From the NCBI GenBank assembly GCA_028713045.1, contig JAQTOY010000002.1, forward strand, positions 60 through 64,059: a DNA stretch of 64,000 nucleotides. Reading direction: 5' to 3'. The notes under the pieces are model-generated. The model saw nothing but the letters and a program-made list of their open reading frames with translations. It made no database searches and was not told where the DNA came from. Shown here piece after piece: positions 1 through 64,000 of this stretch; position 1 is the stretch's first letter, and every line of letters starts with the position of its first letter. This stretch comes from Candidatus Nanoarchaeia archaeon (GTDB taxonomy: Archaea; Nanobdellota; Nanobdellia; Pacearchaeales; GW2011-AR1). The position numbers were made by a program, and so were the translations under genes.

Positions 1-176
1 CTATATAAATTTTCATAACAAACATTTGGATCAGCAGCCATATTTACTTGAACAGGGCTATTTCTTAAACTCCTCATCTGTGTAGCATCATCTCCAGAAA
101 GATCAACAATTTCTCCAGCACATATAGCCAGTTCCAAATTACTAAGTCTTCTCAATTCTTTAAGAGCAATTTGCAT
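1..176 (-). CDS. hypothetical protein, N-terminal part only (gene runs off the left edge); paralog of 239..652
   Basis: ATG at 176-174. Translated N-terminus MQIALKELRRLSNLELAICAGE aligns with MKIEPKELRRLSNLELSIFSGE of the neighbouring gene. Confidence 0.5.
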   Translation of the reverse strand, partial: MQIALKELRRLSNLELAICAGEIVDLSGDDATQMRSLRNSPVQVNMAADPNVCYENLY

Positions 177-238
177 TTTTTTAGTTATCTTAATGGTTTT
201 ATAAACCTTTTTAAGTCGCAAATTATAAAAAAATAGAC

Positions 239-652
239 TTATAAGAACGTTATATCTGCAAGCTTAGTTCCAAGGCCTTTCATCGGACATTGGATTAACT
301 CCGGTTGTCCCGCCCGAGAGTTATATATATCTTCTGGATTTCCAACATAAATTCCATCAAATATTACTGTCAATTTCATCCAATTAGGGGGCTGAAATGT
401 CTGCGCCAATCTCTCAGATATATCTACTCTTAATCCTGCAAATGTATCATGCTCCCCTTCAAAATATAAACATAATCTATATAACCCTCTATCACAAATA
501 CCTTCTTCAGCAATCATTGTTACTTCAACAGGAGTCTGATACAACGCTCTAGCATGTATGAGATCCCATTCTTCAAGTGCAAGGTTTTCTCCAGAAAAAA
601 TGCTCAATTCCAAATTGCTTAATCTTCTTAATTCTTTAGGCTCGATTTTCAT
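239..652 (-). CDS. hypothetical protein (orphan class), 137 aa
   Basis: Intact ORF with a paralog immediately downstream. No motif recognised. Confidence 0.6.
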   Translation of the reverse strand: MKIEPKELRRLSNLELSIFSGENLALEEWDLIHARALYQTPVEVTMIAEEGICDRGLYRLCLYFEGEHDTFAGLRVDISERLAQTFQPPNWMKLTVIFDGIYVGNPEDIYNSRAGQPELIQCPMKGLGTKLADITFL

Positions 653-685
653 TTTTGGATTATTAGTAACTAATTTTTAAATTTT

Positions 686-1168
686 ATGCTTCAAAATGTA
701 TATAAACAATTATATCTTCTTTTCATTATGGAAAAGAGGTATAGAAAAGCGGTTTTTATTGTAACTTATAGAAAAGAAAAAAATAAAATAAATTATCTTG
801 TTTTGAAAAGAAAACTCCATTGGACTGGTTGGGAATTTCCAAAAGGAGGGATAGACAGTAAGAAATCAATGCTCGATGAAGTTAGAAGAGAAACAAAAGA
901 AGAAACCGGCCAGTTTCCTTTTAAAATAAAATCTTTTAATAAAAAAGGAAAATATCTATATGAGAAAGAGTATCCTGATAGAAAAGGATTTATCGGGCAA
1001 TCTTACAGATTATTCTCCGCAGAAATTAAAAATAAAAAAGTGATTCTTGATAAAAGGGAGCATTCAGCATACAAATGGTTAGATTTTGAAAATGCATATA
1101 AAAAATTAACCTTTCCCAATCAACGCATATGCTTAAATATAGTTAATAATTTGTTGATGAAAAGATGA
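686..1168 (+). CDS. NUDIX hydrolase
   Basis: Nudix box GGIDSKKSMLDEVRRETKEETG (GX5EX7REUXEEXGU). The true start may be the Met at 728 (MEKRYRKAVFIV). Confidence 0.85.
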   Translation: MLQNVYKQLYLLFIMEKRYRKAVFIVTYRKEKNKINYLVLKRKLHWTGWEFPKGGIDSKKSMLDEVRRETKEETGQFPFKIKSFNKKGKYLYEKEYPDRKGFIGQSYRLFSAEIKNKKVILDKREHSAYKWLDFENAYKKLTFPNQRICLNIVNNLLMKR

Positions 1169-1977
1169 AAATTGATTATTCAGAGATATTAAAAAACTTT
1201 GGTCAAATATTAAATAATGAACCAGAAATTCTTGCGGTTTTTTATGAAGGATCAACTGCAACAAAAACCTGGGATGAATTCTCTGACATAGATGTTTGTA
1301 TTTTAGTTAAGGACCAAGATTATGAAAAAATAGTAAAAAAACTTCCAGAATTTTTAAGCTGGTGGGGAAAAATTAATCTAATTAATAACTATAATGGGAT
1401 TGACGAGACATATGCCTATGTCAATAAAGATTATCTGAAAGTGGAGATAAATCCAATTAAAAAAAGTGAATTAAAGCCATCCTGGGACCTTAAAAATTAT
1501 AGAATTGAATTTGATAAAACTGGAACAGTTCCAGATATTTTGGAAAAATCTAAAATTGAACAAAAGCCATTGATTTCGCATAAGGAAATCACTTGGTTCT
1601 TTTTAGACGCAAGAAATAGTTTTATCTATGCTGCAAGGCATTATGCACGCGGTAAAAAATTATCTGGTGCGAGCGAAATAGGTAATCTTGGAGGACAATT
1701 TTTTTATTACCTTGGAAAAATAAGGGGCTATGAAGGTTATGAATTTATAAGGGCTGCGGAGAAACTATTGACAAAAAAAGAATGGGGTCTCTTGAAAATA
1801 TCTACCTGTAAATCTCTTAAAAAATCTGAATTCAAAAGAGCAATAAAAGCTAATTGGAAATATATGAAATATTTAGAAAATTTATATGAAAAACAGACCC
1901 ATAAAAAATTAGATCTCAAGTGCAAGGATAAAGAACTTTTAAATATAATAAATACTGCACTAAATAAGTCATCATGA
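1165..1977 (+). CDS. nucleotidyltransferase-domain protein (pol-beta superfamily)
   Basis: FYEGSTATKTWDEFSDIDVCILV matches the G-S...D-x-D minimal NTase motif. 4-nt overlap with the upstream Nudix gene. Confidence 0.7.
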   Translation: MKIDYSEILKNFGQILNNEPEILAVFYEGSTATKTWDEFSDIDVCILVKDQDYEKIVKKLPEFLSWWGKINLINNYNGIDETYAYVNKDYLKVEINPIKKSELKPSWDLKNYRIEFDKTGTVPDILEKSKIEQKPLISHKEITWFFLDARNSFIYAARHYARGKKLSGASEIGNLGGQFFYYLGKIRGYEGYEFIRAAEKLLTKKEWGLLKISTCKSLKKSEFKRAIKANWKYMKYLENLYEKQTHKKLDLKCKDKELLNIINTALNKSS

Positions 1978-2537
1978 AAACCCTTTTAGAATGTTTTGAA
2001 AAAATGAAGCATTTGTCATTGGCAAAAACTATTGTCATTAAATCTGATTCGGATTTAACCAAAATATCTTTTCCATATTACATGAAAGCTTCAATTGGAG
2101 AGCATAAAATAGAAAAAAAAGCAGTTTTAAGAATAGAGAACCTCAGTGAAGCTAAGTCCGAATATAATCGATTAAAAAAAGAGTTCCCTAATTTTCCAAT
2201 AGTTATTCAGGAGCAGATAATAGGCATTGAGATGATTCTAGGATTAAAAAAAGATGAGGTTTTTGAAAAGATTTTGTTAATAGGATTTGGAGGGACAAAT
2301 GCAGAAACATTGAAAGATGTAACTTTTCTTTCAATTCCTACGTCCAAACCTGAAATTAAATTCGCAATAGAATCCCTAAAACTTTATCCTTCATTACACA
2401 AAAGGCAGAAATACGCAATAATAGAATTCATAAATCTTGCATTTGAAGTTTCAAAACTTGATTTCAATGAACTTGATTTAAATCCAGTTATTCTTACTGA
2501 AAAGAAAGCAGTTATTGTAGATGCTAGAGGGGATTAA
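1974..2537 (+). CDS. ATP-grasp protein, ADP-forming acyl-CoA synthetase beta-subunit-like
   Basis: C-terminal ELDLNPVIL..AVIVDARG is typical of ACD beta. It lies next to, and converges on, the alpha subunit gene. Confidence 0.6.
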   Translation: MKTLLECFEKMKHLSLAKTIVIKSDSDLTKISFPYYMKASIGEHKIEKKAVLRIENLSEAKSEYNRLKKEFPNFPIVIQEQIIGIEMILGLKKDEVFEKILLIGFGGTNAETLKDVTFLSIPTSKPEIKFAIESLKLYPSLHKRQKYAIIEFINLAFEVSKLDFNELDLNPVILTEKKAVIVDARGD

Positions 2538-3819
2538 CCGCCTTCCCAAGTACCTCTGCCATATCTTTCACATCATCAAAAATTATAATTTTTTCAGAAA
2601 GATTTTTTCTTGCTTTTTCAACTTTTTCTCCGCCCATGAAGCACGCAAAAACCGTCTTGGATTTTATCTTTAAAATAGCTTCAGCAGTTTTTTCAGGTTC
2701 AGTCATGTACTGAGGGGTTAATAACACAATAAAAAAATCAAAGAATTTCTCATTTTGTAATTCCTTTATTGTTCTTTCATAAACCTCTGCTTTTGCATCT
2801 CCAAGCACATCAACAGGATTGCCTTTGCTCCATCCAGAATGAAGGAATGTGTTAAGTCTGTTTTTAATTTTTTCTGGAAGAATTGGAATTTCAATGTTAT
2901 TTTTAATGCAGTAATCAGAGGATAAAACCCCTAAACCTCCTGCGTTAGTTATTATGCATGCTTTTTTTCCAATATTTTTATTTTCAGCAAGAATTTTTGA
3001 AACTAAAAATAATTGTTTTATAGAATCAACTTCAATCAATTTTAATTGCTTAAAGATTCCTTCATAAATCCCTTCCTCAGAAGCCAGAGCTGCTGTATGC
3101 GTTGAAGCCACTTTTTTTCCTAATTCAGTTTTTCCAGCCTTAAGAACAACAATAGGTTTTTTAGATTTTCTACAAGATTCTATAAACCTTTTCCCCTTTC
3201 CCTTATTTAATGATTCCATATAAAGTGCAATAACCTCAGTATTTTTATCCTTTGAAAAATAATCTATAAACTCCGAAAAATCCATATTGGTCATGTTTCC
3301 CAAAGAAACAAATCCAGATAAGGGGATTTTCATATCAAGAATTGCTGTTCCGATTGCTCCAGATTGTGATAAAAAGGCAATCTTACCCTTTTCAGGCATT
3401 CCTTCAAAAAAACTAGCATTAATGCTAAGATAAGGATTAATATATCCCAGAGTATTAGGCCCAATTAAATCCATTTTGTATTTGTCGCAAATTTTAGAAA
3501 TATCATTTTCAAGTTTAGTATCTCCAGTTTCAGAAAATCCAGCGCTGATTATAACTGCATTTTTAATTCCTTTTATACCGCTTTCCTCCAAGACAGCAGG
3601 AACAAATTCATGCTTTATGGCAATGATAACACAATCAATTTTTTCGTTTATCTCACTTACATTTTTATAGCATTTATACCCTAAAATTTCATTGGCTTTT
3701 GGATTCACAGGAAATGTTTTTATTCCCTTAGAAAGAAGATTTTTAAAGATAACATGCCCAACTTTGTCGTGCTCTCTTGCAGCCCCTATAACTGCAAAAC
3801 TTTTTGAATTAAATATCAT
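2524..3819 (-). CDS. ADP-forming acetyl/acyl-CoA synthetase, alpha subunit (CoA-binding plus CoA-ligase domains)
   Basis: N-terminal SFAVIGAAREHDKVGHVIFKNL CoA-binding Rossmann. LSQSGAIGTA and VASTHTAALA (phospho-His loop) resemble succinyl-CoA synthetase and ACD. Confidence 0.85.
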   Translation of the reverse strand: MIFNSKSFAVIGAAREHDKVGHVIFKNLLSKGIKTFPVNPKANEILGYKCYKNVSEINEKIDCVIIAIKHEFVPAVLEESGIKGIKNAVIISAGFSETGDTKLENDISKICDKYKMDLIGPNTLGYINPYLSINASFFEGMPEKGKIAFLSQSGAIGTAILDMKIPLSGFVSLGNMTNMDFSEFIDYFSKDKNTEVIALYMESLNKGKGKRFIESCRKSKKPIVVLKAGKTELGKKVASTHTAALASEEGIYEGIFKQLKLIEVDSIKQLFLVSKILAENKNIGKKACIITNAGGLGVLSSDYCIKNNIEIPILPEKIKNRLNTFLHSGWSKGNPVDVLGDAKAEVYERTIKELQNEKFFDFFIVLLTPQYMTEPEKTAEAILKIKSKTVFACFMGGEKVEKARKNLSEKIIIFDDVKDMAEVLGKAVNPL

Positions 3820-3921
3820 CTAAACAAATATACTGAGAAACTTATAAATGTTGTTGAGCCAGTATTATTTTTTTACCTAAAATTATAACTAAAGATTTAT
3901 TAATAATAATTAACTAAACTT

Positions 3922-4251
3922 ATGATGAGATATATTTCAGAAGATTCCTTGACTAAACCTGAAATCGAGTCAAAAAGAGTGAAAGGAGCAGTTCCAGTTG
4001 CAACTCCAGCCTGGGGAGCAAGTGAGGGTGGTGATAGAATCCATTTTGAAAATTGGAAAAGATTTACTGATAATTCTAGTTTTCCAATGCCCCCAATAGG
4101 ATTTATACTTCAATCAATAGGAGGAATGGAATATCTAGCTAAACATTATAAGACCGGAGAAACCAGCAAGCTGAGAGGCGTTTTAAATAAAAAAACAAAT
4201 AGAATTAACTACGGATGGTATAATCCAAAAGGTGAAAGAGTTTCTTTTTAA
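3922..4251 (+). CDS. small protein, tandem family member 1 of 4 (PMPPIG...GERVSF family), function unknown
   Basis: Shares G.VP.A, PMPPIG, TGET and the C-terminal GERVSF with the next three ORFs. TATA-like TTTATTAA lies about 20 nt upstream. Confidence 0.7.
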   Translation: MMRYISEDSLTKPEIESKRVKGAVPVATPAWGASEGGDRIHFENWKRFTDNSSFPMPPIGFILQSIGGMEYLAKHYKTGETSKLRGVLNKKTNRINYGWYNPKGERVSF

Positions 4252-4353
4252 TTATTTTTCAGCATTTAATCTTGTTAAGATTATATGTAACCACTAATTA
4301 ATAGTAATAATGAAAGATTTATAAATCAATATTTCTATCTAGAATAAATTAAA

Positions 4354-4674
4354 ATGGCATATATATTTGAAGATTCACTAGATGAAGATAGGTTGGAATC
4401 AGAAAGAGCAGAAGGAAATGTTCCACTTGCAATTCAGCTTGGGGGTTGTCTTGCCCATGGAGATGCAATTAATTTTTTTCCCTGGGAAGACCTTTCTGAA
4501 GATTTAAATTATCCAATGCCTCCAATAGGTTATGTTGTTCAACCATCTTCAGAACTCGAAGCTAAATGTTATATAACTGGTAAAACCTGTAGACTAGAGC
4601 CTATTTTGAATCCAAGAACTAAGAGATTTAAATATCATTGGATGGATGAGAGTGGAGAAAGAGTCTCTTTTTAA
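4354..4674 (+). CDS. small protein, tandem family member 2 of 4
   Basis: FFPWED, PMPPIGYVVQPSSELEA, CRLEPI, GERVSF. TATA-like TTTATAAA at 4318-4325. Confidence 0.75.
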   Translation: MAYIFEDSLDEDRLESERAEGNVPLAIQLGGCLAHGDAINFFPWEDLSEDLNYPMPPIGYVVQPSSELEAKCYITGKTCRLEPILNPRTKRFKYHWMDESGERVSF

Positions 4675-4697
4675 CTAAACTTTTTAAATAAATTGAA

Positions 4698-5054
4698 ATG
4701 AACGAAATATTAGAAAATCAAATAACTGAAGATGAAATTGAAGAAGAGTGGCAGGAAGGATCAGTTCCACTTGCAACTTCGGTTATGGGAGATTTTGAGG
4801 AAGATCCTATCAGCTTCTTTCCATGGGAAGACATAGCCGGTCCAGGAATTCCAATGCCCCCTAGAGGTTATGTTGTTCAATCAACAGGAAGTTCTAGAAA
4901 TTATGTTCATCCATCAGGAAGAAGAATAGATTTTGAGGCAGTGCATTATCATTCTAGAGAACGATGCTGGTTAAGAGAGGTTAGAACTAATATTAGAACT
5001 GAAAGACAAAAATATGCCTGGTATGATGCAGATGGAGAAAGAATTTCTTTTTAA
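4698..5054 (+). CDS. small protein, tandem family member 3 of 4
   Basis: FFPWED, PMPPRGYVVQ and C-terminal GERISF. It has a 23-nt spacer to member 2, which is conserved again before member 4. Confidence 0.75.
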   Translation: MNEILENQITEDEIEEEWQEGSVPLATSVMGDFEEDPISFFPWEDIAGPGIPMPPRGYVVQSTGSSRNYVHPSGRRIDFEAVHYHSRERCWLREVRTNIRTERQKYAWYDADGERISF

Positions 5055-5077
5055 CTAAACTTTTTAAATAAATTAAA

Positions 5078-5377
5078 ATGAATTCAGAATCAAGCGATTT
5101 ATTAACAGAAGAGCGAATAGAACACGAGAGAGCATACGGCAACGTTCCCATGGAGGATTTAAAAGGAGTAGTCAGATTTGGTTTATGGGATTTTTTTTGC
5201 GAAGTTACTGGAGCTCCAATGCCCCCAATAGGTTATGTTGTTCAACCATCTTCAGAACTCGAAGCTAACTGCTGTAAGACTGGTGAAACCTGCAGACTAG
5301 AACCTATTTGGAGTAAAAAAAAGCAAAAAGTTTATTATGCTTGGTTCGATGAAAACGGAGAAAGAGTTTCTTTTTGA
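5078..5377 (+). CDS. small protein, tandem family member 4 of 4
   Basis: PMPPIGYVVQPSSELEA, TGETCRLEPI, GERVSF. A 44-nt stretch is identical to member 2. Confidence 0.75.
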   Translation: MNSESSDLLTEERIEHERAYGNVPMEDLKGVVRFGLWDFFCEVTGAPMPPIGYVVQPSSELEANCCKTGETCRLEPIWSKKKQKVYYAWFDENGERVSF

Positions 5378-5380
5378 TTC

Positions 5381-6034
5381 TTATTTAACTGCATTTTTTT
5401 TCTTGAATCTTTTATTCAAATAATAAGCCAGTCCTATTACAATTATCAATCCTGCTAAAGAAAGAGCAAATTTTAACCAGTCATCTGCAAATCTCCAATA
5501 ATCAACAACACCAAATATCATTATTCCTAGGCCTCCAAACATTAATCCAGCTCCAACAAATTCCAAACCAAATACCAGCCCTCCAATAGCAATAACAATA
5601 ATACCAAGTGGAAGTGCAATTAAAAACACTCCCCTTGAATATTCTTTTTGCGCATCATCAAAATCTTTTTGACATTGGATATAACTATACTGGCAATATC
5701 CTCCTTCAACAGGAATGGGTTTTCCTCCATCAACAGTAGGAGGATAAGTATTATTTATCCAGATTCCACCTGCATCAATACATTCGCTAGGAAGATTTAT
5801 TTGCGGACAAAAATCTTGATATTGAGGGGCACTTTTATAAAAAGTATTGATTCCATAAATTCCAACAGACGTAGTAAGTATAAATATTACAATTCCAAAA
5901 ACCAAATTTTTTACATTCATAGGTTTATGAGGATTTTCTCCTTTATATAACTTTTTATTTTTGTTGTTAAAGATTATAAAAATAATTAGAACAATTATTA
6001 CTCCGATACCTAAAATTCCTAATCCAAGTACCAT
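5381..6034 (-). CDS. integral membrane protein with a Cys-containing extracytoplasmic loop
   Basis: The translation shows an N-terminal TM segment, a second TM segment, a central Cys-containing domain and C-terminal TM segments. Confidence 0.6.
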   Translation of the reverse strand: MVLGLGILGIGVIIVLIIFIIFNNKNKKLYKGENPHKPMNVKNLVFGIVIFILTTSVGIYGINTFYKSAPQYQDFCPQINLPSECIDAGGIWINNTYPPTVDGGKPIPVEGGYCQYSYIQCQKDFDDAQKEYSRGVFLIALPLGIIVIAIGGLVFGLEFVGAGLMFGGLGIMIFGVVDYWRFADDWLKFALSLAGLIIVIGLAYYLNKRFKKKNAVK

Positions 6035-6352
6035 CTATTAATATAGTAAACAGACAATATAAATATTGCTATAACAATTATTAATACTGAGTAAAAAATA
6101 ACCCTCGGTTTTTAGGCAGAGAGCAAAGTTCTAGCTTTGTTTTTTCACTCAGTCTCATTAAGTTCCCAAACAAATCTGAACTTTTAATCAGAGGTAACGC
6201 GCAAGAACTTAATGATAATAAAATTGGAAAGCTAGGTTATGGGATGATTTTTGATGAGGGTATTAACCTATACTCTCCCTTACTTCAATAACACAACATG
6301 CATCACATTAATAAAATAGTTAAAACTCAATCAAGAATTTTGTAAATTAATT

Positions 6353-6562
6353 TTATTTCACTTTTTGTCCGCATTCAGGGCAGAATTTTTCATTGCCTTC
6401 AAGAATTTTTCCGCATTTTGGGCATTTCAAAGTTTCTTTTTTTCTTTCAATTACGGCCTTATAGCCTGATTTTCCAGAAAAAATTTTTCCCATTATGCTG
6501 GCCATATTAGGATCATCTTGATACTCTCTTAAATCCAAGCAACTGCTCATTTTTGTAATCAC
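6353..6562 (-). CDS. zinc-ribbon domain protein
   Basis: C-terminal CPKCGKILEGNEKFCPECGQKV (CxxC-x10-CxxC). Confidence 0.6.
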   Translation of the reverse strand: MITKMSSCLDLREYQDDPNMASIMGKIFSGKSGYKAVIERKKETLKCPKCGKILEGNEKFCPECGQKVK

Positions 6563-6696
6563 CTCATTATCTATTTTGAAATAAAATAAAATTTTTTAAG
6601 TTTATAAAGATTTTTATATAGAAATTATTTTTTGAATAACAATATTTATAATCCTTATAATTCTATTAAAAATAGCAAGTTCAATTATGTTATAAT

Positions 6697-6718
6697 TGAA
6701 GAGAAAGCCTCCATCGCT
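6697..6718 (+). repeat. 22-nt direct repeat: copy of the tRNA-Ser leader (10 nt) plus tRNA positions 1-12. The second copy is 6825-6846.
   Basis: TGAAGAGAAAGCCTCCATCGCT occurs identically at 6697-6718 and 6825-6846. Confidence 0.9.
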
Positions 6719-6834
6719 TACAGAGAAATAAGATTTCTCTGTCTGTTCAACTCTAACGAGATTGAACATAGTTCCTTCGCGATGAGAGATTATATAAATG
6801 AATGCAAGTTCATTTTCTTCGGAATGAAGAGAAA

Positions 6835-6914
6835 GCCTCCATCGCTCAGTGGTAGAGCAACGGATTGCTAATCCGTGCCCTTTGGGTTCCTGGGTTCGAT
6901 TCCCAGTGGAGGCG
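6835..6914 (+). tRNA. tRNA-Ser (anticodon GCU), type II with long variable arm
   Basis: Hand-folded. Acceptor GCCTCCA/TGGAGGC, D arm GCTC/GAGC, anticodon arm ACGGA-TTGCTAA-TCCGT, 13-nt variable arm, T arm CTGGG-TTCGATT-CCCAG. No encoded CCA. Confidence 0.9.
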
Positions 6915-6962
6915 TTCAATTCTATTTTACTAATTATTATGAATAAGAAATAGAATTGAACG
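6913..6962. other. perfect 14-bp hairpin with a 22-nt A/T loop, starting in the last 2 nt of tRNA-Ser
   Basis: CGTTCAATTCTATT (6913-6926) pairs with AATAGAATTGAACG (6949-6962). Confidence 0.85.
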
Positions 6963-7008
6963 TAGTATATGGGACTGAAAGTCCCATTTTCTCAATTATG
7001 AATCGAAC

Positions 7009-7088
7009 CTTGGTTCGAATTCCCAGAAAAGTTTTGCTCTTGTTAATTTTAATTTATAATAGCCAAGAGCAAAACTTTTGTAGAGGCG
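7009..7088 (+). pseudogene. decayed 3' fragment of tRNA-Ser (T arm plus acceptor 3' strand), interrupted by a ~54-nt hairpin insert
   Basis: CCTTGGTTCGAATTCCCAG[insert]TAGAGGCG versus the functional CCTGGGTTCGATTCCCAGTGGAGGCG. The insert holds a perfect 16-bp stem (7027-7042 / 7064-7079) with a 21-nt loop. Confidence 0.6.
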
Positions 7089-7168
7089 TAACATTTTTAA
7101 GGAATAATTTTTTAAGAAAATAACCCAAATGGAAAAAGAGTTCTGATTCAAATAAGAATATAAACAAA

Positions 7169-7852
7169 ATGGCATGGAGATACACCGAATATGCAGGATG
7201 TCAGTGTTTTACTGATTGGATAAATAAGGATTATAGACTTGGAATTGTTCTAGATGAAGATACTATCGCAATAAACCCTGTTCAAGTCAAAACTCCTTCA
7301 GGACAAAAAGTAAATTCATTAGATTTTATCACTAATGGTAGATTAAGGCCCAGATTTTATTATCGCATTGGTAAAAATTCTACTTCTGTTTTAAACGCAG
7401 AGCTAGACATGCTTGGAGGGTTTATTCGAAGAACTTGGTCTTTGTCACCAGAAACAGTTAGGTTAAGAGGCTTTCCAGGAGATATGCAAAAATTAGAAAC
7501 TCAATTAGTTGATCATGGAACCTATGACGATTTCAGAAAATTTGGAGAATATGCAGTATCGAGACTTCAACAAATCGCAAAAGAAATTATTTTACCACCA
7601 ACAAGTTTTCAAGAACATATTCCAGATGACGAAATGCAAGAGATAGAGAGATATCATCCGAATCTAGAGTTTGTTCCAAACTGGACTGCAACCCAAGAGC
7701 AGTTAGGCAGAGATTTTGCTGACCTTTTTACAATTTATACAATTTTTAGAGTTGCAAAACCGGATGAAAGGCCAGGGCTTGTAAAGAGAGAAGACGGATT
7801 TGATAAAGAACAATTACAGATTCTACACCGGTTAGTGGAATCTTTGTTATAA
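7169..7852 (+). CDS. hypothetical protein (orphan class), 227 aa
   Basis: Long intact ORF with non-housekeeping composition. No motif recognised. Confidence 0.6.
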   Translation: MAWRYTEYAGCQCFTDWINKDYRLGIVLDEDTIAINPVQVKTPSGQKVNSLDFITNGRLRPRFYYRIGKNSTSVLNAELDMLGGFIRRTWSLSPETVRLRGFPGDMQKLETQLVDHGTYDDFRKFGEYAVSRLQQIAKEIILPPTSFQEHIPDDEMQEIERYHPNLEFVPNWTATQEQLGRDFADLFTIYTIFRVAKPDERPGLVKREDGFDKEQLQILHRLVESLL

Positions 7853-7917
7853 TTCTATAAAACAACCTAAAATATTTAATTCATTTATTATTCTTACATC
7901 AAGAAATAAATTTTTCC

Positions 7918-8646
7918 TTACTCTCTAACTGCATGCCATTCATTATCAGCAGGTATCTTTCTTTCAATTTTTGGAGCCGGAATTACATAATAAGCTTTAT
8001 GTCCGCTTGCTGAAGCTTCGCTCACTACAATCCCTCCATCATTATAATTTGAATTTGGACGATGCTCTGCAGGGGAAATTGGGCGATAGCTGACTTGCGC
8101 AACTTTATCAGGGATGATTGTTTTTGGAATTGAATTTGGTGGAGTAAGTGGTAGGGTTTGTAATTGTGTCCCACTAGGTGTTGGTGGTGCAGGAACAGTG
8201 CCACGCTCATTTGCAGGCGCAGGAGTTGGTTGTGGTGTTGGGATTATTTCTTGTCCATTATCATAAATCGCTCCAGTTTCTAATCCTCCGCAGCAAGGGT
8301 CTTGAAATCCATAATTATACATGGGAGCAGAAAAAAACGGTTGTGCATATCCATATCCATAACCTCCCAATCCATATCCATACCCTCCTCGATGACATCC
8401 TAAATTAGACAGCTCACTAAAAAATGCAGATATATTTCTAAAAAATCCTCTTATAGGACCAACTCCACGAAAATGAGCTGGCCCACATCCATAATAAACT
8501 GGCGGACTAAAACAAGAATCGCATACTTGCCCACCCCATACTCCTTGAGGAACCATCTCCATTGGAGGTTGTGAATTAGCAGGACCTACTAATAATCCTA
8601 AACTCAATGTTGCTGCAGAAACCGCCCTTACTATTTCTTTTTTCAT
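7918..8646 (-). CDS. secreted Gly/Tyr-rich and Pro-rich protein
   Basis: Start trimmed to Met42 of the tracked ORF, giving a Sec-type signal peptide MKKEIVRAVSAATLSLGLLVGPANS. GGYGYGLGGYGYGY and PTPQPTPAP low-complexity segments. Confidence 0.6.
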   Translation of the reverse strand: MKKEIVRAVSAATLSLGLLVGPANSQPPMEMVPQGVWGGQVCDSCFSPPVYYGCGPAHFRGVGPIRGFFRNISAFFSELSNLGCHRGGYGYGLGGYGYGYAQPFFSAPMYNYGFQDPCCGGLETGAIYDNGQEIIPTPQPTPAPANERGTVPAPPTPSGTQLQTLPLTPPNSIPKTIIPDKVAQVSYRPISPAEHRPNSNYNDGGIVVSEASASGHKAYYVIPAPKIERKIPADNEWHAVRE

Positions 8647-8754
8647 AATATTAAAATAATGGAAACAAATTATATAAATATTATTATATTTTGATATATT
8701 CTTCTGGATAATTACCAACGATAAATTTATAAACGCTTTTTTAAATATAATGAA

Positions 8755-8958
8755 ATGAACGACCCTCATTTAGAATCAAGATTTCCACAAAGAACCGAAA
8801 GGGACAATGCCGTTCCATTTTATTTAACATTGGCAGCTTTTGCTCTAGGCGGATTGCTTTCATTGCCATTCATACCCAGTTGTAGTGAAAACAAAGGAAG
8901 AACAAGTCCTCCAATGATTTATCCAGTAGAGTTTAAATCTATTTATTCCCAAAGATAA
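8755..8958 (+). CDS. possible small membrane protein
   Basis: One TM-like segment (FYLTLAAFALGGLLSLPFI). It overlaps only the discarded upstream part of the 7918 ORF. Confidence 0.35.
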   Translation: MNDPHLESRFPQRTERDNAVPFYLTLAAFALGGLLSLPFIPSCSENKGRTSPPMIYPVEFKSIYSQR

Positions 8959-9158
8959 AGTCTTTTTGCACAGTTTTCAGGTTAACAGAAACCTTTATAA
9001 ATATGCTTTCCAGATATATATAAGATTAAGTAAGAGACGAAAAGGATATATAATATCAGATTATATCAATCATATTCATGTTCATTTTGAACGCAGTTAG
9101 ATAAATTATATAACGATTAGAACATCTTTTTCTTTGCTTATCTTAATCTAGGATAAAA

Positions 9159-10349
9159 ATGGCTAAGATAAGCCCAGTATCAATAAAATACATAATACAT
9201 GCAAAATTTGAAGCTAGCGGAGCAATTGAAAAACCAGATATAATCGGGGCAATATTTGGACAAACCGAAGGTCTTTTAGGAGAAGATTTGGAGATGAGAG
9301 AACTCCAAAAGTCTGGAAAAATAGGCAGGATAGAAGTCAATGTCGATTATGATGAAGGAAAAACTATTGGTGAAATAGAAGTTCCTTCTGCAATGGACAA
9401 AACAGAAACAACAATAATTGCAGCTGCTTTAGAGACCATTGAAAGGGTTGGTCCAAGCGACACAAAAATAACAATAGAAGGTATTGAAGATGTAAGGGGA
9501 AGCAAAAGAGATTATATTCTTGAAAGAGCAAAAAAACTAATGGAAAAATTAGGAGACACGGGCAATGATTTTAGTGAAATCACTGATGAGATAAAAACTT
9601 CTGCGAAAGTTGCGAAAATACAGGCCTATGGAACTGAAAATCTTCCATGCGGGGACATTTCCGGAGATGAACTTATAATTGTTGAAGGAAGGGCTGATGT
9701 TGTAAATCTTTTAAAAAAAGGCATTAAAAATGTCATAGCAATGAATGGAACTAACTTGCCTCAGACAATTAAGAAACTTACAGAAGAAAAACCCGAAGTT
9801 ACTCTTTTTGTTGATGGCGATAGAGGTGGAAATCTTATAATCAAAAACGTAGTTGAAAATGCAAAAATAGATTTCATTGCAATGGCTCCTGAAGGAAAAG
9901 AAGTTGAGGAATTGACTGGAAAGGAAATTCTTCAAGCATTAAGAAAAAAAATTCCAGCAAGAGAATATTCTTTGAATCAAAGGAATAGGGGCGTAAGAAG
10001 ATATGACGAAGTTGAAAACAGAAAACCTGTAGTAGAACTTGCAGAAAAACCAAGAAAAGAAATCCAAAAAATAACTGCAAAAGAAAAAGAGCAGATTAAA
10101 GATTCTATAAATGAACTGATAGGCACAAAAGGAGCTATAATCTTTAATAACAAACTGGAACCTATTAAAAAACTTCCAGTCAGCAGGTTGTCTCCTTTGC
10201 TACGGCTTGATGAAGAACCCTACATAATTGCTATGGATGGTACTGCAACCCCAAAACTTGTTGAAATCTGCGAGCAGATGGGATGTCATAATATTATTGC
10301 AACAAATTTTGTTTACACAGACACACCGATAAATTTAGTTAGCATGTGA
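9159..10349 (+). CDS. dnaG: archaeal DnaG-type primase (TOPRIM domain)
   Basis: TOPRIM motifs ELIIVEGRADVVNL and LFVDGDRGGNLI. The N-terminal region is typical of archaeal DnaG. Confidence 0.9.
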   Translation: MAKISPVSIKYIIHAKFEASGAIEKPDIIGAIFGQTEGLLGEDLEMRELQKSGKIGRIEVNVDYDEGKTIGEIEVPSAMDKTETTIIAAALETIERVGPSDTKITIEGIEDVRGSKRDYILERAKKLMEKLGDTGNDFSEITDEIKTSAKVAKIQAYGTENLPCGDISGDELIIVEGRADVVNLLKKGIKNVIAMNGTNLPQTIKKLTEEKPEVTLFVDGDRGGNLIIKNVVENAKIDFIAMAPEGKEVEELTGKEILQALRKKIPAREYSLNQRNRGVRRYDEVENRKPVVELAEKPRKEIQKITAKEKEQIKDSINELIGTKGAIIFNNKLEPIKKLPVSRLSPLLRLDEEPYIIAMDGTATPKLVEICEQMGCHNIIATNFVYTDTPINLVSM

Positions 10350-10471
10350 GGATACTTAGGTATACCGGTTGCATACGCTTAATTCTACGAAGTTAAAAAC
10401 GCAGAGGGTTTATGATTTTAAAAATTCTGTTTTAGAATAAGATTTAAAAACCATTTTTTTATAGTCTTTTA

Positions 10472-10762
10472 ATGGAAATTAATGAAATAAAATTAGAATC
10501 TACAGGATTGGCAAAATTTGTTCAGGAAAGTTTAGGAGGAAGAACCATTATAAGTGATGGTTTAGGCCATAATTTTGCATTAGATTTTGGAGGAAATGTT
10601 GTTGATACAGAAGCACTAGTGGGCAGAGTAGCTGATTTCTATACTTCCAGAGGGTATGTACAACCAGATTCTGCTCACCTTAGTTTTGCAAATGAAGATA
10701 AAAAAAGAGATATTTTTTTAACAATTAAACCCTCATTTGTTTATGTGGATATATCTGCTTAA
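10472..10762 (+). CDS. hypothetical protein (orphan class), 96 aa
   Basis: Intact ORF with a TATA-like A/T box just upstream. Confidence 0.5.
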   Translation: MEINEIKLESTGLAKFVQESLGGRTIISDGLGHNFALDFGGNVVDTEALVGRVADFYTSRGYVQPDSAHLSFANEDKKRDIFLTIKPSFVYVDISA

Positions 10763-10878
10763 GATTAATAATAAATTTAAATTCGCAATAGTAAATGAGG
10801 TTTGAAATAGCAATCAATAAAGGTAACTTATTATTATTTCTTTAATCCCAGAACATTTAAATAGTTTTTTTATTTTTA

Positions 10879-11361
10879 TTGCATATGAAATTAGCTGAAA
10901 AAAGTAGGGATAAATCTCAATACGTTAGAATCATTATAATCATCCTGATACCGATTCTGGTTATATCTGCAATTTACCTATTCTATATATTTAATTCAAA
11001 ATCTTGCGAAGATGAAACTTGTTTCATCTCTGCAATTGAACACTGCCAAAAAGCCTCTTGGCTGAAAGAAGAGGCAGATTCTGTCTGGATGCTGAGGATA
11101 TTAGGAAAAGAAGACAATAATCATTGTAGATTATATGCGAGATTAGTAAACCTTCGAAGCGGAGCTCTTGATTCTGAAAAGCTAATTGGAAAGGATATGA
11201 CCTGTATTGTATTAAATACTGAAACCAGTTTTCCTTCATCAGATATGGCCGAATGCACAGGTATATTGAAAGAAGAAATTCAGGATATAATAATAAAGAG
11301 GATGCATGATTATATTCTTAGTAATATCGGAGAAATAAAAGAAGAGTTCGGAGCGATTTAA
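10879..11361 (+). CDS. membrane-anchored protein with Cys-containing ectodomain
   Basis: N-terminal signal-anchor helix IIIIILIPILVISAIYLFYIF. Confidence 0.55.
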   Translation: MHMKLAEKSRDKSQYVRIIIIILIPILVISAIYLFYIFNSKSCEDETCFISAIEHCQKASWLKEEADSVWMLRILGKEDNNHCRLYARLVNLRSGALDSEKLIGKDMTCIVLNTETSFPSSDMAECTGILKEEIQDIIIKRMHDYILSNIGEIKEEFGAI

Positions 11362-11363
11362 AA

Positions 11364-11564
11364 TTAAACCGCAAGATATTCAGAACCAATCCTTATATTA
11401 ATTTTTTTAGAATGTTCCTCAAATCTTTGCAATCTTTCTAAAAATTCATATGCATCTTGATTAGGAAATGTGATTATGGTAGTATAGGCAGGTATACCCA
11501 TTTTTTTAGCTTCTCTAATCATAGCCTCCCCTAATCTTTGCCCCAAAGTTTTTTCTTTAGACAT
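11364..11564 (-). CDS. hypothetical small protein, 66 aa
   Basis: Intact ORF. No motif recognised. Confidence 0.4.
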   Translation of the reverse strand: MSKEKTLGQRLGEAMIREAKKMGIPAYTTIITFPNQDAYEFLERLQRFEEHSKKINIRIGSEYLAV

Positions 11565-11744
11565 ATTAATTATTAATAAAAAATAGCTTAAATATATTTA
11601 TATTCAATGATTATTGGATTCTTTCTATTCTAGCTCACTCTTTTCTTAAAAATCCTGCATAAACATTAATGATAAGTTTATAGTTTCCTCATTGTTCTTC
11701 AAGTTAATTCATTAACTTAATAAATAACTCGGGCTTTATTTTAT

Positions 11745-12515
11745 ATGGTAATTTATTTCGGACCAGCAGGATTAGGTCCTGTTAAAACCGCAACTGAAAG
11801 ATTGGAGGAATACCACAAATTAGGTTTGAAAGCCTGCGAGATAGCATTTACTTATGGTGTTTATATTCATAATGAGAAAGACGCAGAAGAAATAGGAAAA
11901 ACTGCAAAAAAATTGGACATTAATCTATCAATTCACGCACCCTATTGGATTAATCTTAACAGCGAGGAAAAAAAGAAGGTAGAAGAAAGCAAAAAAAGGA
12001 TTCTTGATTGCTGCAAAATAGGGGAGGTTTTACAAGCGGATGTAGTTGTCTTTCATCCAGGATATTATGGAAAAATGAAAGAAGAGGAGACTTATGAGAA
12101 CATTAAAAATGCGATTCTTGAAATTCAAAAGGAAATTAAAAAACATAATTGGAAAATTAAGATAGCTCCAGAAACCATGGGAAAAGTTAATGTTTTTGGC
12201 TCCATTGAACAGATTGCTAAACTAGTTGAAGAAACTAACTGCAGTTTTTGCATTGATTTTGCACATGTTCTCGCTAGAGAAAAAAAAGTTGATTATGAAA
12301 AAATAAGATCTCTTTTCAAGCCGGAAAAATGGCATTGCCATTTTTCAGGGATTGTTTACAGTGAAAAGGGAGAAAGACACCATATTAAGACCCCAAAAGA
12401 AAAATGGAAGGAGCTTTTAGATAATCTTCCAAAAAATAAAGACATAATAATAATCAACGAAAGCCCAGATATGATTAATGATTCTGTTGATGGGCTGAAG
12501 ATGTGGAAGGGGTAG
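11745..12515 (+). CDS. nfo: endonuclease IV-like AP endonuclease (xylose-isomerase-like TIM barrel)
   Basis: Metal-ligand blocks LSIHAPYWINL, VVVFHPGYYG, IAPETMGK and CIDFAHV. Confidence 0.75.
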   Translation: MVIYFGPAGLGPVKTATERLEEYHKLGLKACEIAFTYGVYIHNEKDAEEIGKTAKKLDINLSIHAPYWINLNSEEKKKVEESKKRILDCCKIGEVLQADVVVFHPGYYGKMKEEETYENIKNAILEIQKEIKKHNWKIKIAPETMGKVNVFGSIEQIAKLVEETNCSFCIDFAHVLAREKKVDYEKIRSLFKPEKWHCHFSGIVYSEKGERHHIKTPKEKWKELLDNLPKNKDIIIINESPDMINDSVDGLKMWKG

Positions 12516-12775
12516 TTCCAAGCATTCTTGCAGTCTCTCATATCAGCTTTATTCTATTAACAACTTCCGGTGATGAAGAGAGATCATTATATCTGAACAA
12601 AACCAAACTCTGCAAAGTACGTCCCTTTCAGGACTATCATGCTTTGAACAATAGGATTTTCCCTCAACTATATTTTGATATCAGCATAACTGACTATGAT
12701 TATAATCATGACAGCATGCTCCGCATTGCAAGCATTTTTCATTACCCCAAATACCCAAATTATCTATTGGCATTT

Positions 12776-13132
12776 TTACCTCTGAATATATTCATCCAAT
12801 AATCCCTCTTCAAATCTCGGACATTCTGCTTCACCCGTCCTTCTTTTTTCAGAAATTCTCTGTGAATATTCTCTTTTGCTTCTTAATTCCTCTGCTCCGG
12901 CAAAACCCGTATAAAATCCAAGAGTTAAAGGTAATAAATTAAACTTAAAATGACCTAGTGAGCAAAGTCCCGCGAACATCCATTTCATAGCTTCTTCGCC
13001 CATATTTTTTGATTCAAAAGGAAATGAAATATATCTATAAAATGCAACCGGAGCTAGTAATCCTCCTGCAACCCCTGTGTAAATATTTAATCTTTCCCTT
13101 AAATTGTAAAATTGTTTAAGCGGGGTTCTCAT
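12776..13132 (-). CDS. hypothetical membrane-associated protein
   Basis: Two to three hydrophobic segments. Lies 12 nt downstream of the RHH gene. Confidence 0.45.
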   Translation of the reverse strand: MRTPLKQFYNLRERLNIYTGVAGGLLAPVAFYRYISFPFESKNMGEEAMKWMFAGLCSLGHFKFNLLPLTLGFYTGFAGAEELRSKREYSQRISEKRRTGEAECPRFEEGLLDEYIQR

Positions 13133-13144
13133 TTTAAATTAAGT

Positions 13145-13369
13145 TTAGAAGTTTTGTTTCATTCTCTTCTTCATTATCTGCCTTCTTCTGATCCTTTTAT
13201 CAATATTATTCAGAATCTTTTGGGATTTTTCAGGGGTTTTTTTGCAGATATTGAGTATATAGAACATCTTGTTAAGGATGTCATTGAAGGTTTCTCTTTC
13301 ATATTCCTTCAGTTTATTCAGTCTTTCGCGGGTATCTTTGGTTATTTTTATCGTCGTTATTTCAGCCAT
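13145..13369 (-). CDS. ribbon-helix-helix (CopG/antitoxin-like) DNA-binding protein
   Basis: N-terminal beta-strand plus helices: TTIKITKDTRERLNKLKEYERETFNDILNKM. Confidence 0.5.
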   Translation of the reverse strand: MAEITTIKITKDTRERLNKLKEYERETFNDILNKMFYILNICKKTPEKSQKILNNIDKRIRRRQIMKKRMKQNF

Positions 13370-13497
13370 ACCAAGGTATACCTAGGAATACTTTATAAAG
13401 CTTTTGTATATTGTAATTATTTAATAGTTAGTACATAACAGAAATATTTATAAAGCATTTTTTTGTCATAAAATTAACTAAATTTTAAAAGCTTAAC

Positions 13498-14742
13498 ATG
13501 AGAAACAAAGTTATCATGGTTTCAATTATAGCATTATTTGCTATAGTTTTTGCCTTGAACACAGTAATGGCTTCTGACATGGTTAGTGACGTAACAGTCA
13601 AAATTAATGATGTCGTTGCTTCTGAAACTTCCCCTGTAGCTGGATTTGTTTCAAGCACAGTTCCAGTTGAAGTTCAATTTACTGCAGCATATGATGTTTC
13701 AGATGTTAGAGTTAGGGTCTATATAGAAGGGTATAAGGATGAAGTTTATGAGATAACTCCTAGATTTCATATAGTCAATGGAAGCAGATATATTGAAAGC
13801 TTTTCATTGAAACTTCCTTCAACAATGGACCTTGATGATCTAACTGAAGGTGTAACTTTATATGTTACAATCAGCGCAAAAGGCGAAGATTCAGTTGAAA
13901 GGGAATATGCAATAGAAATGCAGAGAGACCTTTACAGCTTGGATATTCTGTCTATTGAGGCTCCAGAAACAGCAGCTGCAGGAAGCACAATAGCTATTGA
14001 TGTTGTTCTGCAAAACAATGGTAATGAAAGACTTGACAACACATATGTTAAAGCATCAATTCCAGGATTGGGTATTGAAAGAAGAGTATATTTTGGAGAC
14101 TTAGTCTCTACTGAAGATGAAGATGAGAATGATCTTGATGATTCAGTGAACAAGAAAATATACTTGACTCTTCCAAGAAATGCCGCATCAGGCGTTTACA
14201 ATATAGAATTAGAAGCTTATAACTATGATACAAGTACAACTGCTAAGAAAAAACTGGTTGTTAGTGATGTTGAGACAGGCATTTTGCCATCTCTAAGCAC
14301 TAAAACAGTTTCAGTTGGACAGGAAACAAGCTTCGATGTTGTTTTAGTTAACCCTAATGATAAGATGGTTGTTTATACATTAACACCAGAACAATCAGAA
14401 GGGCTTACTATAAACGTTGAAGAACCTGTTGTTGCAGTTTCTGCTGGTTCCAGCAAAACTGTAAAAGTTGATGTTAAAGCTACAAACAGCGCTGCTGAAG
14501 GTTCACACACAATAACAATTGATGTAACTTCAGATTCAGGACTTGTTAAAAAAGTCAACTTTAATCTGAATGTTGAAAAATCAGCAACAACAACTGGAAA
14601 TCTTCCAGCTGGAAACAATGTAGTTTTAATATTGACAGTAATCTTAGTGATTATATTTGTTGTTTTATTAGTAGTCTTGATAGTGCTATTGACAAAGAAA
14701 CCAGCAGAATCTGAAGAATTCGGAGAAACAAGTTACTATTAA
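13498..14742 (+). CDS. cell-surface (S-layer-like) protein with N-terminal signal sequence and C-terminal TM anchor
   Basis: Signal peptide VIMVSIIALFAIVFALNTVMA. T/S/V-rich beta-type domains. C-terminal VVLILTVILVIIFVVLLVVLIVLL followed by KKP. Confidence 0.7.
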   Translation: MRNKVIMVSIIALFAIVFALNTVMASDMVSDVTVKINDVVASETSPVAGFVSSTVPVEVQFTAAYDVSDVRVRVYIEGYKDEVYEITPRFHIVNGSRYIESFSLKLPSTMDLDDLTEGVTLYVTISAKGEDSVEREYAIEMQRDLYSLDILSIEAPETAAAGSTIAIDVVLQNNGNERLDNTYVKASIPGLGIERRVYFGDLVSTEDEDENDLDDSVNKKIYLTLPRNAASGVYNIELEAYNYDTSTTAKKKLVVSDVETGILPSLSTKTVSVGQETSFDVVLVNPNDKMVVYTLTPEQSEGLTINVEEPVVAVSAGSSKTVKVDVKATNSAAEGSHTITIDVTSDSGLVKKVNFNLNVEKSATTTGNLPAGNNVVLILTVILVIIFVVLLVVLIVLLTKKPAESEEFGETSYY

Positions 14743-14829
14743 TTTTTTTGTTTTTTCTTATTTTTTACTTGTTATCCGTTCTTCTTTTTTAAAAAGAGAT
14801 GTTCTATATTTTTTAATACAAAAGAATTT

Positions 14830-15939
14830 TTAAGGGATTATTTCCGGTCCGAAATATTTTTCATATTCAAAATCTTTTTCAGAAATTCTTTTATTTTTTA
14901 TCAATTCTTTAATCTCCGGAAGTTTATTTATTAATTCATCTATCAAATGCTTGATTGTTTTACAGATAATTTCATCGCCATTTTCAGGCCATAATCCTGC
15001 TTTGTTCCAATATAAGCATCTTCCTCCGCATAAATCTTTATAATCACAAGCTAAGCATCTTCCTTCAACATCAAATTTTCTCAATTTTTCAGGTTCAGAA
15101 TCAAGAGTTCCTGCCTCAAAATCTTTTATGCAATTCATTATTGGGCATGCAATTATTTTTCCATCTGTTGCAATTGCATAACCATAATGTCCTGCTCCGC
15201 AACGCAGTTTTGTAGGCTCATTTTTTAACAAAGAATCAACAATTGCTATAAAAGGATATATCCTAAGAACCTTTCCTTTCTTCAGCTCATTTATCCAATA
15301 ATCAATTAATTTTGAAACAGATTTATTATATTCTTCAACAAATTTAGAAAATGTTTTTTCATTAAAATCAAACTTGAAAAAACCAGCATCCAATTGCCAA
15401 TGATAAGAATCAAATGAGTTTAGATTAATTAAGTTTAAGACTTGTTCATATAAATCCGGAAACTTTTGATCAATAGTCATTCTGGCTATTATCTCTCCTT
15501 TATATCCATTTCTTCTTATGAATTTTATATTCGCTATAACTTTGTCAAAAGTTCCCTTGCCTTTGTTGAAGTCTGTCCTTTCTTTATTTCCATCGATAGA
15601 AACAAGAATCTTATCAATCCGGTTGATGTACTCCGAAGGCAGTTCATGAAGAAGTTTTCCGTTTGTCTGCATTCTAAAAGGAACCTTAATTTCATCCATT
15701 ATTTCTTTTATCTTATCAATCTCCATCAACGGCTCTCCACCATAAAAAATAAGAACAGCATCTCTATCTTTCTCAAGGAATTTTTTCAGTTTTTTAACAG
15801 AAACTTCTGATTTTTCAGGAGCAGAAAAATCAAATTTGAATTTTTTATCAAGTCCATTGTCAAATTCCTCCATAGATTTTTTATAGCAATAATTGCATTC
15901 TGAATTGCATGTTTCTGTTAAAATAATGTGATAGTGCAT
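14830..15939 (-). CDS. radical SAM enzyme with C-terminal SPASM-type Cys cluster (maturase-like)
   Basis: CNSECNYC (CxxxCxxC) at the N-terminus. C-terminal CGAG...ACP...CLACDYKDLCGGRC. Confidence 0.8.
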   Translation of the reverse strand: MHYHIILTETCNSECNYCYKKSMEEFDNGLDKKFKFDFSAPEKSEVSVKKLKKFLEKDRDAVLIFYGGEPLMEIDKIKEIMDEIKVPFRMQTNGKLLHELPSEYINRIDKILVSIDGNKERTDFNKGKGTFDKVIANIKFIRRNGYKGEIIARMTIDQKFPDLYEQVLNLINLNSFDSYHWQLDAGFFKFDFNEKTFSKFVEEYNKSVSKLIDYWINELKKGKVLRIYPFIAIVDSLLKNEPTKLRCGAGHYGYAIATDGKIIACPIMNCIKDFEAGTLDSEPEKLRKFDVEGRCLACDYKDLCGGRCLYWNKAGLWPENGDEIICKTIKHLIDELINKLPEIKELIKNKRISEKDFEYEKYFGPEIIP

Positions 15940-16171
15940 AAGAATAAATAAAAAGTGCGTTTTTAAAACATACCCTTATCAATTTTTTCCTAAAATTATT
16001 TTTAATACGCGTGAAAAATATCCATTCTTTAGAATGAAGTAATATACCTCGATTTTTCCAGGTTCTCAAAAAACCAAACTCTACGATTTAGTGCGGAGTT
16101 AAAAACCAGTAGGGTTTTGTGATAAAGGAAAAATTTATAAACTATGTTTCGACTATACAGTGGTATCCAAA

Positions 16172-16834
16172 ATGCCAGCAACATCGAATAGAAAAAAATT
16201 AATTTGGACAGGAATTACAGGAGCAATTCTAGCAGCTGCTGCAACTTTTGGAATAATGAAATATTCTTGTGATTCAAAAGCTCCTGAAAATCCAAGAGTT
16301 TTAGTGCCTGAAGGATTAAAAACCGGAGTTTTTGATTTAGTAAGATTTAATCCTCAAACGAATGCTTATGAGCCTGTGGATGTAGATGGCAATGGTTATA
16401 CAGAATCAGGGTTGGTGAAAGGCAATGAATTCGTAGATATATTGTGGGGGGTTCCGGGAGTTAGGCCTGAAACAGACTCTCAATATCAACCTGGCAACAG
16501 TCCACGAACAGCTTCTTATGGATATACAAGAATCGCAGGATATAATAATTCTCAAGGATCTCTTGAATTAATGCCTATAGCTCAACCATTACAATCACCA
16601 ACTAACCCCCTTCAAGATTTAATACCTAATAATTTAGGGCTCTCTGAAAGATGTAATGTTGGTCCAGTCGAAACTTCTGTGTTCAGGCTTGATACCCAAG
16701 GGGTTTTAGCTTATTATGAATCTTTAGGAATTAAACCTACCTTTAATTATTCAGCTGTAAGAGATACAATAATCAACAGTCCTCATTCTAAAGGATCAAT
16801 CGGCTATATGAAAAGACGAAGAACTAGTGATTAG
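16172..16834 (+). CDS. membrane-anchored or secreted hypothetical protein (orphan class)
   Basis: I prefer the ATG at 16172 over the tracked GTG at 16160. TATA-like TTTATAAA at 16134-16141. N-terminal helix LIWTGITGAILAAAATFGIM. Confidence 0.55.
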   Translation: MPATSNRKKLIWTGITGAILAAAATFGIMKYSCDSKAPENPRVLVPEGLKTGVFDLVRFNPQTNAYEPVDVDGNGYTESGLVKGNEFVDILWGVPGVRPETDSQYQPGNSPRTASYGYTRIAGYNNSQGSLELMPIAQPLQSPTNPLQDLIPNNLGLSERCNVGPVETSVFRLDTQGVLAYYESLGIKPTFNYSAVRDTIINSPHSKGSIGYMKRRRTSD

Positions 16835-16843
16835 TTCTATATT

Positions 16844-19708
16844 TTATATCTGCAAACTTAGCACCTTTGAAATGCCTTCCTGCATACTGACTCCGTAAAG
16901 TATATTTGAGGATTCTGAAATGATAGAATCATTATGGGTTATTATCAGAAACTGCCCGTCTTTCATATGCTTTTTTAATAAATAAGCAAGTTTTTCTGAA
17001 TTTCTCCGATCCAATGCAGCATCAATCTCATCAAAAATATAAAAGCAATAAGGTCTAAATTCCTGAATTGCGAATATTAAAGATAAAGCAACCAAGGTTT
17101 GTTCTCCTCCTGAAAGTGAAGTCACATCAAAATATTTTCCACCTCCGACTTTTACGAGAACATCTAATCCTGCATTAAAAACTTCCTTTGTGTCTTCCGG
17201 CTCGAGCGTAACTATTCCCTTTACACTTAACTGCGAAAAATTCCTTGAGAACAATTCGTTTATTTTTTCTAATGTTTGCAAAAATGTCTTTTTCTTTTTT
17301 CTATCAATCTGCTCAATCACACTAATTATTTCAAGTTTTTCTTTGTCCAATTGCTCAACTTTTTCTTTTATTCCCTCGTATTCCTTCTTGATTTCATCAT
17401 AAACTTCCAATGCCCTCATATTTACATTTCCTATTCTTGATAAAATCATTTCAGTTTCATTTAATTTTTCAGTTAGCTTTTCAACAGGCATAGATATTAT
17501 TTCAACCCCCTTAAATTCTTCAAATTCCTGCATCAAGCTTTCTTTCCTTGCATTAATCTGGGCCTTTTCAATCATAAGATTGTTTATCTCTCCCTCGGAA
17601 AACCTTTTTTCATTCTGAAAGTTCATAAGATTTGACTCCAGGTTTCTTATATTATCCTGCAGTTCATTTTTATTTTCAAACATCTTCTGGTATTTTTTCT
17701 TAAGTACTTCTGACTGTTTTTCTTTTTCGTCAACAACTTTTTCTTTTTTTACAAGATTTTCCTTTATGTTTTTTAATTCCTCGGTTATTTCTTCCTTATC
17801 TCTTAAATTTTGCCTTATTGCCAGCTTTATTCTCTCAAGTTCTCTCTGTTTTGTTGTTATCTCAACTCCTAAATTTCTTTCCTCAGTTCGTTGAAGTTCA
17901 TTTACCTCAAGCTTTAGTGTTTCATATTGTTCTTCGCTTATTTTTGCATCAGAAAGTTTGTTTTCAACAGCTTTTTTCTTGAATTCAAGATTCTTAAATT
18001 CAGCTTCTAGAGTCTGTATCTGCCCATTGTTTCTTATCAATTGCTGTTTTTTTTCATTTATGTTCCTTATTTTTACAATGTCTATCTCCCTTATGTTATT
18101 TTCAAGCGATTGATTTGCTATCTTATCTTTTAATTCTTTTAATTCCTCTCTGAAACCATTTATCTTGCTTTCGGCTTCCTCAATTATTTTTTTTGCGTTA
18201 GAGATGTTGGAATCAGATTTATGTATTACCTCTTCAATATGCTCAGGGGTTATTTTTGTCTTGCATAAAGGGCAGATGTCAAGTTTTGAAACCTGGGCTT
18301 TTACTTCTTCAGATTCTTTTATAAGGTGATTGTTAACAGATAATGTTTTCTCTCTCTCAATTATTTCAGCTTCAATTCGGGATATGTGCTCCTTGGTTTT
18401 TGCAATAGAATTCCTTATATGAATCAATGCTTCGTTGTGCTTGTCAAGATTTTCTTTAATCCTTATCTCAGATTCCGTCTGTTCAATCTGGTTCAATACA
18501 AAATTAGATTCATTCTTCAGTCTTTGAATCTCCCTCTTTTTATCATCAATCTGACTGTTTAAGGAAGACAATGCAGATTTGAGATTATAATACTCTCTTT
18601 TTGATTCTTCAAAATCATCTAACTTTGCCTTCTTTTTTTCAAACTCTTTCTTAGAATCTTTACCTTTTTCCTTTTTTATTTCTTCAATATCATTTTCATA
18701 GCTTTTAATGGATTCTTCAAGATTATTTCTTCTTCTTTCCAATTCCAAAACCTGATTCTCAAAATTTTCCCTTCTAGCTATCATTGCAGCAATATCCTGT
18801 TTTAATGAAGAGATTTCAGAGATTAATGTGTCCTGCTCAAGACCGGATGACTGCTGGATTGTTTTAGTTATTCTGTCAATCTCAATATTAAGGCCATTCA
18901 TTTCATCCTGAATTTTTTTAATTTGTATTTCCTTTTTTTCTATTTCTTTTTTCTTATAATCTGCCCTTCCCAATATCTCTCCAAGTTCTTTTTCTCTTTC
19001 CTGCAATTTTTTATTTATTATAGAACCTTTGAATCTTTTTACATTCTCCTCCAATTTTTTAAATTTTAATGCCTGTTCTCTTTCATTTTCAAGATTCCTT
19101 AGATAATTTGTTCTTTCCCGCAAAATCGCATTTATTTGTTTTAATTTTTCATCGGTTTTTTCAAGTTCTTTCAAGGATTTTTCCTTTCTCATTTCATATA
19201 CAGAGATTCCAGCAACTTCCTCTATTACTTTTCTTCTTTCTTCAGCAGGCATTTTAACAAATTTTTCAATCTCTCCTTGAAGGACTATGTTAAATCCATG
19301 GGGGTCTATTCCTGCCTGAGAAAGCAGTTCTAAAACTTCCTGTCTTGTTCTTACTTCATCATTTATTTTATAGATGCTAAGTCCATTTTTTCTTACAATT
19401 CTTCTTATGATTATTTCAGCATTTTCAAGTGCAAAAGTTTTGTCAGAGTTATCGAATATAATCTCGACATAAGCTTCATTAGCTCCTTTGTAATCTTTGT
19501 TTCCTGAAAAAATCAGATGCGATGCCTTTGCAGCTCTTATTGATTTAATAGAGAGTCTTCCTAGAACAAAGCATAATGCATCGGTTATATTGGACTTCCC
19601 GCTTCCATTAGGTCCAACAACGACATTGGTGTGCCTGTCAAAGTTTATTTCAGTCTCCCTGGCAAAACTTTTAAATCCTTTCATCGCCAGTTTTTTTATA
19701 TAAGTCAT
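16844..19708 (-). CDS. SMC-family ATPase with a central CxxC zinc hook and no hinge domain
   Basis: SMC-type head motifs GPNGSGKSN, QGEIEKF..ERRKVIEEVAG, LSGGEQTL and FDEIDAALD. CPLC sits mid coiled-coil (codons at 18263-18274). Confidence 0.85.
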   Translation of the reverse strand: MTYIKKLAMKGFKSFARETEINFDRHTNVVVGPNGSGKSNITDALCFVLGRLSIKSIRAAKASHLIFSGNKDYKGANEAYVEIIFDNSDKTFALENAEIIIRRIVRKNGLSIYKINDEVRTRQEVLELLSQAGIDPHGFNIVLQGEIEKFVKMPAEERRKVIEEVAGISVYEMRKEKSLKELEKTDEKLKQINAILRERTNYLRNLENEREQALKFKKLEENVKRFKGSIINKKLQEREKELGEILGRADYKKKEIEKKEIQIKKIQDEMNGLNIEIDRITKTIQQSSGLEQDTLISEISSLKQDIAAMIARRENFENQVLELERRRNNLEESIKSYENDIEEIKKEKGKDSKKEFEKKKAKLDDFEESKREYYNLKSALSSLNSQIDDKKREIQRLKNESNFVLNQIEQTESEIRIKENLDKHNEALIHIRNSIAKTKEHISRIEAEIIEREKTLSVNNHLIKESEEVKAQVSKLDICPLCKTKITPEHIEEVIHKSDSNISNAKKIIEEAESKINGFREELKELKDKIANQSLENNIREIDIVKIRNINEKKQQLIRNNGQIQTLEAEFKNLEFKKKAVENKLSDAKISEEQYETLKLEVNELQRTEERNLGVEITTKQRELERIKLAIRQNLRDKEEITEELKNIKENLVKKEKVVDEKEKQSEVLKKKYQKMFENKNELQDNIRNLESNLMNFQNEKRFSEGEINNLMIEKAQINARKESLMQEFEEFKGVEIISMPVEKLTEKLNETEMILSRIGNVNMRALEVYDEIKKEYEGIKEKVEQLDKEKLEIISVIEQIDRKKKKTFLQTLEKINELFSRNFSQLSVKGIVTLEPEDTKEVFNAGLDVLVKVGGGKYFDVTSLSGGEQTLVALSLIFAIQEFRPYCFYIFDEIDAALDRRNSEKLAYLLKKHMKDGQFLIITHNDSIISESSNILYGVSMQEGISKVLSLQI

Positions 19709-19810
19709 AGGGTTTAGAATTAACCTGTGTTTTTAAGGTTTTTTAGCCCATGATTTACGGTTATATCTAAATATTAATAAACCCTTAATATAATCTAAGT
19801 TTAATGTAAA

Positions 19811-20098
19811 ATGTCAGAAAGAAGAGATATAACAGTTCATTTATGGAATGGAAAGGGATATGATAAACATACTCTGGACTTTAATAAAGGAGATGCCGGA
19901 AGTTACGCCGAGTGTGAAAGAAGATTTTTAGCTTTGCTACCTCCCTTAGGATTATCTGATAGAACTGCTGCAAGATACCATTCTGATTTTAACGGAGTTT
20001 CAACAGCTTTATTTAATGGATATTATAGGAGAGGAGCCGAACATGCATCAATTGCTCTTAGACCTGATAAAAGAATTAGACTAGAACCAAGATTATAA
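19811..20098 (+). CDS. hypothetical protein (orphan class), 95 aa
   Basis: Intact ORF convergent on the end of the Ubl-type operon. Confidence 0.45.
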   Translation: MSERRDITVHLWNGKGYDKHTLDFNKGDAGSYAECERRFLALLPPLGLSDRTAARYHSDFNGVSTALFNGYYRRGAEHASIALRPDKRIRLEPRL

Positions 20099-20115
20099 AT
20101 TAAAAATTAAAGAAG

Positions 20116-23100
20116 CTAATCCTCCCCTAATAGAAGCTGTTTTGGAGCTAGTTGAATTCTCCGCCCACTTTCAACTTTTTCTAGATATCTATCCAATAAC
20201 CCGGGGTCTAAATTAAATTCTGCTTCAATTCTTTTTCCAACTCTAGTCAATAATTCTCTTGTCCTGTCAGGTCCATAATAATCAACAGTTCTTGCATAGA
20301 TGCATGAATGATCAAATTCTACTCTATCATAAATATGTTCATCTCCGGACATTCTTTTTAATAATCTTCTTTCCTGTTTACTTAGCCTTCCAAAAGTGTT
20401 CTTATCAACCTGCCCAATTAAAAATAATTGGCCATCATAAGCACCAGACTCATATTGAGGGTATAGCCTAAAGCCATTTTCAACTTGCTCTAATCTATGA
20501 TTTCCCTGAATATTTACTGGAACTCCCAAACCTCTTAACATCTCTATTTCACTTCTTACATCAATTGCTTGAGTATATGATAAATAAACAGGTTGTGGAT
20601 TGGCTATACAAACAGAGACTTTTTTATGCCTCGGTTCTTCTTTTAATATTGTTATTGGAATTCCTTTTTTTACCAAAGCTTCAACCTGGCTGTCAATGAA
20701 ATGCTGATCATGATGTATTCCTAAAAAATCTAAATGTAAATATTCTCCTAAGGAAATTACAATTCTCCTATCATTGTTATCGCGATAATGCTCCTTATCA
20801 ACGCTTGCATTTAAATAATAATTAGATTGAGATAAGGGGTATAATGGAACTCTGCCCAAAGAAGCTAATAAATCTTTTTCCGGCAGTCTTTCTCTTAAAT
20901 AAAAAAACTGCCTGTTTCTTGGATCATCTTTGTTCATTAAAGCTATTTCCTCCAATAAAAACAATCCGCATTTTTCCAAATCAACATCTTTAGGAGTTAT
21001 GCATAATTTCATAACATCTTTGCATCCATCAGGTTCATCTTTTATCCAAGTTCTTCCGTAAGTTTTTGCTTTTTCAGGTTGCTTTCTTTTTCTCTCTCTG
21101 TCCTCTGCATAAGCATTATTTATGGCTAATCGAACATTTCCACCAGTTTCCAAACATCCTTCTAACATTCTTCCAACTTCCCATTCACTAAAATATTTTC
21201 TCTTTTCACCTGATGCAGCTTCTTCAACCATTTCAGCAACTTGAGTTAAAGCTCCCTGAGGTCCTTCTCTTAAACCAAGCGTAGCAGCTAAAATAAGGTT
21301 AGAAACTTCCATTGCTTCTGCAAAATCAACTCCATCTCCTTCTTTAAAACCTTGTAATCTTCCAAGAACATCTAAATAATTCGGTAATCTTCCAGTTCCA
21401 CCTCTTGCTGCTATTAACATTCTCTGCCCTAAACTTGTTTGAAATGGATTAGTCTTTGGCCGTGTTCTTGAAGCGATTATGTCATCAATTGCCCTGGAAA
21501 TTAATGGATTATTATGTGAATGTTTTAAAACAAATTTACCAGCATCCTCGTGGGAATAACCAAAAGATAATAACGGCCCCATAACAAATTCATCCAATCT
21601 TCCCATTAAAGAACTATAATCTTCACCTGGTTTGATTAAAGGAGCTTGTTCAAGTTCGTTTTCCCAATTTGTTTCGCGATAGCGACCACGTTCTTCTGAA
21701 GGTCTGTTTATTAACTGTTGACGTTTTCTTTCTTTTGCTTTTTGTTTTTCATGTTGGGCATATTCATCTAATTTAGCTTCTAAAAATTCTCTTGCATGTA
21801 ATGCAGTTTCTTTAAATCTATCTCCTGCAGATTCCAATACTTCGGTTTGATGACGTAAAAAATAATAAACTAATTCTAATTCAAAACTATTGCATACTTG
21901 CCTATAACCATCAAGACCAACTACTTCTAAACTGCTAAAAGCGACAGAATTTTGTTCCTCTGGATTTGTCATATTCGTATAAAGATTAGCTCCCCACTCT
22001 GCCACATCACCATGATCATGTATTTCTGTTAAATAACCCTCAAGACCTCTTCCATTGTAAGTTCTTCCTCTAACTCTTCTAAAATAATATTTATCTGATA
22101 ATTCAGGCATTCTTAATTCAGCGTCAGCTCTTTGACTGCCAAATAAAACTAATTCCTCCGGAGACATTGAAAGCAATTTTGCAGATTCACCAATCATAAC
22201 ATCTGCAAATTTCCTATAATATCTGATTTCCTTTAATAATTCTCTTAATTTTGGCAGAACACTTGGAGCCAAATCTTTTTGTCTTACCCCTCCAATTTTT
22301 AAAACATCGTCTAAAGAAACTCCGTAATCTTCGTTCATGCATTCAACTACCTCGCGAGGTGATGCTCCAGTTTCTAACAATGATCTGTACTGCCTTCGCA
22401 ATAATCCCTGATGCTTAATATGGTGCGTGTAGGTTCTAGGATCCTCTCCATATTTTACTAGTGTTGGAACTACAACCTCCTCCACTTCGTCATCTCTCAT
22501 TAATGGTGTGGAGGTTACATCTTCCATATCCCAGCAACCGTTTAACCTGACAAGTAATAAATCATCAATAAAACCTCTGATTTTTGTAAAATACCTATCT
22601 TGATTTTTTCTAGCGTAACGCCGAGTTTTCCCATCAAATCCTTTGATAAAAAATACTCTCTGCTCGTAATTTCCATCGGTTCTTTCAATCACTCCTAATC
22701 TTGATTTTGGGGGCAGAATATTTCCTAAATTTGGAACACAGGAATGCTCGCCTGTTTTCGGATGATTTGGATATTCAACACAATAAACCAAATCTCCAAC
22801 ATTTTCAGGTAGTAAGGAATTCTTTTTAAATGGATTGGCATTTCTAAATCCTCCGTGCAATCCATCATGAACAAATTTTCTGAATGATTCCATGGAATCA
22901 ATAACTCTTGTTTGAACATGCATTCTTGTTGATAAATCAGGTTCATCACATTCTGCATACGGGCCGCATCCTATTTCAACACGAACTTTTCCAGCTTCAT
23001 CCCAGTCAGGAAAAGCAAGTCCAGTAACCGGCCCACCATTAACAAAAACTACGTCCTTATGTTCGGTCCCTCTTCTTGGCGAGTATTTAGGAAAAGGGAA

Positions 23101-23322
23101 TTCTTCGACAAAAACCAATTTTTCTTCTAAATCTCGGATAATACTCATTGCCAATTCATAATATAAATTTCCTTCAGACATTTGAACTAGTCTGGAATGG
23201 TTATCATCTATTTCAGCTCTTCTTTGGAATAAATCCACATCCTGCAATCTAAGTGTAGAATTTAACAAATTTCTTGCTAAAGGGTCTGTTGTTATTTGCA
23301 GTAGACTATTCAGGTTTGCCAT
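20116..23322 (-). CDS. large protein of unknown function (1068 aa), last gene of the Ubl-type operon
   Basis: Uninterrupted 3.2-kb ORF. 17-nt overlap with the upstream gene. No P-loop or other motif recognised. Confidence 0.75.
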   Translation of the reverse strand: MANLNSLLQITTDPLARNLLNSTLRLQDVDLFQRRAEIDDNHSRLVQMSEGNLYYELAMSIIRDLEEKLVFVEEFPFPKYSPRRGTEHKDVVFVNGGPVTGLAFPDWDEAGKVRVEIGCGPYAECDEPDLSTRMHVQTRVIDSMESFRKFVHDGLHGGFRNANPFKKNSLLPENVGDLVYCVEYPNHPKTGEHSCVPNLGNILPPKSRLGVIERTDGNYEQRVFFIKGFDGKTRRYARKNQDRYFTKIRGFIDDLLLVRLNGCWDMEDVTSTPLMRDDEVEEVVVPTLVKYGEDPRTYTHHIKHQGLLRRQYRSLLETGASPREVVECMNEDYGVSLDDVLKIGGVRQKDLAPSVLPKLRELLKEIRYYRKFADVMIGESAKLLSMSPEELVLFGSQRADAELRMPELSDKYYFRRVRGRTYNGRGLEGYLTEIHDHGDVAEWGANLYTNMTNPEEQNSVAFSSLEVVGLDGYRQVCNSFELELVYYFLRHQTEVLESAGDRFKETALHAREFLEAKLDEYAQHEKQKAKERKRQQLINRPSEERGRYRETNWENELEQAPLIKPGEDYSSLMGRLDEFVMGPLLSFGYSHEDAGKFVLKHSHNNPLISRAIDDIIASRTRPKTNPFQTSLGQRMLIAARGGTGRLPNYLDVLGRLQGFKEGDGVDFAEAMEVSNLILAATLGLREGPQGALTQVAEMVEEAASGEKRKYFSEWEVGRMLEGCLETGGNVRLAINNAYAEDRERKRKQPEKAKTYGRTWIKDEPDGCKDVMKLCITPKDVDLEKCGLFLLEEIALMNKDDPRNRQFFYLRERLPEKDLLASLGRVPLYPLSQSNYYLNASVDKEHYRDNNDRRIVISLGEYLHLDFLGIHHDQHFIDSQVEALVKKGIPITILKEEPRHKKVSVCIANPQPVYLSYTQAIDVRSEIEMLRGLGVPVNIQGNHRLEQVENGFRLYPQYESGAYDGQLFLIGQVDKNTFGRLSKQERRLLKRMSGDEHIYDRVEFDHSCIYARTVDYYGPDRTRELLTRVGKRIEAEFNLDPGLLDRYLEKVESGRRIQLAPKQLLLGED

Positions 23323-24217
23323 CCGAAGGTAAAAGATTAAGTTTTAATAAATCTGCTCCGGCCCGAGTTAAATCATAGATTCCAAGCACCTTCATAGAAT
23401 ATAAAATTTTTAATCTTGATGGAATCTCCGGCATTCTAACAATCTCTGACAATCTAAATTGTTCTCTGAAAGGTTCATCCAATAAATCGTGCACTACTGC
23501 CGAACATAAGGTATTGCATAAATCATTATGATCAACAATTTCTTCTCTTAATCTCCTGTTCCTTAACAATGGAAATTTTTGTATTAATAATTCTCCGACT
23601 TGAATTAATTGGCCACTGACTTCACAATCTAGAATCGACAGCTTTTCTTCGCTTCTTCTTCTAACCCATTCTTCCAAGGCAGTATCTAAATCATGACCAT
23701 ATCCTGAGACAAGTGCTGCTAGATTCTCACCTTGCAAGGATTTTCTTGCAAATCTTACTTCACCTTGGTATAGTGCTGTGCTTGCTTCAACAAACCGGTC
23801 GTATAATACCTCAAAATGATGATAAGAATGACTTGAATTTGTTAAATAACTCATAACATTATCCAAAAAAGTACAAACCAATGTTCCTTGAAGTTTTTCA
23901 GGAGGAATTCTATCAGGAACTTCCTCTCTCCCATATCTTTCTTTTTCTTCATCTAAATCAAATAATCCTCGTAATAATTTTACAACCCCTGAACTATATT
24001 CATCAGTTCCAGATTGGTAATCTAAATACTTGTCAAATCTTTTAGTTGCTTCATCAATTTTTCTAAAGCGTGTTCTATTAACTAGAACCCGAGCAACATA
24101 TTCTGGTATAGTAACTCTGCTTCTAGGCAAGGTAACAACTTCTCTAAAAACTCCAGGGCCACTTTCCTCATCTAAAAAATCCCTAAACAATAATTCCCCA
24201 GGATTCTGATCGTTCAT
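23306..24217 (-). CDS. protein of unknown function (303 aa), operon gene 5
   Basis: Intact ORF starting 3 nt after the E1-like gene. Probably helical, no motif recognised. Confidence 0.65.
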   Translation of the reverse strand: MNDQNPGELLFRDFLDEESGPGVFREVVTLPRSRVTIPEYVARVLVNRTRFRKIDEATKRFDKYLDYQSGTDEYSSGVVKLLRGLFDLDEEKERYGREEVPDRIPPEKLQGTLVCTFLDNVMSYLTNSSHSYHHFEVLYDRFVEASTALYQGEVRFARKSLQGENLAALVSGYGHDLDTALEEWVRRRSEEKLSILDCEVSGQLIQVGELLIQKFPLLRNRRLREEIVDHNDLCNTLCSAVVHDLLDEPFREQFRLSEIVRMPEIPSRLKILYSMKVLGIYDLTRAGADLLKLNLLPSDGKPE

Positions 24218-24220
24218 TTT

Positions 24221-25774
24221 TTATTTTACCCTCCTTAAAATATCACCTTCCTCTTCATACCATTGGTTAAAAGGTTTTCCTTTTACCCTTATTTCTTCAC
24301 CTTGCGAGTTTATAATTCTTTCTACTTCGCAACTTTTAAGGGGTACAAAATATGGAACCTTGGTCCCAAGGTCATTATCCGGACTTACTCTAACATATTC
24401 AAATCTTGGGTGCTCTTTCATGCTGTATTTAAACTGCCCCTGTAATGGATGTCCTGAAAACAGATTAACAGTTTCTCCTGCTAAAATAGCAGCACACAAT
24501 GACGTGATTAGAGCTTGAGAGGGTAATACTTCTGGATCTGTGCAATGTCTATGAGTTCGTCTGATTGAATCTAAATATGCCTGTTTTAAAAAATCATATT
24601 GATACAACATTGACGATGTTTGTCCAGGCGCATAAGCATATACTACAAGACTGGAATCATCGCAAGCTCCAAGCAATAACGGAATCCTGTGCTGTTGAGA
24701 GTAATTAATGACTCTCATCTGATTGTCAAATCCATCAACAGCACTCACTAATAAATCAACTTCAGGAAAATTGCTTTTTTCATCAAATCTTTCGGTTTGT
24801 GCATGATATCTTGTTCTTGTTTTTCTTCTGTTAAAATGCCTTCTTGCTGCAACTGCCTTATATTCTCCCTCTTCATCAACGCAATGCGGTGCACGTGAAA
24901 AATTAGAGATTTCCCATTTATCAAAGTCTCTTATATAGAAACTCCGAAATCCTAAATCATGAGTTGCTTCAAGATACATAAGTCCAATAGCCCCACAGCC
25001 AATAACTCCAATTCTTTTTTCTAATGGATTAAAACTTGACCAATCAAAATTATTTTCATGAGAGGTTCTTGAATCTGATAATAGATTCCAGGTAATTACC
25101 TCATCATGTTTAAGTTCTTGGCCATAATCAAATGATCTTCTTACTATTTCTGATAATCCCAGTGCCGCGCATGCCATTGAGGTAATTGTTGTTTGAGGTC
25201 TTCTATTTAATCGTCTTTGAGGCATTAAAAATTCAGGTCTAATTGCAGCTTGTGAATTATAATCTACAATCCTTAATTCATGGAAATTAGAGGCCCCTAA
25301 AACCAATAAAGTATTTTTTTCATCAGCAGATCTAAATGGCAAGGATTTAGAATTCACTCCCCATGATCTTGCAAGATTTTGCAATAAATATCTTTTTTCT
25401 TCCCAATCATTGCCTGAATGAAAAGCATAATTCATGAAAAATCCCATATTCTGAACTGTTTCAGTCCTAATTCCAGAACATAATCCTCCGACGCTAATAT
25501 TTGGGTTTAATCCTTGCACAATCTCACCAATTCTAGTTGCAATCTCTTCTCCTCTGCTAATCTCTTGGCCCATAAAACTCTGGCTATTTCTTGCTCTTTC
25601 ATCATTTGCGCAGATTATCCTGCCGATTTCCAAGCAACTTCCAAGCAAGGTTGCATACCTTGATGTTAACCCTCTTCCAAGAGTGTATAATAATGCTTCA
25701 TCTAAGGTTTCTTGATTCCAACCTTTAATCAGTTGTTGCCTAGCGATTCTATTGCTAACCATCCAAACCTCCAA
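24221..25774 (-). CDS. ThiF/MoeB/E1-like adenylyltransferase with a ~250-aa N-terminal extension
   Basis: RIGVIGCGAIGLMYLE...IRDFDKWEISNFSRAP (GxGxxG plus DxD..SN..R, codons 24893-25009). Then YKAVAARR, AVDGFDNQMR and SLCAAILAGETVNLFSG. Confidence 0.8.
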   Translation of the reverse strand: MEVWMVSNRIARQQLIKGWNQETLDEALLYTLGRGLTSRYATLLGSCLEIGRIICANDERARNSQSFMGQEISRGEEIATRIGEIVQGLNPNISVGGLCSGIRTETVQNMGFFMNYAFHSGNDWEEKRYLLQNLARSWGVNSKSLPFRSADEKNTLLVLGASNFHELRIVDYNSQAAIRPEFLMPQRRLNRRPQTTITSMACAALGLSEIVRRSFDYGQELKHDEVITWNLLSDSRTSHENNFDWSSFNPLEKRIGVIGCGAIGLMYLEATHDLGFRSFYIRDFDKWEISNFSRAPHCVDEEGEYKAVAARRHFNRRKTRTRYHAQTERFDEKSNFPEVDLLVSAVDGFDNQMRVINYSQQHRIPLLLGACDDSSLVVYAYAPGQTSSMLYQYDFLKQAYLDSIRRTHRHCTDPEVLPSQALITSLCAAILAGETVNLFSGHPLQGQFKYSMKEHPRFEYVRVSPDNDLGTKVPYFVPLKSCEVERIINSQGEEIRVKGKPFNQWYEEEGDILRRVK

Positions 25775-26957
25775 TATCTCTTTTTTCTAATCTTTCTTTT
25801 AATTCCATAGCATTACAATAACTTGGAGAAACCCCTCTTAAAATTCCATCAACAGAATTATACTGCTGTTCATATCCGCTTCCATTAACAAATGGATTGC
25901 CAAATAAATCCAGGACCCTTTGAACTGTTTGAACATCTGCCATATTAGCTTTTGGATCCGATCTGGCAAAAGTCATAAAGTGATTAAGCAATCTAAATAA
26001 ATCTCCTCCAGTCATAGGCAATTTTCTTTCCAAATCTCTTAGCAACTGAGGATCATGATAAAATATTGATGAATGCTGAATTGACCGAGGTATAACCGTA
26101 GGCCTTTTTATTTCTGGAATGACCAGTGGCTTTACATGATAGTTAATCTCCGCTCTTATCATTTCTGAATCAAATTCTGAAACAACATCATCTTCAACTT
26201 TTAATTCTAATCCATCCCGCTTTTCTAATAATCTATAACTTTCAGGGCCTCCATTGAAACAGTATTTTTTATATTCTCCAAGTCCAAACCAAGGTTCTTC
26301 AATACCTCTGCAATAAATTAAAAACAAGCTGTAACCTTGGTTTACTCTAAAATAAATTTTTGGTTCTCCTCTATCTCTGAGAACAACGCCGTCTTGAGAT
26401 TTTAATGCTTCTCGAATATTATCTCTAGTATCAACTTGTGCAAATTCATTGCTGACATCAGCCCAGCCATAAAAATTCTGATAAACCCAGTTATCTCCTG
26501 TAAATTTTTTAAAAGTATCCAAATCTACATGAGAGGGCTCTAAAAATTCTCCTGGATGGATATGAGTTATTCCAAATAATCTCAATGGATTTTCTCTCTT
26601 TTCCTCATTTATTGAATCTAATCTTCGTAAGAATTCATCCGCACTTGCAGCAGAATAATCTACAAGCCCCGGACTAACTAATTGATGCATTAGCATTGCA
26701 TCTTCGATTCTATTGGGGGATGACTCCCCGTATACATTCATAAATCCAACTTCAAATCTTCTTAAGTAAGGAAAATGTTCATCCATAACAGAAACATATT
26801 CCTTGATTTTTCTATCAACACTTCTTGGTAAAACCCATTTTAATGGAGTTTGAATAAGAGTTTCAGCTGTTTCTGATTTATGGCCAACCACACTTTCTCC
26901 CCTTACTATTGCATCCATTGCTTCATCCAAATCATCAACAACTAATGCGTGTTTCAT
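25755..26957 (-). CDS. JAMM/MPN+ (JAB) metalloprotease-domain protein with a ~250-aa C-terminal extension
   Basis: E69 in RRFEVGFMNVYG, then THIHPGEFLEPSHVDLD, which matches HxHx7Sx2D (codons 26523-26564). Confidence 0.8.
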   Translation of the reverse strand: MKHALVVDDLDEAMDAIVRGESVVGHKSETAETLIQTPLKWVLPRSVDRKIKEYVSVMDEHFPYLRRFEVGFMNVYGESSPNRIEDAMLMHQLVSPGLVDYSAASADEFLRRLDSINEEKRENPLRLFGITHIHPGEFLEPSHVDLDTFKKFTGDNWVYQNFYGWADVSNEFAQVDTRDNIREALKSQDGVVLRDRGEPKIYFRVNQGYSLFLIYCRGIEEPWFGLGEYKKYCFNGGPESYRLLEKRDGLELKVEDDVVSEFDSEMIRAEINYHVKPLVIPEIKRPTVIPRSIQHSSIFYHDPQLLRDLERKLPMTGGDLFRLLNHFMTFARSDPKANMADVQTVQRVLDLFGNPFVNGSGYEQQYNSVDGILRGVSPSYCNAMELKERLEKRDIGGLDG

Positions 26958-28342
26958 TGTTGAACACCTCGGGTTTCTGTTAAATCATGAATATTAGTTT
27001 TAATTAAACCCCTTCTGCCAACTTCGGCTTCAGTTATTGGAGTCATCCCTTCAATATTTCTATGATGAGAACCAGGACTCATTCCATTTTGCAGAGTTCC
27101 AACTCCATCTATCATTATATAATCAACAACATTTTCCGTCCAGGGTCTTGTTGATGTAGGTTTATAATCTAAAGGACCACAAAATGTTTGTGGATGACCT
27201 AAACGAAATTCATGATTAACAAACAAAAAATCTCCATTAACCTGAATTTTAGAAACTTCTACTCCTAAATCCGAATACTTCAGAAAAACTCCAACCTCGG
27301 GAGGATTTTCAAACGGATAATATAAATTCGGATCGGTTAAAGATCTCATTGCATAAGGAGGAGGTTTGATATAAACATAAAGACATTGATGTTTTCTGTC
27401 TTCTCCATAATCTCGTTCTCCTGGAAATGCATATGGAAAAAAATGAATTCCACTGTTTTCATGGCAAATATCAGTTTCTGATAATTTTACATTTCCTTTT
27501 AATCTAGAGCAAAATTCAATGAATTCATCAACTCTTTTTGCATTCAATGTTCTTGCTGCTTCATTTAAATAATTTTGAGTTCTAAACCCCTGGTATTTTT
27601 TAACATATTCTTCTGGAGTTATTTCCCCTCGTTTTCTGAATAATCTTCTATTGCCTCTTTTATCAACAACTTCAACATTTCCAACAAATTTTCTTGGCTC
27701 TAATTCATAAATTACAGGCTTAACTTCATCATGACGAAATCCAGGTTTTTCATAGATTAATAAATTCGGATTAAAATCAAAACTATCTGATAATTCTAAA
27801 TGCCTGTCAATGCCAGTTCTTTCTTCAAAATCCTGGTCTGCCTCAGCCTGTTCTGCCTGTTCTTTTTTCAATAAATCTGATATGCTTCTTCTGACCATTT
27901 GCCTTGTTAATCTTCTTTTTGAAGTGCTCTCTGAAATCATTCCTAAAAATTCTCTTTTTCTTAATTCCAATAATTCGCTTCTTGGAGTAGTTGCAATCCG
28001 GCTGTCAAATTCCATTAAAGCAGGCAAAACATCACTAAAAACATGAAATAACAATAAACTCTGGTCTTTTGACATTTCTATATCCATTAAGGTTTGAAAT
28101 GCCCTTTCAACTGCCTTAGCCTTAAATTCATTAATATTAAGAGCATTGCAAACAGAATCGCAATGGCAAATATTTTCAAGACGTCCTTCATAAGACAATG
28201 ACCCGAGAACTTTGCCTTCAACTTTTAAAACCCCAGAGTTAGGAATTCTTGAAGAATGCAGAAGATAACAATGGCCATTTAAAATTATTCCATGATGACC
28301 GATTAATCTTTCAAAACCATAAAATTGTAATTTGTCAATCAT
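26954..28342 (-). CDS. protein with a C-terminal E2/UBC-like (or UEV/RWD-like) region; N-terminal part unknown
   Basis: CLYVYIKPPP...YYPFENPPEVGVFLK resembles the canonical E2 segment F.L.I.FP.DYPFKPPKV.F. It is followed by GHPQTFCGP (His-Pro plus Cys). The spacing is atypical. Confidence 0.45.
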   Translation of the reverse strand: MIDKLQFYGFERLIGHHGIILNGHCYLLHSSRIPNSGVLKVEGKVLGSLSYEGRLENICHCDSVCNALNINEFKAKAVERAFQTLMDIEMSKDQSLLLFHVFSDVLPALMEFDSRIATTPRSELLELRKREFLGMISESTSKRRLTRQMVRRSISDLLKKEQAEQAEADQDFEERTGIDRHLELSDSFDFNPNLLIYEKPGFRHDEVKPVIYELEPRKFVGNVEVVDKRGNRRLFRKRGEITPEEYVKKYQGFRTQNYLNEAARTLNAKRVDEFIEFCSRLKGNVKLSETDICHENSGIHFFPYAFPGERDYGEDRKHQCLYVYIKPPPYAMRSLTDPNLYYPFENPPEVGVFLKYSDLGVEVSKIQVNGDFLFVNHEFRLGHPQTFCGPLDYKPTSTRPWTENVVDYIMIDGVGTLQNGMSPGSHHRNIEGMTPITEAEVGRRGLIKTNIHDLTETRGVQQ

Positions 28343-28396
28343 ATGAGGAGCTTAGGATAATATTTAAGTCCCTCTTTTAAAACCTAATGCCCTAAA

Positions 28397-30022
28397 TCAA
28401 CCAGTCGGTCTTCCAGCAGTAGCAGTTGCAGTGGTTGTATAGGCAGTATGCTTTTTCCTTTCTGGAGGGGGCGAAGGTTTATCTCTATCTTTTGGTTTAT
28501 CAGGCTCTGTTATTGTTAACTCACTTTTATATTCTGTAAACACCGTTCTGAATGGAACAGTTAAATCATATCTTTGACCATTAAAAAATACAGTATGGTC
28601 TCCTCTTTGTCTTTTTAAAAATTCTTTTGCATTGTCACGGTCGCGTGGCTGCGTAAAATGAGATTCATCAGCTAAATATTCATAAAAATCCCCGACAGTC
28701 TGAGGTAAAGCATCTTCTGGAAAAACAATACCTAACGCGGCTTGTCCTAACTTAATTCTAACTCCATAATGTTTTACTTCAGGAATATCCTCTCCAGGTT
28801 TGCTTGTAGCAGTTTGTCCAACAACGCCAGGAGTTGCAACAGCAGCTGCTGAAGAATCTGCAAGAGTTGATTCAAGTCCTTTTCTTCCAACAGGAGTTCT
28901 ACTGCTTGCATCATCTAATGAAACCTGACTAGTTAAATCAATACTAGGCCCGCTAATGCCGGAATCTGTAGTTTGAGTTAATTTTGGTAAAACTGGTTCA
29001 TAACCTTTTTCTATTTGTGTTTCCTTAAAAGCACCTGCGGCTTTTTCTAATTCCTTTAACTTAGGTAAAAATTCCGCTCTAGATTTAGCAACTCTTGGAG
29101 AAACTTGTTCAAATCTTAATCTAGCAGGATTTCTTTCCGGAAGTCTTTTTACAGAGGAGTTTGTAAGCGCTTTTTCAGCATCTTTACTCTGTTGAGTATA
29201 ACTGGTATTTGCAGTTTGATAAGTTTGAACAACTGCCTCAGAAGCTAAATATGCAGGAGTTAATAAACTTCCAAAAGCAGCTGTACTTTCTTCAAGTGTT
29301 CTTACAAAATTCTCTAAAGTTATTGTTGCATCAACAACTTCAACAACGAGCTTAGGTTCAACAGTTGTTTTGATAAGTTTCGGTTTTCTTTGAGGCGGTT
29401 GTGCAGGAGCAGTAGGTTTAGCAGGAGATGCACTAGGTTTAGCTGAAACTCCTAACTCTTTTGCAGCATCTTCAAGAGAAAGAAGTGAGCCATTATAAAG
29501 CCCTGCTCTAGATAATTCTGAATCAATTTTAGCATATTGGAATTTGCTAGTATCCGGTTTAGTTTTTTGTCCTCTTAAGAATAATCTTCTGCCTTGTTTT
29601 AAATCCACTGAATAATCTCTTCCAGCCTCTCTTGGAGCATCAACCTTTATCAATTTAACAATAGTTCCAGTTTGATAATGAGCAGGACCTGAGCCATATT
29701 TCGCAGCAACCGCCTTTGCAAGTTCGTTTGGAACAGAAGCAACAGCAACTCTTGCAGGTTGGGGTGCCTTAACCTCGTCATAATCAACAGCAAGTTCTTG
29801 AGGTAATAATGCTTCAACATAATGATAATTTCTTACAGTATCTGCTGATTTCATTCCCTCAGCATCATGGGCGATTTTCTCTAAATTCACTCTTGCAGTA
29901 CGAATACCTTGGTTTCCTAGAAATCCAGCCTGACATTGAGAATATAATTCAGCAAGAGATTTTGAATGCGGATATCCTTGCATTGGTTTTCCATTAGGTC
30001 CTGTAATAACTTGCTGAGACAT
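28397..30022 (-). CDS. 541-aa low-complexity protein with a ubiquitin-like segment near the C-terminus and a terminal Gly; first gene of the operon
   Basis: HTVFFNGQRYDLTVPFRTVFTEYKSELTITE aligns with ubiquitin [31 protein letters not shown]. The ORF ends ...ATAGRPTG-stop. A/P/S/T-rich linkers. Confidence 0.6.
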   Translation of the reverse strand: MSQQVITGPNGKPMQGYPHSKSLAELYSQCQAGFLGNQGIRTARVNLEKIAHDAEGMKSADTVRNYHYVEALLPQELAVDYDEVKAPQPARVAVASVPNELAKAVAAKYGSGPAHYQTGTIVKLIKVDAPREAGRDYSVDLKQGRRLFLRGQKTKPDTSKFQYAKIDSELSRAGLYNGSLLSLEDAAKELGVSAKPSASPAKPTAPAQPPQRKPKLIKTTVEPKLVVEVVDATITLENFVRTLEESTAAFGSLLTPAYLASEAVVQTYQTANTSYTQQSKDAEKALTNSSVKRLPERNPARLRFEQVSPRVAKSRAEFLPKLKELEKAAGAFKETQIEKGYEPVLPKLTQTTDSGISGPSIDLTSQVSLDDASSRTPVGRKGLESTLADSSAAAVATPGVVGQTATSKPGEDIPEVKHYGVRIKLGQAALGIVFPEDALPQTVGDFYEYLADESHFTQPRDRDNAKEFLKRQRGDHTVFFNGQRYDLTVPFRTVFTEYKSELTITEPDKPKDRDKPSPPPERKKHTAYTTTATATAGRPTG

Positions 30023-30050
30023 TTTCAGTTATTTTTTCTAGAAATTGATT

Positions 30051-30058
30051 CTTTAAAA
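30051..30058 (-). promoter_or_regulatory. TATA-like box for the Ubl-type operon
   Basis: TTTTAAAG on the minus strand, 29-36 nt upstream of the ATG at 30022. Other TTTATAAA boxes in the window sit at the same distance from their start codons. Confidence 0.35.
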
Positions 30059-30122
30059 GCTTTATGTTGATGAAGTCTCATCTTATCAAAAGTTTTTTAA
30101 ACCATTTTTTATTGGTTATATT

Positions 30123-30662
30123 ATGCAAAAGAAACTTCATCAAGGAGCAAGATGGTCATTTAGAATAAGGGCTTATCTTACAATGATATTTTTAGCTTTC
30201 TTTGTAAGCTGGTTCATAGCTCCACTTTTTGCAGTTATTTCTTCATTATTATTTGGTAAAAATACGGTTCCCGCAGTAATCTTTGCAATAATTTTTTTCG
30301 GAGTTTTTTATATCATATTAATAATAGTGATAGGAGAGATTTATGCAAGAATGGCCTATAATCGATGGTTCTACGAATTTACAGATGGGCAGTTAAGGAT
30401 GGAAAGAGGAATAATCTGGAAAAGATATTCCAACCTTCCATATGAAAGAGTGCAAAATGTTGATATAACAAGAGGAATCTTGGCAAGAATGCTCGGTTTT
30501 TCAACAGTCCATATACAAACCGCAGGTTTTTCCTACACTCCTAATGCAAGAGGAATGGGTTCAGAGGGTTATATCCCTGCAGTTACAATACCTGAAGCAG
30601 AACATATTAGAGAATTCTTGATGAAAAAGATTTCCAAGAATGGAAGAAATCAGGGATTGTGA
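30123..30662 (+). CDS. bacterial-PH (bPH_2 / YdbS-YdbT-like) membrane protein
   Basis: Two TM helices, then FTDGQLRMERGIIWKRYSNLPYERVQNVDITRGILARMLGFSTVHIQTAG. Confidence 0.7.
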   Translation: MQKKLHQGARWSFRIRAYLTMIFLAFFVSWFIAPLFAVISSLLFGKNTVPAVIFAIIFFGVFYIILIIVIGEIYARMAYNRWFYEFTDGQLRMERGIIWKRYSNLPYERVQNVDITRGILARMLGFSTVHIQTAGFSYTPNARGMGSEGYIPAVTIPEAEHIREFLMKKISKNGRNQGL

Positions 30663-30851
30663 AAACATTAATGAAATTTATTCAGTTTTTAGCAAGACTA
30701 AATTTCTGAGGATTCTAGTTAATGTCAATAAAATTTAAAGTTAAGGATAGTATGAAAAGTTTTGATTGTTGATTTCTTAATATATTTTGCATGAGGCTAA
30801 TAATTTATCAAAAAATTAAATCGTGACAAAATCTGATTTAAATTTCATATA

Positions 30852-31502
30852 TTAACCCAGCGTTTTCTGCCCCTTCATCTTAGCATGATTCTTGAAAGTG
30901 CTCCACGAGTGGCGAAAGATTTCTGGATGCTTATTCCAGTTTTCTTTTATGAATTTTTGAGTTACTGCATTTGCAGGATATCCAGGACCAATATCTCCAT
31001 ACTTTTCTTTTAACTTTTCAACTTCTTCTTCACGACGGACTTTGGCTATTATCGATGCAGCAGAGCATACAGGATAATTGACATCTGCTTTATGTTCAAC
31101 AATCAATTTTATATCTTTCAATTCCTTATCCAATAAATTCCTAAGATAATCTTCAAATTTTTTTGGAATCGGATGTGGACAGTCAATTATAACAACATCA
31201 GGTTTCATTTCATTTATTATTTCCGCTTGTTTATATGCCTCCAACCAATTAAGATTCATATTTTTTTTATCATTCCCATCAACTGCTGCATCAATTTCCT
31301 TGGGAGAAACTTCAATAATCTTAAATTCAGAATGTTCTTGAATAAGATGATTTAATTCTATTCTTTTCTTATGAGTAAGAAGTTTTGAATCCTTTACAGC
31401 CCCAAGAAGAACTTCCTTTCCATCTTGTATCATTACTCCTGCAATAATCATCGGACCAATGACAGGACCTCTTCCAGCCTCATCAATACCCAATAGTTTC
31501 AT
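30852..31502 (-). CDS. rnhB: ribonuclease HII
   Basis: N-terminal LGIDEAGRGPVIGPMIIAGV and downstream DSKLL and catalytic blocks. Confidence 0.9.
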   Translation of the reverse strand: MKLLGIDEAGRGPVIGPMIIAGVMIQDGKEVLLGAVKDSKLLTHKKRIELNHLIQEHSEFKIIEVSPKEIDAAVDGNDKKNMNLNWLEAYKQAEIINEMKPDVVIIDCPHPIPKKFEDYLRNLLDKELKDIKLIVEHKADVNYPVCSAASIIAKVRREEEVEKLKEKYGDIGPGYPANAVTQKFIKENWNKHPEIFRHSWSTFKNHAKMKGQKTLG

Positions 31503-31729
31503 GTTTAAATCCTGTTTTTGATAAAACTTTTTACAAAAAGTTTTGTTTCATAAAATATATTATAAATCAAGAGTTATAAAGGTTTTCGAAATAATTTTAA
31601 AATAATAATTAGTTTTAGATTTAAATCCTCAGTCTCGCACATTTTTATAATTAGCGTTAATGACCAAATTAGTGAAAAGAAGATTGAACTAAAATAAATT
31701 GAATATAGCGAAAGAATTATTCAATATTT

Positions 31730-32287
31730 CTACAAATCAATCTCTGGCATCTTTTTTTCAGATTCAGATATTTTCAAATATTCTTTTTCTTTTCTTCCAA
31801 ATAATCTAAAGAATATAACTCCAGGGAAAACCTTTGATGCGTTTTGCAATGCAAATACAGAATCGTTATAATACTGTCTTGAATAAGCAACCTTGTCCTC
31901 TATTGCAGACAATTCGTTTTGCAACTGTAAAAAGTTTTCATTTGCCTTTAGATTAGGGTAATTTTCAGCTATTGCAAACAATCTCCCCAATGCATTTTGC
32001 AAAGCATCTCCTGCTTTTACTTTTTCAGAGATATTCCCTGCACTTACGAGAGCGCTTCTAGCTTTTGCTACAGCATCCATTATGCCTTTTTCATGTTTCG
32101 CATAACCTTTAACAACTTTTACAAGTGCAGGAACCAAGTCAGCTCTTTTCTTTAATTGAACATCAATCTGCGCCAGACTATTATCTATCCTGTTTTCAAG
32201 AATTACGAATCTATTGTAATAATAGAACAATGCTGCAATTATTATTACAACTAAAGCAATTATGACAATTAAAAACCAAGCAACCAT
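31730..32287 (-). CDS. lemA: LemA family protein
   Basis: N-terminal TM helix, then YNRFV.LENRIDNSLAQIDVQLKRRADLVP and NYPNLKANENFLQLQNEL. Confidence 0.85.
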   Translation of the reverse strand: MVAWFLIVIIALVVIIIAALFYYYNRFVILENRIDNSLAQIDVQLKKRADLVPALVKVVKGYAKHEKGIMDAVAKARSALVSAGNISEKVKAGDALQNALGRLFAIAENYPNLKANENFLQLQNELSAIEDKVAYSRQYYNDSVFALQNASKVFPGVIFFRLFGRKEKEYLKISESEKKMPEIDL

Positions 32288-32780
32288 GAATTAGATTATA
32301 ATTGTTTGTTTATAAATTTTATGGATTTTTGTTATCACCGTCGCAAAATAATCCTGAACATAAACATTTATAAACTATCAATCTAATATAAATTTAAGAA
32401 AAAAATGAGGTTTTAAAATGTCTAGCGACGATTTAGATGATATGGAAGATTTAGATCTTGACGAAGACGAACAGTAGTTTTATTTTTTCCTTTTATTTTT
32501 AATATAATTTTTACTGCACCAAAAAAATTAAGTTTTTTTTGAGTGTTCCTTTTTTTATTTATGATTTTAGTTTTTTGATTTAATATTGTTTTAGAATTTA
32601 TTTTATTAATGCTCATGCATGATTAGTTATGTAAAGATAGCAATAAAAAATCAACCAATAACTCTATGCCGTACAATCACAACTTACCTATCCTACAATA
32701 AGCTAATTTTAAGAATATTAAACAAAAAATTTATAATATTCTTTATTAATTCAGAACTCTTTTCCAATTTTAATGCAAAC

Positions 32781-34067
32781 TTAGATTACCTTAGCTTTCA
32801 ATTCAGTGCAAACTCCAGCTGCAACTGTTGCACCAGCATCTCTTATTGCAAATCTTGCCATATGAGGATTAACTTTTGAAGTTTCAATAACTAAGTTACC
32901 CATTGGTTTAATTTTAACAATAGCAACATCTCCATTCTTTATGAAATCTACTTTTCCAGGCATAGGTTGTCCTGATGTTGGATCGATTTTATGCATTATT
33001 TCTAAAAATTGACAAGGAACCTGTGCTGTATGAATATGGAAAACAGGAGTATATCCTTTTGCAATTACAGTTGGGTGGTTTATTACTGCAATTTGAGCTG
33101 TGAATTCTTCTGCAATTGTAGCTGGTTGTGCTGCATCGCAGATTACGTCTCCTCTTGCAACATCTTTCTTTCCAATTCCTTTTATATTGACTCCAACATT
33201 GCATCCCGCAGGAGCTTCTTTCATCTGTTCATGGTGCATTTCAATTGATTTTATTTCTCCATCAATTCCTCTTCCGCTTCTTCCAGGTAATATCTTGATT
33301 TTTTGCCCAACTTTTAATATTCCAGTTTCAATTTTTCCAACCGGAACAACTCCGATTCCAGTGATTTCATAAACATCTTGCAAAGGCATTCTTACTGGAA
33401 GTTCAGTTGGTTTTTTAGGTTCATCAAATAAATCCAATTGTTCGTATATTGTAGGCCCTTTATACCAAGGCATATTTGTAGATTTTTTATAAATATTATC
33501 TCCCTTTAATCCTGAAACAGCCAAGAATAATGTTTTTTCAGGGTTGATTCCAACTGCTTTTAACAAATCAGAAACTTCCTTTTTAACTTTTTCAAAAGCA
33601 TCTTGTTTGTAATCAACAGCATCCATTTTATTAATTGAAACTGCGATTTGCTGAACACCCATTGTTCTTAACAGCCATAAGTGTTCCTTAGTTTGAGGTT
33701 GAACTCCATCTTTTGCAGATATTGTTAAGAATGCAGCATCAGCTTGTGAAGCACCTGTAATCATGTTTTTTACAAAATCTTTGTGTCCAGGAGCGTCGAT
33801 TATTGTAACCTGTCTTTTAGGTGTGATTATTTTCTTGTAAGACAAGTCAATTGTAACTCCTCTTTCTCTTTCTTCTTTAATATTATCCATTACAAAAGCG
33901 AATTCAAAACCAGCTTTTCCAAGCTTTTTAGCCTCTTCTGTAAGTTTCTTCATTTCCTGTTCTGGAATTATTCCAGAATCAAACATAAGTCTACCTACGC
34001 AAGTTGATTTTCCATGGTCTACATGACCTACAAAAACGACATTCATTGTTGGTTTTTCTGCTGCCAT
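32781..34067 (-). CDS. tuf: translation elongation factor aEF-1alpha
   Basis: GHVDHGKST, DAPGH, NKMD and the rest of the GTPase and beta-barrel domains. Confidence 0.95.
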   Translation of the reverse strand: MAAEKPTMNVVFVGHVDHGKSTCVGRLMFDSGIIPEQEMKKLTEEAKKLGKAGFEFAFVMDNIKEERERGVTIDLSYKKIITPKRQVTIIDAPGHKDFVKNMITGASQADAAFLTISAKDGVQPQTKEHLWLLRTMGVQQIAVSINKMDAVDYKQDAFEKVKKEVSDLLKAVGINPEKTLFLAVSGLKGDNIYKKSTNMPWYKGPTIYEQLDLFDEPKKPTELPVRMPLQDVYEITGIGVVPVGKIETGILKVGQKIKILPGRSGRGIDGEIKSIEMHHEQMKEAPAGCNVGVNIKGIGKKDVARGDVICDAAQPATIAEEFTAQIAVINHPTVIAKGYTPVFHIHTAQVPCQFLEIMHKIDPTSGQPMPGKVDFIKNGDVAIVKIKPMGNLVIETSKVNPHMARFAIRDAGATVAAGVCTELKAKVI

Positions 34068-34159
34068 TTTGATTTGAGTTTTACGAAATTTAAAATTTTT
34101 AGTAATTATATAATTAAAAACGAGGTTTATAAATATTTCGATTTCTTTAAGGGAATTTA

Positions 34160-34387
34160 TTAATCAAACCCCCTAAGGCGTTTAAAAATAACCAATGCAA
34201 CAAGCATGGCTCCAATTAAAAATATAAAAAATCCACTAAAAACAATCAAAGGCATAAAGGTTTGAAATTGTTCTTCTATTTTCAGGCTTCCTGAAATTGA
34301 GATCATGGAGTATATTACAGAAAGCACAAGAAAAAACAAAATCAATCCCAATAATGCTAAAACTCCTAAATTATTGCTCGATTTCAT
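34160..34387 (-). CDS. small membrane protein (2 TM)
   Basis: Two hydrophobic helices in 75 aa. Confidence 0.45.
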   Translation of the reverse strand: MKSSNNLGVLALLGLILFFLVLSVIYSMISISGSLKIEEQFQTFMPLIVFSGFFIFLIGAMLVALVIFKRLRGFD

Positions 34388-34440
34388 AAACTTAAATATA
34401 TTATAAAATATATAAAGATAATTTTGATAGAATATATATC

Positions 34441-35253
34441 ATGCAACTCTTAATCAATCAAATCCTAGAGAAAGTAAAGCAGAATAAAAAATATAGGACA
34501 ATCTCTGATGAGATTGTTCTTGATGAAATCCAAAATTATCTAAAGAAAAATCCAAATGAATCTGTAAACGATTTGATGATAAAATCAATACGGAAAAATC
34601 TCCATAGATTATATTCAAGTTACTCGAGAGGAAAAAAACATAAGAAAAATAAATTATTGGAAGAGTTAAGGAAAAACCAAAATGATCTAGAAATAATTAA
34701 AAAAATATTAGGAACTGTTGTTTCAGCAAAAGAAAGATTATATGAATATGAAAAAATCTATTCAGAAATTTTTAAGATAACTGGAAAACCTGCAACAATT
34801 CTAGATTTAGGTTGCGGTTTAAATCCTATTTCTTTTCCATTCATGAATCTAAAAAAGCTGGATTATTATGCATATGATATTGATGAGGAGGATATTCAAT
34901 TTCTTAATGAATATTTTAAGTTAATGAAATCCAAAGGATTAAATGGAAGAGCGCAAATATTGAATGTTCGAGATTTTGAAAAAATATCGAAATTACCTTC
35001 CTCAGATTTAATATTTTTATTGAAAATAATAGACTTGATTGATATTAACAATCACAAATCAAGCGAAGAGCTGATAAAAATTCTAATCAAAAAAACAAGA
35101 TTCATTGTTGCAAGCTTTGCAACAAGAACAATTTCGGGAAAGCCGATGAATCTTCCTAGAAGAAGGGGCTTTGAATTCATGTTAAAAAGAATCGGGTTGA
35201 AGTTTGAAACTTTCTCAATAAAAAACGAAGTTTTTTATGTGATAAGCAAATAA
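34441..35253 (+). CDS. FmrO/Rmt-Arm family 16S rRNA methyltransferase-like protein
   Basis: SAKERLYEYEKIYSEIF...ILDLGCGLNPISFPFM resembles the TRERL...DxACGLNPL signature I recall from RmtB/ArmA-type G1405 methyltransferases. Confidence 0.55.
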   Translation: MQLLINQILEKVKQNKKYRTISDEIVLDEIQNYLKKNPNESVNDLMIKSIRKNLHRLYSSYSRGKKHKKNKLLEELRKNQNDLEIIKKILGTVVSAKERLYEYEKIYSEIFKITGKPATILDLGCGLNPISFPFMNLKKLDYYAYDIDEEDIQFLNEYFKLMKSKGLNGRAQILNVRDFEKISKLPSSDLIFLLKIIDLIDINNHKSSEELIKILIKKTRFIVASFATRTISGKPMNLPRRRGFEFMLKRIGLKFETFSIKNEVFYVISK

Positions 35254-35274
35254 GATGAATCTCCAGTTAATAGT

Positions 35275-36492
35275 TTATCTTCTGCTCAACATCTGGTCAA
35301 CAAAATTTCCAACTCTCATTCTCATAACATTTCCGGGAAGAACAATTGATGGAGGAGGATTATATCCTCTTTCTCGCATTCCTTCGAAAATTCTTTCTCT
35401 CCAGTATTTTTGTTGACTCCCCGGTTCAATATCTGGAAAGTCTTCAAGAACACCCTCTGGAGAATATTGTTCAAAAACTTTTCTAAAAATCTGGCCAGTA
35501 ATATGCTCAACCCCTCCATCCATTACAAGAGCATCAACTTGTCCAGTATTGCAAATATTCATAGCAGTACAAATTCCAAATGCGGCAAAGACATTTGTTC
35601 CCCCATATTTTCCAAGAGTTGCAAGTTCATCAGCAACTTTTTTTCCAAGTTTCCCAACTGTACCGCCAGGGTTGAGGAAATAATCTCCAGTGTCTTCAAT
35701 AACTAATACATTATATGTTCTTGAAGAAGCTTTTCCCGGAACTGAATAAACCATGCAATCAGGAAATTTTTCAATTAATGGAACAGTCCGGTCATTTTTA
35801 TTTCTAATTCTATTAGCATAATCTGTTATTTTTCTAGTCTCAATTTCAGAATGTCTAACCATGCCTTGTTCATGCTCTCTTCTTATTGCCTCAAGCTCAA
35901 ATTCAGTCATTGCTTTAACCTTATCAACATCTCCTGCTTGCATTGCTTCATTTATAGTCCTATTCTTGCATAAAATTGGAGGTAATTTAAATCCTCTTTC
36001 TTTAAGTGAACACATAATCGCAAGATAAACCGATTCATAAAAACTATCGGAGCCATCCGGACGTCTTAGGGATTCTAAGGTGACTGTTTCATAGTCCATA
36101 TAACCATATGACCCAACATTCATACCTCCAATCGCATGAACTAAACTTATTATTCTCTCTCTATCAACTATTCTTGGATCTTCATTTATTTTACTATCAT
36201 TAAGAAATGTTGAAAGGCTTCCCGAACTCTGAAAAATTATTTCATCATCAAACATTATTTTATATTTTTGTTGACACCATCTATCTACTCCCCCTCTATG
36301 AAGTTCCCTCTTAAAGTTATGCTGAAAATCTACGTGATATCCTCGCCCCAATCTTAGAGTTTCTCGAAATTTTATTTCTCTTCTAATTCTTCCATCAAAT
36401 TTTTGAGGTTTTAATACTAATTCTGCTTCTTGATGTGTAACTGCTGATAAAACCTCTAATGAGTCTCTCAAAGTATCTTCTAAGTCTTCCAT
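35275..36492 (-). CDS. hypothetical protein (orphan class), 405 aa; weak receiver-like C-terminal segment
   Basis: Intact ORF. NVLVIEDTGD...VDALVMDGGVEHITGQIF is only loosely CheY-like. Confidence 0.6.
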   Translation of the reverse strand: MEDLEDTLRDSLEVLSAVTHQEAELVLKPQKFDGRIRREIKFRETLRLGRGYHVDFQHNFKRELHRGGVDRWCQQKYKIMFDDEIIFQSSGSLSTFLNDSKINEDPRIVDRERIISLVHAIGGMNVGSYGYMDYETVTLESLRRPDGSDSFYESVYLAIMCSLKERGFKLPPILCKNRTINEAMQAGDVDKVKAMTEFELEAIRREHEQGMVRHSEIETRKITDYANRIRNKNDRTVPLIEKFPDCMVYSVPGKASSRTYNVLVIEDTGDYFLNPGGTVGKLGKKVADELATLGKYGGTNVFAAFGICTAMNICNTGQVDALVMDGGVEHITGQIFRKVFEQYSPEGVLEDFPDIEPGSQQKYWRERIFEGMRERGYNPPPSIVLPGNVMRMRVGNFVDQMLSRR

Positions 36493-36570
36493 AGTATCTA
36501 TTATAAGAATTCTTTTTAAGACGTTTTTAAATCTTTTGAAATTGAATATCGGACATTAATTAATAAATAT

Positions 36571-36921
36571 TCAGGGATTTTTTCTTTCTAAAGATTTTAC
36601 AGATCCAAGTGAATAAGCAGTATAGCTAGTAACATCTCCTTTATCTGGGATTGACTCTGAAAATAAAAGCATAATCTCTCCGGTTCTAGATGGATCATAA
36701 ACTCCTAAGGCATAACCTCTATAAACCGGACTAGTATCTGTAAGAACTTCTCCCTTATGTAAACCATTTTGAATTTCTAATCCTTGAACCGTGGAGGTAG
36801 TATCATCAAAGGTTAAATATACTAATCTTCTTCCAACCCCTCTTCTTTTAATAACCGGAAAACATTCTCTAGCTATTGGTAATTTTTCCCCAAAGAGCTT
36901 TCTTAATTCTCTAGATTCCAT
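36571..36921 (-). CDS. hypothetical protein (orphan class), 116 aa
   Basis: Intact ORF directly downstream of EF-2 on the same strand. Confidence 0.5.
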   Translation of the reverse strand: MESRELRKLFGEKLPIARECFPVIKRRGVGRRLVYLTFDDTTSTVQGLEIQNGLHKGEVLTDTSPVYRGYALGVYDPSRTGEIMLLFSESIPDKGDVTSYTAYSLGSVKSLERKNP

Positions 36922-36984
36922 TCTTTTAAAATAAATATTTGATTAATAAATGTTATTGTATCGAAAGAACTCTTTTAAAACTTT

Positions 36985-39180
36985 TTACTCATTCTCAGCC
37001 ATTCCTTTTCTATCTCTAATCTTCTTTACAATCATTGGCTGAATATTCCCCGGAACTCTTTCAAATGCCTGATCAACCATGCTGAAAGTTCCTCTTCCTT
37101 CTGTTGCGCTTCTTATTGCGCTTGCCAATCCAATCATTTCAGCAACAGGCATTTTTACTTTTATGATGACATGTCCTGCACCTTGTTCAATATCAATAAC
37201 CTGCCCTCTTCTTCCTGAAATCAATTTTGTCAAATCTCCCATATGCTCCAAAGGTCCTTCCATCAATAATGTCTGAACAGGCTCAAATAAAACTGGTGTT
37301 GCAGTTCCAATGCTCATTCTTATTGAATCTCTTACCGCAGGGTAAACCTGGGCCGGTCCTCTGTGAATAGCATCTTCATGTAGTTTCATATCAACAATGG
37401 AAATTTTTAATTTAGTGCACGGCTCTCTTGCAAGAGTTCCAGCATCAATTACTTGTTCAATTCCATCCATTATCATTTCAATTACCTCTCCAATATGAAC
37501 TTCTCCCTTGACTTTGTTTAATATAGCACATTCTTTGTAAATCTCAATATATTGTCTTACCTCTTCATTACTGCATCCTAAATCATTCAACTGCTTCCAT
37601 ATTTCTTCCTCTCTTTTCTTGAATCTTCTTTCAGGAAGTTCTCTTTTCTTGATTGCTTCATAAACAGCATCCTCCAAAGGTTCAACTTCAATAAAAAAAT
37701 AGTTGTGCTTGTTTGGCGATTTTCCTTCTCCAGTCTGTCCTTTTTTCATGACGGTTTCTCTGTAAACAACAATTGGCTCTGAAGTTTTTACTTCAACTCC
37801 TTTTTCTGTTTTTATTCTGTTTTCAATGATTTCAAGATGCAGTTCTCCCATTCCACTCATAAGATTCTCTCCAGTTTCTTCATTAATTTCAATTTTCAAA
37901 GTTGGATCTTCTTTTGCAACTTTTTTCAAAACTTCAATTAATTTTGGTAAATCTTGAGGTTTTGGAACTGAAATTGATTTTGTAATTACTGGATCAAAAA
38001 TATGTTTTATACCTTCAAAAGGCTCCTGTGGTTCTAAAGTTATGGTCTCTCCTGGCTGTGAAACAACTCCGGTTATTGCAAGAACATTTCCAGCTCCAAC
38101 TTCTTCCAATTGCTCAGGTTTTATTCCATTATAGACCAATACCTGCTGAATTTTTTGTTTTTTCTTATCATTATTAAGATAAACATCCATTCCAGCCCTT
38201 AAAGTTCCTGAGAACAATCTTCCAGCATTAATTTCTTTTCCACTTTTTGATTCAATAATCGTGTTTGTGATTACAAAAGCAACTTCTGCTTTAGGGTCAC
38301 AATTAATCAAACCTTTTCCAAATTCGCTTTCAGGATCTCCAGGCCATATTTTTGGAATCCTATATTTTTGAGCTTCAAGTGGTGATGGCAGATGTTTGAC
38401 AACAGCATCCAATAAAACTTCAAATAATGGCGCTTTGTCCCAGACCCATTTTTTTCTTTCTTCCTCACTCATGCTTCCATCATATAATGAAATAACATCC
38501 TTAAAACCAACTCCTTTCTTTTTCATGAAACCTACGGATAATGCCCAGTTGTCTCTAGCGCTTCCAAAGATGACGCTTCCATCAGCAACATTGACTTTCC
38601 ACTTTTCCCTGAATTGAGGTTCTGCAATCTGTTCAATCAATAGATTAAACTGATTGATTATTTTCATGAATCTTTCCTGCATTCCTTCAGGAGTAAGTTT
38701 CAGTTCTTTTATCATCCTGTCAACTTTATTTATAAAAAGTATTGGTTTTACTCTTTCACGCAAAGCCTGCTTCATGACCGTCTCTGTTTGAGGCATTATC
38801 CCCTCTGAAGCACAAACTAATACAATTGTTCCATCAATTGCCCTCATAGCTCTTGTGACATTTCCTGAAAAATCAACATGTCCAGGAGTATCAATCAGGT
38901 TAATCAAATATTCATTTCCTCCGAACTCATGAGCCATTGAAACATTTGCAGCATCAACAGTCAATAATCTTTCCTGCTCATCTGAATGCTGCCAAGTTGC
39001 CATTCCTCCCTCCAAATCTCCAGCAAGCTTCTCGCTCATCATTCCAGCGGCAGCAAGAAGGTTGTCAGTAAGCGCAGTTTTTCCATGATGGATATGCGCT
39101 GAAGTAGCGATGTTTCTAATATGGTTCTGGGTTGCAATCAATCTCTTGATTTTCTCGAATGGTGTTTCTTTCTTTGCCAT
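36985..39180 (-). CDS. fusA: translation elongation factor aEF-2
   Basis: AHIHHGKT, DTPGH, NKVD and the diphthamide-loop HEDAIHRGPAQ. Confidence 0.95.
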   Translation of the reverse strand: MAKKETPFEKIKRLIATQNHIRNIATSAHIHHGKTALTDNLLAAAGMMSEKLAGDLEGGMATWQHSDEQERLLTVDAANVSMAHEFGGNEYLINLIDTPGHVDFSGNVTRAMRAIDGTIVLVCASEGIMPQTETVMKQALRERVKPILFINKVDRMIKELKLTPEGMQERFMKIINQFNLLIEQIAEPQFREKWKVNVADGSVIFGSARDNWALSVGFMKKKGVGFKDVISLYDGSMSEEERKKWVWDKAPLFEVLLDAVVKHLPSPLEAQKYRIPKIWPGDPESEFGKGLINCDPKAEVAFVITNTIIESKSGKEINAGRLFSGTLRAGMDVYLNNDKKKQKIQQVLVYNGIKPEQLEEVGAGNVLAITGVVSQPGETITLEPQEPFEGIKHIFDPVITKSISVPKPQDLPKLIEVLKKVAKEDPTLKIEINEETGENLMSGMGELHLEIIENRIKTEKGVEVKTSEPIVVYRETVMKKGQTGEGKSPNKHNYFFIEVEPLEDAVYEAIKKRELPERRFKKREEEIWKQLNDLGCSNEEVRQYIEIYKECAILNKVKGEVHIGEVIEMIMDGIEQVIDAGTLAREPCTKLKISIVDMKLHEDAIHRGPAQVYPAVRDSIRMSIGTATPVLFEPVQTLLMEGPLEHMGDLTKLISGRRGQVIDIEQGAGHVIIKVKMPVAEMIGLASAIRSATEGRGTFSMVDQAFERVPGNIQPMIVKKIRDRKGMAENE

Positions 39181-39368
39181 ATTAAAATTTATGTTTTTGA
39201 GCAGTTGTTTTACTATTAATTCTTAGAAGTTGTTAACACTGAGAAAATCTCTCATAAGATTTTCGAGGTGATCAAGAACTTGCACTCAGGTTTTAACCCG
39301 AAGTTCTTGACAACTAATAATATAATATTTATCAATAATAAAACAGGTTTAAAAATCTTACTAAACCC

Positions 39369-39836
39369 CTATTGTTGTTTGGGTTCGATACTTAAAATGT
39401 CTATACTTGTTAACTCATCTGCTATTTTTTCAAGTTCTGCACCAGTTTTATAAGTAACATCCCTTTTTTCAACATACCTAATCTTTACAACCTCGCCAAT
39501 ATCTCGAAATTCTTTTTTATTAACTTCTTTAATATAAGTTCCATCATTTATCCGAATATACAAAAAAAATCTTTCAGGTTGTGAAACTTCTATTGGAACT
39601 TTATGCGAATGATGATTCTTAAAATATCCGTAAGAAATTTCAACTTCTTTTTTTATTTCAAACCCCGGAGAGTAGCTTCTTCCAATAACCCTGGCTTCGC
39701 TCGCTCCATCAACAGATTCTGTCTTGACAATTGTTGCATTAGGATTAAAAGACGGTTCTGTTTCTTTTTTTGCATTTTGAGAACATCCCAACAAACAGAC
39801 CCCTGCAAAAACCAAATTTAATAATTTTAATTTCAT
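39369..39836 (-). CDS. putative lipoprotein
   Basis: Signal peptide with lipobox: MKLKLLNLVFAGVCLLGCS. Confidence 0.6.
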   Translation of the reverse strand: MKLKLLNLVFAGVCLLGCSQNAKKETEPSFNPNATIVKTESVDGASEARVIGRSYSPGFEIKKEVEISYGYFKNHHSHKVPIEVSQPERFFLYIRINDGTYIKEVNKKEFRDIGEVVKIRYVEKRDVTYKTGAELEKIADELTSIDILSIEPKQQ

Positions 39837-39885
39837 TTTGTTTTAATTGATTTCTATTTTATCATAGAACTATTTTTCAAAGAAT

Positions 39886-40455
39886 TTAATCAAAGGTCCA
39901 TGATAAAGGTTCATGATTTTGAGAGTAACCTATTTCCAATCTTTTTTTATGAAACATTACTCTATGCGGAAACTGATTTGCGGCCCTAAGGACTCTTCCA
40001 AGATCCATCTTTGCCGGAATTTGTGTTAATCCAAATCCATTTCCTAGACTCATTTCATCGGTTAATTTCTTATGATTCATAGCATCAACAAGTTCTCTGG
40101 TTAAAGCATGACCCGATGTAAGAAGCATAAAATAAGTTCTCCAAGCGGGCTGACCTCTTAGAGTCGGTCTTATTCTATAAACAGTTTCTGGAACCTCATA
40201 AGCTGCGGCTTGAGTTTCATCAATTGATGCTTGGACAATTGGCGTAAGACCTTGAGAGTCAAAATTAAGCAAATCTAAGGAATCAAGTTTTCCAGAATTA
40301 CCATATCTCCAAATTAAAGCAGACCTGTGACGTTCATAACAGCGTGCCAATACAAAAACCGGATTTTTTTCAGCAACAATTATTAATTTATCATCACCCA
40401 AATAACCCCTGTATTGAGGGCACTCTGAGGTTTCATCTGTCATGAAATTATTCAT
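39886..40455 (-). CDS. hypothetical protein (orphan class), 189 aa
   Basis: Intact ORF between S7 and EF-2 on the same strand. Confidence 0.55.
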   Translation of the reverse strand: MNNFMTDETSECPQYRGYLGDDKLIIVAEKNPVFVLARCYERHRSALIWRYGNSGKLDSLDLLNFDSQGLTPIVQASIDETQAAAYEVPETVYRIRPTLRGQPAWRTYFMLLTSGHALTRELVDAMNHKKLTDEMSLGNGFGLTQIPAKMDLGRVLRAANQFPHRVMFHKKRLEIGYSQNHEPLSWTFD

Positions 40456-40511
40456 AATAAATTTGTTTAAAAAGAATTATATAATTAAAGATATACTTTT
40501 GATAATTAATT

Positions 40512-41174
40512 TTATCTAGCAGAATCTGCCTGTTTCTCAGAATCTTTCTTTTTTGCCATTGCATAGCTGTCAGGTTCAGCATTGTAAGTCTTGATTATCT
40601 CATCGGCCAATGCCTGTTCTATCTTAGTTTTTTTGTTGAAAGATTTGTCATAACTTCCCTGTACTATTGTTTTCATTGTCTGGGTTACTCTTCTCGATGG
40701 AGAGATATCAACTGCCTGCGGATATCTTGCTCCGCCATACTCAATTACAGTTATTCCATCCCTTGGAGCTGAGTTTTCAATAGCAGTTACAAAAACCTGG
40801 ACTGGATTTTTCTTAGTTTTTTCTTCAATTATTTTAAAGCAGTTAAGTACTATCTTCATATTCTGCGAATATTTTCCAGACTTCCAGCTTGTCTGTATCT
40901 TATGTTTTTTTCCTCTATGTCCGGGAACTGCAATAAGATTTGCGAATAATTCAATGACATTAATTTTGCCTTTTGAAAATTTTTCTCTCACTCTTCCATA
41001 ACTTTTAACAACGAGTTTTGGTTCAAGATTGATGTATCTTTTCATTCCAGGGTCATTTACCTTTACTTCTGAAACATCGTATAATCCAAATAGTTTAAAT
41101 GCCAAAGGGTTTGATTTTTCAACTAATTCTGCTTCTTCATTCTCTTCATTTATTGTTTCTTGTTCAGTTTCCAT
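40512..41174 (-). CDS. rps7: 30S ribosomal protein S7 (uS7)
   Basis: KLFGLYDVSEVKVNDPGMKRYINL and the C-terminal uS7 core, with an acidic N-terminal extension. Confidence 0.9.
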   Translation of the reverse strand: METEQETINEENEEAELVEKSNPLAFKLFGLYDVSEVKVNDPGMKRYINLEPKLVVKSYGRVREKFSKGKINVIELFANLIAVPGHRGKKHKIQTSWKSGKYSQNMKIVLNCFKIIEEKTKKNPVQVFVTAIENSAPRDGITVIEYGGARYPQAVDISPSRRVTQTMKTIVQGSYDKSFNKKTKIEQALADEIIKTYNAEPDSYAMAKKKDSEKQADSAR

Positions 41175-41176
41175 TT

Positions 41177-41413
41177 TTATCTTGGTAATTTTTTTATTAA
41201 GCCTAAGTTTTCAGGAAATACTTCCCACATCTCTTCTTCTAAAGAGCTTTCCTTCGCTTCTGGAGTTAAAGGTCTTCTGGTTGGACCTTGTTGCGGAATA
41301 TAATCTTCTCCAGGATTATTATCGCCATAAAGATTTCTTGGATCCATTGGATCAGTTGGACTCTTTCCAGTATAATCTGGTTTTCCATCATTTTTATCGT
41401 CATCATCTCCCAT
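41177..41413 (-). CDS. hypothetical acidic/Pro-rich small protein (orphan class), 78 aa, probably disordered
   Basis: ORF fills the S12-S7 spacer exactly, leaving 2-nt and 5-nt gaps. Confidence 0.45.
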   Translation of the reverse strand: MGDDDDKNDGKPDYTGKSPTDPMDPRNLYGDNNPGEDYIPQQGPTRRPLTPEAKESSLEEEMWEVFPENLGLIKKLPR

Positions 41414-41418
41414 CTTAT

Positions 41419-41655
41419 TTAAGCAGCCCTCCCATATAATACATAGTCAAAAACTTTTCGAGTTAAAAATCTGTTTCCATGTTCATCTTGAACATGATAA
41501 ACATTATGAGGATTATTAATCTGAGCCCATAATCTAATTTTTAATCGAGGGTCTCGATTATAGTTTACTGCAATAGTTCCTCTAAAATGTCGGTCCCTTG
41601 CACATTCATCAAGCTCTTCTACACTCTGAACTATTCTTATTTTTGATTTCGTCAT
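41419..41655 (-). CDS. hypothetical small protein (orphan class), 78 aa
   Basis: ORF starts 1 nt after the S12 stop codon. Confidence 0.5.
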   Translation of the reverse strand: MTKSKIRIVQSVEELDECARDRHFRGTIAVNYNRDPRLKIRLWAQINNPHNVYHVQDEHGNRFLTRKVFDYVLYGRAA

Positions 41656-41656
41656 T

Positions 41657-42079
41657 TTATCTTCTACCTTTTTCTATCTTGCCTTTCCACAATAATTTCA
41701 AAGGCTGATCATTTACTTTAATAACTTTCCATCTGACTCCAGGAATATCTCCTTTGCTTCTTCCCTGCTTTCCGCCAATTCTTTCAATTATAACTTCATC
41801 ATGTTCATCAATGAACTTTTGAGCTAAATTTCCAGGAATGAATGCTGTAACAGTCCGGGAGTTTTTTATTAGTTGGACTTTGCAGCATTTCCTCATTGCA
41901 GAATTTGGCTGTTTTGCTTCCTTTTGCACTTTTTCAATAACAATTGCCTTTCCCTGGTTTTTTCCACCAAGAGGGTCTGATTTTTTGAAAAGATTTAGAG
42001 TCCTGACTTTGTAAGCCCTGTCATGCCATCTGAATTTCCTTCTGTTCTTCATTAATTTTGTTGCGTTTCTTAGTCCCAT
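41657..42079 (-). CDS. rps12: 30S ribosomal protein S12 (uS12)
   Basis: [16 protein letters not shown] and [10 protein letters not shown] conserved blocks. Confidence 0.95.
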
Positions 42080-42326
42080 CCGAATATGTCTATAATTGAG
42101 TATATAGAATAATAATTAATTAGTAAATAGGTTTAAAAAGTTATTGTTTTAAACCCAAGATAAAACTTATCATTAATATTCAAAATTAAGAGTTATGTTG
42201 GGGTCGATTGTTATTGCTTCTATCACATCTCTTCAATTTTTTCACTTATTTTACACTTCATAACTTGCATAACAATAATTATATAATCTAGACATAAACC
42301 TTAATAAGTCGCTTGTTAAAGAAATC

Positions 42327-42746
42327 TCACTTTATCCTTACACTTCTTATGTCAAAATATTGTTTAAGAATGTTCTCCATCTCTCCCAATCTTACTTTTT
42401 CTTTTCCAATCAGGGATGCCTTGCTTTGCGGCCCGGCATTTATGATAACTTCATCATCTTGAATTTCAATTGACTTGAATCTGACAGGTTTTGTTATTAT
42501 TGAAACAAAATTTTTTATATCCGGTCTTCCAAGGGGTATTGCAACAATTTTTATTTTTTTGCCAATTATCTGGCTTAATTTTTCAAGATTTCTATTCTGA
42601 AGACCTATTGCTTTCTTGACAAGACCTTTTGGAACAACAAAAATTATCGTATGATTATATTCAAAACAATGGTTTGTCCGAACATTTGTTATCTTAGTGA
42701 ATAAATTTGCATATCTTATGAACTGCATATCTAAAACTTTTATCAT
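42327..42746 (-). CDS. nusA: archaeal NusA-like protein (two KH domains)
   Basis: Size and position next to S12. KH-type GLVKKAIGLQNRNLEKL and LIGKEKVRLGEM. Confidence 0.8.
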   Translation of the reverse strand: MIKVLDMQFIRYANLFTKITNVRTNHCFEYNHTIIFVVPKGLVKKAIGLQNRNLEKLSQIIGKKIKIVAIPLGRPDIKNFVSIITKPVRFKSIEIQDDEVIINAGPQSKASLIGKEKVRLGEMENILKQYFDIRSVRIK

Positions 42747-42924
42747 CGGAGATTATGTTTTTATTTTAAATAAAAAATATTTTTATATTCTTTTAAACCC
42801 AAGTCAGTTTTTAAATGTATCGAATAAGATTTTAAAAAGGATTAAACTTCTATATAAAAGAACAAGGAATCTAATATGAATAAAATAAATAATTTTTAAA
42901 TAGCAATCGCGGATAATAATTTTT

Positions 42925-43881
42925 ATGAAAATTTCATTTTTTTTGATAGATAAAGCTGAAGAAGATATAATAATAAATAATTTTAAAGAGCACTCTATTA
43001 AAATTTTTTCAGAACCCTTAAATCTAAAAAATTTGGTAGAAGTTAAAGATTCGGATATAATTGTTTCAAAAGCAGTTTTTCTTAATTTAGAATTTGATAG
43101 AAATACTCTTAAAAACTTTCCAAATCTTAAGATGATATCGACAATGTCGACAGGTTTTGATCACATTGACTTAATTTATTGCAAGGAAAAAGGAATTTTT
43201 GTATCTAATGTTCCATCTTATGGGGAAAAATCTGTAGCAGAATTCACCTTCGCCTTAATTCTTTCATTGCTTAAACAAATTCCAAAATCCATTAATCAAA
43301 TAAATGGAAGGAGAGTTGATTCAAAAGAAATAACAGGATCTGATTTAAATGAAAAAATTATAGGGGTGATAGGTACAGGTAGGATTGGTCTAAATGTTAT
43401 TAAAATAGCAAAAGCATTTGGATTAAAAGTTCAAGCATATGACATTTTTGAAAATCAAAAAGCAATCCAAGAATTAGGGTTTGATTATATTCCTTTAAAC
43501 GAGCTTTTAAAAAATTCGGACATAATCTCATTTCATGCGCCTTTGAATGAACAGACTTATCATATTTTAAATAAAAATAATATATCTTTATTAAAAAAGG
43601 ACGTTGCAATAATAAATACTGCTAGAGGCGGATTAATAGATACTTCTGCTTTAATAGATTTTTTAAGAAATAATCCTGAAAGTCTTGCAGGGCTGGATGT
43701 TTTTGAAGGAGAGTCTAATATTCTAAGCAGTAATGAATTAAAGGATCTTCTTGAATTAGATAACGTATTAATAACCCCGCACAACGCTTCAAATACAAAA
43801 GAAGCAAAACAAAGAATGTTAGACATAACAATAAAAAATGTTTTGAATTTTATCAAAAGCAAACCATTAAACCTAGTTTAG
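42925..43881 (+). CDS. D-isomer-specific 2-hydroxyacid dehydrogenase (NAD-binding)
   Basis: GVIGTGRIGLNVIKIAKAFGLKVQAYD, NTARGGLID, LDVFEGE and ITPHNAS. Confidence 0.85.
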   Translation: MKISFFLIDKAEEDIIINNFKEHSIKIFSEPLNLKNLVEVKDSDIIVSKAVFLNLEFDRNTLKNFPNLKMISTMSTGFDHIDLIYCKEKGIFVSNVPSYGEKSVAEFTFALILSLLKQIPKSINQINGRRVDSKEITGSDLNEKIIGVIGTGRIGLNVIKIAKAFGLKVQAYDIFENQKAIQELGFDYIPLNELLKNSDIISFHAPLNEQTYHILNKNNISLLKKDVAIINTARGGLIDTSALIDFLRNNPESLAGLDVFEGESNILSSNELKDLLELDNVLITPHNASNTKEAKQRMLDITIKNVLNFIKSKPLNLV

Positions 43882-44153
43882 TTTAAGGTATATTACGGGT
43901 TTTGTGATATTAGAAGATAATTTATCTAAACTTTCTTTAAAATATATGTAATGTTAACTATTTGATCCTCTCCATCCAAAAAACATTCTATAATCTTGTC
44001 TTTAACTTCATAACTTATAATTTTAGGTCCATTATGAATCTTAATTAATTCTCCTTTCGATAAAGGTATTCCTCCTTGGAGAGCTTGAAGTTATTTGTTA
44101 TCTTCACCTTCAATCAAAATCTTTGTATTTTTCTTTATCATAATCAGAAAAAT

Positions 44154-47100
44154 CTATTTCTTCCCATTGACAATCGGTTCAGTATCTTTTTTAGAAGTGT
44201 CCTTTGTACCCTTTGTTAGATAACTGACACTTTTGTCTTCCTTTGGCTTCTTGTCTGTCAATGGTCCAGTAACCTCAACCATGAGTCCAGGAAGTCCTGT
44301 TCCAACAGGAGCTGGCTGATTGAGTATTATATTTTCAATCACTGAATCTAATTCATCCTTGTTTTCTTTCAAAGTTGCATTAACAAAATGTTTGACCGGA
44401 GTTTCAAAACTTGCTCTTGCAAGTATTGATGATTTCTGTGATATTATACCCATTCTCGTTATTCCCTTTACAATTCCTTCAGAAGTCATTGAGTCTGCAA
44501 TTAATCTCGAATGTCTTTTATCAATATCCAACCCCTGGGAATTTATAACTTTTTCAATCTCTTTCATTATTGCTGCTCTTGCAACCTCAACACCAAAAAT
44601 ATCGCATATCTCATGCAAATCATTGCTGATTGTTCTTGTTCTATCAACCCCTTTAAAATTAATTATATCTTTAAGATTTGTTCCTGCAGTCAATATTACA
44701 TATCCTTCTTCTCTTTTAACAACAAGTATTTGTTCAATTCCTTTTATTCCAGAAATTTGAGTTTCCTTTATTTTCTCTTTTAGTTTGTAAATCTCCTTAA
44801 AATTCATGTCTTTAGTACTTATTGTTATAGAATTTCCAGAAGCCTTGCAATTAGATTCTATCTTTCCACTCTCATTTAATTTTTTAACAATAGTTTCAAC
44901 TGAAGAATGGACTCTTTTGACTGCGTCGCTGTCGATAAGCGCTTCAATTCTTTTGTCAGAAAAATTTATTTTTATTTCTTTTATTATATCTTTTAGTTTA
45001 ATTTCCTGAATTTTTTCAGCGATTACTTTTGCATCTTTTTCGTTGTTATATTCTTTTTCCAAATAAATCTCCATTGCAGGTGTTGAAGGTGTTCTTCTAG
45101 CATCAAATATTTCTATGAGTCTTGGAAGTCCTAATGTAACCTGCATCTCAGCAACTCCTGCAAAGTGGAATGTTGAAAGTGCCATCTGTGTTGAAGGTTC
45201 TCCAAAAGATTGAGCAGTTACAATTCCGATCGCTTCTCCAGGAGAAATGTCTTTATCTTTATGCAATTCTGAAACATCTTTTCCATCTTCTCCATATTTG
45301 AACTGGATTATATTTTCAGAGCCATCTCTGACAGTATGGTCATATTCAACTTTAATATCCTGCAATGCATTTGCGAGTCTTCTGTAAAGATATCCTGATT
45401 TTGGAGTTCGGAGTGCAGTATCCATCAGCGCATCTCTTCCAGTTATCGCTCCAAAAAAGAATTCGCAAGGCTCTAGTCCTTTTAAGAATGAACTATAAAT
45501 GAATCCTCTTGATTTAGGAGATAAGTCTCCTTCCTTAAAAAAAGAAAGTGTTCTGTTGGTGAATCCAATTCCAATTCTCTTTGACCATAACGCCTGCTGT
45601 CCAACACAACATGCCATTTGGGTTATATTAAGAACATTTCCTCCAGCTCCAGAATCTATCATTATGCTTACGGGGCTGCTTTTAGAGACTTCTTTTCCTA
45701 CAATTTTTCCAATTTTTGTTCTTATTCCATTTAATGTCTGCAATATTTTGATTTCTCTTGTTTCCTCTGCAGTTTTTCCAGGTATAATCTCCAGTTCTCC
45801 AGTTCTGTAGCTTTCTATTATATTGCCAGTTTCTTTTTCAGCTTCGGCAACTATCTCTGCAGTCGAGCTCTTGACTTTATCGTTTACATTCAAATCATCC
45901 ACCGATATAGTGAATCCATGATTGGTTAGAAATTGAACTCCCATTGTAAATGCATTTTCCAAAACCTTTATTGTTTTTTTCCTTCCAGTATCTTTATCAA
46001 GATGCTTCAAAAGATTTCCACTTTCAACTGCAAATACATTTTCATCAACCACGCCTTCTTCAATCTGCCCGTTCTTGACTACAAAATTATCTCCGATTTT
46101 TGTTTTACTTTTATAATCTGTATCTGGTATTATTTTTGATATTATCTCATTTCCATTTAGAATATTCTTTGAGAGCTTAGTGTTTATTCCAGATTGGTAT
46201 AATAATTGAAATGCATCTGCCTTTGAAACATTTGATTTGCTTAAAATAAAATTTCCAGTGACTGCATCCTGGGTGCATCCCAAAAGATTGCTGTTGTCTT
46301 TGCATGACATTAAGTTTCTGTTGACGTCCATTAATATTTTTGCTTCTGCTCTTGCTTCTTCTGTCTGAGGAACATGAATATTCATTTCATCTCCATCAAA
46401 ATCCGCATTGTAAGGTGGAGCAGTAGCCGGATGTATCCTGAATGTTTTATAGGGAAGGACTTTTACAAAATGCGCCATTATACTGGCTTTATGCAGGCTC
46501 GGATGTCTATTGAATAAAACAACGTCTCCATCAATCAATTGTCTTTCAACAACATAACCAGGCACTAATTCATCCAATATTTCTTGTTTTAAATCCGAAG
46601 TTATTTTCTTTCTTCTTCCATCAGGCCTTATGATATAATTTGCAGTAGGATATTTTTCATTTAAAATTATTTTCTTTAATTTTTCCATATTTGAAGAATT
46701 AACCTTTTCATTTACAGTCAAGATTTCTGCAATCTCAAATGGAATTCCTACTTCATTTAATTTCAATGCAGGATCAGGAGAGATTACTGTTCTTGATGAA
46801 AAATTGACTCTTTTTCCTGCAAGATTATGTCTGATTCTACCTTCTTTTCCTTTTATTCTTTCAGTTATTGTTTTTAACGGCTGTCCGCTTCTATGTCTAG
46901 CCGGAGGAATTTTTGTTATTGAATTATCAAAAAAAGTTGTTACATGATACTGCAACAAATCCCACAAATCTTCTATAATAACCTCTGGAGCTCCGGCATT
47001 CAGGTTTTCCCATAATCTCTGGTTTGCTCTTATGATATCAGAAAGTTTGTGAGTCAAATCATCTTCGCTTCTTTCTCCGGATTCTAAAGTTATTGAAGGT

Positions 47101-47708
47101 CTTACTGTTACAGGAGGAACCAATAATAAGGTAAGCACAGACCATTCTGGTCTGAAAATTTTTGGATTTATTCCAGCAAGTTTTGCTTCATCGTCAGGAA
47201 TTCTTGCAAGTTTTTCTCTTATCTCTCCAGGAAATAATCTTCTTTTTCCTATTCTAAATGTAGATGGTTTTTCTAATTTTATTCTTTCTTGTTCGGCATG
47301 ACAGTAAGGACATATTTTTGCATCTTTTGCTCTTTTTATCCGGTCTTTAACTGCCTTGTATTTTATCATGTCTTTTTCTTTTATCATAAATCTATGGCAT
47401 TCAGAGCAAAAGCATCTTAAGAATAATTCAACAACCGGAACATATTTTATATGAAAAATAGGTCTTGCAAGTTCAATACATCCGGGATGTCCCAAACATT
47501 CTTTTAATCTGCCTCCGCAGGTCCTGCACCTTACTCCCGGATCAATTGCCCCTAATCTTAAGTCCATTAATCCTCCATCAACAGGATATCCATCAACATC
47601 ATAAAGTTCAGGAGTTATTATTTTTGCCTTTGATATTTTTTTAATCTCGTCCGGACTAAGAAGAGAAAATTGCAAACTCTCAACTTGTTTTCGTACTGGT
47701 TTTACCAT
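44154..47708 (-). CDS. rpoA: DNA-directed RNA polymerase subunit A, unsplit (A' and A'' regions in one 1184-aa ORF)
   Basis: N-terminal zinc motifs. Catalytic NADFDGDEMN. Trigger-loop block GEPSTQMALSTFHFAG lies in the same frame, with no stop between the A' and A'' regions. Confidence 0.95.
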   Translation of the reverse strand: MVKPVRKQVESLQFSLLSPDEIKKISKAKIITPELYDVDGYPVDGGLMDLRLGAIDPGVRCRTCGGRLKECLGHPGCIELARPIFHIKYVPVVELFLRCFCSECHRFMIKEKDMIKYKAVKDRIKRAKDAKICPYCHAEQERIKLEKPSTFRIGKRRLFPGEIREKLARIPDDEAKLAGINPKIFRPEWSVLTLLLVPPVTVRPSITLESGERSEDDLTHKLSDIIRANQRLWENLNAGAPEVIIEDLWDLLQYHVTTFFDNSITKIPPARHRSGQPLKTITERIKGKEGRIRHNLAGKRVNFSSRTVISPDPALKLNEVGIPFEIAEILTVNEKVNSSNMEKLKKIILNEKYPTANYIIRPDGRRKKITSDLKQEILDELVPGYVVERQLIDGDVVLFNRHPSLHKASIMAHFVKVLPYKTFRIHPATAPPYNADFDGDEMNIHVPQTEEARAEAKILMDVNRNLMSCKDNSNLLGCTQDAVTGNFILSKSNVSKADAFQLLYQSGINTKLSKNILNGNEIISKIIPDTDYKSKTKIGDNFVVKNGQIEEGVVDENVFAVESGNLLKHLDKDTGRKKTIKVLENAFTMGVQFLTNHGFTISVDDLNVNDKVKSSTAEIVAEAEKETGNIIESYRTGELEIIPGKTAEETREIKILQTLNGIRTKIGKIVGKEVSKSSPVSIMIDSGAGGNVLNITQMACCVGQQALWSKRIGIGFTNRTLSFFKEGDLSPKSRGFIYSSFLKGLEPCEFFFGAITGRDALMDTALRTPKSGYLYRRLANALQDIKVEYDHTVRDGSENIIQFKYGEDGKDVSELHKDKDISPGEAIGIVTAQSFGEPSTQMALSTFHFAGVAEMQVTLGLPRLIEIFDARRTPSTPAMEIYLEKEYNNEKDAKVIAEKIQEIKLKDIIKEIKINFSDKRIEALIDSDAVKRVHSSVETIVKKLNESGKIESNCKASGNSITISTKDMNFKEIYKLKEKIKETQISGIKGIEQILVVKREEGYVILTAGTNLKDIINFKGVDRTRTISNDLHEICDIFGVEVARAAIMKEIEKVINSQGLDIDKRHSRLIADSMTSEGIVKGITRMGIISQKSSILARASFETPVKHFVNATLKENKDELDSVIENIILNQPAPVGTGLPGLMVEVTGPLTDKKPKEDKSVSYLTKGTKDTSKKDTEPIVNGKK

Positions 47709-47713
47709 TTTAA

Positions 47714-47932
47714 TTAAGCACCATTTGGAAAATCCCGGCTATAATTTATATCTACAGCATCATAACAGTTTAAGTAACCTTGAGGATATCTGCATCTTTC
47801 GCCTGTTTGTTTAAACCTGTAGCCACATGCTTCAAACATTTCGCATAAGGGATGTTTAGTTTGAGTCATATCTACTGGAGTTCTAACTGGCTCACCAATA
47901 CCTTCATCAGTAATCAAAAAAAGTTGTACCAT
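47714..47932 (-). CDS. Cys4 mini-protein (72 aa), paralogous module to 47934..48212
   Basis: C30-x5-C36-x10-C47-x8-C56. This matches the spacing and several flanking residues of the adjacent ORF. Confidence 0.6.
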   Translation of the reverse strand: MVQLFLITDEGIGEPVRTPVDMTQTKHPLCEMFEACGYRFKQTGERCRYPQGYLNCYDAVDINYSRDFPNGA

Positions 47933-47933
47933 T

Positions 47934-48212
47934 TTATTTTTCTCCCTCTTCAGAGCTAGGTGTATAAGTTGTTAAATCAATGCCAGAATCATTAATAACA
48001 GTCAATTCTATGCCGGATTCAGGTAGTGATTCTCTATCTTCTGCGGTTTCTAAATTATCACATCCAACATATCCGACTGTACTTCTGCAACCAGTATAAG
48101 TACGTTTATTTCCGTACAAACATACATTTGCCATCTGACAGACTATTGCTGTTCTAGATTTAGTATTTGTGCCATCCATTCCAAATTTTTCTCCAGATAT
48201 TGAAACTGCCAT
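47934..48212 (-). CDS. Cys4 mini-protein (92 aa)
   Basis: C25-x5-C31-x10-C42-x8-C51. Starts 1 nt after the rpoB stop codon. Confidence 0.6.
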   Translation of the reverse strand: MAVSISGEKFGMDGTNTKSRTAIVCQMANVCLYGNKRTYTGCRSTVGYVGCDNLETAEDRESLPESGIELTVINDSGIDLTTYTPSSEEGEK

Positions 48213-48213
48213 C

Positions 48214-51200
48214 TTATTCGTATTTATTTTTTAGATTAAATTTAGTTCTAATATGAAGAGATTGTATCTCATCAACCAATAATTTGAATGCATAGGATAC
48301 TTCAACAGGTTCAATTTCCTGCGAGTTGCACATTGAACAGATTAGTTTATTTCTCAATGTGTCTTCAATTGCAACTGAACCGCATTTTGAACAAATATGC
48401 AAAATGACCTTATCTGAATCATATCTTTCTTTTAGCAATAGAGAAGCTCCATGAGCCACCAATGCCTGTTGCTCCATTTCTCCCAATCTTAATGCTCCGC
48501 CTTTTGCTCTTCCTTCAATTGGCTGTCTTGTCAATAATGTAACTTTTCCTGATGCACGAGCATGAAGTTTATTCGCAACCATGTATTTTAATTTCAAATA
48601 ATACATATCTCCAACATAAATTTTAAGGTTCATCATCCTTCCAGTTATTCCATTATAAACAGTTTCTTTTCCATCTTCTCTGAATCCTAATTCTTTAAGT
48701 TGTTCTTCCAAATCCTCAATTTTTTGTCCAGAGAATCCAGTTCCATCAATTATTTTTCCATTTAAACATCCAACCTTTCCAGCCAATAACTCTACAAGAT
48801 AACCGACGCTCATTCTTCCAGGGATTGAATGTGGATTGAATATTATATCGGGCCTGATTCCTCTTGAAGTGAAAGGAACATCATTCTCAGGAATTATTGC
48901 TCCAACAACTCCTTTCTGTCCATGAGGAGTTGCAAATTTATCTCCTAATTCCGGTTTTCTCAAATCTCTTGTCTTGACTCTTATCACCTTATTTCCTTGT
49001 CCATCTTCTGTAATGAAAACAGATTCAACTGTTCCTTCTTCCTCTTGCCTTATTACTGAGCTTGATTCATTCTTTGCTTTGACAGAAATTTCTCTTACTT
49101 CTGAAAGGAATTTGGGAGGAGAAATTTTTCCAATGACAACTTCTCCAGATCTCATTGCAGCTTCTGGAAAAACAATTCCATCATCTTCTAGATATTTGTA
49201 GCTTTCTTCTGTCCTGTAACCAGAAACATCTTTTTCAGGAATGCATACTTCATCCTTTAATCCTCCGGCATAATTAAGTTCAACCGAAGTGTAGGGCCGG
49301 TAATATGTGCTTCTTGCAAATCCCCTGTCAACGCTTCCTTTATTTAGAATCAACGCATCTTCCATATTATATCCATCATGTGTCAAAACAGCAACGACAA
49401 CATTTTGTCCTGCCGGATGAACATTCAATGTGTCATAAACAAAACTTCTTACAATTGGTTTTTGAGGATAATGCAAGATATTGACATCAGTGTCAATTCT
49501 GCATAGAAAATTTGCAGCATAAAGCCCAAGGGCCTGTTTGTAGCTTTTGCTTCCCTTTATCAGTTTAGCGCAGGAATTATAATTAATGTAAGGGACGAGT
49601 GATGTAACAACTCCTAATAAATCTATTCTGTCAATCTGCAGATGAGTATGTTCATCTGTTATTTCTTTTTCATCCAAGGCAACAAGAGAATTTTCCTCTT
49701 CGGCAGTATCCAGATATTCAATAACTCCATTTTTAAGCAAGTCATTCCAGTTTATGCTTCCATTTCTAAGTGCATTAATATGATCTGCGTTTAATCTTGA
49801 TTTTCCATTCTCAGCAACAATCAAAGGCCTCATAATTCTTCCGACTTCTGTTGAAAGAATAACATTATCGAGAGATTTGTTATATCTTATGCTCAATTCA
49901 ATCGGTAATTCGCCTCTCCTTCTTTTTTCTTTCAAATCTTTTATTAATCTCTCGCAATTATCCGTATTTCCTATGAATCTTCCATTTAGGAAAATATCAT
50001 TCCCATTTCCTTCAACTTCTCTTTTAACACCTAAATTGGCCAAGATTTTAATCAGTTTTTCATCATCAATATCCGCCCTTGTTGAGATTTTTGTCAGGAT
50101 TGCAAGATTTTTTCTTAATCCTATCTCAGTACCTTCAGGAGTTTCAACTGGACAGAACCTTCCATAATGTGTTGGATGAAGGGTTCTTGCAAGAAAATTT
50201 TCCTGTTCGCCAGGAAGCATTGATGAGACTCTCTGCAATTGTGAAAGAATAGCGAGATAATTTGTCTTGTCCATGTTCTGCGTAACTCCAGTTCTTTCTC
50301 CAATCCAGTTACCTGTTGCAATAGCGCTTTCAACCCTATGTGTGAATAATGTTGATTTAGCAATTGTCTTTATTGAATAGAATTTTTTTCTTTTTTGGAT
50401 TTTCTGCAAAGAATGGACTATATCTCTCAAAAATATATTCATGTTTATTCTGAATAAATCTGCCAATAAATCTCCAGACATTCTCACTCTTTTATTTGCA
50501 TAATGGTCTTTATCAGTTAAATTCTCAGGATTTTCTTTTGCAATAAAAAATTGTTTTATGAACTTACAGAGAGTTATGGCCTTTTCAATTCTATGCTCTT
50601 TTTTTAATCCAATATGAGGGAGAAAATATGAATCAAGTCTTTGTTTTATCCTATCTAGAATCTCTTTTTTTGTTCCTTGAAGGGAAGTATGTTCTGCAAT
50701 AGCCATCATGGCATCTTCCTCATTTTTTATTGCAGTGTATTCGTAGAGATTGACTATCAGGCTATCATTCTCTTTTCCAATGTATTTTGCAATCTCACTT
50801 TCTTTTGTTAGTCCAAGAGCTTTTAATATTATTATGATGGGAATGTTCTTGAATCTTGAAAAACTGACTTCAACAATACCTTCATTTGTGTCTGTTATTG
50901 AGATTGGAATCCTGTAGCTACCTCTTTTTGAAAATAATCTGAGCATAAGCTTGCCTCTTGATTTTTCAATAAAGGGCTGATTTTCCGCCAAATCTTCTGT
51001 CATTACAATTATTCTTTCATTTCCATTTATTATAAAATATCCTCCAGGCTCTAGAGGGTCTATGTACTCTTTTATCAATTCTTCTTTATTCATATTTGAA
51101 AGATTGCAAACCTCGCTCTTTACAATAATAGGTATTTTTCCGATTTCAACTTCCTGACTTTCTATCTGTCCGCCTTGTTTTATTGTTATTTCAACATTTA

Positions 51201-51489
51201 ACGGAGCAGCATAGGTCAATCCTCTTATTCTTGCTTCGGTAGGGGTTATCAAATGAGAGCTTCCATCCGCCTCAACTATTTGAGGTCTTTCAATTTTTAT
51301 TTTTCCAAGTTTGATTTCAATATCTTCTTCAGGAGAAAGGCTATCATTTAGTTCCTCAATTATTTCCTGCATTCTGAAGTTTATGAAATTGTTAAAAGAA
51401 GTAATATTTGACTCAACGAGGCTGTGCTCCTCTAGATATTTTTTAACTAGCAGGTGCTCTTCTTTCTGTTGCTGTTTTTCAATGTTCAT
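48214..51489 (-). CDS. rpoB: DNA-directed RNA polymerase subunit B (unsplit)
   Basis: 1091 aa with conserved blocks including GDKFATPHGQKGV and GEMEQQALVAHGA, and a C-terminal zinc motif CSKCG...CSMC. Confidence 0.95.
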   Translation of the reverse strand: MNIEKQQQKEEHLLVKKYLEEHSLVESNITSFNNFINFRMQEIIEELNDSLSPEEDIEIKLGKIKIERPQIVEADGSSHLITPTEARIRGLTYAAPLNVEITIKQGGQIESQEVEIGKIPIIVKSEVCNLSNMNKEELIKEYIDPLEPGGYFIINGNERIIVMTEDLAENQPFIEKSRGKLMLRLFSKRGSYRIPISITDTNEGIVEVSFSRFKNIPIIIILKALGLTKESEIAKYIGKENDSLIVNLYEYTAIKNEEDAMMAIAEHTSLQGTKKEILDRIKQRLDSYFLPHIGLKKEHRIEKAITLCKFIKQFFIAKENPENLTDKDHYANKRVRMSGDLLADLFRINMNIFLRDIVHSLQKIQKRKKFYSIKTIAKSTLFTHRVESAIATGNWIGERTGVTQNMDKTNYLAILSQLQRVSSMLPGEQENFLARTLHPTHYGRFCPVETPEGTEIGLRKNLAILTKISTRADIDDEKLIKILANLGVKREVEGNGNDIFLNGRFIGNTDNCERLIKDLKEKRRRGELPIELSIRYNKSLDNVILSTEVGRIMRPLIVAENGKSRLNADHINALRNGSINWNDLLKNGVIEYLDTAEEENSLVALDEKEITDEHTHLQIDRIDLLGVVTSLVPYINYNSCAKLIKGSKSYKQALGLYAANFLCRIDTDVNILHYPQKPIVRSFVYDTLNVHPAGQNVVVAVLTHDGYNMEDALILNKGSVDRGFARSTYYRPYTSVELNYAGGLKDEVCIPEKDVSGYRTEESYKYLEDDGIVFPEAAMRSGEVVIGKISPPKFLSEVREISVKAKNESSSVIRQEEEGTVESVFITEDGQGNKVIRVKTRDLRKPELGDKFATPHGQKGVVGAIIPENDVPFTSRGIRPDIIFNPHSIPGRMSVGYLVELLAGKVGCLNGKIIDGTGFSGQKIEDLEEQLKELGFREDGKETVYNGITGRMMNLKIYVGDMYYLKLKYMVANKLHARASGKVTLLTRQPIEGRAKGGALRLGEMEQQALVAHGASLLLKERYDSDKVILHICSKCGSVAIEDTLRNKLICSMCNSQEIEPVEVSYAFKLLVDEIQSLHIRTKFNLKNKYE

Positions 51490-51626
51490 TTTTGTGTTTT
51501 TGATGAAACTTTTTCTAAAAACTTCAAATCTTGTGATTTGAATGTTCCTGAGATTTTTAATCTCTGAAGTTTCGTTTTACAAACTTTTCAGTTTGCAATA
51601 TAGTTATTTTTATGACTCAAATTAAA

Positions 51627-51836
51627 TTATACTGAAACAACCCTGAAATAAAAACCCTTTTTTCCGTCAGAAGTTCTTTCTATTCTTATTACATCTCCAA
51701 TCTCACATCCTTCTGGCAAAGCCGGATCAGTTATTTTAATTTTTGGCAATTGTGATAAAGAAATATTATATTCTGCAAGAAGTTTATCAGTTTCTTCTGC
51801 TTTTAGTTTGATGTGCTTTGGTTGTAATAGGTGCAT
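51627..51836 (-). CDS. rpoH: DNA-directed RNA polymerase subunit H (Rpb5 C-terminal domain)
   Basis: KHIKLKAEETDKLLAEYNISLSQLPKIKITDPA...GDVIRIERTS....YFRVV. Confidence 0.85.
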   Translation of the reverse strand: MHLLQPKHIKLKAEETDKLLAEYNISLSQLPKIKITDPALPEGCEIGDVIRIERTSDGKKGFYFRVVSV

Positions 51837-52092
51837 CTTGATTCTCCGGTAAATTCAGATAATTCTATCTGCCTTCAAAATGTAAATTTTGAATGGTACC
51901 GAGAATTTTTTTTAAGGAAAATTCTCTGTAAGATAATTACCTTTATGGTCGTACGATTATAATTAAACCTTAATCTTGGTTTATAAATCTTTCGTTTTTA
52001 CAATTATTGAATTTATAAGCTTTTTGGTTTTTAAACCAAAAAATTGCATAGAAACCGAATATCTAATAATAGACCGCTTCAAAAATTATTTT

Positions 52093-52443
52093 TTATTCAA
52101 ATTTTAATCCTTGAAGTCTTGCTTCAAGTTTTTTTTCTTCTGTGAAATCTTGATATCTCACATGACGTTGAGTATCAACATAAACACTTGCAACATCAAT
52201 TTTTCTACTGGTAAGAGTTTCATAAACGGTTAGAATTGCTAAAGTTCTTTCATCTCTAGGCGCTCTAGTATAATCTTCAACACCAGATATTCCATAAGGA
52301 GGTGTCAATCTTCTTTGTAATTCTTCAAGCAATCTTCTAACTCTTGAATCAAATTGAGAAGGATCAAGAGGACCTTTATTTTCTCTTAAATCCCAATATC
52401 TCCATCCATTTTCTTGAAACAATAATTGCAATTCTTCATTCAT
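52093..52443 (-). CDS. hypothetical protein (orphan class), 116 aa
   Basis: Intact ORF. No motif recognised. Confidence 0.5.
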   Translation of the reverse strand: MNEELQLLFQENGWRYWDLRENKGPLDPSQFDSRVRRLLEELQRRLTPPYGISGVEDYTRAPRDERTLAILTVYETLTSRKIDVASVYVDTQRHVRYQDFTEEKKLEARLQGLKFE

Positions 52444-52499
52444 CCGTTAATAGAATAAAATTAATTTTTAAATTTAATTGTCTGGAAGAATATATTTTT

Positions 52500-52640
52500 A
52501 TGGGGACGAGTGTTCGCACTTTCAATTCTTATTTAATATTGTTTTGTAAATTGAAAATGCTCAGGATTTGAGACCTCTTGCATTCGCAAGAACAATAAGC
52601 GGATTGACTTGTCCTAATCCCCTCGCATATAAAAGAAAGT
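52500..52640 (-). pseudogene. decayed tRNA-Lys-like copy with a ~52-nt hairpin insert between the T-arm remnant and an intact 3' acceptor end
   Basis: ATGGGGACGAG at 52500-52510 is identical to the tRNA-Lys 3' end (52661-52671). GGATTTGAGACC and CTTGC-ATTC-GCAAG mirror the T loop and anticodon stem of the functional gene. The sequence cannot be folded into a cloverleaf. Confidence 0.5.
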
Positions 52641-52661
52641 ATTGCAAAGCAATACTTTATA

Positions 52662-52736
52662 TGGGGACGAGGGGATTTGAACCCCTGACACCTTGCTTAA
52701 AAGGCAAGTACTCTAACCGGGCTGAGCTACGCCCCC
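52662..52736 (-). tRNA. tRNA-Lys (anticodon UUU)
   Basis: Hand-folded on the minus strand. Acceptor GGGGGCG/CGTCCCC, anticodon arm CTTGC-CTTTTAA-GCAAG, T arm AGGGG-TTCAAAT-CCCCT. 75 nt, no encoded CCA. Confidence 0.9.
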
Positions 52737-52849
52737 ATGCTAGAACTATCTAGCAATTAATTACAAAACTGGAAGTAATTAATAATTTCATTAAAAGAAT
52801 TTAGTTTAAAAATCTTATCTATAAATCGCTTTCATAAAAAGTCTATTTT

Positions 52850-53182
52850 TTACTCCAGACATTTCCGGATTTTCTCTTCAACAACCTCTATGGACTGCGC
52901 ACCAATTATTCGGTTTATTTCCTTTCCCTCTTTGAAAATAATAAGGCAGGGCATTGTTGAAATATTGTGTTTCTCTGCAATCTCCTGATTATCCTCAATA
53001 TTAATCTTGACGAATCTGACATCCTTCATCTGCTCAGCCAAATCTTCAATGACTGGAAAGAACATAAGGCAGGGCATATGCCATTCAGCAAAAAAATTAA
53101 CCACAATTAATTTATCAGAATTAGTTATAACTTTATAGAATTCTTCTGCACTAATTTCAAGTTCTGGATAGTTCTCTGCCAT
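52850..53182 (-). CDS. thioredoxin-fold protein with a non-canonical WHMPC active-site motif
   Basis: FFAEWHMPCLMFFPVIEDL in place of WCGPC. The cis-Pro region ISTMPCLIIFKEG is conserved. Confidence 0.8.
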   Translation of the reverse strand: MAENYPELEISAEEFYKVITNSDKLIVVNFFAEWHMPCLMFFPVIEDLAEQMKDVRFVKINIEDNQEIAEKHNISTMPCLIIFKEGKEINRIIGAQSIEVVEEKIRKCLE

Positions 53183-53326
53183 TTTAAAACATCTCTCTTA
53201 TTGGTTAATATAGGCATGAAATCTATAAAAACTCATCATTAATAAAGCTTTCTTATCTGATTTTCATTGAGTTTTGAGATTTTTTTACATATAAATCTTT
53301 AAAAATCATTTTTAATTACAGATAAA

Positions 53327-53965
53327 ATGGACAAGTTTGAAAAAGAGGTAATGGTTGTAAATACTAAAAAATTGTTTGATGAGGATTATTTTCAGGGATT
53401 CCTCCATCATTCTGAAAAAGATTTTCATCACAAAATCCTGAATAATTTTGAATGGATGAAAAGAGGCCTTGCTGAAAAAAATCCTAATTATAAACAGCCA
53501 ATTGCCTATTGCATAATAATCAATCAAGAATTAAAAAAAGTTTTTATTTATCAGCGTTCAACAAAGGCAGGAGAAGAAAGATTGCACAATAATTTTACAA
53601 TTGGAATAGGTGGGCATATTGACCCTCCAGATTATGATGGAAATAGTAATGCAAATGAAAACCCGCTGCATAAAAGTATGCTGAGAGAGATTAAAGAAGA
53701 AATCATTATTCCAGAAGAAAGCATAAAAGAGCTTATTGTTCTAGGATATATCAATGATGATTCCAATGATGTTGGAAAAGTTCATTTGGGGGTCTTATAT
53801 CTAATAAAAACAACTGCCGAAGAGATTCATCCAAAAGATTCTGAGCTAGAGCAGGGAAAATTTGTTCATTTTAAGGAGTTAGAAAGAATCTTCTCGGAAA
53901 ATGAAATAGAAAACTGGTCAAAAATCGCCTTTGAACCTCTGAAAAAGTTTTTTGAAGGCTTATAA
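53327..53965 (+). CDS. NUDIX-family hydrolase
   Basis: GIGGHIDPP...NPLHKSMLREIKEEI is a Nudix-box-like segment with an insertion. Confidence 0.6.
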   Translation: MDKFEKEVMVVNTKKLFDEDYFQGFLHHSEKDFHHKILNNFEWMKRGLAEKNPNYKQPIAYCIIINQELKKVFIYQRSTKAGEERLHNNFTIGIGGHIDPPDYDGNSNANENPLHKSMLREIKEEIIIPEESIKELIVLGYINDDSNDVGKVHLGVLYLIKTTAEEIHPKDSELEQGKFVHFKELERIFSENEIENWSKIAFEPLKKFFEGL

Positions 53966-53982
53966 ACGTTTTATAACAAAAT

Positions 53983-54468
53983 TCATCTTTTTAATAAACC
54001 CTCAACCTGCATTAATTCTGGAGTATTCTTTCCAAGATAGCCATAATCAAGATATCCAAATATTTTTCTTCTATCATACCCTAGGCCCATAAAAAAATCT
54101 GCAGCTTCTCTAATCGCAGCTCCAGTATCCATACAACCATCAAATAATAAAAGAGTTCTTTCAGGATGAACAACTCCCTCTAAAAATGATTTTTCAACAA
54201 TTCTTTCATGAGACGCTTTTGGCCTATAAGCTAGAAGACTATTTTCTTCAAGATGATATGCTAATCTATCAACAATTAGTAATGCCTTATATAGCATTAA
54301 AGCTATGTCAATAGGAGTTGGATTCTCTTCAAAAAATTTATCTATTGTTCTCTTCCTTTTTCCATAAAAGTCTGAATCTCTTCTTAGATTAACATTAATG
54401 CGTCTTTTTAATCTAGATATACCTCTTGCACTTTGTAATTTTGCAAATTCTTCTTTCCAATCATCCAT
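53983..54468 (-). CDS. hypothetical protein with a phosphoribosyltransferase-like PRPP-loop motif
   Basis: RTLLLFDGCMDTGAAI resembles the type I PRTase motif (four hydrophobic residues, an acidic residue, then x-x-x-D-T-G). Confidence 0.35.
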   Translation of the reverse strand: MDDWKEEFAKLQSARGISRLKRRINVNLRRDSDFYGKRKRTIDKFFEENPTPIDIALMLYKALLIVDRLAYHLEENSLLAYRPKASHERIVEKSFLEGVVHPERTLLLFDGCMDTGAAIREAADFFMGLGYDRRKIFGYLDYGYLGKNTPELMQVEGLLKR

Positions 54469-54502
54469 TAAAAGATTCCATTAGAAATATATTTAAAACT
54501 TT

Positions 54503-57500
54503 TTATCCCCCACACCCTGATAATTCAACATAACCGCATTTGCAGTATTCTGCACAATGTCCTTTTTTAATCATCCTGCTTCCGCAGGATGGACAATATC
54601 TTCCAGCTTCTTCTAAATCAGATTTAGAATTTTTTGTTTCTTCTACATTCGCATCTTTAAAATTTTCTTCCCTAATTTCGCTTTTAATAATTATTTCTTT
54701 TTGAACTTGTTCTTTTTCACTTAAGTTGCTAAACTTATTCTCAGGTTCTTTATCCATAAATTGTTTTTCAAGAAAATTTCCAATATAATCTACAATCGAA
54801 GAAGCAGTTTTTATGTCCTTTCTACCTTCAATAACAATACCAAGGGGTTCAAATCTCTGACTTTTAAATTTGCTTATTATAGTTTTTAATGGAACTCCAT
54901 ATTGCAGAGCCATAGAAGTCATATTTGCAAGGCTACCCATCAAACCTCCTACAGTGCTACCTTCTTTTGACATGGTTATAAACAATTCTCCCAAATTTCC
55001 GTCGTCATATAGTCCCGCAGTTAAATAACCTTCATGTCCGGCGATATTAAACTTGTGTGTTATAGAATTTCTAGTTAAAGGGAGTTTTCTTCTTACAGGG
55101 ATCCTTACAATTTCTTCTTTTTTCTTTGTAAAACTTAATGGCTGCATTCTTTTACTTCCGTCTCTGTAAATCGCAACAGCTTTTAATCCAAGTTTCCACG
55201 CTTCAAGATAAATATTTTCAACGTCTTCAACAGTTGCATCATTTGGCATGTTAACTGTTTTTGAGATTGCTCCGGATAAAAATGGCTGGACAGCGGCCAT
55301 CATTTTTATGTGCCCCATTGTAGAAATTGTTCTTTTTCCATGGACCGGTTTGTTTGAACAATCAAAGATAGCCAAATGCTCTTCTTTTATTCCACTTCCC
55401 TCCGCAGTTTCTTTTTTTTCAATATATTCTAAAATATTTTTTATCTGTTCTTCATTGTATCCTAATTTTTGGAGTGCAAATTTTACAGTGCCATTGACTA
55501 TTTTTAAAATACCCCCTTCTGCAAGAAGTTTTGTTTGAACTAATCCAATCTCAGGCTCTATTCCTTTTGTATCACAATCCATCATAAAACCTATTGTTCC
55601 AGTAGGAGCAAGCACGGTTACTTGAGCATTTCTAAACCCATATTTTTCCCCTCTTTTAAGGACATTATCCCAAATTTTTTCAGAAGCATCATAAACTTCT
55701 TCATATCCCCTTGGAATTTTATTCCTGTCAATTTTTTTAAATGCTTCAACATGCATCCTTATGACCTTGAGCATGGGTTCTCTGTTTTTTTCAAATTCCT
55801 TAAAAGTTCCTAATTTTTCAGCCAGTTCAGTAGAGGTTTCATAAGCCTTTGCAGTCATTAACGAGGTTATAATTGCTGCAATTATCCTGGCTTCATCAGA
55901 ATCATAAGCGAATCCTAACGACATTATTAAAGAGCCAAGATTAGCATAACCCATTCCAAGAGGACGAAATTTGTGAGAATTCTCCGCAATCTTCATTGTA
56001 GGAAAACTAGAATTATCAAATTCTAAATCCTGGGCAATTGCCGTGAATCTTATTACATTTTCAAAATCTTTAACATTAAAACTTCCATCCATGTTTACAA
56101 ACGCTCTTAAATTTAAAGAAGCTAAATTGCACGAACTATTATCAATAAAGTTATATTCTGAACAAGGATTGCTTGAATTAATTCTTCCAGAATTCGGGCA
56201 GGTATGCCATCGGTTCATAGTATCATCAAATTGGATTCCAGGATCACCGCATTTGTGTGTGCCTTCTGCAATTAATCTGAATAATTCTCTTGCTTTGTAT
56301 TTAGGCATTTCATTTATCATTTCTTTGTTATGAACCGGAATTGTTTGCCATTCCAAATCATTTTCGACTGCTCTCATAAAAGCATCTCCGGCTCTCACTG
56401 AAATATTAACATTTTGAAAGGATACTGTTTCTATAGCCTCTCTTCCATCAATTCCATTGTCCATCAATAGTTCAATTTTTTTCTGTTCTTTTACTTTTGA
56501 TTCAATAAATTCTTTGATATCTGGATGAGTCATTTTTAGAGAATTCATTTTTGCAGCCCTTCTTGTTTTTCCTCCAGATTTTACAATTCCTGCAACTTTA
56601 TCATAAAAGACCAGATATTGTAAGGGTCCGGAAGGCTTTCCTCCTCCGGATAGTCTTTCCCTTGCGCTTCTTAAAGTTGAAAGGTCTGTCCCTGTTCCAG
56701 AACCATGCTTAAACAGCATTGCTTCTCTTCTAGCTAAATCCATTATATCCTCCATGTTATCCTGAACATCTTGGATAAAACATGCAGATGTTTGCGGATA
56801 AAGATGATTTTGTCCGGGAGGAATTTCAATAGCCCTCCCATTGATTAAAGCAAAACCTTCTTTTTTTTCATTACTCCTAGCAGATTCATAAATATCTGTT
56901 CCAACATTAAACCAAACCGGAGAATTAAAAGCCATTCGCTGGGTTAATGTCAAATAAGCCAATTCATTTTTAAAAATTTCTGCTTCTTTTTCATCAAAAT
57001 AACCATTTTTTATTCCCCATTTTGCAAACGTTTGACTTACTCTGTTAATAACCTGCTTAAAAGAATTTTCTCTTTCCATTTTTCTTACGTCTCCATAAAA
57101 ATATCTGGAAGAGATTATTTTACGCGCCAGATTGCTAAAATATGCAGGAAATTCAACATCCTTTTGTACAAAAAGAGGTTTCCCCATGTCATCAGATATT
57201 TGTATATCTGTTTTTTCCCATTGGATAGGAAGAAAATTTTCATCCTTAGTAAAATATCTCTCTATTTTTAATTTTTCATTTTTGAATTTATTATAACCCT
57301 TAAACGCATTTGAAACTTCAAGATATCCTGCTTCGATTGAAGAATCAATAACTATCTGTTTTACTTCGGTAAAATATGGAACATTCCCATTAAATCTTTC
57401 TCCTATCTTTGTCTTGACCCTAGAATAAATATCTTCTATAATCTCCTCTTTATCATCAAATTGTGTTTCATCAACAGCCCGATTTATAGCTTTTTTTATT

Positions 57501-57589
57501 TTTTCAGGGTTGAATTCATCAATTCTTCCATCTCTTTTTTTAATATGTAATGGCATTAACATTTTAAATCTAAACTTGCCTAAGAGCAA
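54503..57589 (-). CDS. nrdJ: class II (adenosylcobalamin-dependent) ribonucleotide reductase with N-terminal ATP-cone and C-terminal zinc ribbon
   Basis: ATP-cone HIKKRDGRIDEFNPEKIKKAI. Catalytic blocks NPCSEYNFIDNSSCNLASLNL and GFRNAQVTVLAPTGTIG. C-terminal CPSCG...C..C.CG..ELSGCGG. The start is probably the Met at 57562 or 57556. Confidence 0.9.
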   Translation of the reverse strand: MLLGKFRFKMLMPLHIKKRDGRIDEFNPEKIKKAINRAVDETQFDDKEEIIEDIYSRVKTKIGERFNGNVPYFTEVKQIVIDSSIEAGYLEVSNAFKGYNKFKNEKLKIERYFTKDENFLPIQWEKTDIQISDDMGKPLFVQKDVEFPAYFSNLARKIISSRYFYGDVRKMERENSFKQVINRVSQTFAKWGIKNGYFDEKEAEIFKNELAYLTLTQRMAFNSPVWFNVGTDIYESARSNEKKEGFALINGRAIEIPPGQNHLYPQTSACFIQDVQDNMEDIMDLARREAMLFKHGSGTGTDLSTLRSARERLSGGGKPSGPLQYLVFYDKVAGIVKSGGKTRRAAKMNSLKMTHPDIKEFIESKVKEQKKIELLMDNGIDGREAIETVSFQNVNISVRAGDAFMRAVENDLEWQTIPVHNKEMINEMPKYKARELFRLIAEGTHKCGDPGIQFDDTMNRWHTCPNSGRINSSNPCSEYNFIDNSSCNLASLNLRAFVNMDGSFNVKDFENVIRFTAIAQDLEFDNSSFPTMKIAENSHKFRPLGMGYANLGSLIMSLGFAYDSDEARIIAAIITSLMTAKAYETSTELAEKLGTFKEFEKNREPMLKVIRMHVEAFKKIDRNKIPRGYEEVYDASEKIWDNVLKRGEKYGFRNAQVTVLAPTGTIGFMMDCDTKGIEPEIGLVQTKLLAEGGILKIVNGTVKFALQKLGYNEEQIKNILEYIEKKETAEGSGIKEEHLAIFDCSNKPVHGKRTISTMGHIKMMAAVQPFLSGAISKTVNMPNDATVEDVENIYLEAWKLGLKAVAIYRDGSKRMQPLSFTKKKEEIVRIPVRRKLPLTRNSITHKFNIAGHEGYLTAGLYDDGNLGELFITMSKEGSTVGGLMGSLANMTSMALQYGVPLKTIISKFKSQRFEPLGIVIEGRKDIKTASSIVDYIGNFLEKQFMDKEPENKFSNLSEKEQVQKEIIIKSEIREENFKDANVEETKNSKSDLEEAGRYCPSCGSRMIKKGHCAEYCKCGYVELSGCGG

Positions 57590-58001
57590 GTTTAAAATCC
57601 TTAATATCTTTAAAGTTCATATAAACTGAGGCAAATCTGATATAAGCTATATCATCCAATTTTTTTAATTTGTGCATAATCATTTTTCCTATAACCTCAC
57701 TTTTAACTTCTTTTCCTTTTTTGTATAATTTTTCTTCAATCTCATCAAGCGCATTTTCAATGTTCTTTAATGGAATCGGTCTCTTCTCACAGGCTTTCAT
57801 TATTCCGATTTTTATTTTTTCTCTTGAAAAAGGTTCCCGTCTCCCATCTTTCTTAACAACAATTATCGCTTTTTTCTCAGCTTTTTCATATGTTGTGAAT
57901 CTTTTTTTACATTTGAGGCATTCTCTTCTTCTTCTTGTCCCCTCAGGAGATTCTCTTTTGTCTGTAACATGGGTCTCTCCTGAACAAAATATGCATTTCA
58001 T
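57570..58001 (-). CDS. nrdR: transcriptional repressor NrdR (zinc ribbon plus ATP-cone)
   Basis: Start trimmed to MKCIFCSGETHVTDKRE...RRRRECLKCKKRFTTYE, followed by the ATP-cone VVKKDGRREPFSREKI. Confidence 0.85.
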   Translation of the reverse strand: MKCIFCSGETHVTDKRESPEGTRRRRECLKCKKRFTTYEKAEKKAIIVVKKDGRREPFSREKIKIGIMKACEKRPIPLKNIENALDEIEEKLYKKGKEVKSEVIGKMIMHKLKKLDDIAYIRFASVYMNFKDIKDFKLALRQV

Positions 58002-58006
58002 TATTA

Positions 58007-58022
58007 ATACAAGGGATTGTAT
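58007..58022. promoter_or_regulatory. 16-bp palindrome ATACAAGGGATTGTAT, candidate NrdR box
   Basis: Perfect 6-bp arms ATACAA/TTGTAT, 6 nt upstream of the nrdR ATG. Confidence 0.4.
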
Positions 58023-58096
58023 GCCTCTTTTTTGAAAACCACCATTAATTGTGTTAAACTTTATCCATAAAATATTCAACTATATAAATATTTTTA

Positions 58097-58112
58097 TACA
58101 ACATGCTGTATT
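58097..58112. promoter_or_regulatory. 16-bp palindrome ATACAACATGCTGTAT, candidate NrdR box
   Basis: 5/6-bp arms with a palindromic CATG core. It abuts a TATATAAAT box (58082-58091) upstream of nrdR. Confidence 0.4.
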
Positions 58113-58360
58113 TTAAAGAATAATTATGGGAAAAATTCTTTGAAGATACAATAGAATGATTTTTATTTAGTAAAATAATTTATTATTTTTTCAAATGGTG
58201 AATAATAAGCAGTTAATGCCGCTAAACTACATCCAAGGAGTGTTGATAATCCAATAAATCTTTTAATCTTACCATAAAAATAAATCCCTAAACTTTCCAA
58301 AGGTCAAAATACTTTTTCATTATACAAAAAGCATAAATACTTCAACTAATAACTCTTTTA

Positions 58361-59536
58361 ATGGACCTACAAAAAAAATCTCTGGAAATTCATGAAAAAT
58401 TAAGAGGAAAACTTGAAATAAAATCAAAAATTTCTTTAAATTCAATTGAGGCTCTTTCTTTAGCTTATACTCCGGGGGTTGCGGAGGCATGCAGAGAGAT
58501 AACCAAAAATAAATCTTTTATTTACAAATATACTATTAAAGAGAATACTGTCGCAGTTATTTCTGACGGTTCGGCAGTTTTAGGTTTAGGAAATATCGGT
58601 CCTGAAGCTGCATTGCCAGTGATGGAAGGAAAAGCAATTCTATTTAAGGAATTTGCCGGAATTGATGCATTTCCTATTTGTCTTTCTGAACAGGATACAA
58701 AAAAAACTATTGAAACAATAAAAAACATTTCAACTGTTTTTGGAGGAATTAATCTTGAAGATTTTAAAGCTCCTGAATGTTTTGAAATAGAAAATAGTTT
58801 GCAGGATTTGGGAATACCGGTTATGCATGATGATCAGCATGGTACCGCTGTAGTTGTTTTGGCTGCATTAATAAATTCCTTAGCAATAAAAGGATTGCCA
58901 AAAGAAAAAGCAAAAATAGTTATTAATGGAGCAGGTGCCGCAGGAATTGCAATTACAAATCTTCTTTTTAAATATGGTTTCAAGAATATAGTAATTTTAG
59001 ATAGCAAAGGAATAATTTACAAAGGGAGAGGAGATTTAAATAAAGAAAAAGAATTAATTGCCGAGGTTACCAACCTTAATTGTATTATTGATTCTAATTC
59101 AAATTCCTGCTTAAAAGGGGATTTAAAAACAGCATTAAAAAATACCGATATTTTCATAGGAGTATCAAAAGGAAATTTATTGACGCAAGAAAGTATTGGG
59201 TCTATGAATAAAGATCCGATTATTTTAGCATTAGCAAATCCCAATCCAGAGATAATGCCAGATTTAGCAAAAGAAGCAGGAGCTTTTATAGTGGGAACAG
59301 GAAGATCTGATTTTCCGAATCAAGTAAATAATGTTTTAGCTTTTCCGGGAATCTTTAGAGGAGCATTGGATATAAAAGCAAAACATATAACCAATCAGAT
59401 GAAAATCGCTGCTGCTGAAGCTTTAGCATCAGTTATTAAAAATCCAGAACCCAATAAAATTCTTCCAAGCCCCTTTGATAAGGAAGTAGTTCCAAAAGTT
59501 GCAGAAGCTGTTAAAAAAGCGTATATTGAAAATTAA
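58361..59536 (+). CDS. NAD(P)-dependent malic enzyme (short form)
   Basis: LAYTPGVAEAC, ISDGSAVLGLGNIGPEAALPVMEGK, FGGINLEDF and INGAGAAGIA. Confidence 0.9.
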   Translation: MDLQKKSLEIHEKLRGKLEIKSKISLNSIEALSLAYTPGVAEACREITKNKSFIYKYTIKENTVAVISDGSAVLGLGNIGPEAALPVMEGKAILFKEFAGIDAFPICLSEQDTKKTIETIKNISTVFGGINLEDFKAPECFEIENSLQDLGIPVMHDDQHGTAVVVLAALINSLAIKGLPKEKAKIVINGAGAAGIAITNLLFKYGFKNIVILDSKGIIYKGRGDLNKEKELIAEVTNLNCIIDSNSNSCLKGDLKTALKNTDIFIGVSKGNLLTQESIGSMNKDPIILALANPNPEIMPDLAKEAGAFIVGTGRSDFPNQVNNVLAFPGIFRGALDIKAKHITNQMKIAAAEALASVIKNPEPNKILPSPFDKEVVPKVAEAVKKAYIEN

Positions 59537-59577
59537 ATCATTCATCAAAATTATTCAAGGTAATTGCAATTGAAGCA

Positions 59578-59814
59578 TCAAATCTTTTTCCAGGGTTCTA
59601 ACTTTCTTTTTTTAACCCAATCCGAGTCATTAGTGTATAAATCTGCTCGATAAGGGAATTTTCCAGAGTTTGTTCTTATTTTTGCAGCAAGATATTTATT
59701 AGCTGGAACATCTTTCTTCCATAATGCTGCTCCGATTAAAGTCCCAGGAGGTAGGGGATATTCAGTTACTGTATCTTCAGAAACTACTGGATAAAATTGA
59801 GAAGATGCATCTAT
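59578..59814 (-). other. in-frame continuation of the 59815..60450 ORF beyond a single TAA (78 sense codons, no Met, ends at TGA 59578-59580)
   Basis: Codon-by-codon translation gives IDASSQFYPVVSEDTVTEYPLPPGTLIGAALWKKDVPANKYLAAKIRTNSGKFPYRADLYTNDSDWVKKRKLEPWKKI. The composition looks protein-like and matches the upstream part. Confidence 0.5.
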
Positions 59815-60450
59815 TTAATTAAAAGGAGTGTGACTTGAGGGATCAAATTTTCCTTGAGGAGTTAAAAACTCAGAACAATTTTGCCAGCAATAAACCTTTC
59901 CTCGAAATCCCTGAACCATTCTCCAATAAGTCTCTTCAACTAGGTGATTTAATCCCGCAGTATCAAGTTTCTTAACAGGTTCTGGTTGAGCATTAGGAAC
60001 AATTAATGTTGGTTTACCAATACCTTTCCATTCAACTCCGGGAAGAGCTCCTTGAAAATAAGGATCATTAGTCCATAATGTCCATTCTAATTTTTGAAAT
60101 CCTTCATACTTAGTTTTAGATGCAACGAAAGTTTTTTTAGCGTCACTATCTTTTTGTAAAACTTGTGCCCAAAAAAAAGTTCCTGAAGGAACTCGTTCGT
60201 ATTGAGAATAAATTCTTCCTTGATCATCTAAAACTTGGACTCCTGCAGAATCAACCACCTGATTATATTTTCTTGAACAAAAATGTCCCTTAAGTAAAAA
60301 ACTCCCCTCACACCCTCTTGGAATATCTGGGCCAACCACTGCCTGAAATCTATCTCCTTTGTAAGAATCTGTAGCCTGGACAAGAAAATTTTGAAGAGCT
60401 AAACTAAATTCTTCCGGATTAGAACCTATGCCAACTGCTATATTACTCAT
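59815..60450 (-). CDS. hypothetical protein (orphan class), 211 aa up to the first stop
   Basis: Intact ORF ending at TAA 59815-59817. The same frame stays open for 78 more codons (next feature). Confidence 0.6.
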   Translation of the reverse strand: MSNIAVGIGSNPEEFSLALQNFLVQATDSYKGDRFQAVVGPDIPRGCEGSFLLKGHFCSRKYNQVVDSAGVQVLDDQGRIYSQYERVPSGTFFWAQVLQKDSDAKKTFVASKTKYEGFQKLEWTLWTNDPYFQGALPGVEWKGIGKPTLIVPNAQPEPVKKLDTAGLNHLVEETYWRMVQGFRGKVYCWQNCSEFLTPQGKFDPSSHTPFN

Positions 60451-60616
60451 AATAATTTTAAAATAAGTTTAGTTTTTAAGATTTTATATCTTTGAAAATG
60501 GATTATGAAATTGCAGCAAAGATTTTTCTAAATAAACACAAAATCCCCCTAAAATTAAATCAACGCAAATATTTATAAATAAAAGAATATTTTACATAAT
60601 ATAAAAAGGTGAAAAA

Positions 60617-60907
60617 ATGGCCGCAGAAGATTTACTTACAATGAATTCATTCCTTCAGCCAGTGGCAGACACTCTTGGTGTTTCTCTAGAGGTTGCAATG
60701 GTTATATTGACAATTATTTCCATCTGGTCTCTTGTATGGAAAGGATTTGGATTATGGAAAGCCTCAAAAAAAGACCATAAAATATGGTTTGTTTTAATGT
60801 TAATTTTGAACACAGTTGGAATTCTTGAAATTTTGTATATCTATATATTTTCAAAAATGAATTTCAAGAAAGAGAAAAAGCAAGAAAAAGTTGAAAAGAA
60901 GAAATAA
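60617..60907 (+). CDS. small 2-TM membrane protein with a Lys-rich tail
   Basis: WKGFGLWKASKKDHKIWFVLMLILNTVGILEILYIYIF. It resembles a small membrane family I recall from CPR/DPANN genomes (unverified). Confidence 0.55.
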   Translation: MAAEDLLTMNSFLQPVADTLGVSLEVAMVILTIISIWSLVWKGFGLWKASKKDHKIWFVLMLILNTVGILEILYIYIFSKMNFKKEKKQEKVEKKK

Positions 60908-60923
60908 TTCTAAATTTTTTTAA

Positions 60924-61130
60924 TTAAATTGCGATACCATAAAACCAAAACATTATAGCTAAAATTGCATGTATAACTGCTAAAGTCAAACTAATGAATG
61001 CAAAAATCTTATGATATTTAAAAACATCTTTATGAAAAACATTTGTGGCTATGCCAAAGCTAGCCGTTATAAAGACCGTGATTATTGTTAATATTCCAAA
61101 CCATATAGCCAAGGGTATGTTTAATATCAT
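60924..61130 (-). CDS. small 2-TM membrane protein
   Basis: Two hydrophobic helices in 68 aa. Confidence 0.45.
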   Translation of the reverse strand: MILNIPLAIWFGILTIITVFITASFGIATNVFHKDVFKYHKIFAFISLTLAVIHAILAIMFWFYGIAI

Positions 61131-61186
61131 TATTCTATTAACAAATGATAATATTTAATTCTTTCTTTTTTACTTCTGATAAAGAA

Positions 61187-61627
61187 CTATTCTACAATTA
61201 TTTCTCCTTTCATGCTTGGATGTATACTGCAGTGATAATTATAAGATCCGATATTATCAAATGTCTTTGAGTAGCTCTCTCCAGAGGATAAACTGGGAGA
61301 ATTTATTTCAGTTCCCGAGTCTGAAAGGATGGTATGGTGGACTGAATCTTGATTAGTCCATGTAACTTTGTCTCCTTTCTTTATTGTCAGAGTTGAGGGA
61401 GAAAATTCAAAGTTCATTATCTTAACATCATAAGTTTTTGATGTTGAAGTTGTTGTGTTAGGGGTATTGCCAATTGTAGTTGTTGATGGACTCGTCTGTT
61501 GATTTCCATTTGTCTTGGGATTAGCGGCAGCATTTTTATTATTAACCTGCATTAATAAAAATCCCCCCAGAATTATAACTATAATCAATCCTATTGAAAC
61601 TAAAATAATTCCTAAATTTTTATTCAT
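61187..61627 (-). CDS. membrane-anchored cupredoxin (plastocyanin/halocyanin-like blue copper protein)
   Basis: Type 1 Cu ligands: DSVHHT ... YHCSIHPSMKG (His, Cys, His, Met). N-terminal TM anchor and a T/S/N-rich linker. Confidence 0.8.
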   Translation of the reverse strand: MNKNLGIILVSIGLIIVIILGGFLLMQVNNKNAAANPKTNGNQQTSPSTTTIGNTPNTTTSTSKTYDVKIMNFEFSPSTLTIKKGDKVTWTNQDSVHHTILSDSGTEINSPSLSSGESYSKTFDNIGSYNYHCSIHPSMKGEIIVE

Positions 61628-61667
61628 TTGAATTATTAATTACCTCCTTACAGATTTTTAAATAACT

Positions 61668-62132
61668 TTATCCAGCAATAGCGCAGTTTCCTTCACAAGA
61701 ACCATCCTCATCATCATATCTCTCGCTTTTCTTTGATATTTTCCCAGTCTTGAACTCGTAATCTTCAATAGCTTTTTTTAATCCATTTGCTCCTAGAACC
61801 GAACAATGAATTTTTATTGAAGGCAGTCCTTCTAGCTTATCAACAATAGCTTTATTTGTTATTTTTTTTGCTTCACTTATTGTTTTGCCTTTTGCTAATT
61901 CACATAATGCATCTGATGAAGCTATTGCACTTACACATCCAAAGGTTTGGAATTTTATGTCCTTTATTTTTTCAGTCTTTTTGTCAATTTTCAGATAAAT
62001 TTTCATAACATCTCCGCAAACAGGATTTCCAACCTGCCCAACTCCATCTGGATTCTTAATCTCTCCAAAATGTTTAGGATTTGTAAATCTTTTTAAGACT
62101 TCTTTTGTATATGCATTAAATTGTTCAGCCAT
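61668..62132 (-). CDS. iscU: Fe-S cluster scaffold protein IscU/NifU-like
   Basis: GNPVCGDVMKIYL, FQTFGCVSAIASS and IHCSVLG, the three conserved Cys motifs. Confidence 0.9.
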   Translation of the reverse strand: MAEQFNAYTKEVLKRFTNPKHFGEIKNPDGVGQVGNPVCGDVMKIYLKIDKKTEKIKDIKFQTFGCVSAIASSDALCELAKGKTISEAKKITNKAIVDKLEGLPSIKIHCSVLGANGLKKAIEDYEFKTGKISKKSERYDDEDGSCEGNCAIAG

Positions 62133-62272
62133 TTTTATTTTGAATTTTTTTTATTTAATTAATGTGATAAAAGTTATATGGGGCGGATAATGTTTTGGTT
62201 TTTATTGTAATCTGTTGCCATTTCTTCATCAAATCCTTTTACACAACCTGTCCGGTATAACATTAATAAACC

Positions 62273-62497
62273 TCACTTTTTAGCTTTCTTATTTATTTCT
62301 TTAACAAGCTCATCAGGATTCATTCCATGCATCAATGCTCCTTGTTCCAAAGTTTCCATTGCAGCCATTCCGCATCCGATGCAATGCATCCCCCTTCCCA
62401 TAAGAATGCCAATTGCCTCCGGATTCTTTTCAATTATCTCTGAAAAACTCATATTCTTTGTTATATTTTTTGATTCTTTCTTTGATTTTTTTTTCAT
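62273..62497 (-). CDS. DUF1858-type small redox-disulfide protein
   Basis: MSFSEIIEKNPEAIGILMGRGMHCIGCGMAAMETLEQGALMHG. Confidence 0.65.
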   Translation of the reverse strand: MKKKSKKESKNITKNMSFSEIIEKNPEAIGILMGRGMHCIGCGMAAMETLEQGALMHGMNPDELVKEINKKAKK

Positions 62498-62498
62498 T

Positions 62499-63671
62499 TT
62501 ATTTTATCGGACTCATCTTTCTTAATTTATCAACAATTTTATTCAAAATTTCCAAAACATAATCTATTTCTTCATCTGTTGTAAATTTTGAAATGCTTAA
62601 TCTTACTGAGCTGTTGATTTGTACATGGGTTCTTCCAATTGCTTTTAGCACATGGCTTGGTTCAAGAGAATGTGATGAACATGCCGAACCAGTTGAACTT
62701 GATATTCCATAGGAATCCAAGAATCCCCCAATTGCCTCGCCTTCAATGTTATTAAAACAGACATTTATGTTATTGCAAAGTCTTTTGTCTCTAGGACCAT
62801 TTAACTGAGTGTTAGGAATTTTTAATATACCCTCAATTAGCTTATCTCTTAATTTTTCCATATGTTTTATGTTTGATTCCTTTGCTATTCTAACTGATTT
62901 AGCAAATCCAACAATTCCTGGAACATTTTCAGTTGAACTTCGGAGTCCAAATTCATGCCCGCCCCCATGCAGTAAAGGAATTATTTTAATTCCCTTTCTT
63001 ATAAAAAGAGCTCCAACCCCCTTTGGTCCATGAATCTTATGAGCATTTAAAGTCACAAAATCCAGATTCTGTTTGTTTACATCAATATCGGTTTTTGTGT
63101 AGCTCTGACAAGCATCTGTATGAAAATGAACTCCTCTTTCTTTGCAGATTTTTCCAATTTCCTTTAAGTCCTGTATGGTTCCTATCTCGTTATTTCCATG
63201 TATTACCGAAACAATCAATGTTTCAGGAGTTATTGATTTTTTTAGCTCATTTAAATCAATAAAACCTTCATTATTCACATTCAGATAAGTGACTTTTGCT
63301 CCCTGAGTTTCAAGCCATTTGCAGGCATTTAAAATGCAATCATGTTCTATCTTTGTTGTTATTATATGATTCTTTTTGTTATCTTTATTTGCGAAAAATA
63401 ATCCCTTTAATACAAAATTATTTGCTTCTGTCCCGCTTCCAGTGAATATTATCTCATCTCTTTTAGCTCCTATTGACTTTGCTATTATCTCTCTTGATTC
63501 TTCAAGGGCTCTTTTTGCTTCCTGCCCGATAAGATGTTGTGAGCTTGCATTTCCATATTTTTCTGAAAAATATGGAATCATTGCTTCAACTACTTCTTTG
63601 TCAACAGAAGTTGTGGCGGCATTGTCAAGATAAATCGATTTTTGTTTATTAAATAACATATTTACCTCCAT
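62499..63671 (-). CDS. iscS: cysteine desulfurase (NifS/IscS family, PLP-dependent)
   Basis: IYLDNAATT, the PLP-Lys block LNAHKIHGPKGVGALFIR and the active-site loop SSTGSACSS. Confidence 0.9.
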   Translation of the reverse strand: MEVNMLFNKQKSIYLDNAATTSVDKEVVEAMIPYFSEKYGNASSQHLIGQEAKRALEESREIIAKSIGAKRDEIIFTGSGTEANNFVLKGLFFANKDNKKNHIITTKIEHDCILNACKWLETQGAKVTYLNVNNEGFIDLNELKKSITPETLIVSVIHGNNEIGTIQDLKEIGKICKERGVHFHTDACQSYTKTDIDVNKQNLDFVTLNAHKIHGPKGVGALFIRKGIKIIPLLHGGGHEFGLRSSTENVPGIVGFAKSVRIAKESNIKHMEKLRDKLIEGILKIPNTQLNGPRDKRLCNNINVCFNNIEGEAIGGFLDSYGISSSTGSACSSHSLEPSHVLKAIGRTHVQINSSVRLSISKFTTDEEIDYVLEILNKIVDKLRKMSPIK

Positions 63672-63802
63672 TAATTGACAATGCTGTTGATTTTGACTTA
63701 ACTTTTCTCGGAAAAGTTAGTTCTTTAGCTAATCTTTCTTTATAAGAAAGGTTACCTGCATTATCCAGGTATATTGTTTTAGATTTTCCAAAAATTCCCA
63801 TT

Positions 63803-64000
63803 TTATTTATTTTCTCCTTTTAGTTTAGATTTTAATGCCCGGCATTCACCGCAAAATTTTTTTTCATGTTTATCAATCAATTCAAGCATTGGTAAAATTG
63901 TTTCTTTGTTCAATTCATAAATTCTTTTCTTTCCTTCTTGTCTAACTTGAACAATTGAACAATGTCTTAACGAAGTAAGAGCATGGCTTAATTTTGACTG
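63803..64000 (-). CDS. ArsR/SmtB-family winged-helix regulator, C-terminal part (gene runs off the right edge)
   Basis: SQNLSHALTSLRHCSIVQVRQEGKKRIYELNKE, which is the recognition helix plus wing. Stop at 63803-63805. Confidence 0.6.
   Translation of the reverse strand, partial: QSKLSHALTSLRHCSIVQVRQEGKKRIYELNKETILPMLELIDKHEKKFCGECRALKSKLKGENK

Follow-up and report, generated by a model that had tools for sequence, protein, structure and literature searches.

A six-gene operon on the plan of bacterial Bil systems, putatively for ubiquitin-like tagging, in a Nanoarchaeia archaeon

The Bil operons of bacteria (BilABCD, types I and II, formerly 6C/CEHH) are antiviral systems for the conjugation of ubiquitin-like proteins (Ubl). 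The tag protein BilA carries up to nine residues past its conserved glycine, which are trimmed by BilC, and its N-terminal domains are coiled-coil or low-complexity (10.1101/2023.09.26.559546). In the Bub systems, neither the E1 nor the E2 has a catalytic cysteine, both working through oxyesters instead, and the operons carry a DUF6527 serine protease as well as gene fusions. Here we describe a gene cassette found in the window, i.e. a 64,000-nt stretch of a contig of a Candidatus Nanoarchaeia archaeon. Based on our observations, we suggest, with a probability of roughly 0.55, that it is a six-gene Ubl-tagging operon built on the BilABCD plan, in which three components lie outside known families.

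The cassette is made up of six minus-strand ORFs at positions 20116-30022, and the ORF listing agrees exactly with the gene coordinates given in the preliminary description of this DNA. The genes and two promoter-like boxes are as follows (the genes from the ORF listing, the boxes read from the sequence).

30051..30057, minus strand: TATA-like box TTTTAAAG, ~30 nt upstream of the gene 1 ATG
28397..30022, minus strand: gene 1, 541 aa, putative Ubl precursor
28375..28382, minus strand: TTTTAAAA box in the 54-nt spacer between genes 1 and 2
26954..28342, minus strand: gene 2, 462 aa, new family with one invariant Cys
25755..26957, minus strand: gene 3, 400 aa, JAMM/MPN+ metallopeptidase with a C-terminal extension of ~170 aa
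24221..25774, minus strand: gene 4, 517 aa, two-domain E1
23306..24217, minus strand: gene 5, 303 aa, orphan
20116..23322, minus strand: gene 6, 1068 aa, orphan multidomain protein

Going from gene 1 to gene 6, genes 1 and 2 are separated by 54 nt, genes 2 and 3 share 4 nt, genes 3 and 4 share 20 nt, genes 4 and 5 are 3 nt apart and genes 5 and 6 overlap by 17 nt, the same values at all five junctions as had been reported earlier. Gene 5 is translationally coupled with both of its neighbours, genes 4 and 6. The 517-aa ORF of gene 4 starts with TTG; the NCBI call is a 513-aa protein with an ATG at 25762, and with this start the overlap of genes 3 and 4 shrinks from 20 to 8 nt. The TATA-like box announced about 30 nt before the first ATG is present, and is statistically unremarkable in an AT-rich window (30-37% G+C). 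The TTTTAAAA box, judging by its sequence, may be an internal promoter. All the motifs quoted previously were also found in the translations, namely the E1 motifs GVIGCGAIG, DFDKWEISNFSRAP and AVDGFDNQMR, the motifs HIHPGEFLEPSHVD, YYPFENPPEVGVF and GHPQTFCG, and the VFFNGQRYD...SELTITE block with the terminal Gly.

All six proteins have orthologues, in identical order and with tight coupling, at three other loci (L001, L004 and L014), which are all archaeal and are the complete loci besides the reference. As the six orthologues keep the same order there, a chance run of ORFs does not account for the cassette, and its proposed status as an operon co-located in other genomes stands. Fragments occur at L005-L007, L009, L010, L012 and L015, and the operon is known from about a dozen DPANN-type metagenome lineages only. 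Pairwise identity among orthologues is 17-48%, and all six proteins are kept despite this deep divergence. The suggestion that the cassette is an inserted island was only partly sustained. Its patchy distribution and the flanks, which differ at every locus compared, speak for it; on the other hand, GC3 and the choice of Arg codons are like those of the host genes, therefore any insertion is not recent. The flanking genes are housekeeping genes, with no recognisable defence genes among them, which counts against the proposed Bil-like reading.

The residues and segments on which the functional reading depends are the following.

28493..28774, minus strand: conserved C-terminal domain of gene 1, ~95 aa (residues ~417-510; seven-sequence alignment A10)
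28400..28417, minus strand: C-terminal tail of gene 1, A536-G537-R-P-T-G541 (orthologue alignment)
27179..27181, minus strand: codon of gene 2 Cys388, TFCGP motif (alignment A9)
26523..26564, minus strand: JAMM motif of gene 3, H132-I-H134-PGEFLEP-S142-HV-D145 (translation and orthologue alignment)
24542..24544, minus strand: codon of gene 4 Cys411, H-C-[TN]-D-P-E motif (alignment of 6 E1 orthologues)

The assignment of the 517-aa protein to the ThiF/E1 enzymes is upheld by the match of its residues 253-466 to Pfam ThiF (E=7e-19). The protein is composed of a degenerate ThiF domain (IAD, ~1-245), an active adenylation domain (253-466) and a conserved C-terminal extension of ~50 aa. The profile of the N-terminal domain, in which the G-loop is degenerate, matches E. 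coli ThiF (1zud/1zfn, E=1.2e-3). Seven elements are invariant in six E1 orthologues, i.e. GxGxxG, DxD, N291, R294, K306, D347 and C411, the last of which sits in an insertion of ~35 residues at the position of the crossover loop. Judged against the described E1 architecture (10.1101/2023.09.26.559546), Cys411 is a candidate for the E1 catalytic cysteine. The PDB relatives MccB, UBA3, UBA5, TcdA and Cap2 are distant only, and the PDB sequence search revealed no close similarity to eukaryotic E1s. In its domain layout the protein corresponds to bacterial BilD and the eukaryotic E1s.

The 400-aa protein had been described as a JAB peptidase, and its complete JAMM motif supports this, since the catalytic set (E69, H132, H134, S142 and D145) is invariant in 6-7 orthologues. 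The JAB-family profile matches are consistent with this identity but under threshold: Prok-JAB (PF14464) was matched by the L004 and L006 orthologues with E=7.5e-4 and 2.5e-3, below the gathering score, and gene 3 matched the PADLOC JAB model with E=0.015. Its best PDB sequence matches are AfJAMM, Rpn11-like proteins, JAMM1 and BRCC36 (E=0.04-0.5), and JAMM proteins account for 9 of the best 12.

Gene 1, which has orthologues in L001, L004, L009, L010, L012 and L014, encodes an N-terminal GYPHSK motif, a small beta-rich domain, a P/A-rich linker, a helical region, the conserved C-terminal domain and a Gly-containing tail. The protein has no match in Pfam, PDB or PHROG. Its C-terminal domain is similar to that of the L001 orthologue (BLASTP E=5e-9), and in all seven orthologues (7/7) a (G/A)-G, with a V-x-V-like stretch before it, is followed by a tail of 0-21 residues. 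This agrees with the earlier view of a Ubl-like C-terminus: the conserved domain, the (G/A)-G and the variable tail together match what is seen in a Ubl precursor. We propose Gly537 (after trimming by the JAMM peptidase) or the terminal Gly541 as the activation site, and, on the sequence pattern alone, a beta-grasp fold for the ~95-aa domain, for which the PDB profile search gave no beta-grasp signal and hhalign comparisons with Ub/NEDD8, ThiS/MoaD and BilA were not significant.

The 462-aa protein had been taken for an E2 enzyme, and this identification is not supported. Its confident AF2 model (pLDDT 81, pTM 0.73) was searched with Foldseek, which matched it neither to an E2 nor to any other fold of PDB or BFVD. 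The hhalign comparison with eukaryotic E2s covers only the 8 residues of the YPFxxPPxV motif (probability 1.7%), and that with BilB aligns nothing. Gene 2 also has no match in Pfam and no PDB sequence match. Among 1.84 billion representatives, only 13 relatives reach E<=1e-3, and C388 and Gly420 are the sole invariant residues of the family (13 sequences, alignment A9). Gene 2 occupies the BilB position in the gene order, and we propose that its product is a thioester carrier taking the place of the E2, although no UBC fold can be recognised in it.

In the 303-aa and 1068-aa proteins nothing had been recognised before, and this remains so. Gene 5 (orthologues in L001, L004, L005, L007 and L014) has no match in Pfam, NCBIfam, PHROG, PADLOC or PDB, and gene 6 (orthologues in L001, L004 and L014, fragments in L005, L007 and L015) has no family or PDB match. 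The gene 6 product carries an invariant Cys181 (GDLVYC), and its C-terminus is a conserved AP-x-x-LL-x-G with an acidic tail. One of the three orphan-type proteins may replace the usual E2 enzyme.

We hypothesize that gene 1 yields a large precursor, whose tag would be the conserved C-terminal domain with its V-x-V...(G/A)-G tail. The gene 3 peptidase would trim the residues past the Gly, and would also undo conjugation. The exposed Gly would then be adenylated by the single-chain E1, which pairs an inactive with an active ThiF domain, and the tag, held as a thioester on Cys411, would move to Cys388 of the gene 2 protein. The coupled 303-aa and 1068-aa proteins might be specificity (E3-like) or effector subunits. 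In this scheme the beta-grasp fold, the thioester relay and the roles of genes 2, 5 and 6 are what we infer. As to its biological purpose, antiviral defence, as in the analogous Bil systems, is our leading guess, although a tentative one; among the PADLOC models of Bil, CBASS and other defence systems, no protein found a match save weak generic ones to the Cap2 adenylation domain and JAB.

It is also conceivable, although rather unlikely, that the cassette is an E2-free carrier system of the SAMP/UbaA or sulfur-carrier type (ThiS/MoaD/CysO with a Mec+-type JAMM), in which the E1 activates the C-terminal Gly of gene 1 for direct conjugation or thiocarboxylation, and genes 2, 5 and 6 encode neither E2 nor E3 but structural partners or unrelated enzymes acting downstream. 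The recognisable components are indeed the E1 and the JAMM peptidase only, the gene 2 model has no UBC match, ThiF, MoeB, MccB and TcdA are among the weak sequence neighbours of the E1, and sampylation without an E2 is known in archaea (PMC4443979, PMC2948915). However, the two domains of the E1 form a pseudo-dimer and an invariant Cys sits in an insertion, which is the hallmark of transfer-competent E1s (BilD) and not of the homodimeric ThiF, MoeB or UbaA, and the E1 scores 19 bits with the NCBIfam SAMP-E1 model against a cut-off of 450. Moreover, Pfam/NCBIfam-type searches found no rhodanese, cysteine desulfurase, ThiG, MoaE or CysM-type partner, the tag precursor is 312-541 aa long across orthologues compared with a carrier of ~70-100 aa, and the one invariant Cys retained in gene 2 is what a thioester acceptor would have.

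We regard as improbable a logic like that of type II CBASS, in which the 1068-aa protein, as a sensor or effector enzyme, would offer its C-terminus as the E1 cargo (as Cap2 conjugates the CD-NTase), with the JAMM protein as the antagonist (Cap3 role) and gene 1 as a scaffold or second substrate. The AP-x-x-LL-x-G followed by 0-12 mostly acidic residues is kept in four orthologues of the 1068-aa protein, Cap2 is among the PDB matches of the E1, and the Cap2-type E1-E2 models are its best PADLOC matches (E~1e-5), but these cover the generic adenylation domain only. The E1 has no E2 fused to it, neither the 1068-aa protein nor the rest of the cassette showed a CD-NTase or another nucleotide-signalling domain, and of the two Gly-tail patterns that of gene 1 is the stronger and more regular one (see above). 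We consider least probable an MccB/PaaA-like peptide modification (RiPP-type) or another small-molecule biosynthetic cluster using a ThiF-like adenylating enzyme. MccB is the best PDB sequence match of the adenylation domain (E=4e-5), yet only marginally better than UBA3, UBA5 and TcdA; there is no short precursor peptide gene, transporter or immunity gene, and the JAMM peptidase, together with a large protein whose conserved end is of the GG type, points to protein tagging.

Compared with known systems, the cassette shares with the SAMP/UbaA/HvJAMM and Urm1-type pathways an E1-like enzyme, a JAMM peptidase and a Gly-terminated modifier (and with SAMP also an archaeal host), whereas in those pathways the modifiers are small and of the ThiS/MoaD type, the E1 is a homodimer with a single domain per chain, and operon partners are absent. 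Like the Ub/E1/E2/RING/Rpn11 operons of Caldiarchaeum and Asgard archaea, it joins an E1, a JAMM protein, a modifier and transfer components in one archaeal operon; unlike them, it has no Pfam ubiquitin, UQ_con or RING match in the six proteins or their orthologues. With type II CBASS (Cap2, an E1-E2 fusion, and Cap3, a JAB protein) it has in common that one operon holds both a JAB peptidase and an adenylation domain of the ThiF type, and the defence-library matches mentioned above, but it has a dedicated tag precursor gene and lacks the CD-NTase and the fusion. The Bub (6E/DUF6527) systems likewise join an E1, a peptidase and an E2-like protein to a Ubl whose N-terminal domains vary; here, in contrast, an invariant Cys is kept in both the E1 and the gene 2 protein, and DUF6527 has no match in the cassette proteins or their orthologues.

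The preliminary statement that no known system has this architecture went too far. Genes 1 to 4 are ordered as in Bil, with tag, Cys protein (the E2 in Bil), JAB and E1 (PMC11601596), and the E1 has the BilD-type layout of inactive and active adenylation domains with a Cys-bearing insertion (IAD-AAD-Cys; 10.1101/2023.09.26.559546). Further likenesses are the predicted trimming of residues past a conserved Gly by a JAB peptidase, coiled-coil or low-complexity N-terminal domains on the Ubl proteins, and the absence of a RING E3. The differences from Bil are that no sequence similarity to BilA or BilB of E. aridi is detectable and the match to BilD is weak and generic, that the gene 2 model matches no E2 structure in PDB, that no CapW or CapH/CapP-type regulators are seen alongside the cassette, that every protein is 2-5 times the size of its Bil counterpart, that the cassette has two further conserved genes (303 and 1068 aa), and that the hosts are DPANN-type archaea, not bacteria. 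Our reading is thus of a Bil-like operon for Ubl conjugation and deconjugation with three unrecognisable extra or replacement components.

The six consecutive minus-strand ORFs named in the preliminary description are all present in the ORF list, as follows.

Genes of the cassette (window coordinates)
28397-30022, minus strand: gene 1, 541 aa, proposed ubiquitin-like (Ubl) precursor
26954-28342, minus strand: gene 2, 462 aa, protein proposed for the E2 role
25755-26957, minus strand: gene 3, 400 aa, predicted JAMM/JAB peptidase
24221-25774, minus strand: gene 4, 517 aa with a TTG start, E1 (513 aa from the ATG at 25762 in the NCBI annotation)
23306-24217, minus strand: gene 5, 303 aa, p303
20116-23322, minus strand: gene 6, 1068 aa, p1068

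Their junctions had also been read correctly: genes 1 and 2 are 54 nt apart, genes 2 and 3 overlap by 4 nt and genes 3 and 4 by 20 nt, genes 4 and 5 are 3 nt apart, and genes 5 and 6 overlap by 17 nt. The cassette spans approximately 10 kb of the contig, and the host lineage is noted for very small genomes. In the NCBI annotation the 517-aa protein is a ThiF family adenylyltransferase, while five of the six proteins are hypothetical. An SMC gene lies downstream of the cassette, and genes for a bPH_2 membrane protein, RNase HII and LemA lie upstream. A TTTTAAAG box is located about 30 nt 5' of the gene-1 ATG and a TTTTAAAA box (28375-28382, minus strand) in the spacer between genes 1 and 2, some 35 nt 5' of the gene-2 ATG; both are unremarkable in DNA of 30-37% G+C. 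The latter could act as an internal promoter, uncoupling expression of the tag from that of the enzymes. Convergent with the cassette end is an Arg-rich ORF of 95 aa (19811-20098, plus strand; a hypothetical protein at NCBI), which had no cassette-adjacent homologue in the other loci and no match in the family library. A 414-aa protein (13498-14742, plus strand) shows weak matches to Ig-like domains (NPCBM_assoc, FixG_C) and may be a surface protein.

The preliminary description had treated the six genes as one unit, and their co-location in other genomes bears this out. Three more complete cassettes were found through the contigs of gene-2 relatives and of E1 relatives: L001, in an archaeal MAG (flanked by histone, S27e, eIF2-alpha and Nop10 genes), L004 (flanked by Trm1, aEF-1-beta and RTC) and L014. 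Contig look-ups of relatives also yielded fragments (L005, L006, L007, L009, L010 and L012), and a metagenome scan using the 1068-aa protein gave the fragment L015. Gene order is identical in all loci, the intergenic overlaps or gaps are small, and all six proteins are homologous pairwise between loci. Among the four complete cassettes, amino acid identity is 43-48% for the E1, 31-37% for the JAB protein, 28-36% for gene 2, 28-32% for p1068, 18-32% for p303 and 17-25% for gene 1. Selection has thus retained the six genes together in deeply diverged lineages, which points to an important function.

The distribution of the cassette is very sparse. A contig scan of 185,579 GTDB species representatives gave a single match, which is the L001 contig. 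The cassette was absent from viral contigs scanned with the E1 and JAB proteins and from a first metagenome scan, tblastn of p1068 gave nothing in phages, and tblastn of the E1 against plasmids returned ordinary ThiF genes only. At L010 (1-2102) the fragment lies beside bacterial-type genes, encoding a YgiQ radical-SAM/RluF pseudouridine synthase fusion and a DnaQ/PolC-type exonuclease; some carriers may be non-archaeal, or these neighbouring genes may have been transferred.

In all four genomes the G+C content of the cassette is 2.5-5% above that of its flanks, with the excess at codon positions 1 and 2. As the cassette does not differ from the host genes in GC3 or in Arg codon choice, it looks like an old accessory module; a recent horizontal insertion was rejected on the same grounds, together with the lack of an adjacent tRNA or integrase gene. 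Six more ORFs in the window (7169-7852, 7918-8769, 16172-16834, 35275-36492, 39886-40455 and 53983-54468) share the low Lys content of the cassette, five of them being also high in Arg, in a genome that is otherwise Lys/Ile-rich. They gave no Pfam match, and neither the cassette proteins nor the other loci are related to them.

The identification of the 517-aa protein as a ThiF/E1 enzyme was confirmed by Pfam PF00899 (E=7.4e-19; 68 bits, cut-off 28; residues 253-466). The solved relatives of this E1 are all distant (MccB, 4e-5; UBA3, UBA5, TcdA and Cap2, ~1e-3). Six E1 orthologues keep unchanged its nucleotide loop (GxGxxG), the DxD...N..R and DGFDNQM motifs and K306, as well as H-C411-[TN]-D-P-E, which lies in an insertion of about 35 residues at the position of the crossover loop. 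The profile of the N-terminal 245 residues matched E. coli ThiF in the PDB (1zud/1zfn), at a borderline E=1.2e-3 over the Rossmann region. In this domain the Gly loop is degenerate and the Asp and Arg motifs are gone; the best Pfam score of the isolated N-domains was E=0.22, in one orthologue. It is this match to ThiF that assigns the domain as an inactive adenylation domain (IAD), and not the hhalign comparison of the N- and C-terminal halves, which was non-significant. Since the N-domain matches ThiF in degenerate form, the protein appears to carry an inactive and an active adenylation domain (AAD) in a single chain, and a weak collinear stretch shared with BilD, the E1 of the bacterial Bil operons (hhalign, E=0.015, probability 2.9%), agrees with this. 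The architecture is of the canonical type: the IAD-AAD-CYS layout is common to the gene-4 E1, BilD and the eukaryotic E1s (PMC11601596, 10.1101/2023.09.26.559546), whereas the homodimeric ThiF, MoeB and UbaA do not have it. Where canonical E1s carry an E2-recruiting ubiquitin-fold domain, the gene-4 protein has a conserved C-terminal extension of about 50 aa (24221-24380; ...E-x-I-x-V-x-G-x-P-F-x-x-W-Y...).

The 400-aa protein, described earlier as a JAB protein, has the complete motif E69 ... H132-x-H134-x7-S142-xx-D145, invariant in six or seven orthologues. The window protein matched the PADLOC JAB model at E=0.015, and two orthologues matched Pfam Prok-JAB (E=7.5e-4 and 2.5e-3) under the gathering score. 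When the seven-sequence profile was compared with the PDB, 9 of 12 weak matches were JAMM proteins, all aligned on the motif, among them AfJAMM, an Rpn11-like protein, JAMM1, a Mov34 protein and BRCC36. We accept gene 3 as a predicted member of the JAMM/JAB family; some 170 C-terminal residues are left without explanation.

The gene-1 proteins (seven orthologues, 312-541 aa) share a common layout, which from the N- to the C-terminus consists of a G[YF]P motif, a small beta-rich domain, a Pro/Ala-rich linker, a helical region of about 130 residues, a conserved domain of about 95 residues (approximately 417-510 in the window protein), a variable linker and a V-x-V-like stretch. All seven end in (G/A)-G followed by 0-21 residues, and so possess the conserved C-terminal Gly of Ubl modifiers.

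C-terminal ends of the gene-1 orthologues (residues up to the Gly, then residues beyond it)
Window: ...ATAG, then RPTG
L001: ...PPAGG, then LA
L004: ...TQGGG, then VG
L009: ...VASAG, then HLARPYNTLETIL
L010: ...AEGG, then AVLL...
L012: ...TRGG, then SNGG...
L014: ...PQGG, then SNA

Judged from these ends, the C-terminus is the signature of a putative Ubl precursor that would need trimming by a DUB. Both the tail and the N-terminal layout parallel those of BilA, the Bil tag, which has up to 9 residues past its conserved Gly and N-terminal coiled-coil or low-complexity domains, and is trimmed by BilC, the Bil JAB protein (10.1101/2023.09.26.559546). The PDB profile search with the C-terminal domain gave no match, and hhalign of gene 1 against Ub/NEDD8, ThiS/MoaD and BilA was non-significant (probabilities <1%). 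The alternation of hydrophobic residues would fit beta-beta-alpha-(alpha)-beta-beta-beta, i.e. a candidate beta-grasp. The "35-aa tail" previously assigned to this protein probably includes the last strand leading to the Gly.

The earlier assignment of the 462-aa protein to the E2/UBC family did not hold, as no UBC fold was found by modelling, Foldseek, Pfam, PDB profile search or hhalign. Relatives of gene 2 are few: a word-indexed search over 5.8 billion clusters found two, and HMMER run exhaustively on 1.84 billion representatives found 13. AF2 on a 3-sequence alignment gave a model of pLDDT 40, from which the Foldseek result is meaningless; the 13-sequence alignment gave a confident model (mean pLDDT 81, pTM 0.73). 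Searched as the whole multidomain model only, against a PDB copy running to April 2026 and thus postdating the Bil, Cap2 and Bub structure papers, the latter had a best E of 0.79 and TM of about 0.1 or less, and none of the 50 matches listed is an E2; the BFVD gave no match. Pfam gave no match, to E2 models or otherwise, for any of the 13 family members, and the family profile found no E2 among PDB sequences. Comparison by hhalign with UBE2D2, UBE2N, UBE2I and UBE2L3 aligned only 8 residues, YPFxxPPxV (probability 1.7%), whose PP pair is missing in the two most distant members, and nothing aligned with BilB, the Bil E2, of E. aridi. The His of the GHPQ motif, highlighted in the preliminary description, is not conserved in the family.

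The only two residues invariant in the 13 sequences are C388 (TFCGP) and G420 (N419-G420), the former supplying the invariant cysteine that characterizes E2/UBC proteins. In the AF2 model, C388 is surrounded by a helix, several strands, a long loop bearing the Cys and a long helix, an order that a much-decorated UBC core could give. Membership of gene 2 in the E2/UBC family is rejected on present evidence, there being no profile match and, in the whole-model search, no structure match. As operon position, the lone Cys and the order of structural elements remain, an E2-like role is retained and is our leading hypothesis for this protein. The most distant gene-2 relatives, P0017 and P0016 (E~9e-4), occur in a different gene context (contig L008, 1543 nt, and the P0016 contig). 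A small protein of 130 aa is encoded upstream of P0016 and its small L008 counterpart ends in ...KITGA; downstream of the gene-2 relative, L008 encodes an SH3/Tudor-like KVGD repeat protein in place of the JAB.

Neither p303 nor p1068, in the window or as orthologues, matched anything in the Pfam, NCBIfam, PHROGs, PADLOC or PDB searches, and all-against-all hhalign of the six families revealed no paralogy, these two being unrelated to the other cassette proteins. For the six proteins and their orthologues as a whole, the Pfam, NCBIfam, PHROGs and PADLOC libraries yielded ThiF and weak JAB matches only. In p1068, Cys181 (GDLVYC) is invariant and conserved motifs are numerous; the protein ends in a conserved AP-x-x-LL-x-G followed by 0-12 mostly acidic residues, an end that looks like that of a conjugation substrate with a terminal Gly. 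Among the enzyme-sized partners, conservation is lowest in p303; in five of six orthologues the protein ends in E-[ED]-G-Y and a short tail, which the window copy (...SDGKPE) does not have.

C-terminal motifs of p1068 and p303
p1068, AP-x-x-LL-x-G: window 20116-20160; L001 ~17560-17595; L004 ~15265-15301; L014 ~12020-12072
p303, E-[ED]-G-Y: L001 14700-14762; L004 12320-12375; L005 2650-2708; L007 2010-2074; L014 8810-8877

The best-supported reading, to which we give a probability of roughly 0.55, is that the cassette encodes a predicted Bil-like Ubl cascade. The JAMM peptidase would trim the gene-1 product, and the E1 would adenylate the exposed Gly and then form a thioester on C411. The tag would be handed on to C388 of gene 2, and the p303/p1068 pair would direct its delivery onto targets, from which the JAMM peptidase would also remove it. 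More tentatively, and with clearly less confidence, the downstream half (gene 2 with genes 5 and 6) might be mechanistically or structurally new, either independently invented or diverged beyond recognition. Taken jointly, gene 2 might then be a non-UBC thioester carrier and E2 analogue, p303 and p1068 (with its invariant Cys181) might form a new E3/target-recognition module, and DPANN-type archaea might run a tagging cascade with an E1 that resembles canonical E1s.

An E2-free carrier or a system of the sampylation type is rather unlikely, as it is opposed by the two-domain, Cys-bearing E1, by the absence of sulfur-transfer partners and by a very low SAMP-E1 score. Since the AP-x-x-LL-x-G end and its acidic tail are kept, p1068 itself could possibly be a substrate of the E1, as CD-NTase is for Cap2; a CBASS-like scheme with p1068 as cargo, compatible with the Bil-like cascade, is nevertheless improbable. 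A biosynthetic cluster resembling that of MccB seems highly improbable. As regards biological role, antiviral defence is a possibility put forward only by analogy with Bil, CBASS and Bub. Defence models gave no match on the cassette proteins beyond weak generic PADLOC E1-E2 and JAB matches, and the cassette is flanked by housekeeping genes.

Bacteria are known to carry complete operons for Ubl conjugation (Bil, type II CBASS, Bub), and archaea provide a small number of eukaryote-like examples. In a limited check of the full-text literature, we found no such cassette and no complete Ubl-conjugation operon described for DPANN archaea. Here, a two-domain E1 of canonical type and a JAMM peptidase are joined by four protein families for which billions of sequences offer no annotated relative; for one of them (gene 2), the confident model matches neither a solved structure nor a predicted viral one. 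Should the thioester relay prove true, the cassette would constitute a natural test of E2/E3 function on a different fold and would give the debate on the origin of ubiquitin-type conjugation an archaeal branch; if antiviral, it would be a rare defence mechanism for episymbiotic archaea.

Among known systems, each of Bub, type II CBASS, SAMP/UbaA and the Caldiarchaeum/Asgard Ub operons differs from the cassette in at least one defining feature. Type II CBASS has a CD-NTase, the E1-E2 fusion Cap2 and Cap3, whereas the cassette E1 is unfused and no CD-NTase or effector model matched in the cassette. Bub (6E/DUF6527) combines a DUF6527 serine protease with E1 and E2 proteins that do not have the catalytic Cys; the cassette E1 and gene 2 keep an invariant Cys, and no DUF6527 match was found in the cassette proteins or their orthologues. 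The closest known system is BilABCD, whose gene order Ubl-E2-JAB-E1 (PMC11601596) is matched in position by the cassette. The likeness is one of plan and not of sequence, as hhalign gave no match to BilA or to BilB of E. aridi; in contrast to BilABCD, the cassette has no recognisable E2 in second position and includes two additional conserved genes.

Follow-up and report, generated by a model that had tools for sequence, protein, structure and literature searches.

A proposed archaeal ubiquitin-like conjugation cassette with a probable E2-equivalent cysteine protein outside the named families

The gene cassette described here suggests that a protein belonging to no annotated family takes the place of the E2 enzyme in an archaeal pathway of ubiquitin-like conjugation. 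It lies in the window, a 64,000-nucleotide stretch of a contig from a Candidatus Nanoarchaeia archaeon (GenBank JAQTOY010000002.1), to which all coordinates refer. The gene in question, hereafter gene X, probably encodes an E2-equivalent thioester carrier: it occupies the slot in which the Bil operons, ordered BilA-BilB-BilC-BilD or Ubl-E2-DUB-E1 (10.1101/2023.09.26.559546; PMC11601596), encode their E2, and it has a cysteine, Cys388, that is invariant among its homologues. Taken together, the two properties indicate that gene X probably carries the tag. The cassette consists of the following genes.

28397..30022, minus strand: glycine-ended protein of 541 aa, the candidate Ubl precursor, with the tail ...TAGRPTG
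26954..28342, minus strand: gene X, an ORF of 462 aa in the E2 slot, outside every annotated family
25755..26957, minus strand: JAB/JAMM metallopeptidase of 400 aa (HIHPGEFLEPSHVDLD), overlapping gene X by 4 nt (ATGA)
24221..25774, minus strand: E1 with a seemingly inactive and an active adenylation domain (Pfam ThiF, E = 7e-19, residues 253-466)
23306..24217, minus strand: conserved accessory protein of 303 aa, syntenic in L001, L014 and L009, without invariant Cys or His
20116..23322, minus strand: conserved accessory protein of 1068 aa, syntenic and 27% identical in L001

The glycine-tailed protein, X, JAB and the ThiF-type E1 are encoded in this order by co-directional, overlapping genes; X and E1 are tightly linked, and the catalytic motifs of E1 and JAB are intact. 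Three genomes keep all six cassette genes in synteny and differ in the housekeeping genes that flank them, and the order Ubl-X-JAB-E1 recurs in relatives. An E1-like neighbour had been proposed by the first-pass annotation, and the ThiF match bears this out. Seven E1s all keep the candidate catalytic Cys411 (codon 24542-24544), R294, D340 and the GxGxxG motif; sequence comparison places C411 in a short crossover-loop insertion, and the N-terminal half resembles a degenerate adenylation domain. A phmmer search of the PDB found no relative of the E1, whereas about 40 of 401 genomes encode a full-length one. The JAB protein matches its family weakly (PADLOC JAB, E = 0.015); H132 and H134 are invariant in four orthologues, in L010 the gene at this position attains the Pfam cut-off for Prok-JAB, and an HxH...[ST]xxD motif (HxH...SxxD in the window) is found in the equivalent gene of every surveyed operon. 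The 541-aa protein contains a conserved C-terminal module (residues ~408-510, window 28493-28801), and only its C-terminal part is shared with the L001 orthologue. Tails of the orthologues read ...PPAGGLA, ...TQGGGVG and ...QIGGTRRPG, while in the wider family the gene upstream of X encodes a protein of 127-176 aa that ends in ...QQGG plus 2-8 residues; a Pfam scan assigned these small GG proteins to no family. The same was true of the 303-aa accessory protein in Pfam, NCBIfam, PADLOC and PHROGs; for X and its neighbours together, these libraries gave ThiF in the E1, the weak JAB match and nothing else. In the 1068-aa protein, C785 (codon 20968-20970) is the sole Cys invariant among four orthologues, which contain 5-8 cysteines in three cases and 13 in w1068.

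Gene X itself matches nothing in Pfam, NCBIfam, PADLOC or PHROGs, and no E2 family model of Pfam, NCBIfam or PADLOC, with UQ_con, Prok-E2_A-E, CEHH, UFC1 and Atg3/10 among the families considered, was matched by any of 39 family members scanned. Its family has 13 representatives among 1.84 billion proteins, and scans of viral and of metagenome contigs found no relatives in either. Under a broader definition of family X, 45 of the 401 genomes examined from a small-genome archaeal phylum contain a member, and 40 of 280 genera are represented; the genomes concerned measure about 1 Mb, about 1% of which is taken up by the cassette. By hand comparison of position tables, 43 of 50 family X copies lie within 4 kb of a two-domain E1, the two genes often overlapping or abutting. 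The neighbours are always a two-domain ThiF-type E1, a JAB peptidase and a glycine-tailed protein, and the genome of the window (88% complete) yielded no other E2 of the UQ_con or CEHH type. Accessory genes vary by branch and include radical SAM, protein kinase and large unknown genes; two sub-branches (L016 and L017) have a B12-binding radical SAM gene downstream.

Could such a set of genes serve a sulfur relay or small-molecule pathway of the ThiS/MoaD/CysO/QbsE type instead, with Cys388 delivering a persulfide to the adenylated carrier? In the CysO and QbsE pathways, sulfur carriers with GG tails are indeed processed by JAB peptidases, and the radical SAM gene of the two sub-branches would be in keeping with such a role. 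Neither the cassette nor its two orthologous copies, however, contains a desulfurase, rhodanese or biosynthetic gene, and the accessory genes differ among branches. Moreover, the E1 appears to be pseudo-dimeric, with one inactive and one active half, like the protein-conjugating BilD and UBA, whereas sulfur-carrier E1s are homodimers. A tag at the end of a 541-aa protein would be odd for a sulfur carrier, yet N-terminal extensions are also known from Type II BilA (10.1101/2023.09.26.559546). On balance, we consider a sulfur-relay function improbable.

The evidence on gene X itself concerns the following parts of the protein.

27476..28342, minus strand: N-terminal ~290 residues, with a beta meander and helices (1-135), a long helix (147-176), a four-stranded sheet (194-241) and a helical hairpin (243-280) by DSSP
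26957..27475, minus strand: C-terminal Cys domain, residues ~290-462, with about ten beta strands, the Cys388 loop, a 19-residue helix and short helices by DSSP on the AlphaFold domain model
27278-27385, minus strand: CLYVY...VGVFLK, residues 320-355
27293..27319, minus strand: YPFENPPEV, residues 342-350, interpreted as an E2 beta3-beta4 linker
27212..27217, minus strand: N376-H377, the position that hhalign aligns with the Asn in HPN of E2s
27173-27199, minus strand: GHPQTFCGP, residues 382-390
27188..27199, minus strand: G382-H383-P384-Q385, the HPN candidate of the first-pass annotation, not conserved
27179..27181, minus strand: codon (TGT) of Cys388, the proposed thioester-accepting nucleophile, invariant among homologues

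The initial suspicion of an E2 arose from the YPFxxPPxV motif and the GHPQTFCGP segment with Cys388. Both are present in the ORF at the spacing then described, with ~26-34 residues between the motif and GHP and with Cys four residues past Pro384. A scan with the strict pattern YPF-x(1,2)-PP-x-[VI] gave one match in the six-frame translation of the window (128,000 residues) and, in 959,000 six-frame residues from other loci, matches exclusively in gene X orthologues, which makes the pattern a conserved feature of the close clade rather than a chance string. The ten members of this clade keep it as [WY]Y[PA]Fx(2)PPx[VI]GV; outside the clade it is degenerate, [YW]x[FY]x(2-4)[RK][VI][GA][VI].

The most conserved residue of the family is Cys388, which is invariant in alignments of 17, 29 and 43 homologues; the position just before it is hydrophobic throughout (I, F, L, M or V). 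In the largest set, where identities fall to 13-20%, the only other invariant residue is Gly298, and no His, Asp or Glu is invariant alongside Cys388, a pattern better suited to a thioester carrier than to a hydrolase. The expectation that Cys388 would be conserved together with His383 was thus confirmed for the cysteine (43/43) and failed for His383-Pro384 (2/29). The conservation of Cys388 also favours an active cysteine over the inactive UEV/RWD-like adaptor that had been entertained as an alternative. The N-terminal domain, with a helix, four strands and further helices and without a conserved Cys, is what might suggest such a pseudo-E2 scaffold; it carries no E2 signal, however, and neither Pfam nor Foldseek returned an RWD or UEV match, which together with the 43/43 conservation leaves this reading the least probable of those considered.

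An active cysteine might instead be the nucleophile of a peptidase, that is, of a second deconjugating or processing enzyme. The [FI]-C-G context of the Cys is faintly similar to the GxCG of chymotrypsin-like cysteine proteases, and Norovirus 3C-like proteases account for 10 of the best 50 Foldseek matches of the domain model. These matches are non-significant (E 0.95 or worse, TM 0.11-0.15, probability below 0.1), and the 43 sequences have no conserved His, Asp or Asn that could serve as a partner. Given further that a JAB peptidase is already encoded in every operon and that no strands follow the Cys, unlike in the chymotrypsin fold, a peptidase function is very unlikely.

If gene X is a thioester carrier, as we favour, how closely does the surrounding sequence resemble the E2 active site? 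The proposal that His383-Pro384 is the counterpart of HPN does not hold, since an HP at -5 from the Cys is found in w462 and P0002 only (P0003 has D-Y), and gene X shows no HPN about 8-10 residues upstream of the Cys. In the close clade, positions -14 to -11 relative to the Cys instead read Y-[LIM]-[NH]-F, with [NH] at the N376-H377 position in 8 of 10 sequences. A different His-Pro, 13-16 (~14) residues N-terminal of the Cys, is present in 30 of the 33 sequences outside the clade of the window; it takes the form H-P-[FCYASG] ahead of [ILMV]-C, never HPN, and judging from the alignments the clade of the window has lost it. In the profile alignment this H-P...C of the wider family falls on the HPN...C of E2s, so that gene X may possibly have a very remote UBC origin. 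As in E2s, the conserved Cys is situated in a loop ahead of the helix in the alpha2 position, the 19-residue helix beginning after 12 residues.

Profile comparison with 12 canonical E2s gave a weak but collinear alignment (hhalign probability 4-7%), with P = 0.0054 for the 17-sequence profile of gene X (1/300 column shuffles), 0.0049 for 29 sequences and 0.0098 for 43. In this alignment YPFxPPxV of the E2s is matched by [YW]YxF..P.[RK]V in family X, HP(N) by HP, [IV]C by [ILMV]C and alpha2 by the long helix. BilB, a structurally proven E2 used as a control, scored worse against the same E2 profile (P = 0.032), so that a score as weak as that of gene X is compatible with a true E2. Deleting the YPF motif left a similarity that was not significant (P 0.3-0.36); the top alignment kept its register with Cys on Cys, a placement biased by the single conserved Cys on each side. 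Against a BilB profile of 20 sequences, built from 805 homologues, gene X reached an hhalign probability of 0.1-0.6%. The N-terminal 265 residues gave no signal with E2, BilB or the C-terminal domain of the protein itself (P 0.14-0.38), and thus no internal repeat, while a stretch at residues 106-131, LPxLDEFDxRxxxMPRSxLxELRxKE, is conserved.

The YPFxxPPxV segment cannot be taken as an E2 signature, as the first-pass annotation had done, because it aligns better with the B30.2/SPRY hairpin PPx[VI]G[VI]F[LV]DYExGx[VI]SF (P = 7e-5 to 3e-3) than with UBC (P = 5e-3 to 1e-2), and the motif is therefore not diagnostic. This raises an alternative in which gene X is an E2-independent subunit for target recognition, E3-like or a substrate receptor, with transfer performed by the E1 alone and a structural role for Cys388. 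The hairpin is a protein-binding signature in B30.2/SPRY domains (best comparison, with TRIM21 plus BTN3A1: P = 7e-5, 0/200 shuffles, probability 63%), the LxxC(P) at the C-terminus of B30.2 lines up with xFCGP, and the Cys domain is rich in beta structure with a fold that is not E2-like according to Foldseek. The archaeal SAMP and Urm1 systems, furthermore, conjugate without any E2, which means that the cassette would not strictly need one. The likeness to SPRY, however, covers a hairpin of 20-32 columns and disappears against SPSB1, a non-B30.2 SPRY protein (P 0.67-0.79). The Pfam SPRY model had no match in seven genomes at E up to 10, and Foldseek listed no SPRY chain for either gene X model despite the many such chains in the PDB. 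The lone weak PDB match in this direction (BTNL8, E = 1.5) was lost with a broader profile, and a structural Cys is rarely invariant across 43 sequences at 13-20% identity. The hairpin likeness is most likely due to chance or convergence, and a purely adaptor role of gene X is unlikely. Sequence searches of the PDB with profiles of 3, 12, 17 and 29 gene X sequences returned nothing or chance matches; those to an antibody heavy chain and BTNL8 (E ~1) vanished when the profile was broadened.

AlphaFold models of the Cys domain (pLDDT 81.9, pTM 0.77) and of the full-length protein (pLDDT 79.4) were searched with Foldseek against 350,542 PDB chains, the latter also against BFVD. Neither model had an E2, UEV or RWD chain among the best 50 PDB matches listed, where the best E was 0.95 and TM was 0.17 or lower, and no match in PDB or BFVD had an E below 0.19. 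By Foldseek, the models of gene X thus do not show the UBC fold, although they may contain a heavily elaborated UBC core; in one dimension, the succession of a helix, strands, the Cys loop, a long helix and short helices would fit a UBC fold with insertions. The earlier E2 reading therefore stands as regards the E2 slot of the Ubl-X-JAB-E1 operon and the invariant Cys388, and falls short as regards the fold, with no detectable UBC/RWD structure or family match. We tentatively entertain an extremely diverged UBC fold for the Cys domain, at somewhat less than even chances, and equally tentatively an unrelated fold doing the same job. That the domain is a non-UBC, independent invention of a Ubl thioester carrier, a non-homologous 'E2' working with a eukaryote-style two-domain E1, seems to us rather doubtful.

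What could be the course of the reaction in a cassette with gene X as the carrier? The JAB peptidase would cut a short tail from the glycine-ended protein, the 541-aa protein in the window or the small GG proteins in its relatives. The exposed Gly would be adenylated by the two-domain E1 and transferred onto Cys411, from which transthiolation would pass the tag to Cys388, in the loop that leads from the beta-rich part of the C-terminal domain of X to the long helix of this domain. The target may then be chosen by the lineage-specific N-terminal 290 residues of X, by the 303- and 1068-aa accessory proteins, or by both. In this scheme, thioester formation and transfer to targets are inferred steps.

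To our knowledge, all characterised cascades of the ubiquitin type (eukaryotic, Caldiarchaeum/Asgard, CBASS Cap2, Bil and Bub) employ an E2 with the UBC fold. The operon family described here combines, in archaea, a Bil-like layout and an apparently pseudo-dimeric E1 with an E2-slot protein that belongs to no named family and whose confident models resemble no solved structure. Should gene X be a hyper-diverged UBC, it would mark the outer limit of this fold, and HP...C could serve as a new signature for finding others. Should it not be UBC, it would represent a convergent E2; a true non-UBC carrier would imply that the E1-carrier-target logic of ubiquitination arose at least twice on different scaffolds, and that a non-homologous 'E2' is widespread in small-genome DPANN-like archaea (~11% of the sampled genomes, 40 genera).

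Among known proteins, the B30.2/PRY-SPRY domains of TRIM21 and BTN3A1 share with gene X the hairpin PPx[VI]G[VI]F[LV].Y..G.[IV].[FV]S and a C-terminal hydrophobic-Cys-(G)P, a likeness confined to the short segment discussed above. With canonical UBC E2s (UQ_con, UBE2D2) gene X has in common the collinear succession of aromatic-P/x-F-x-PP-x-V, HP, hydrophobic-Cys and a long helix ending near N-G/P, a compatible order of secondary structure and the pairing with an E1 bearing a catalytic Cys. It differs from them in the lack of a UQ_con or Foldseek match, in the distance from HP to Cys (~14 residues in family X against 10; HP is missing in the clade of the window), in ~16-20 extra residues, forming two beta hairpins, between the beta4-like strand and the Cys, and in short, divergent C-terminal helices. 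BubB of the Bub (6E/DUF6527) systems is, as gene X probably is, a diverged prokaryotic carrier of the E2 type; its operon also encodes E1, Ubl and in many cases JAB, and it was long thought non-functional because canonical features are absent. The Bub E2 and E1 work through Ser/Tyr oxyesters without catalytic cysteines (PMC11601596), whereas gene X and its E1 keep invariant cysteines; the cassette has no DUF6527 protease, and Foldseek recognised no UBC fold in the models of X.

The closest parallel is BilB, the E2 of the Type I and II BilABCD (Bacterial ISG15-like) operons, which in Type II corresponds to PF14455 (Metal_CEHH). Gene X has no sequence or profile similarity to BilB and lacks the CEHH His and Glu, and PF14455 matches neither gene X nor anything else in the genome. 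BilB has ~200 aa; the proteins of family X measure 270-620 aa, a long N-terminal extension included. Although BilB, too, shows no sequence resemblance to E2s, its structure can be laid over UBC12 and UBE2D2 at ~3 A for 94-99 residues, whereas the models of X match no UBC structure in Foldseek. Bil is bacterial, and the cassette of gene X is archaeal with two extra conserved genes. The two nevertheless share the slot and the order Ubl-E2-JAB-E1. Both have one Cys of catalytic type, at a long distance C-terminal of a strand motif Y-x-[LF]-x-PP-x-V, and a partner E1 with an inactive (in the cassette, seemingly so) and an active adenylation domain. An E3 gene is absent from both operons, and the Ubl of both, as predicted in the case of the cassette, needs trimming by JAB and may be N-terminally extended.

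The protein flagged in the first-pass annotation for an E2/UBC-like motif with atypical spacing, here called X together with its homologue family, belongs to a cassette of six co-directional, mostly overlapping genes that span 30022 to 20116.

28397-30022, minus strand: candidate tag protein (Ubl), 541 aa
26954-28342, minus strand: gene X, ORF of 462 residues
directly after X in gene order: 400-aa protein with JAMM motif HIHPGEFLEPSHVDLD (JAB)
24221-25774: 517-aa ThiF-family E1 (Pfam E = 7e-19)
next in order: 303-aa accessory protein
20116-23322, minus strand: 1068-aa accessory protein
19811-20098, plus strand: candidate gene, a 95-aa ORF located between the SMC-like gene and the cassette end

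All six cassette genes are syntenic in two further archaeal assemblies (loci L001 and L014), and the housekeeping flanks differ by assembly: SMC, RNase HII and EF-1alpha in the window, histone, S27e and eIF2alpha at L001, and RNA cyclase, EF-1beta and Trm1 at L014. The family search with the 95-aa ORF gave no match. Conservation of the 541-aa protein is confined to its last ~100 residues, and the C-terminal ends of the protein and its orthologues (...TAGRPTG, ...PPAGGLA, ...TQGGGVG, ...QIGGTRRPG) follow the pattern of a putative Ubl precursor with a trimmable end. Some 400 residues, including a Pro/Ala/Lys-rich linker (…AKPSASPAKPTAPAQPPQRKPK…), precede the conserved module; the orthologues measure 312 and 448 aa, and the tag of the wider family is a free-standing protein of 127-176 aa. 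HxH (H132, H134), Ser and Asp are invariant in the JAB protein. In the E1, the N-terminal half is adenylation-like but degenerate, the C-terminal one is intact, and the crossover loop carries an invariant Cys411. In the 1068-aa protein, Cys785 (codon 20968-20970; surroundings D[LIV]x..C......[DE]E) is the sole invariant cysteine across four orthologues, three of which have just 5-8 Cys in total, the window's own having 13; it could be a third, E3-like relay cysteine or a coincidence.

A word-indexed search returned only two relatives of X; an exhaustive HMM scan, run over 1.84 billion representative proteins, returned 13. Genome sizes in the phylum, 0.5-1.9 Mb, point to a probable DPANN-type lineage. 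Across 401 genomes of the phylum, the close-clade profile matched seven, while a profile built on 29 C-terminal-domain sequences placed X in 45 genomes and 40 of 280 genera, with none in the window's own genus or family in that set. A search with the E1 profile detected full-length two-domain E1s in some 40 of these genomes; an X homologue adjoins E1 at 12 of 14 inspected loci of this kind, and hand comparison of the E1 and X place tables puts 43 of 50 X copies within 4 kb of an E1. The usual operon of the wider family runs from a small protein ending in ...QQGG plus 2-8 residues through X and JAB to E1, with the variants Ubl-X-E1-JAB or JAB-X-E1 and frequent X/E1 overlap. At locus L022 (G091:C1:12000-31000, ~7900-13300), Ubl (…QQGGYRI), JAB and E1 are present and the X homologue is absent; its E1 is instead flanked by three paralogous ~285-aa proteins, which may serve as another kind of carrier or adaptor. 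Accessory genes depend on the branch and comprise large unknowns, B12-radical SAM enzymes and a protein kinase, the last two downstream of E1 at three related loci:

L016, 4131-5483: B12-binding radical SAM gene
L017, 12903-14255: B12-binding radical SAM gene
L023, 10769-12424: Ser/Thr protein kinase gene

The output of the system is probably not uniform. The occurrence of radical SAM genes in two family branches would suit a sulfur relay in which the Cys bears a persulfide, a reading that we consider improbable and against which the pseudo-dimeric E1 and the 541-aa length of the tag protein speak.

The flagged region, 27143-27457, corresponds to X residues 296-400 and contains the following elements.

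X residues 320-355: CLYVYIKPPPYAMRSLTDPNLYYPFENPPEVGVFLK
27278-27319, minus strand: hairpin PPEVGVFLKYSDLGVEVS, resembling the TRIM21/BTN3A1 signature PPx[VI]GVFLDYExGx[VI]SF
X residues 382-390: GHPQTFCGP
27179-27181, minus strand: TGT codon of Cys388

Six-frame pattern searches found the motif as described and conserved rather than noise: the window (128,000 residues) has a single instance of strict YPF-x(1,2)-PP-x-[VI], and in 959,000 further residues from the other fetched loci the pattern turns up only in orthologues of X. The YPFxxPP string is restricted to the close clade, other members having [YW]-x-[FY]-x(2-4)-[RK]-[VI]-[GA]-[VI]. Cys388, proposed as a possible catalytic residue, proved invariant in alignments of 17, 29 and 43 sequences (43/43 in the largest) and always follows a hydrophobic residue; Gly298 is the sole other invariant residue of the 43-sequence set, where identities fall to 13-20%. 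The invariance of the Cys contradicts the suggestion that X might be an inactive UEV/RWD-like adaptor, to which we attach almost no weight. His, Asp or Glu is nowhere invariant in the X alignments, leaving a cysteine peptidase no catalytic partner residue; as the cassette already has its JAB peptidase, such an activity is very unlikely. The proposed HPN counterpart His383-Pro384 fared poorly, being found in 2 of 29 sequences. Outside the ten-member close clade, a His-Pro precedes the Cys by 13-16 residues (mostly 14) in 16 of 19 long and all 14 short sequences, within the consensus Y-x-H-P-x-[LIV]-x(8-9)-Q-x-I-C-x-G; the window's clade has Y-[LIM]-[NH]-F instead, in X itself F-V-N376-H377-E-F.

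Against a profile of 12 canonical E2 sequences, the C-terminal domain of X scored P = 0.0054, 0.0049 and 0.0098 (17, 29 and 43 sequences); when columns were shuffled 300 times, the 17-sequence score was attained once. The matched elements are collinear: YPF..PP.V falls on YPFxPPxV of the E2s and is followed by a 16-residue insertion, the family HP (N376 here) falls on HPN, [ILMV]-C on [IV]-C, and the long helix on alpha2. Without the YPF motif P was 0.3-0.36, and for the N-terminal 265 residues 0.35. The domain matched a 20-sequence profile of BilB, the E2 of bacterial Bil operons, with a probability of at most 0.6%. BilB itself, as positive control, reached only P = 0.032 against the canonical profile, so non-significance in this test cannot exclude homology. 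A weak PDB sequence match to the BTNL8 B30.2 domain (E = 1.5) led to a comparison with SPRY domains. The flagged segment matched TRIM21 and BTN3A1 with P = 7e-5 and probability 63% (score 34.9, reached by 0 of 200 shuffles; null mean 12.1, SD 2.2), over a 20-32-column hairpin only, PPx[VI]GVF[LV].Y..G.[IV].[VF]S. With broader profiles the match weakened to P 0.002-0.003; SPSB1 gave P 0.67-0.79, and the Pfam SPRY model had zero matches in seven genomes. The hairpin is a striking local look-alike of B30.2, unsupported by the remaining results. The short proline/valine-rich strand-turn-strand is about equally like two unrelated signatures, and cannot by itself assign a fold.

AlphaFold2 models built from shallow alignments gave pLDDT 79.4 and pTM 0.72 for full-length X (12 sequences) and 81.9 and 0.77 for residues 266-462 (17 sequences). 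The predicted C-terminal domain comprises helix 268-284, about ten strands in 291-380, the Cys388 loop, helix 401-419 and short helices. Foldseek's best E values were 1.3 (full-length, PDB), 0.95 (domain, PDB; TM at most 0.17 among matches listed) and 0.19 (full-length, BFVD), with no E2, UEV, RWD or SPRY chain among the PDB matches listed for either model. As a calibration, BilB, which lacks sequence similarity to E2s, can nevertheless be superposed on UBC12 and UBE2D2 (~3 A, 94-99 residues). By the fold criterion given in the first-pass annotation, the UBC/RWD fold proposed from sequence is accordingly unsupported by these shallow-alignment models. X would be either an extremely diverged UBC into which two hairpins have been inserted or an unrelated scaffold, in roughly even balance; that it is a non-UBC E2 is a tentative possibility.

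The genomic evidence on X is much stronger than that of the motif. X is obligately next to an E1 with a catalytic-type cysteine, occupies the Bil E2 slot, has Cys as its only chemically reactive invariant residue, with no hydrolase-type partners, and no recognisable E2 occurs elsewhere in the 88%-complete genome. For these reasons we consider X, with some reserve, the probable E2-equivalent of the cassette; an E2-independent system in which X serves as receptor or adaptor seems unlikely. With X as the candidate E2-equivalent, JAB would trim the tag protein, E1 would adenylate it and load Cys411, and the tag would pass to Cys388 of X and then to targets. Docking or target choice is probably the task of the N-terminal 290 residues of X, which include the conserved block LPxLDEFDxR...ELRxKE, and of the two accessory proteins (303 aa and 1068 aa).

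Prokaryotic Ubl-E1-E2-JAB operons are well known as a general kind, and the literature searched contained no published account of this archaeal operon family or its E2-slot protein. Distant family E1s (loci L009-L013) carry a TSCxDCQ motif and a C-terminal CxC that recall the Zn site of MoeB and BilD; the window's E1 clade has lost both TSCxDCQ (TSSMLYQ instead) and the C-terminal Cys pair, and has kept Cys411. The BilABCD operons are ordered Ubl-E2-DUB-E1 (10.1101/2023.09.26.559546; PMC11601596), an order exactly matched by Ubl-X-JAB-E1 of the window cassette.

Follow-up and report, generated by a model that had tools for sequence, protein, structure and literature searches.

The window, a stretch of 64,000 nucleotides from the genome of a Candidatus Nanoarchaeia archaeon (contig JAQTOY010000002.1), contains a conserved six-gene cassette that spans about 12.7 kb (Table 1). 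The cassette is headed by gene A, which encodes a carrier protein with a predicted ubiquitin-like (Ubl) domain, and continues with the genes for a protein with an invariant cysteine (B), a JAB peptidase (C), an E1 of tandem ThiF type (D) and the conserved proteins E and F. Loci L002, L004/L007 and L006 keep the order of genes A to D, which overlap or are tightly spaced, and L001 and L003 keep part of it. Searches of Pfam, NCBIfam, PADLOC and the PDB with A, B, E and F were all negative. Gene E has no match in Pfam, NCBIfam, PADLOC or PHROG. Gene F has no convincing match in the PDB or in Pfam; its orthologs (952-1050 aa) are found at the equivalent place in their cassettes. Pfam and NCBIfam detect neither a ThiS/MoaD-like small gene nor a sulfurtransferase domain in the cassette, and Pfam, PADLOC and NCBIfam detect no CD-NTase or effector family among its genes.

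Table 1. Features of the six-gene cassette, with positions counted from the first nucleotide of the window.
Feature	Position	Strand	Basis
Gene A, 541-aa carrier protein	28397..30022	minus	ORF listing and own translation
Gene A, small all-beta barrel, residues 121-181	29480..29662	minus	AF2: five strands, no intervening helix, pLDDT 72-82
Gene A, long helical, coiled-coil-like region, residues 223-338	29009..29356	minus	AF2 helices, pLDDT 77-90
Gene A, predicted Ubl beta-grasp domain, residues 415-506	28505..28780	minus	AF2 with alignment A2, Foldseek
Gene A, Pro/Lys-rich loop, residues 507-520 (PDKPKDRDKPSPPP)	28463..28504	minus	Gap in orthologs, pLDDT about 58-60
Gene A, predicted extra strand b6, residues 521-536 (ERKKHTAYTTTATATA), reaching the conserved Gly	28415..28462	minus	AF2/DSSP
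Gene A, Gly537, invariant Gly, probable mature (adenylated) C-terminus	28412..28414	minus	Alignment; codon checked
Gene A, residues 538-541 (RPTG), variable C-terminal extension, probable propeptide	28400..28411	minus	pLDDT 45
Gene B, 462-aa protein, candidate E2	26954..28342	minus	Invariant columns in alignments A3 and A8; operon position
Gene C, 400-aa JAB/JAMM metallopeptidase	25755..26957	minus	JAMM motif, PADLOC JAB models
Gene D, E1 with two ThiF-like halves, N-terminal half degenerate	24221..25762	minus	Pfam, profile search
Gene E, 303-aa conserved cassette protein	23306..24217	minus	Position kept in L002, L004 and L006
Gene F, 1068-aa conserved cassette protein	20116..23322	minus	Start overlaps end of gene E

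The cassette was found in about six lineages only, mostly DPANN-type archaea, and in three genomes its neighbors are housekeeping genes and not defense islands. The gene A family was collected by exhaustive HMMER searches, which yielded five orthologs, and one more member lies in locus L006. A word-index homolog search with full-length protein A returned only protein A itself, and the same type of search with the C-terminal alignment A2 returned nothing, not even the known family members. A single-sequence E1 scan of GTDB genomes gave no match; alignment-based scans gave one locus in genomes and one in metagenomes. Neither scans of viral contigs with the E1 and gene B alignments nor PHROG searches detected the cassette. 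We therefore rejected a viral or prophage origin of the cassette as unsupported.

Retranslation of gene A confirmed the open reading frame, the stop codon (28397-28399) and the codon of Gly541 (GGT, 28400-28402) as they had been given in a preliminary description of this DNA, with residues 417-506 corresponding to 28505-28774. All strings quoted there are present in protein A (KHYGVRIKLGQAALGIVFPED..., TVFFNGQRYDL..., SELTITE and RRLFLRGQKTKPD...GSLLSLE), and a Gly-Gly pair is absent from the window protein, as had been stated. The protein ends in ERKKHTAYTTTATATAGRPTG (...TATATAGRPTG). In the full-length AF2 model, N-terminal helices are followed by a small beta-barrel (strands 121-123, 137-140, 146-149, 163-171 and 175-181), a coiled coil (helices 223-253, 262-286 and 299-338), a disordered linker and a single C-terminal Ubl domain. 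In Foldseek, the barrel region weakly matches SH3 and the OB domain of RsgA, and the coiled-coil-like region matches syntaxin/SNARE-type bundles. Residues 144-184 had been suspected to form a second, tandem beta-grasp. The model contains only strands there, and the lack of a helix between them speaks for a small beta-barrel instead. Helical-bundle matches that stem from the coiled coil dominate the Foldseek list of the full-length model, in which ubiquitin-family folds are also returned. Because the coiled-coil matches swamped this list, the isolated C-terminus was modeled separately.

The model of residues 410-541, based on an alignment of only five sequences, reached a pLDDT of 82.4 and a pTM of 0.71. 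All five AF2 models of this segment lie between 76.8 and 82.4, with core blocks at pLDDT 88-96. The predicted elements are b1 (415-425), b2 (428-435), a helix (443-451), an extra helix (459-473), b3 (477-480), a 3/10 helix (491-494) and b5 (496-506). With a short b4 their order is b1-b2-helix-helix-b3-(b4)-3/10-b5, which is the order of a beta-grasp (DSSP assignment in the numbering of the 132-aa model: E6-16, E19-26, H34-42, extra H50-64, E67-71, a short E, H82-85, E87-97). Beta-grasps of the Ub, SUMO, NEDD8, UBL, DIX or RA type make up at least 35 of the 50 best PDB matches in Foldseek. The best match is NEDD8 (3dbr_I, prob 0.97, TMt 0.57), and Smt3, Ub and the UBLs of TONSL, Dsk2 and FAF1 are also among the top matches. 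The BFVD library gives the same picture, with viral ubiquitins among the matches. The E-values are all weak (about 0.01-0.3 overall and 0.03-0.3 in the PDB, none below 0.01), and the query-normalized TM-scores in both libraries are only 0.3-0.4. The hydrophobic core positions of the domain are invariant across the orthologs.

Sequence comparison did not detect homology of protein A to the ubiquitin family in Pfam at E<=0.1. An hhalign comparison of the six-member family with a small Ub/NEDD8/SUMO/ISG15 profile was likewise not significant (P=0.039 over 16 columns only), with TVFFNGQRYDLTVPF as the sole aligned segment. The ubiquitin-like beta-grasp that had been proposed from the residue pattern is thus supported at the level of predicted structure, by AF2 and Foldseek, while the sequence resemblance to ubiquitin is not significant. 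From these models, we consider the C-terminal ~90 residues of protein A very probably a genuine ubiquitin-like beta-grasp domain.

What follows the domain had been described as a tail of 35 aa, possibly flexible, a description that has to be revised. It begins with the Pro/Lys-rich loop, about 13 residues of which occur in the window protein only and are a gap in all orthologs (alignments A1 and A2). Next comes the predicted strand b6 (residues 112-127 in the DSSP assignment of the 132-aa model, with a pLDDT of about 78-80), which is also present in the full-length model and aligns with the tails of the orthologs in A2, and then Gly537. Gly537 is the only invariant column of the tail (G128 of A2). 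In five of six orthologs this column holds the first G of QGG, RGG or AGG, after which 2-13 variable residues follow; the extensions after GG are KLGDLLYRMYLKT, SNA, SNGGLTDLLYR, GVG and LA. In an ungapped alignment, Arg538 of the window protein takes the position of the second Gly. The terminal Gly541 is not the conserved residue: the last residue of the orthologs is T, A, R, G or A, and the invariant one lies four positions upstream. The family thus has the C-terminal signature of a conjugatable Ubl modifier, in which the fold is immediately followed by a conserved Gly or Gly-Gly and a short extension. An invariant Gly followed by a variable extension resembles a ubiquitin precursor, which makes Gly537 the likelier mature end, and the same pattern fits an alternative offered in the preliminary description, namely that the JAB enzyme trims the tail. 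Judging by conservation in the alignment, Gly537 is probably the mature, adenylated C-terminus.

Gene C contains the motif H132-I-H134-PGEFLEP-S142-HV-D145 (26523-26564), with Glu69 upstream, in agreement with the JAMM zinc site E...HxH-x7-S-xx-D, and E69, H132, H134, S142 and D145 are invariant in five orthologs. PADLOC JAB (Cap3-type) models match several members of the gene C family (best E 5e-4), and weak matches to AfJAMM and BRCC36 fall on the JAMM motif. Gene D matches Pfam ThiF (PF00899) at 7.4e-19. Its active adenylation domain, at about 24377-25018, carries GCGAIG, D279/D281, N287/R290, K302 and D343, and these ATP/Mg motifs are all invariant in the orthologs, as is Cys407 (24542-24544), which lies in a short loop. 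The C-terminal half (235-375) has profile matches to TcdA, MccB, UBA3, Cap2 and MoeB, and the N-terminal stretch 6-129 of the profile aligns with E. coli ThiF (E 2e-4), which speaks for two ThiF-like halves. As start codon of gene D, the ATG at 25762 suits the N-termini of the orthologs better than the TTG at 25774. The operon context of gene A, with a ThiF-type E1 and a JAB/JAMM peptidase, is supported.

Gene B sits at the position that BilB occupies in its operon. It has a UBC-like motif, YPFxNPPxVGV (342-352), and an invariant FC388G and W401 (alignments A3 and A8; Cys388 at 27179-27181). The invariant YPFxNP..GV, FC388 and W401 resemble the YPFKPPKV...ICLD...W of UBC proteins. This motif resemblance and the place in the operon make the gene B product a candidate for a very divergent E2. 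Pfam, PADLOC, PDB profile searches and hhalign all gave no significant match of gene B to an E2. In the hhalign comparison with four human E2s, P was about 0.2-0.3 and thus not significant; one local match in this comparison lay at the expected place, on the Trp and the helix after the Cys.

These findings suggest a model, to which we assign a probability of roughly 0.6, in which the product of gene A is the large precursor of a ubiquitin-like modifier (a "cargo-Ubl") and would be processed, activated and conjugated by the enzymes of its own cassette. The model builds on the fold prediction and on the observed invariant Gly with its variable extensions, the catalytic motifs of E1 and JAB, and the conserved order of six genes; the cleavage site, the E2 activity, conjugation and the targets we infer by analogy with Type II BilABCD. 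The JAB peptidase would cut off the extension and so expose Gly537. The tandem-ThiF E1 would adenylate this residue and then form a thioester on the invariant loop Cys407, from which the tag could be handed to Cys388 of gene B, the probable E2. In the end, the entire 537-residue protein A would be joined to lysines of target proteins, in a linkage that the JAB enzyme might also reverse. Proteins E and F are conserved partners, possibly adaptors or targets.

Since four of the six proteins stop three to four residues after GG in Gly or Ala, the last residue and not Gly537 could be the reactive one in an otherwise identical conjugation system, as the preliminary description had proposed. Gly541 would then be adenylated without trimming, the upstream GG would only provide flexibility to the tail, and the JAB enzyme would serve only for deconjugation and for processing of the two DLLYR-type extensions. 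The four family members do end at one aligned column (window G, L002 A, L004 G, L006 A), and the two longer orthologs have a Gly in the same column (KLG followed by DLLY..., SNG followed by GLTDLLYR). Moreover, the free tail of ubiquitin after b5 has the same length as the tails of 4-5 residues seen here (GRPTG, GGSNA, GGGVG), and CBASS CD-NTases are conjugated via a terminal Gly or Ala. However, the near-universal GG would have no direct role under this proposal, the tail in L006 (GGLA) falls one residue short, and Type II Bil systems provide a precedent for a conserved Gly with a dispensable short extension that is removed by JAB (PMC10557695). We regard it as rather unlikely and retain Gly537 as the preferred reactive residue.

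Improbable, in our view, is a model in which the beta-grasp is a non-conjugated UBL interaction domain that docks protein A on an E1/JAB complex or another partner, with the E1 acting on a different substrate as a sulfur-transfer or peptide-modifying adenylase (cf. ThiF, MoeB, MccB, TcdA). The model draws on TcdA and MccB, neither of them a protein-conjugating E1, as the top PDB matches to the E1 domain sequence, on searches with gene B that demonstrated no E2, and on the fact that most eukaryotic UBLs in the Foldseek list (TONSL, Dsk2, FAF1, Bag1) are non-conjugated. However, the invariant Gly or GG at the extreme C-terminus, right after the fold and before variable short extensions, speaks against mere docking. 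So does the constant presence, between the Ubl and E1 genes of every cassette found, of genes for a dedicated JAB enzyme and an invariant-Cys protein, in a cassette in which Pfam and NCBIfam detect no ThiS/MoaD-like small gene or sulfurtransferase domain. A reading of protein A as a ThiS/MoaD-type sulfur carrier was ranked low because the carrier is large, its orthologs extend beyond GG and a JAB gene is present. Very improbable, finally, is that a shallow alignment and pattern-matching by eye produced a spurious beta-grasp call, so that the region has another alpha/beta fold or is partly disordered and the proximity of E1 and JAB genes is coincidental. The five-sequence alignment, the lack of Pfam or HMM support, the Foldseek E-values and the low query-normalized TM-scores could be read in this way. 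Yet five confident AF2 models, an element order of exactly bb-a-bb-3/10-b, ubiquitin-family folds as the dominant class in both the PDB and BFVD libraries and their return with the full-length model, and the co-occurrence of the Ubl domain with its operon partners in every cassette found all argue against it.

Recent work has demonstrated that complete Ubl/E2/JAB/E1 cassettes act as functional ubiquitination systems in bacteria, mostly in antiphage defense, and such cassettes have reopened the question of the origin of eukaryotic ubiquitination. If the cargo-Ubl model is correct, a cassette of the same logic, with no detectable sequence kinship, would extend such machinery to the tiny genomes of DPANN-type archaea, that is, to a new domain and a new lineage. 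Eukaryotic E1s could then also be compared with an archaeal single-chain enzyme of the tandem-ThiF type, the large multi-domain modifier would be a new kind of tag, and six conserved "hypothetical" genes would gain names. For a typical DPANN genome, assumed to be roughly 1 Mb, the 12.7-kb cassette would take up more than 1% of the genome, which together with the core-gene setting suggests a function that is important to the cell. Going further, one could see here an undescribed archaea-specific (DPANN-type) ubiquitination-like pathway, independent at the family level of Bil, Bub, CBASS, SAMP and Caldiarchaeum systems. Its tag would be a 50-60 kDa scaffold with a six-stranded Ubl, its E1 a single-chain, pseudo-dimeric enzyme of eukaryote-like layout and its E2 highly divergent; with two large dedicated partners, it would have a cellular role (e.g. 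in proteostasis or symbiont-host interaction) and not one in antiviral defense, as the housekeeping neighborhood in three genomes hints. We offer this wider reading tentatively, as possible but on balance doubtful.

Several known systems resemble the cassette in part. Among Bub (6E/DUF6527) systems, those of Type I use a JAB enzyme to process a precursor. The Bub E1 and E2 lack a catalytic Cys and use oxyester chemistry, and a DUF6527 serine protease is encoded in the same operons (PMC11601596). In contrast, genes D and B of the window keep an invariant Cys, and Pfam gives no PF20137/DUF6527 match. The Ub/E1/E2/RING-E3/Rpn11 operon of the Caldiarchaeum type is likewise archaeal and combines a Ubl and an E1 with an E2-like protein and a JAMM peptidase (PMC3082918, PMC5654768). 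Its proteins, however, are recognizable homologs of eukaryotic Ub, UBC and RING proteins, whereas Pfam recognizes only the ThiF domain in the window cassette, in which no RING protein was found. As for archaeal sampylation, the SAMP genes are generally not grouped in a single cassette, and no E2 is known to take part. The SAMP/UbaA/HvJAMM1 system does resemble the cassette in that the host is archaeal, the beta-grasp modifier has a C-terminal Gly-Gly, the E1 is of the ThiF type and there is a JAMM peptidase, which in sampylation cleaves after Gly (PMC4443979, PMC4895103). But SAMPs are small free proteins and the window carrier has 541 aa, the window E1 is tandem, an invariant-Cys protein is interposed, and the NCBIfam UbaA model scores 19.1 bits against a cut-off of 450.

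Type II CBASS is similar in that the window E1 matches the PADLOC Cap2 "E1-E2" models as well as Cap2 in the PDB, and that the JAB models matched by the gene C family are of the Cap3 type. In CBASS as in the system proposed here, a large functional protein, and not a small free tag, is conjugated by its own C-terminus. On the other hand, the cassette has no recognizable CD-NTase or effector, the N-terminal half of gene D is ThiF-like and not an E2, and the C-terminus of the window protein follows a beta-grasp domain, which CD-NTases do not have.

The closest analog is Type II BilABCD, although the cassette does not belong to it at the sequence level: PF14459, the N-terminus of BilD, is not detected, PF00899 on D is the sole Pfam match among A to D, PADLOC gives only Cap2-type and JAB matches on the cassette, and no BilD chain is among the PDB matches of gene D. 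Other differences are the archaeal (DPANN-type) instead of bacterial hosts, the housekeeping surroundings instead of defense islands, a much larger carrier (432-541 aa) whose Ubl is predicted to be enlarged by a helix and a sixth strand, an E1 in which no separate CYS domain is evident, and two added large conserved genes (E and F). What the two have in common is the order of Ubl, E2 (putative in the window), JAB and E1 (PMC10557695; PMC11601603), an E1 with two adenylation-type halves in one chain (for gene D, as indicated by the profile matches), and a Ubl in which a conserved Gly precedes a short non-conserved extension that JAB trims in Bil and would trim here. The BilA of E. aridi ends in Ala-Gly-Ala, AG followed by A (PMC10557695), and the window protein in AG followed by RPTG; architectures with a coiled coil and a single Ubl are known from Bil and Bub operons, and in some Bil Ubls the coiled coil is N-terminal to the single beta-grasp (PMC11601603). 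The cassette thus looks like an archaeal relative, so far undescribed, of the "Bil" protein-tagging systems of bacteria.

The carboxy-terminal region of the gene A product, the 541-residue protein that heads the six-gene cassette, was initially interpreted as a ubiquitin-like beta-grasp, and the structural models agree with this interpretation, to which we assign a probability of about 0.85. The ORF listing and translation confirm the open reading frame and its coordinates, and all strings quoted in the preliminary description were found in the protein, which, as claimed, has no Gly-Gly pair. The C-terminus has no match in Pfam, NCBIfam, PADLOC or PHROGs, and in profile-profile comparisons with ubiquitin, NEDD8, SUMO and ISG15 only the TVFFNGQRYDL piece aligns (P=0.039). 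Among 1.84 billion representative proteins, an exhaustive HMMER search yielded just five relatives, with a sixth from a related locus, and the AlphaFold2 model of residues 410-541 was based on an alignment of these few. It reaches a mean pLDDT of 82.4 (88-96 in the core) and a pTM of 0.71, and its predicted elements come in the order known from ubiquitin, apart from one inserted helix, in agreement with the full-length model. Foldseek against the PDB retrieves NEDD8 (probability 0.97, TM 0.57 on target), Smt3/SUMO, the UAF1 SLD, ubiquitin, EccD, DIX and RA domains, and the UBLs of FAF1, TONSL, Dsk2, Bag1, Sharpin and NIRF; of the 50 top matches, at least 35 are beta-grasps, judging by their descriptions. 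Against BFVD, viral ubiquitins and SUMO-like domains are found. Because no Foldseek match has an E-value below 0.01, the assignment rests on class enrichment and topology rather than on any single significant match.

Positions of the features discussed (window nucleotides, residues of the gene A protein)
Feature	Window (strand)	Residues	Detail
Gene A	28397-30022 (-)	1-541	ends ...ERKKHTAYTTTATATAGRPTG*
Gene A stop codon	28397-28399		
Gly541 codon	28400-28402	541	
Ubl segment as first described	28505-28774	417-506	
Helical N-terminus		20-72	short; full-length model
Five-stranded region		121-181	full-length model
Coiled-coil-like helices		223-338	long; full-length model
Disordered linker		340-411	full-length model
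b1, b2		415-425, 428-435	AlphaFold2
Helix, second helix		443-451, 459-473	AlphaFold2
b3, short b4		477-480, 	AlphaFold2
3/10 turn, b5		491-494, 496-506	AlphaFold2
b6		521-536	predicted, pLDDT about 78-80
A-B spacer	28343-28396		54 nt, A/T-rich (…GGTTTTAAAAGAGGGACTTAAATATTATCC…)
Gene C end/E1 gene start overlap	25755-25774		
Gene D start, ORF listing	25774		TTG
Gene D start, orthologue alignment	25762		ATG
bPH_2 protein	30123-30662 (+)		two TM
Rpb1	44154-47708 (-)		1184 aa
Ribonucleotide reductase	54503-57589 (-)		class II

A second, tandem beta-grasp had been suspected at residues 144-184. In the full-length model residues 121-181, which cover most of this segment, have five strands with no helix between them and their weak Foldseek neighbours are of the OB/SH3 type, so that a small beta-barrel is modelled here rather than a beta-grasp.

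What follows b5, 35 residues originally seen as one flexible tail, proves to be composite. An insertion of about 13 residues (PDKPKDRDKPSPP) is peculiar to the window protein; with it come a long additional predicted strand, b6, common to the orthologues, and directly after the strand Gly537, the only invariant tail residue. With a slash after the aligned glycine, the window protein ends ...ATAG/RPTG, and its relatives at the loci with related cassettes end ...SQGG/KLGDLLYRMYLKT (L001), ...PQGG/SNA (L002), ...TRGG/SNGGLTDLLYR (L003), ...TQGG/GVG (L004 and L007, treated as one) and ...PAGG/LA (L006). Five of the six family members thus have Gly-Gly, followed by 2-13 non-conserved residues. The terminal glycine is not invariant, the orthologues ending in T, A, R, G and A, so that for this residue the refuting observation named in the preliminary description, variable non-Gly ends, has in part been made; what is conserved is the Gly or Gly-Gly just upstream, and the ubiquitin-like idea therefore survives in the form of a precursor. 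The terminal residue, Gly541 in the window, could nevertheless be the reactive one: four of the six proteins end at one aligned column with Gly or Ala, and both longer orthologues carry Gly at that same column. Weighing this against the invariance of Gly537, we favor Gly537 roughly two to one. The BilA protein of E. aridi ends in Ala-Gly-Ala (PMC10557695). The long extensions of the A orthologues at L001:441-1883 and L003:2885-4183 share a DLLYR motif. Identity between the domains is no higher than about 45%, and the related L004 protein has no such extension; a propeptide with DLLYR may be functional in its own right.

Six co-directional genes start with gene A, and B to F overlap or lie a few bases apart. 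The preliminary description was right at its core, a Ubl beta-grasp that feeds an E1/JAB system. In the ThiF domain of gene D (Pfam, 7.4e-19), GxGxxG, DxD, NxxR, a Lys and the Mg-binding Asp are invariant among orthologues, as is Cys407 in the following loop. The first 130 positions of its family profile align with E. coli ThiF (E 2e-4), and the C-terminal half with TcdA, MccB, UBA3, Cap2, MoeB, UBA5 and SAE2, so that the protein is a single chain with two ThiF-like halves; by eye, the nucleotide motif of the first half is degenerate. Since the alignment with orthologue N-termini (MRRIQRQTLI...) begins at the ATG, this codon is a better candidate for the true start than the TTG. In gene C, the JAMM signature E69...H132-x-H134-x7-S142-xx-D145 is invariant in five orthologues, PADLOC JAB models pick up family members with a best E of 5e-4, and the alignment with AfJAMM falls on the motif. 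The last residue is Gly or Ala in five of six JAB proteins (...GGLDG, ...GESNA, ...CQNA, ...GGQDA, ...KNGA), whereas the L006 protein ends in ...KNGK. This may be a coding constraint, because the gene overlaps the start of the E1 gene; self-conjugation of the peptidase may also be considered. In gene B (462 aa), an invariant YPFxNPPxVGV precedes FC388G and W401, an order that by eye resembles that of UBC, with its flap, its catalytic Cys and the Trp after it. All statistical sequence tests of gene B as an E2 were negative, and on its motifs we consider it a somewhat probable E2. Pfam, NCBIfam and further searches recognize no domain in gene E (303 aa) or gene F (1068 aa). The A-B spacer is the one junction of the cassette that is neither overlapping nor just a few bases wide, and an internal archaeal TATA element or an attenuator setting the tag-to-enzyme ratio could lie there; the promoter and terminator scan around gene A used bacterial-type models, and the host is archaeal.

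The window comes from the chromosome of a Candidatus Nanoarchaeia (DPANN) MAG; it has a low GC content of about 33% and carries archaeal genes for RNA polymerase A and B, EF-1alpha, EF-2, SMC, RNase HII and RNR. The archaeal largest RNA polymerase subunit is mostly split into A' and A'' genes; here Rpb1 domains 1-5 all lie on one ORF, apparently a fusion. The B12-dependent ribonucleotide reductase, with ATP-cone and C-terminal TSCPD domains, looks like ordinary housekeeping. The divergent neighbor of the cassette, a bacterial-PH membrane protein, is not kept beside it in the other loci compared. Members of the family are very scarce, with six clusters for A and four matches for B. All six genes occur in the same order in L002, L004/L007 and L006; L001 and L003, both short contigs, carry the first three or four. 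Flanks differ between loci and, where identifiable, are housekeeping and archaeal: aEF-1beta, RtcA and Trm1 at L004; PurA/PurB/IMPDH, aIF2alpha, PheRS-beta and, from reading the translation, a histone-like ORF at L006. All identifiable hosts are archaeal except that of L002 (JBHPEW010000076.1, GCA_042576465.1), a contig of 22 kb deposited in a "candidate division KSB1 bacterium" bin. Its flanking ORFs have no Pfam match, and either a binning error or a bacterial occurrence or transfer would explain it. The cassette was not found in the viral contigs scanned.

Together, and by analogy with Bil, these data suggest a model in which the JAB peptidase would cut off the C-terminal extension of the gene A protein, and the E1 would adenylate Gly537 and form a thioester on Cys407. 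The tag would then pass to Cys388 of the gene B protein, and the entire carrier would be joined to lysines of targets, a linkage that JAB would undo. The proteins of genes E and F might serve as adaptors or be targets themselves. In the gene A protein, the coiled coil and barrel might be delivered as cargo or might oligomerize the tag; similar roles have been suggested for the CC-Ubl1 proteins of Bil and Bub (PMC11601603). The whole system is predicted, and the main weaknesses of the prediction are the shallow alignments, the weak Foldseek statistics and the putative E2.

In a limited set of literature on DPANN and ubiquitin-like proteins, we found no description of such a cassette. CBASS was rejected (no CD-NTase, an E1 N-terminus that is ThiF-like rather than E2), as were Bub (Cys retained, no DUF6527), SAMP/UbaA (NCBIfam search) and the Caldiarchaeum eukaryote-like operon (no Pfam-recognizable Ub, UBC or RING). 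Type II BilABCD is the closest known system in function and layout. However, membership in it is unsupported: Bil-family sequence signatures are absent, the host domain is different, the Ubl carries an additional helix and an additional strand, the E1 has no apparent separate CYS domain, and there are two extra conserved genes. We regard the cassette as a new form of a known type of system, made noteworthy by its archaeal, DPANN host, by how far its sequences have diverged, by a large cargo-Ubl and by a tandem E1.
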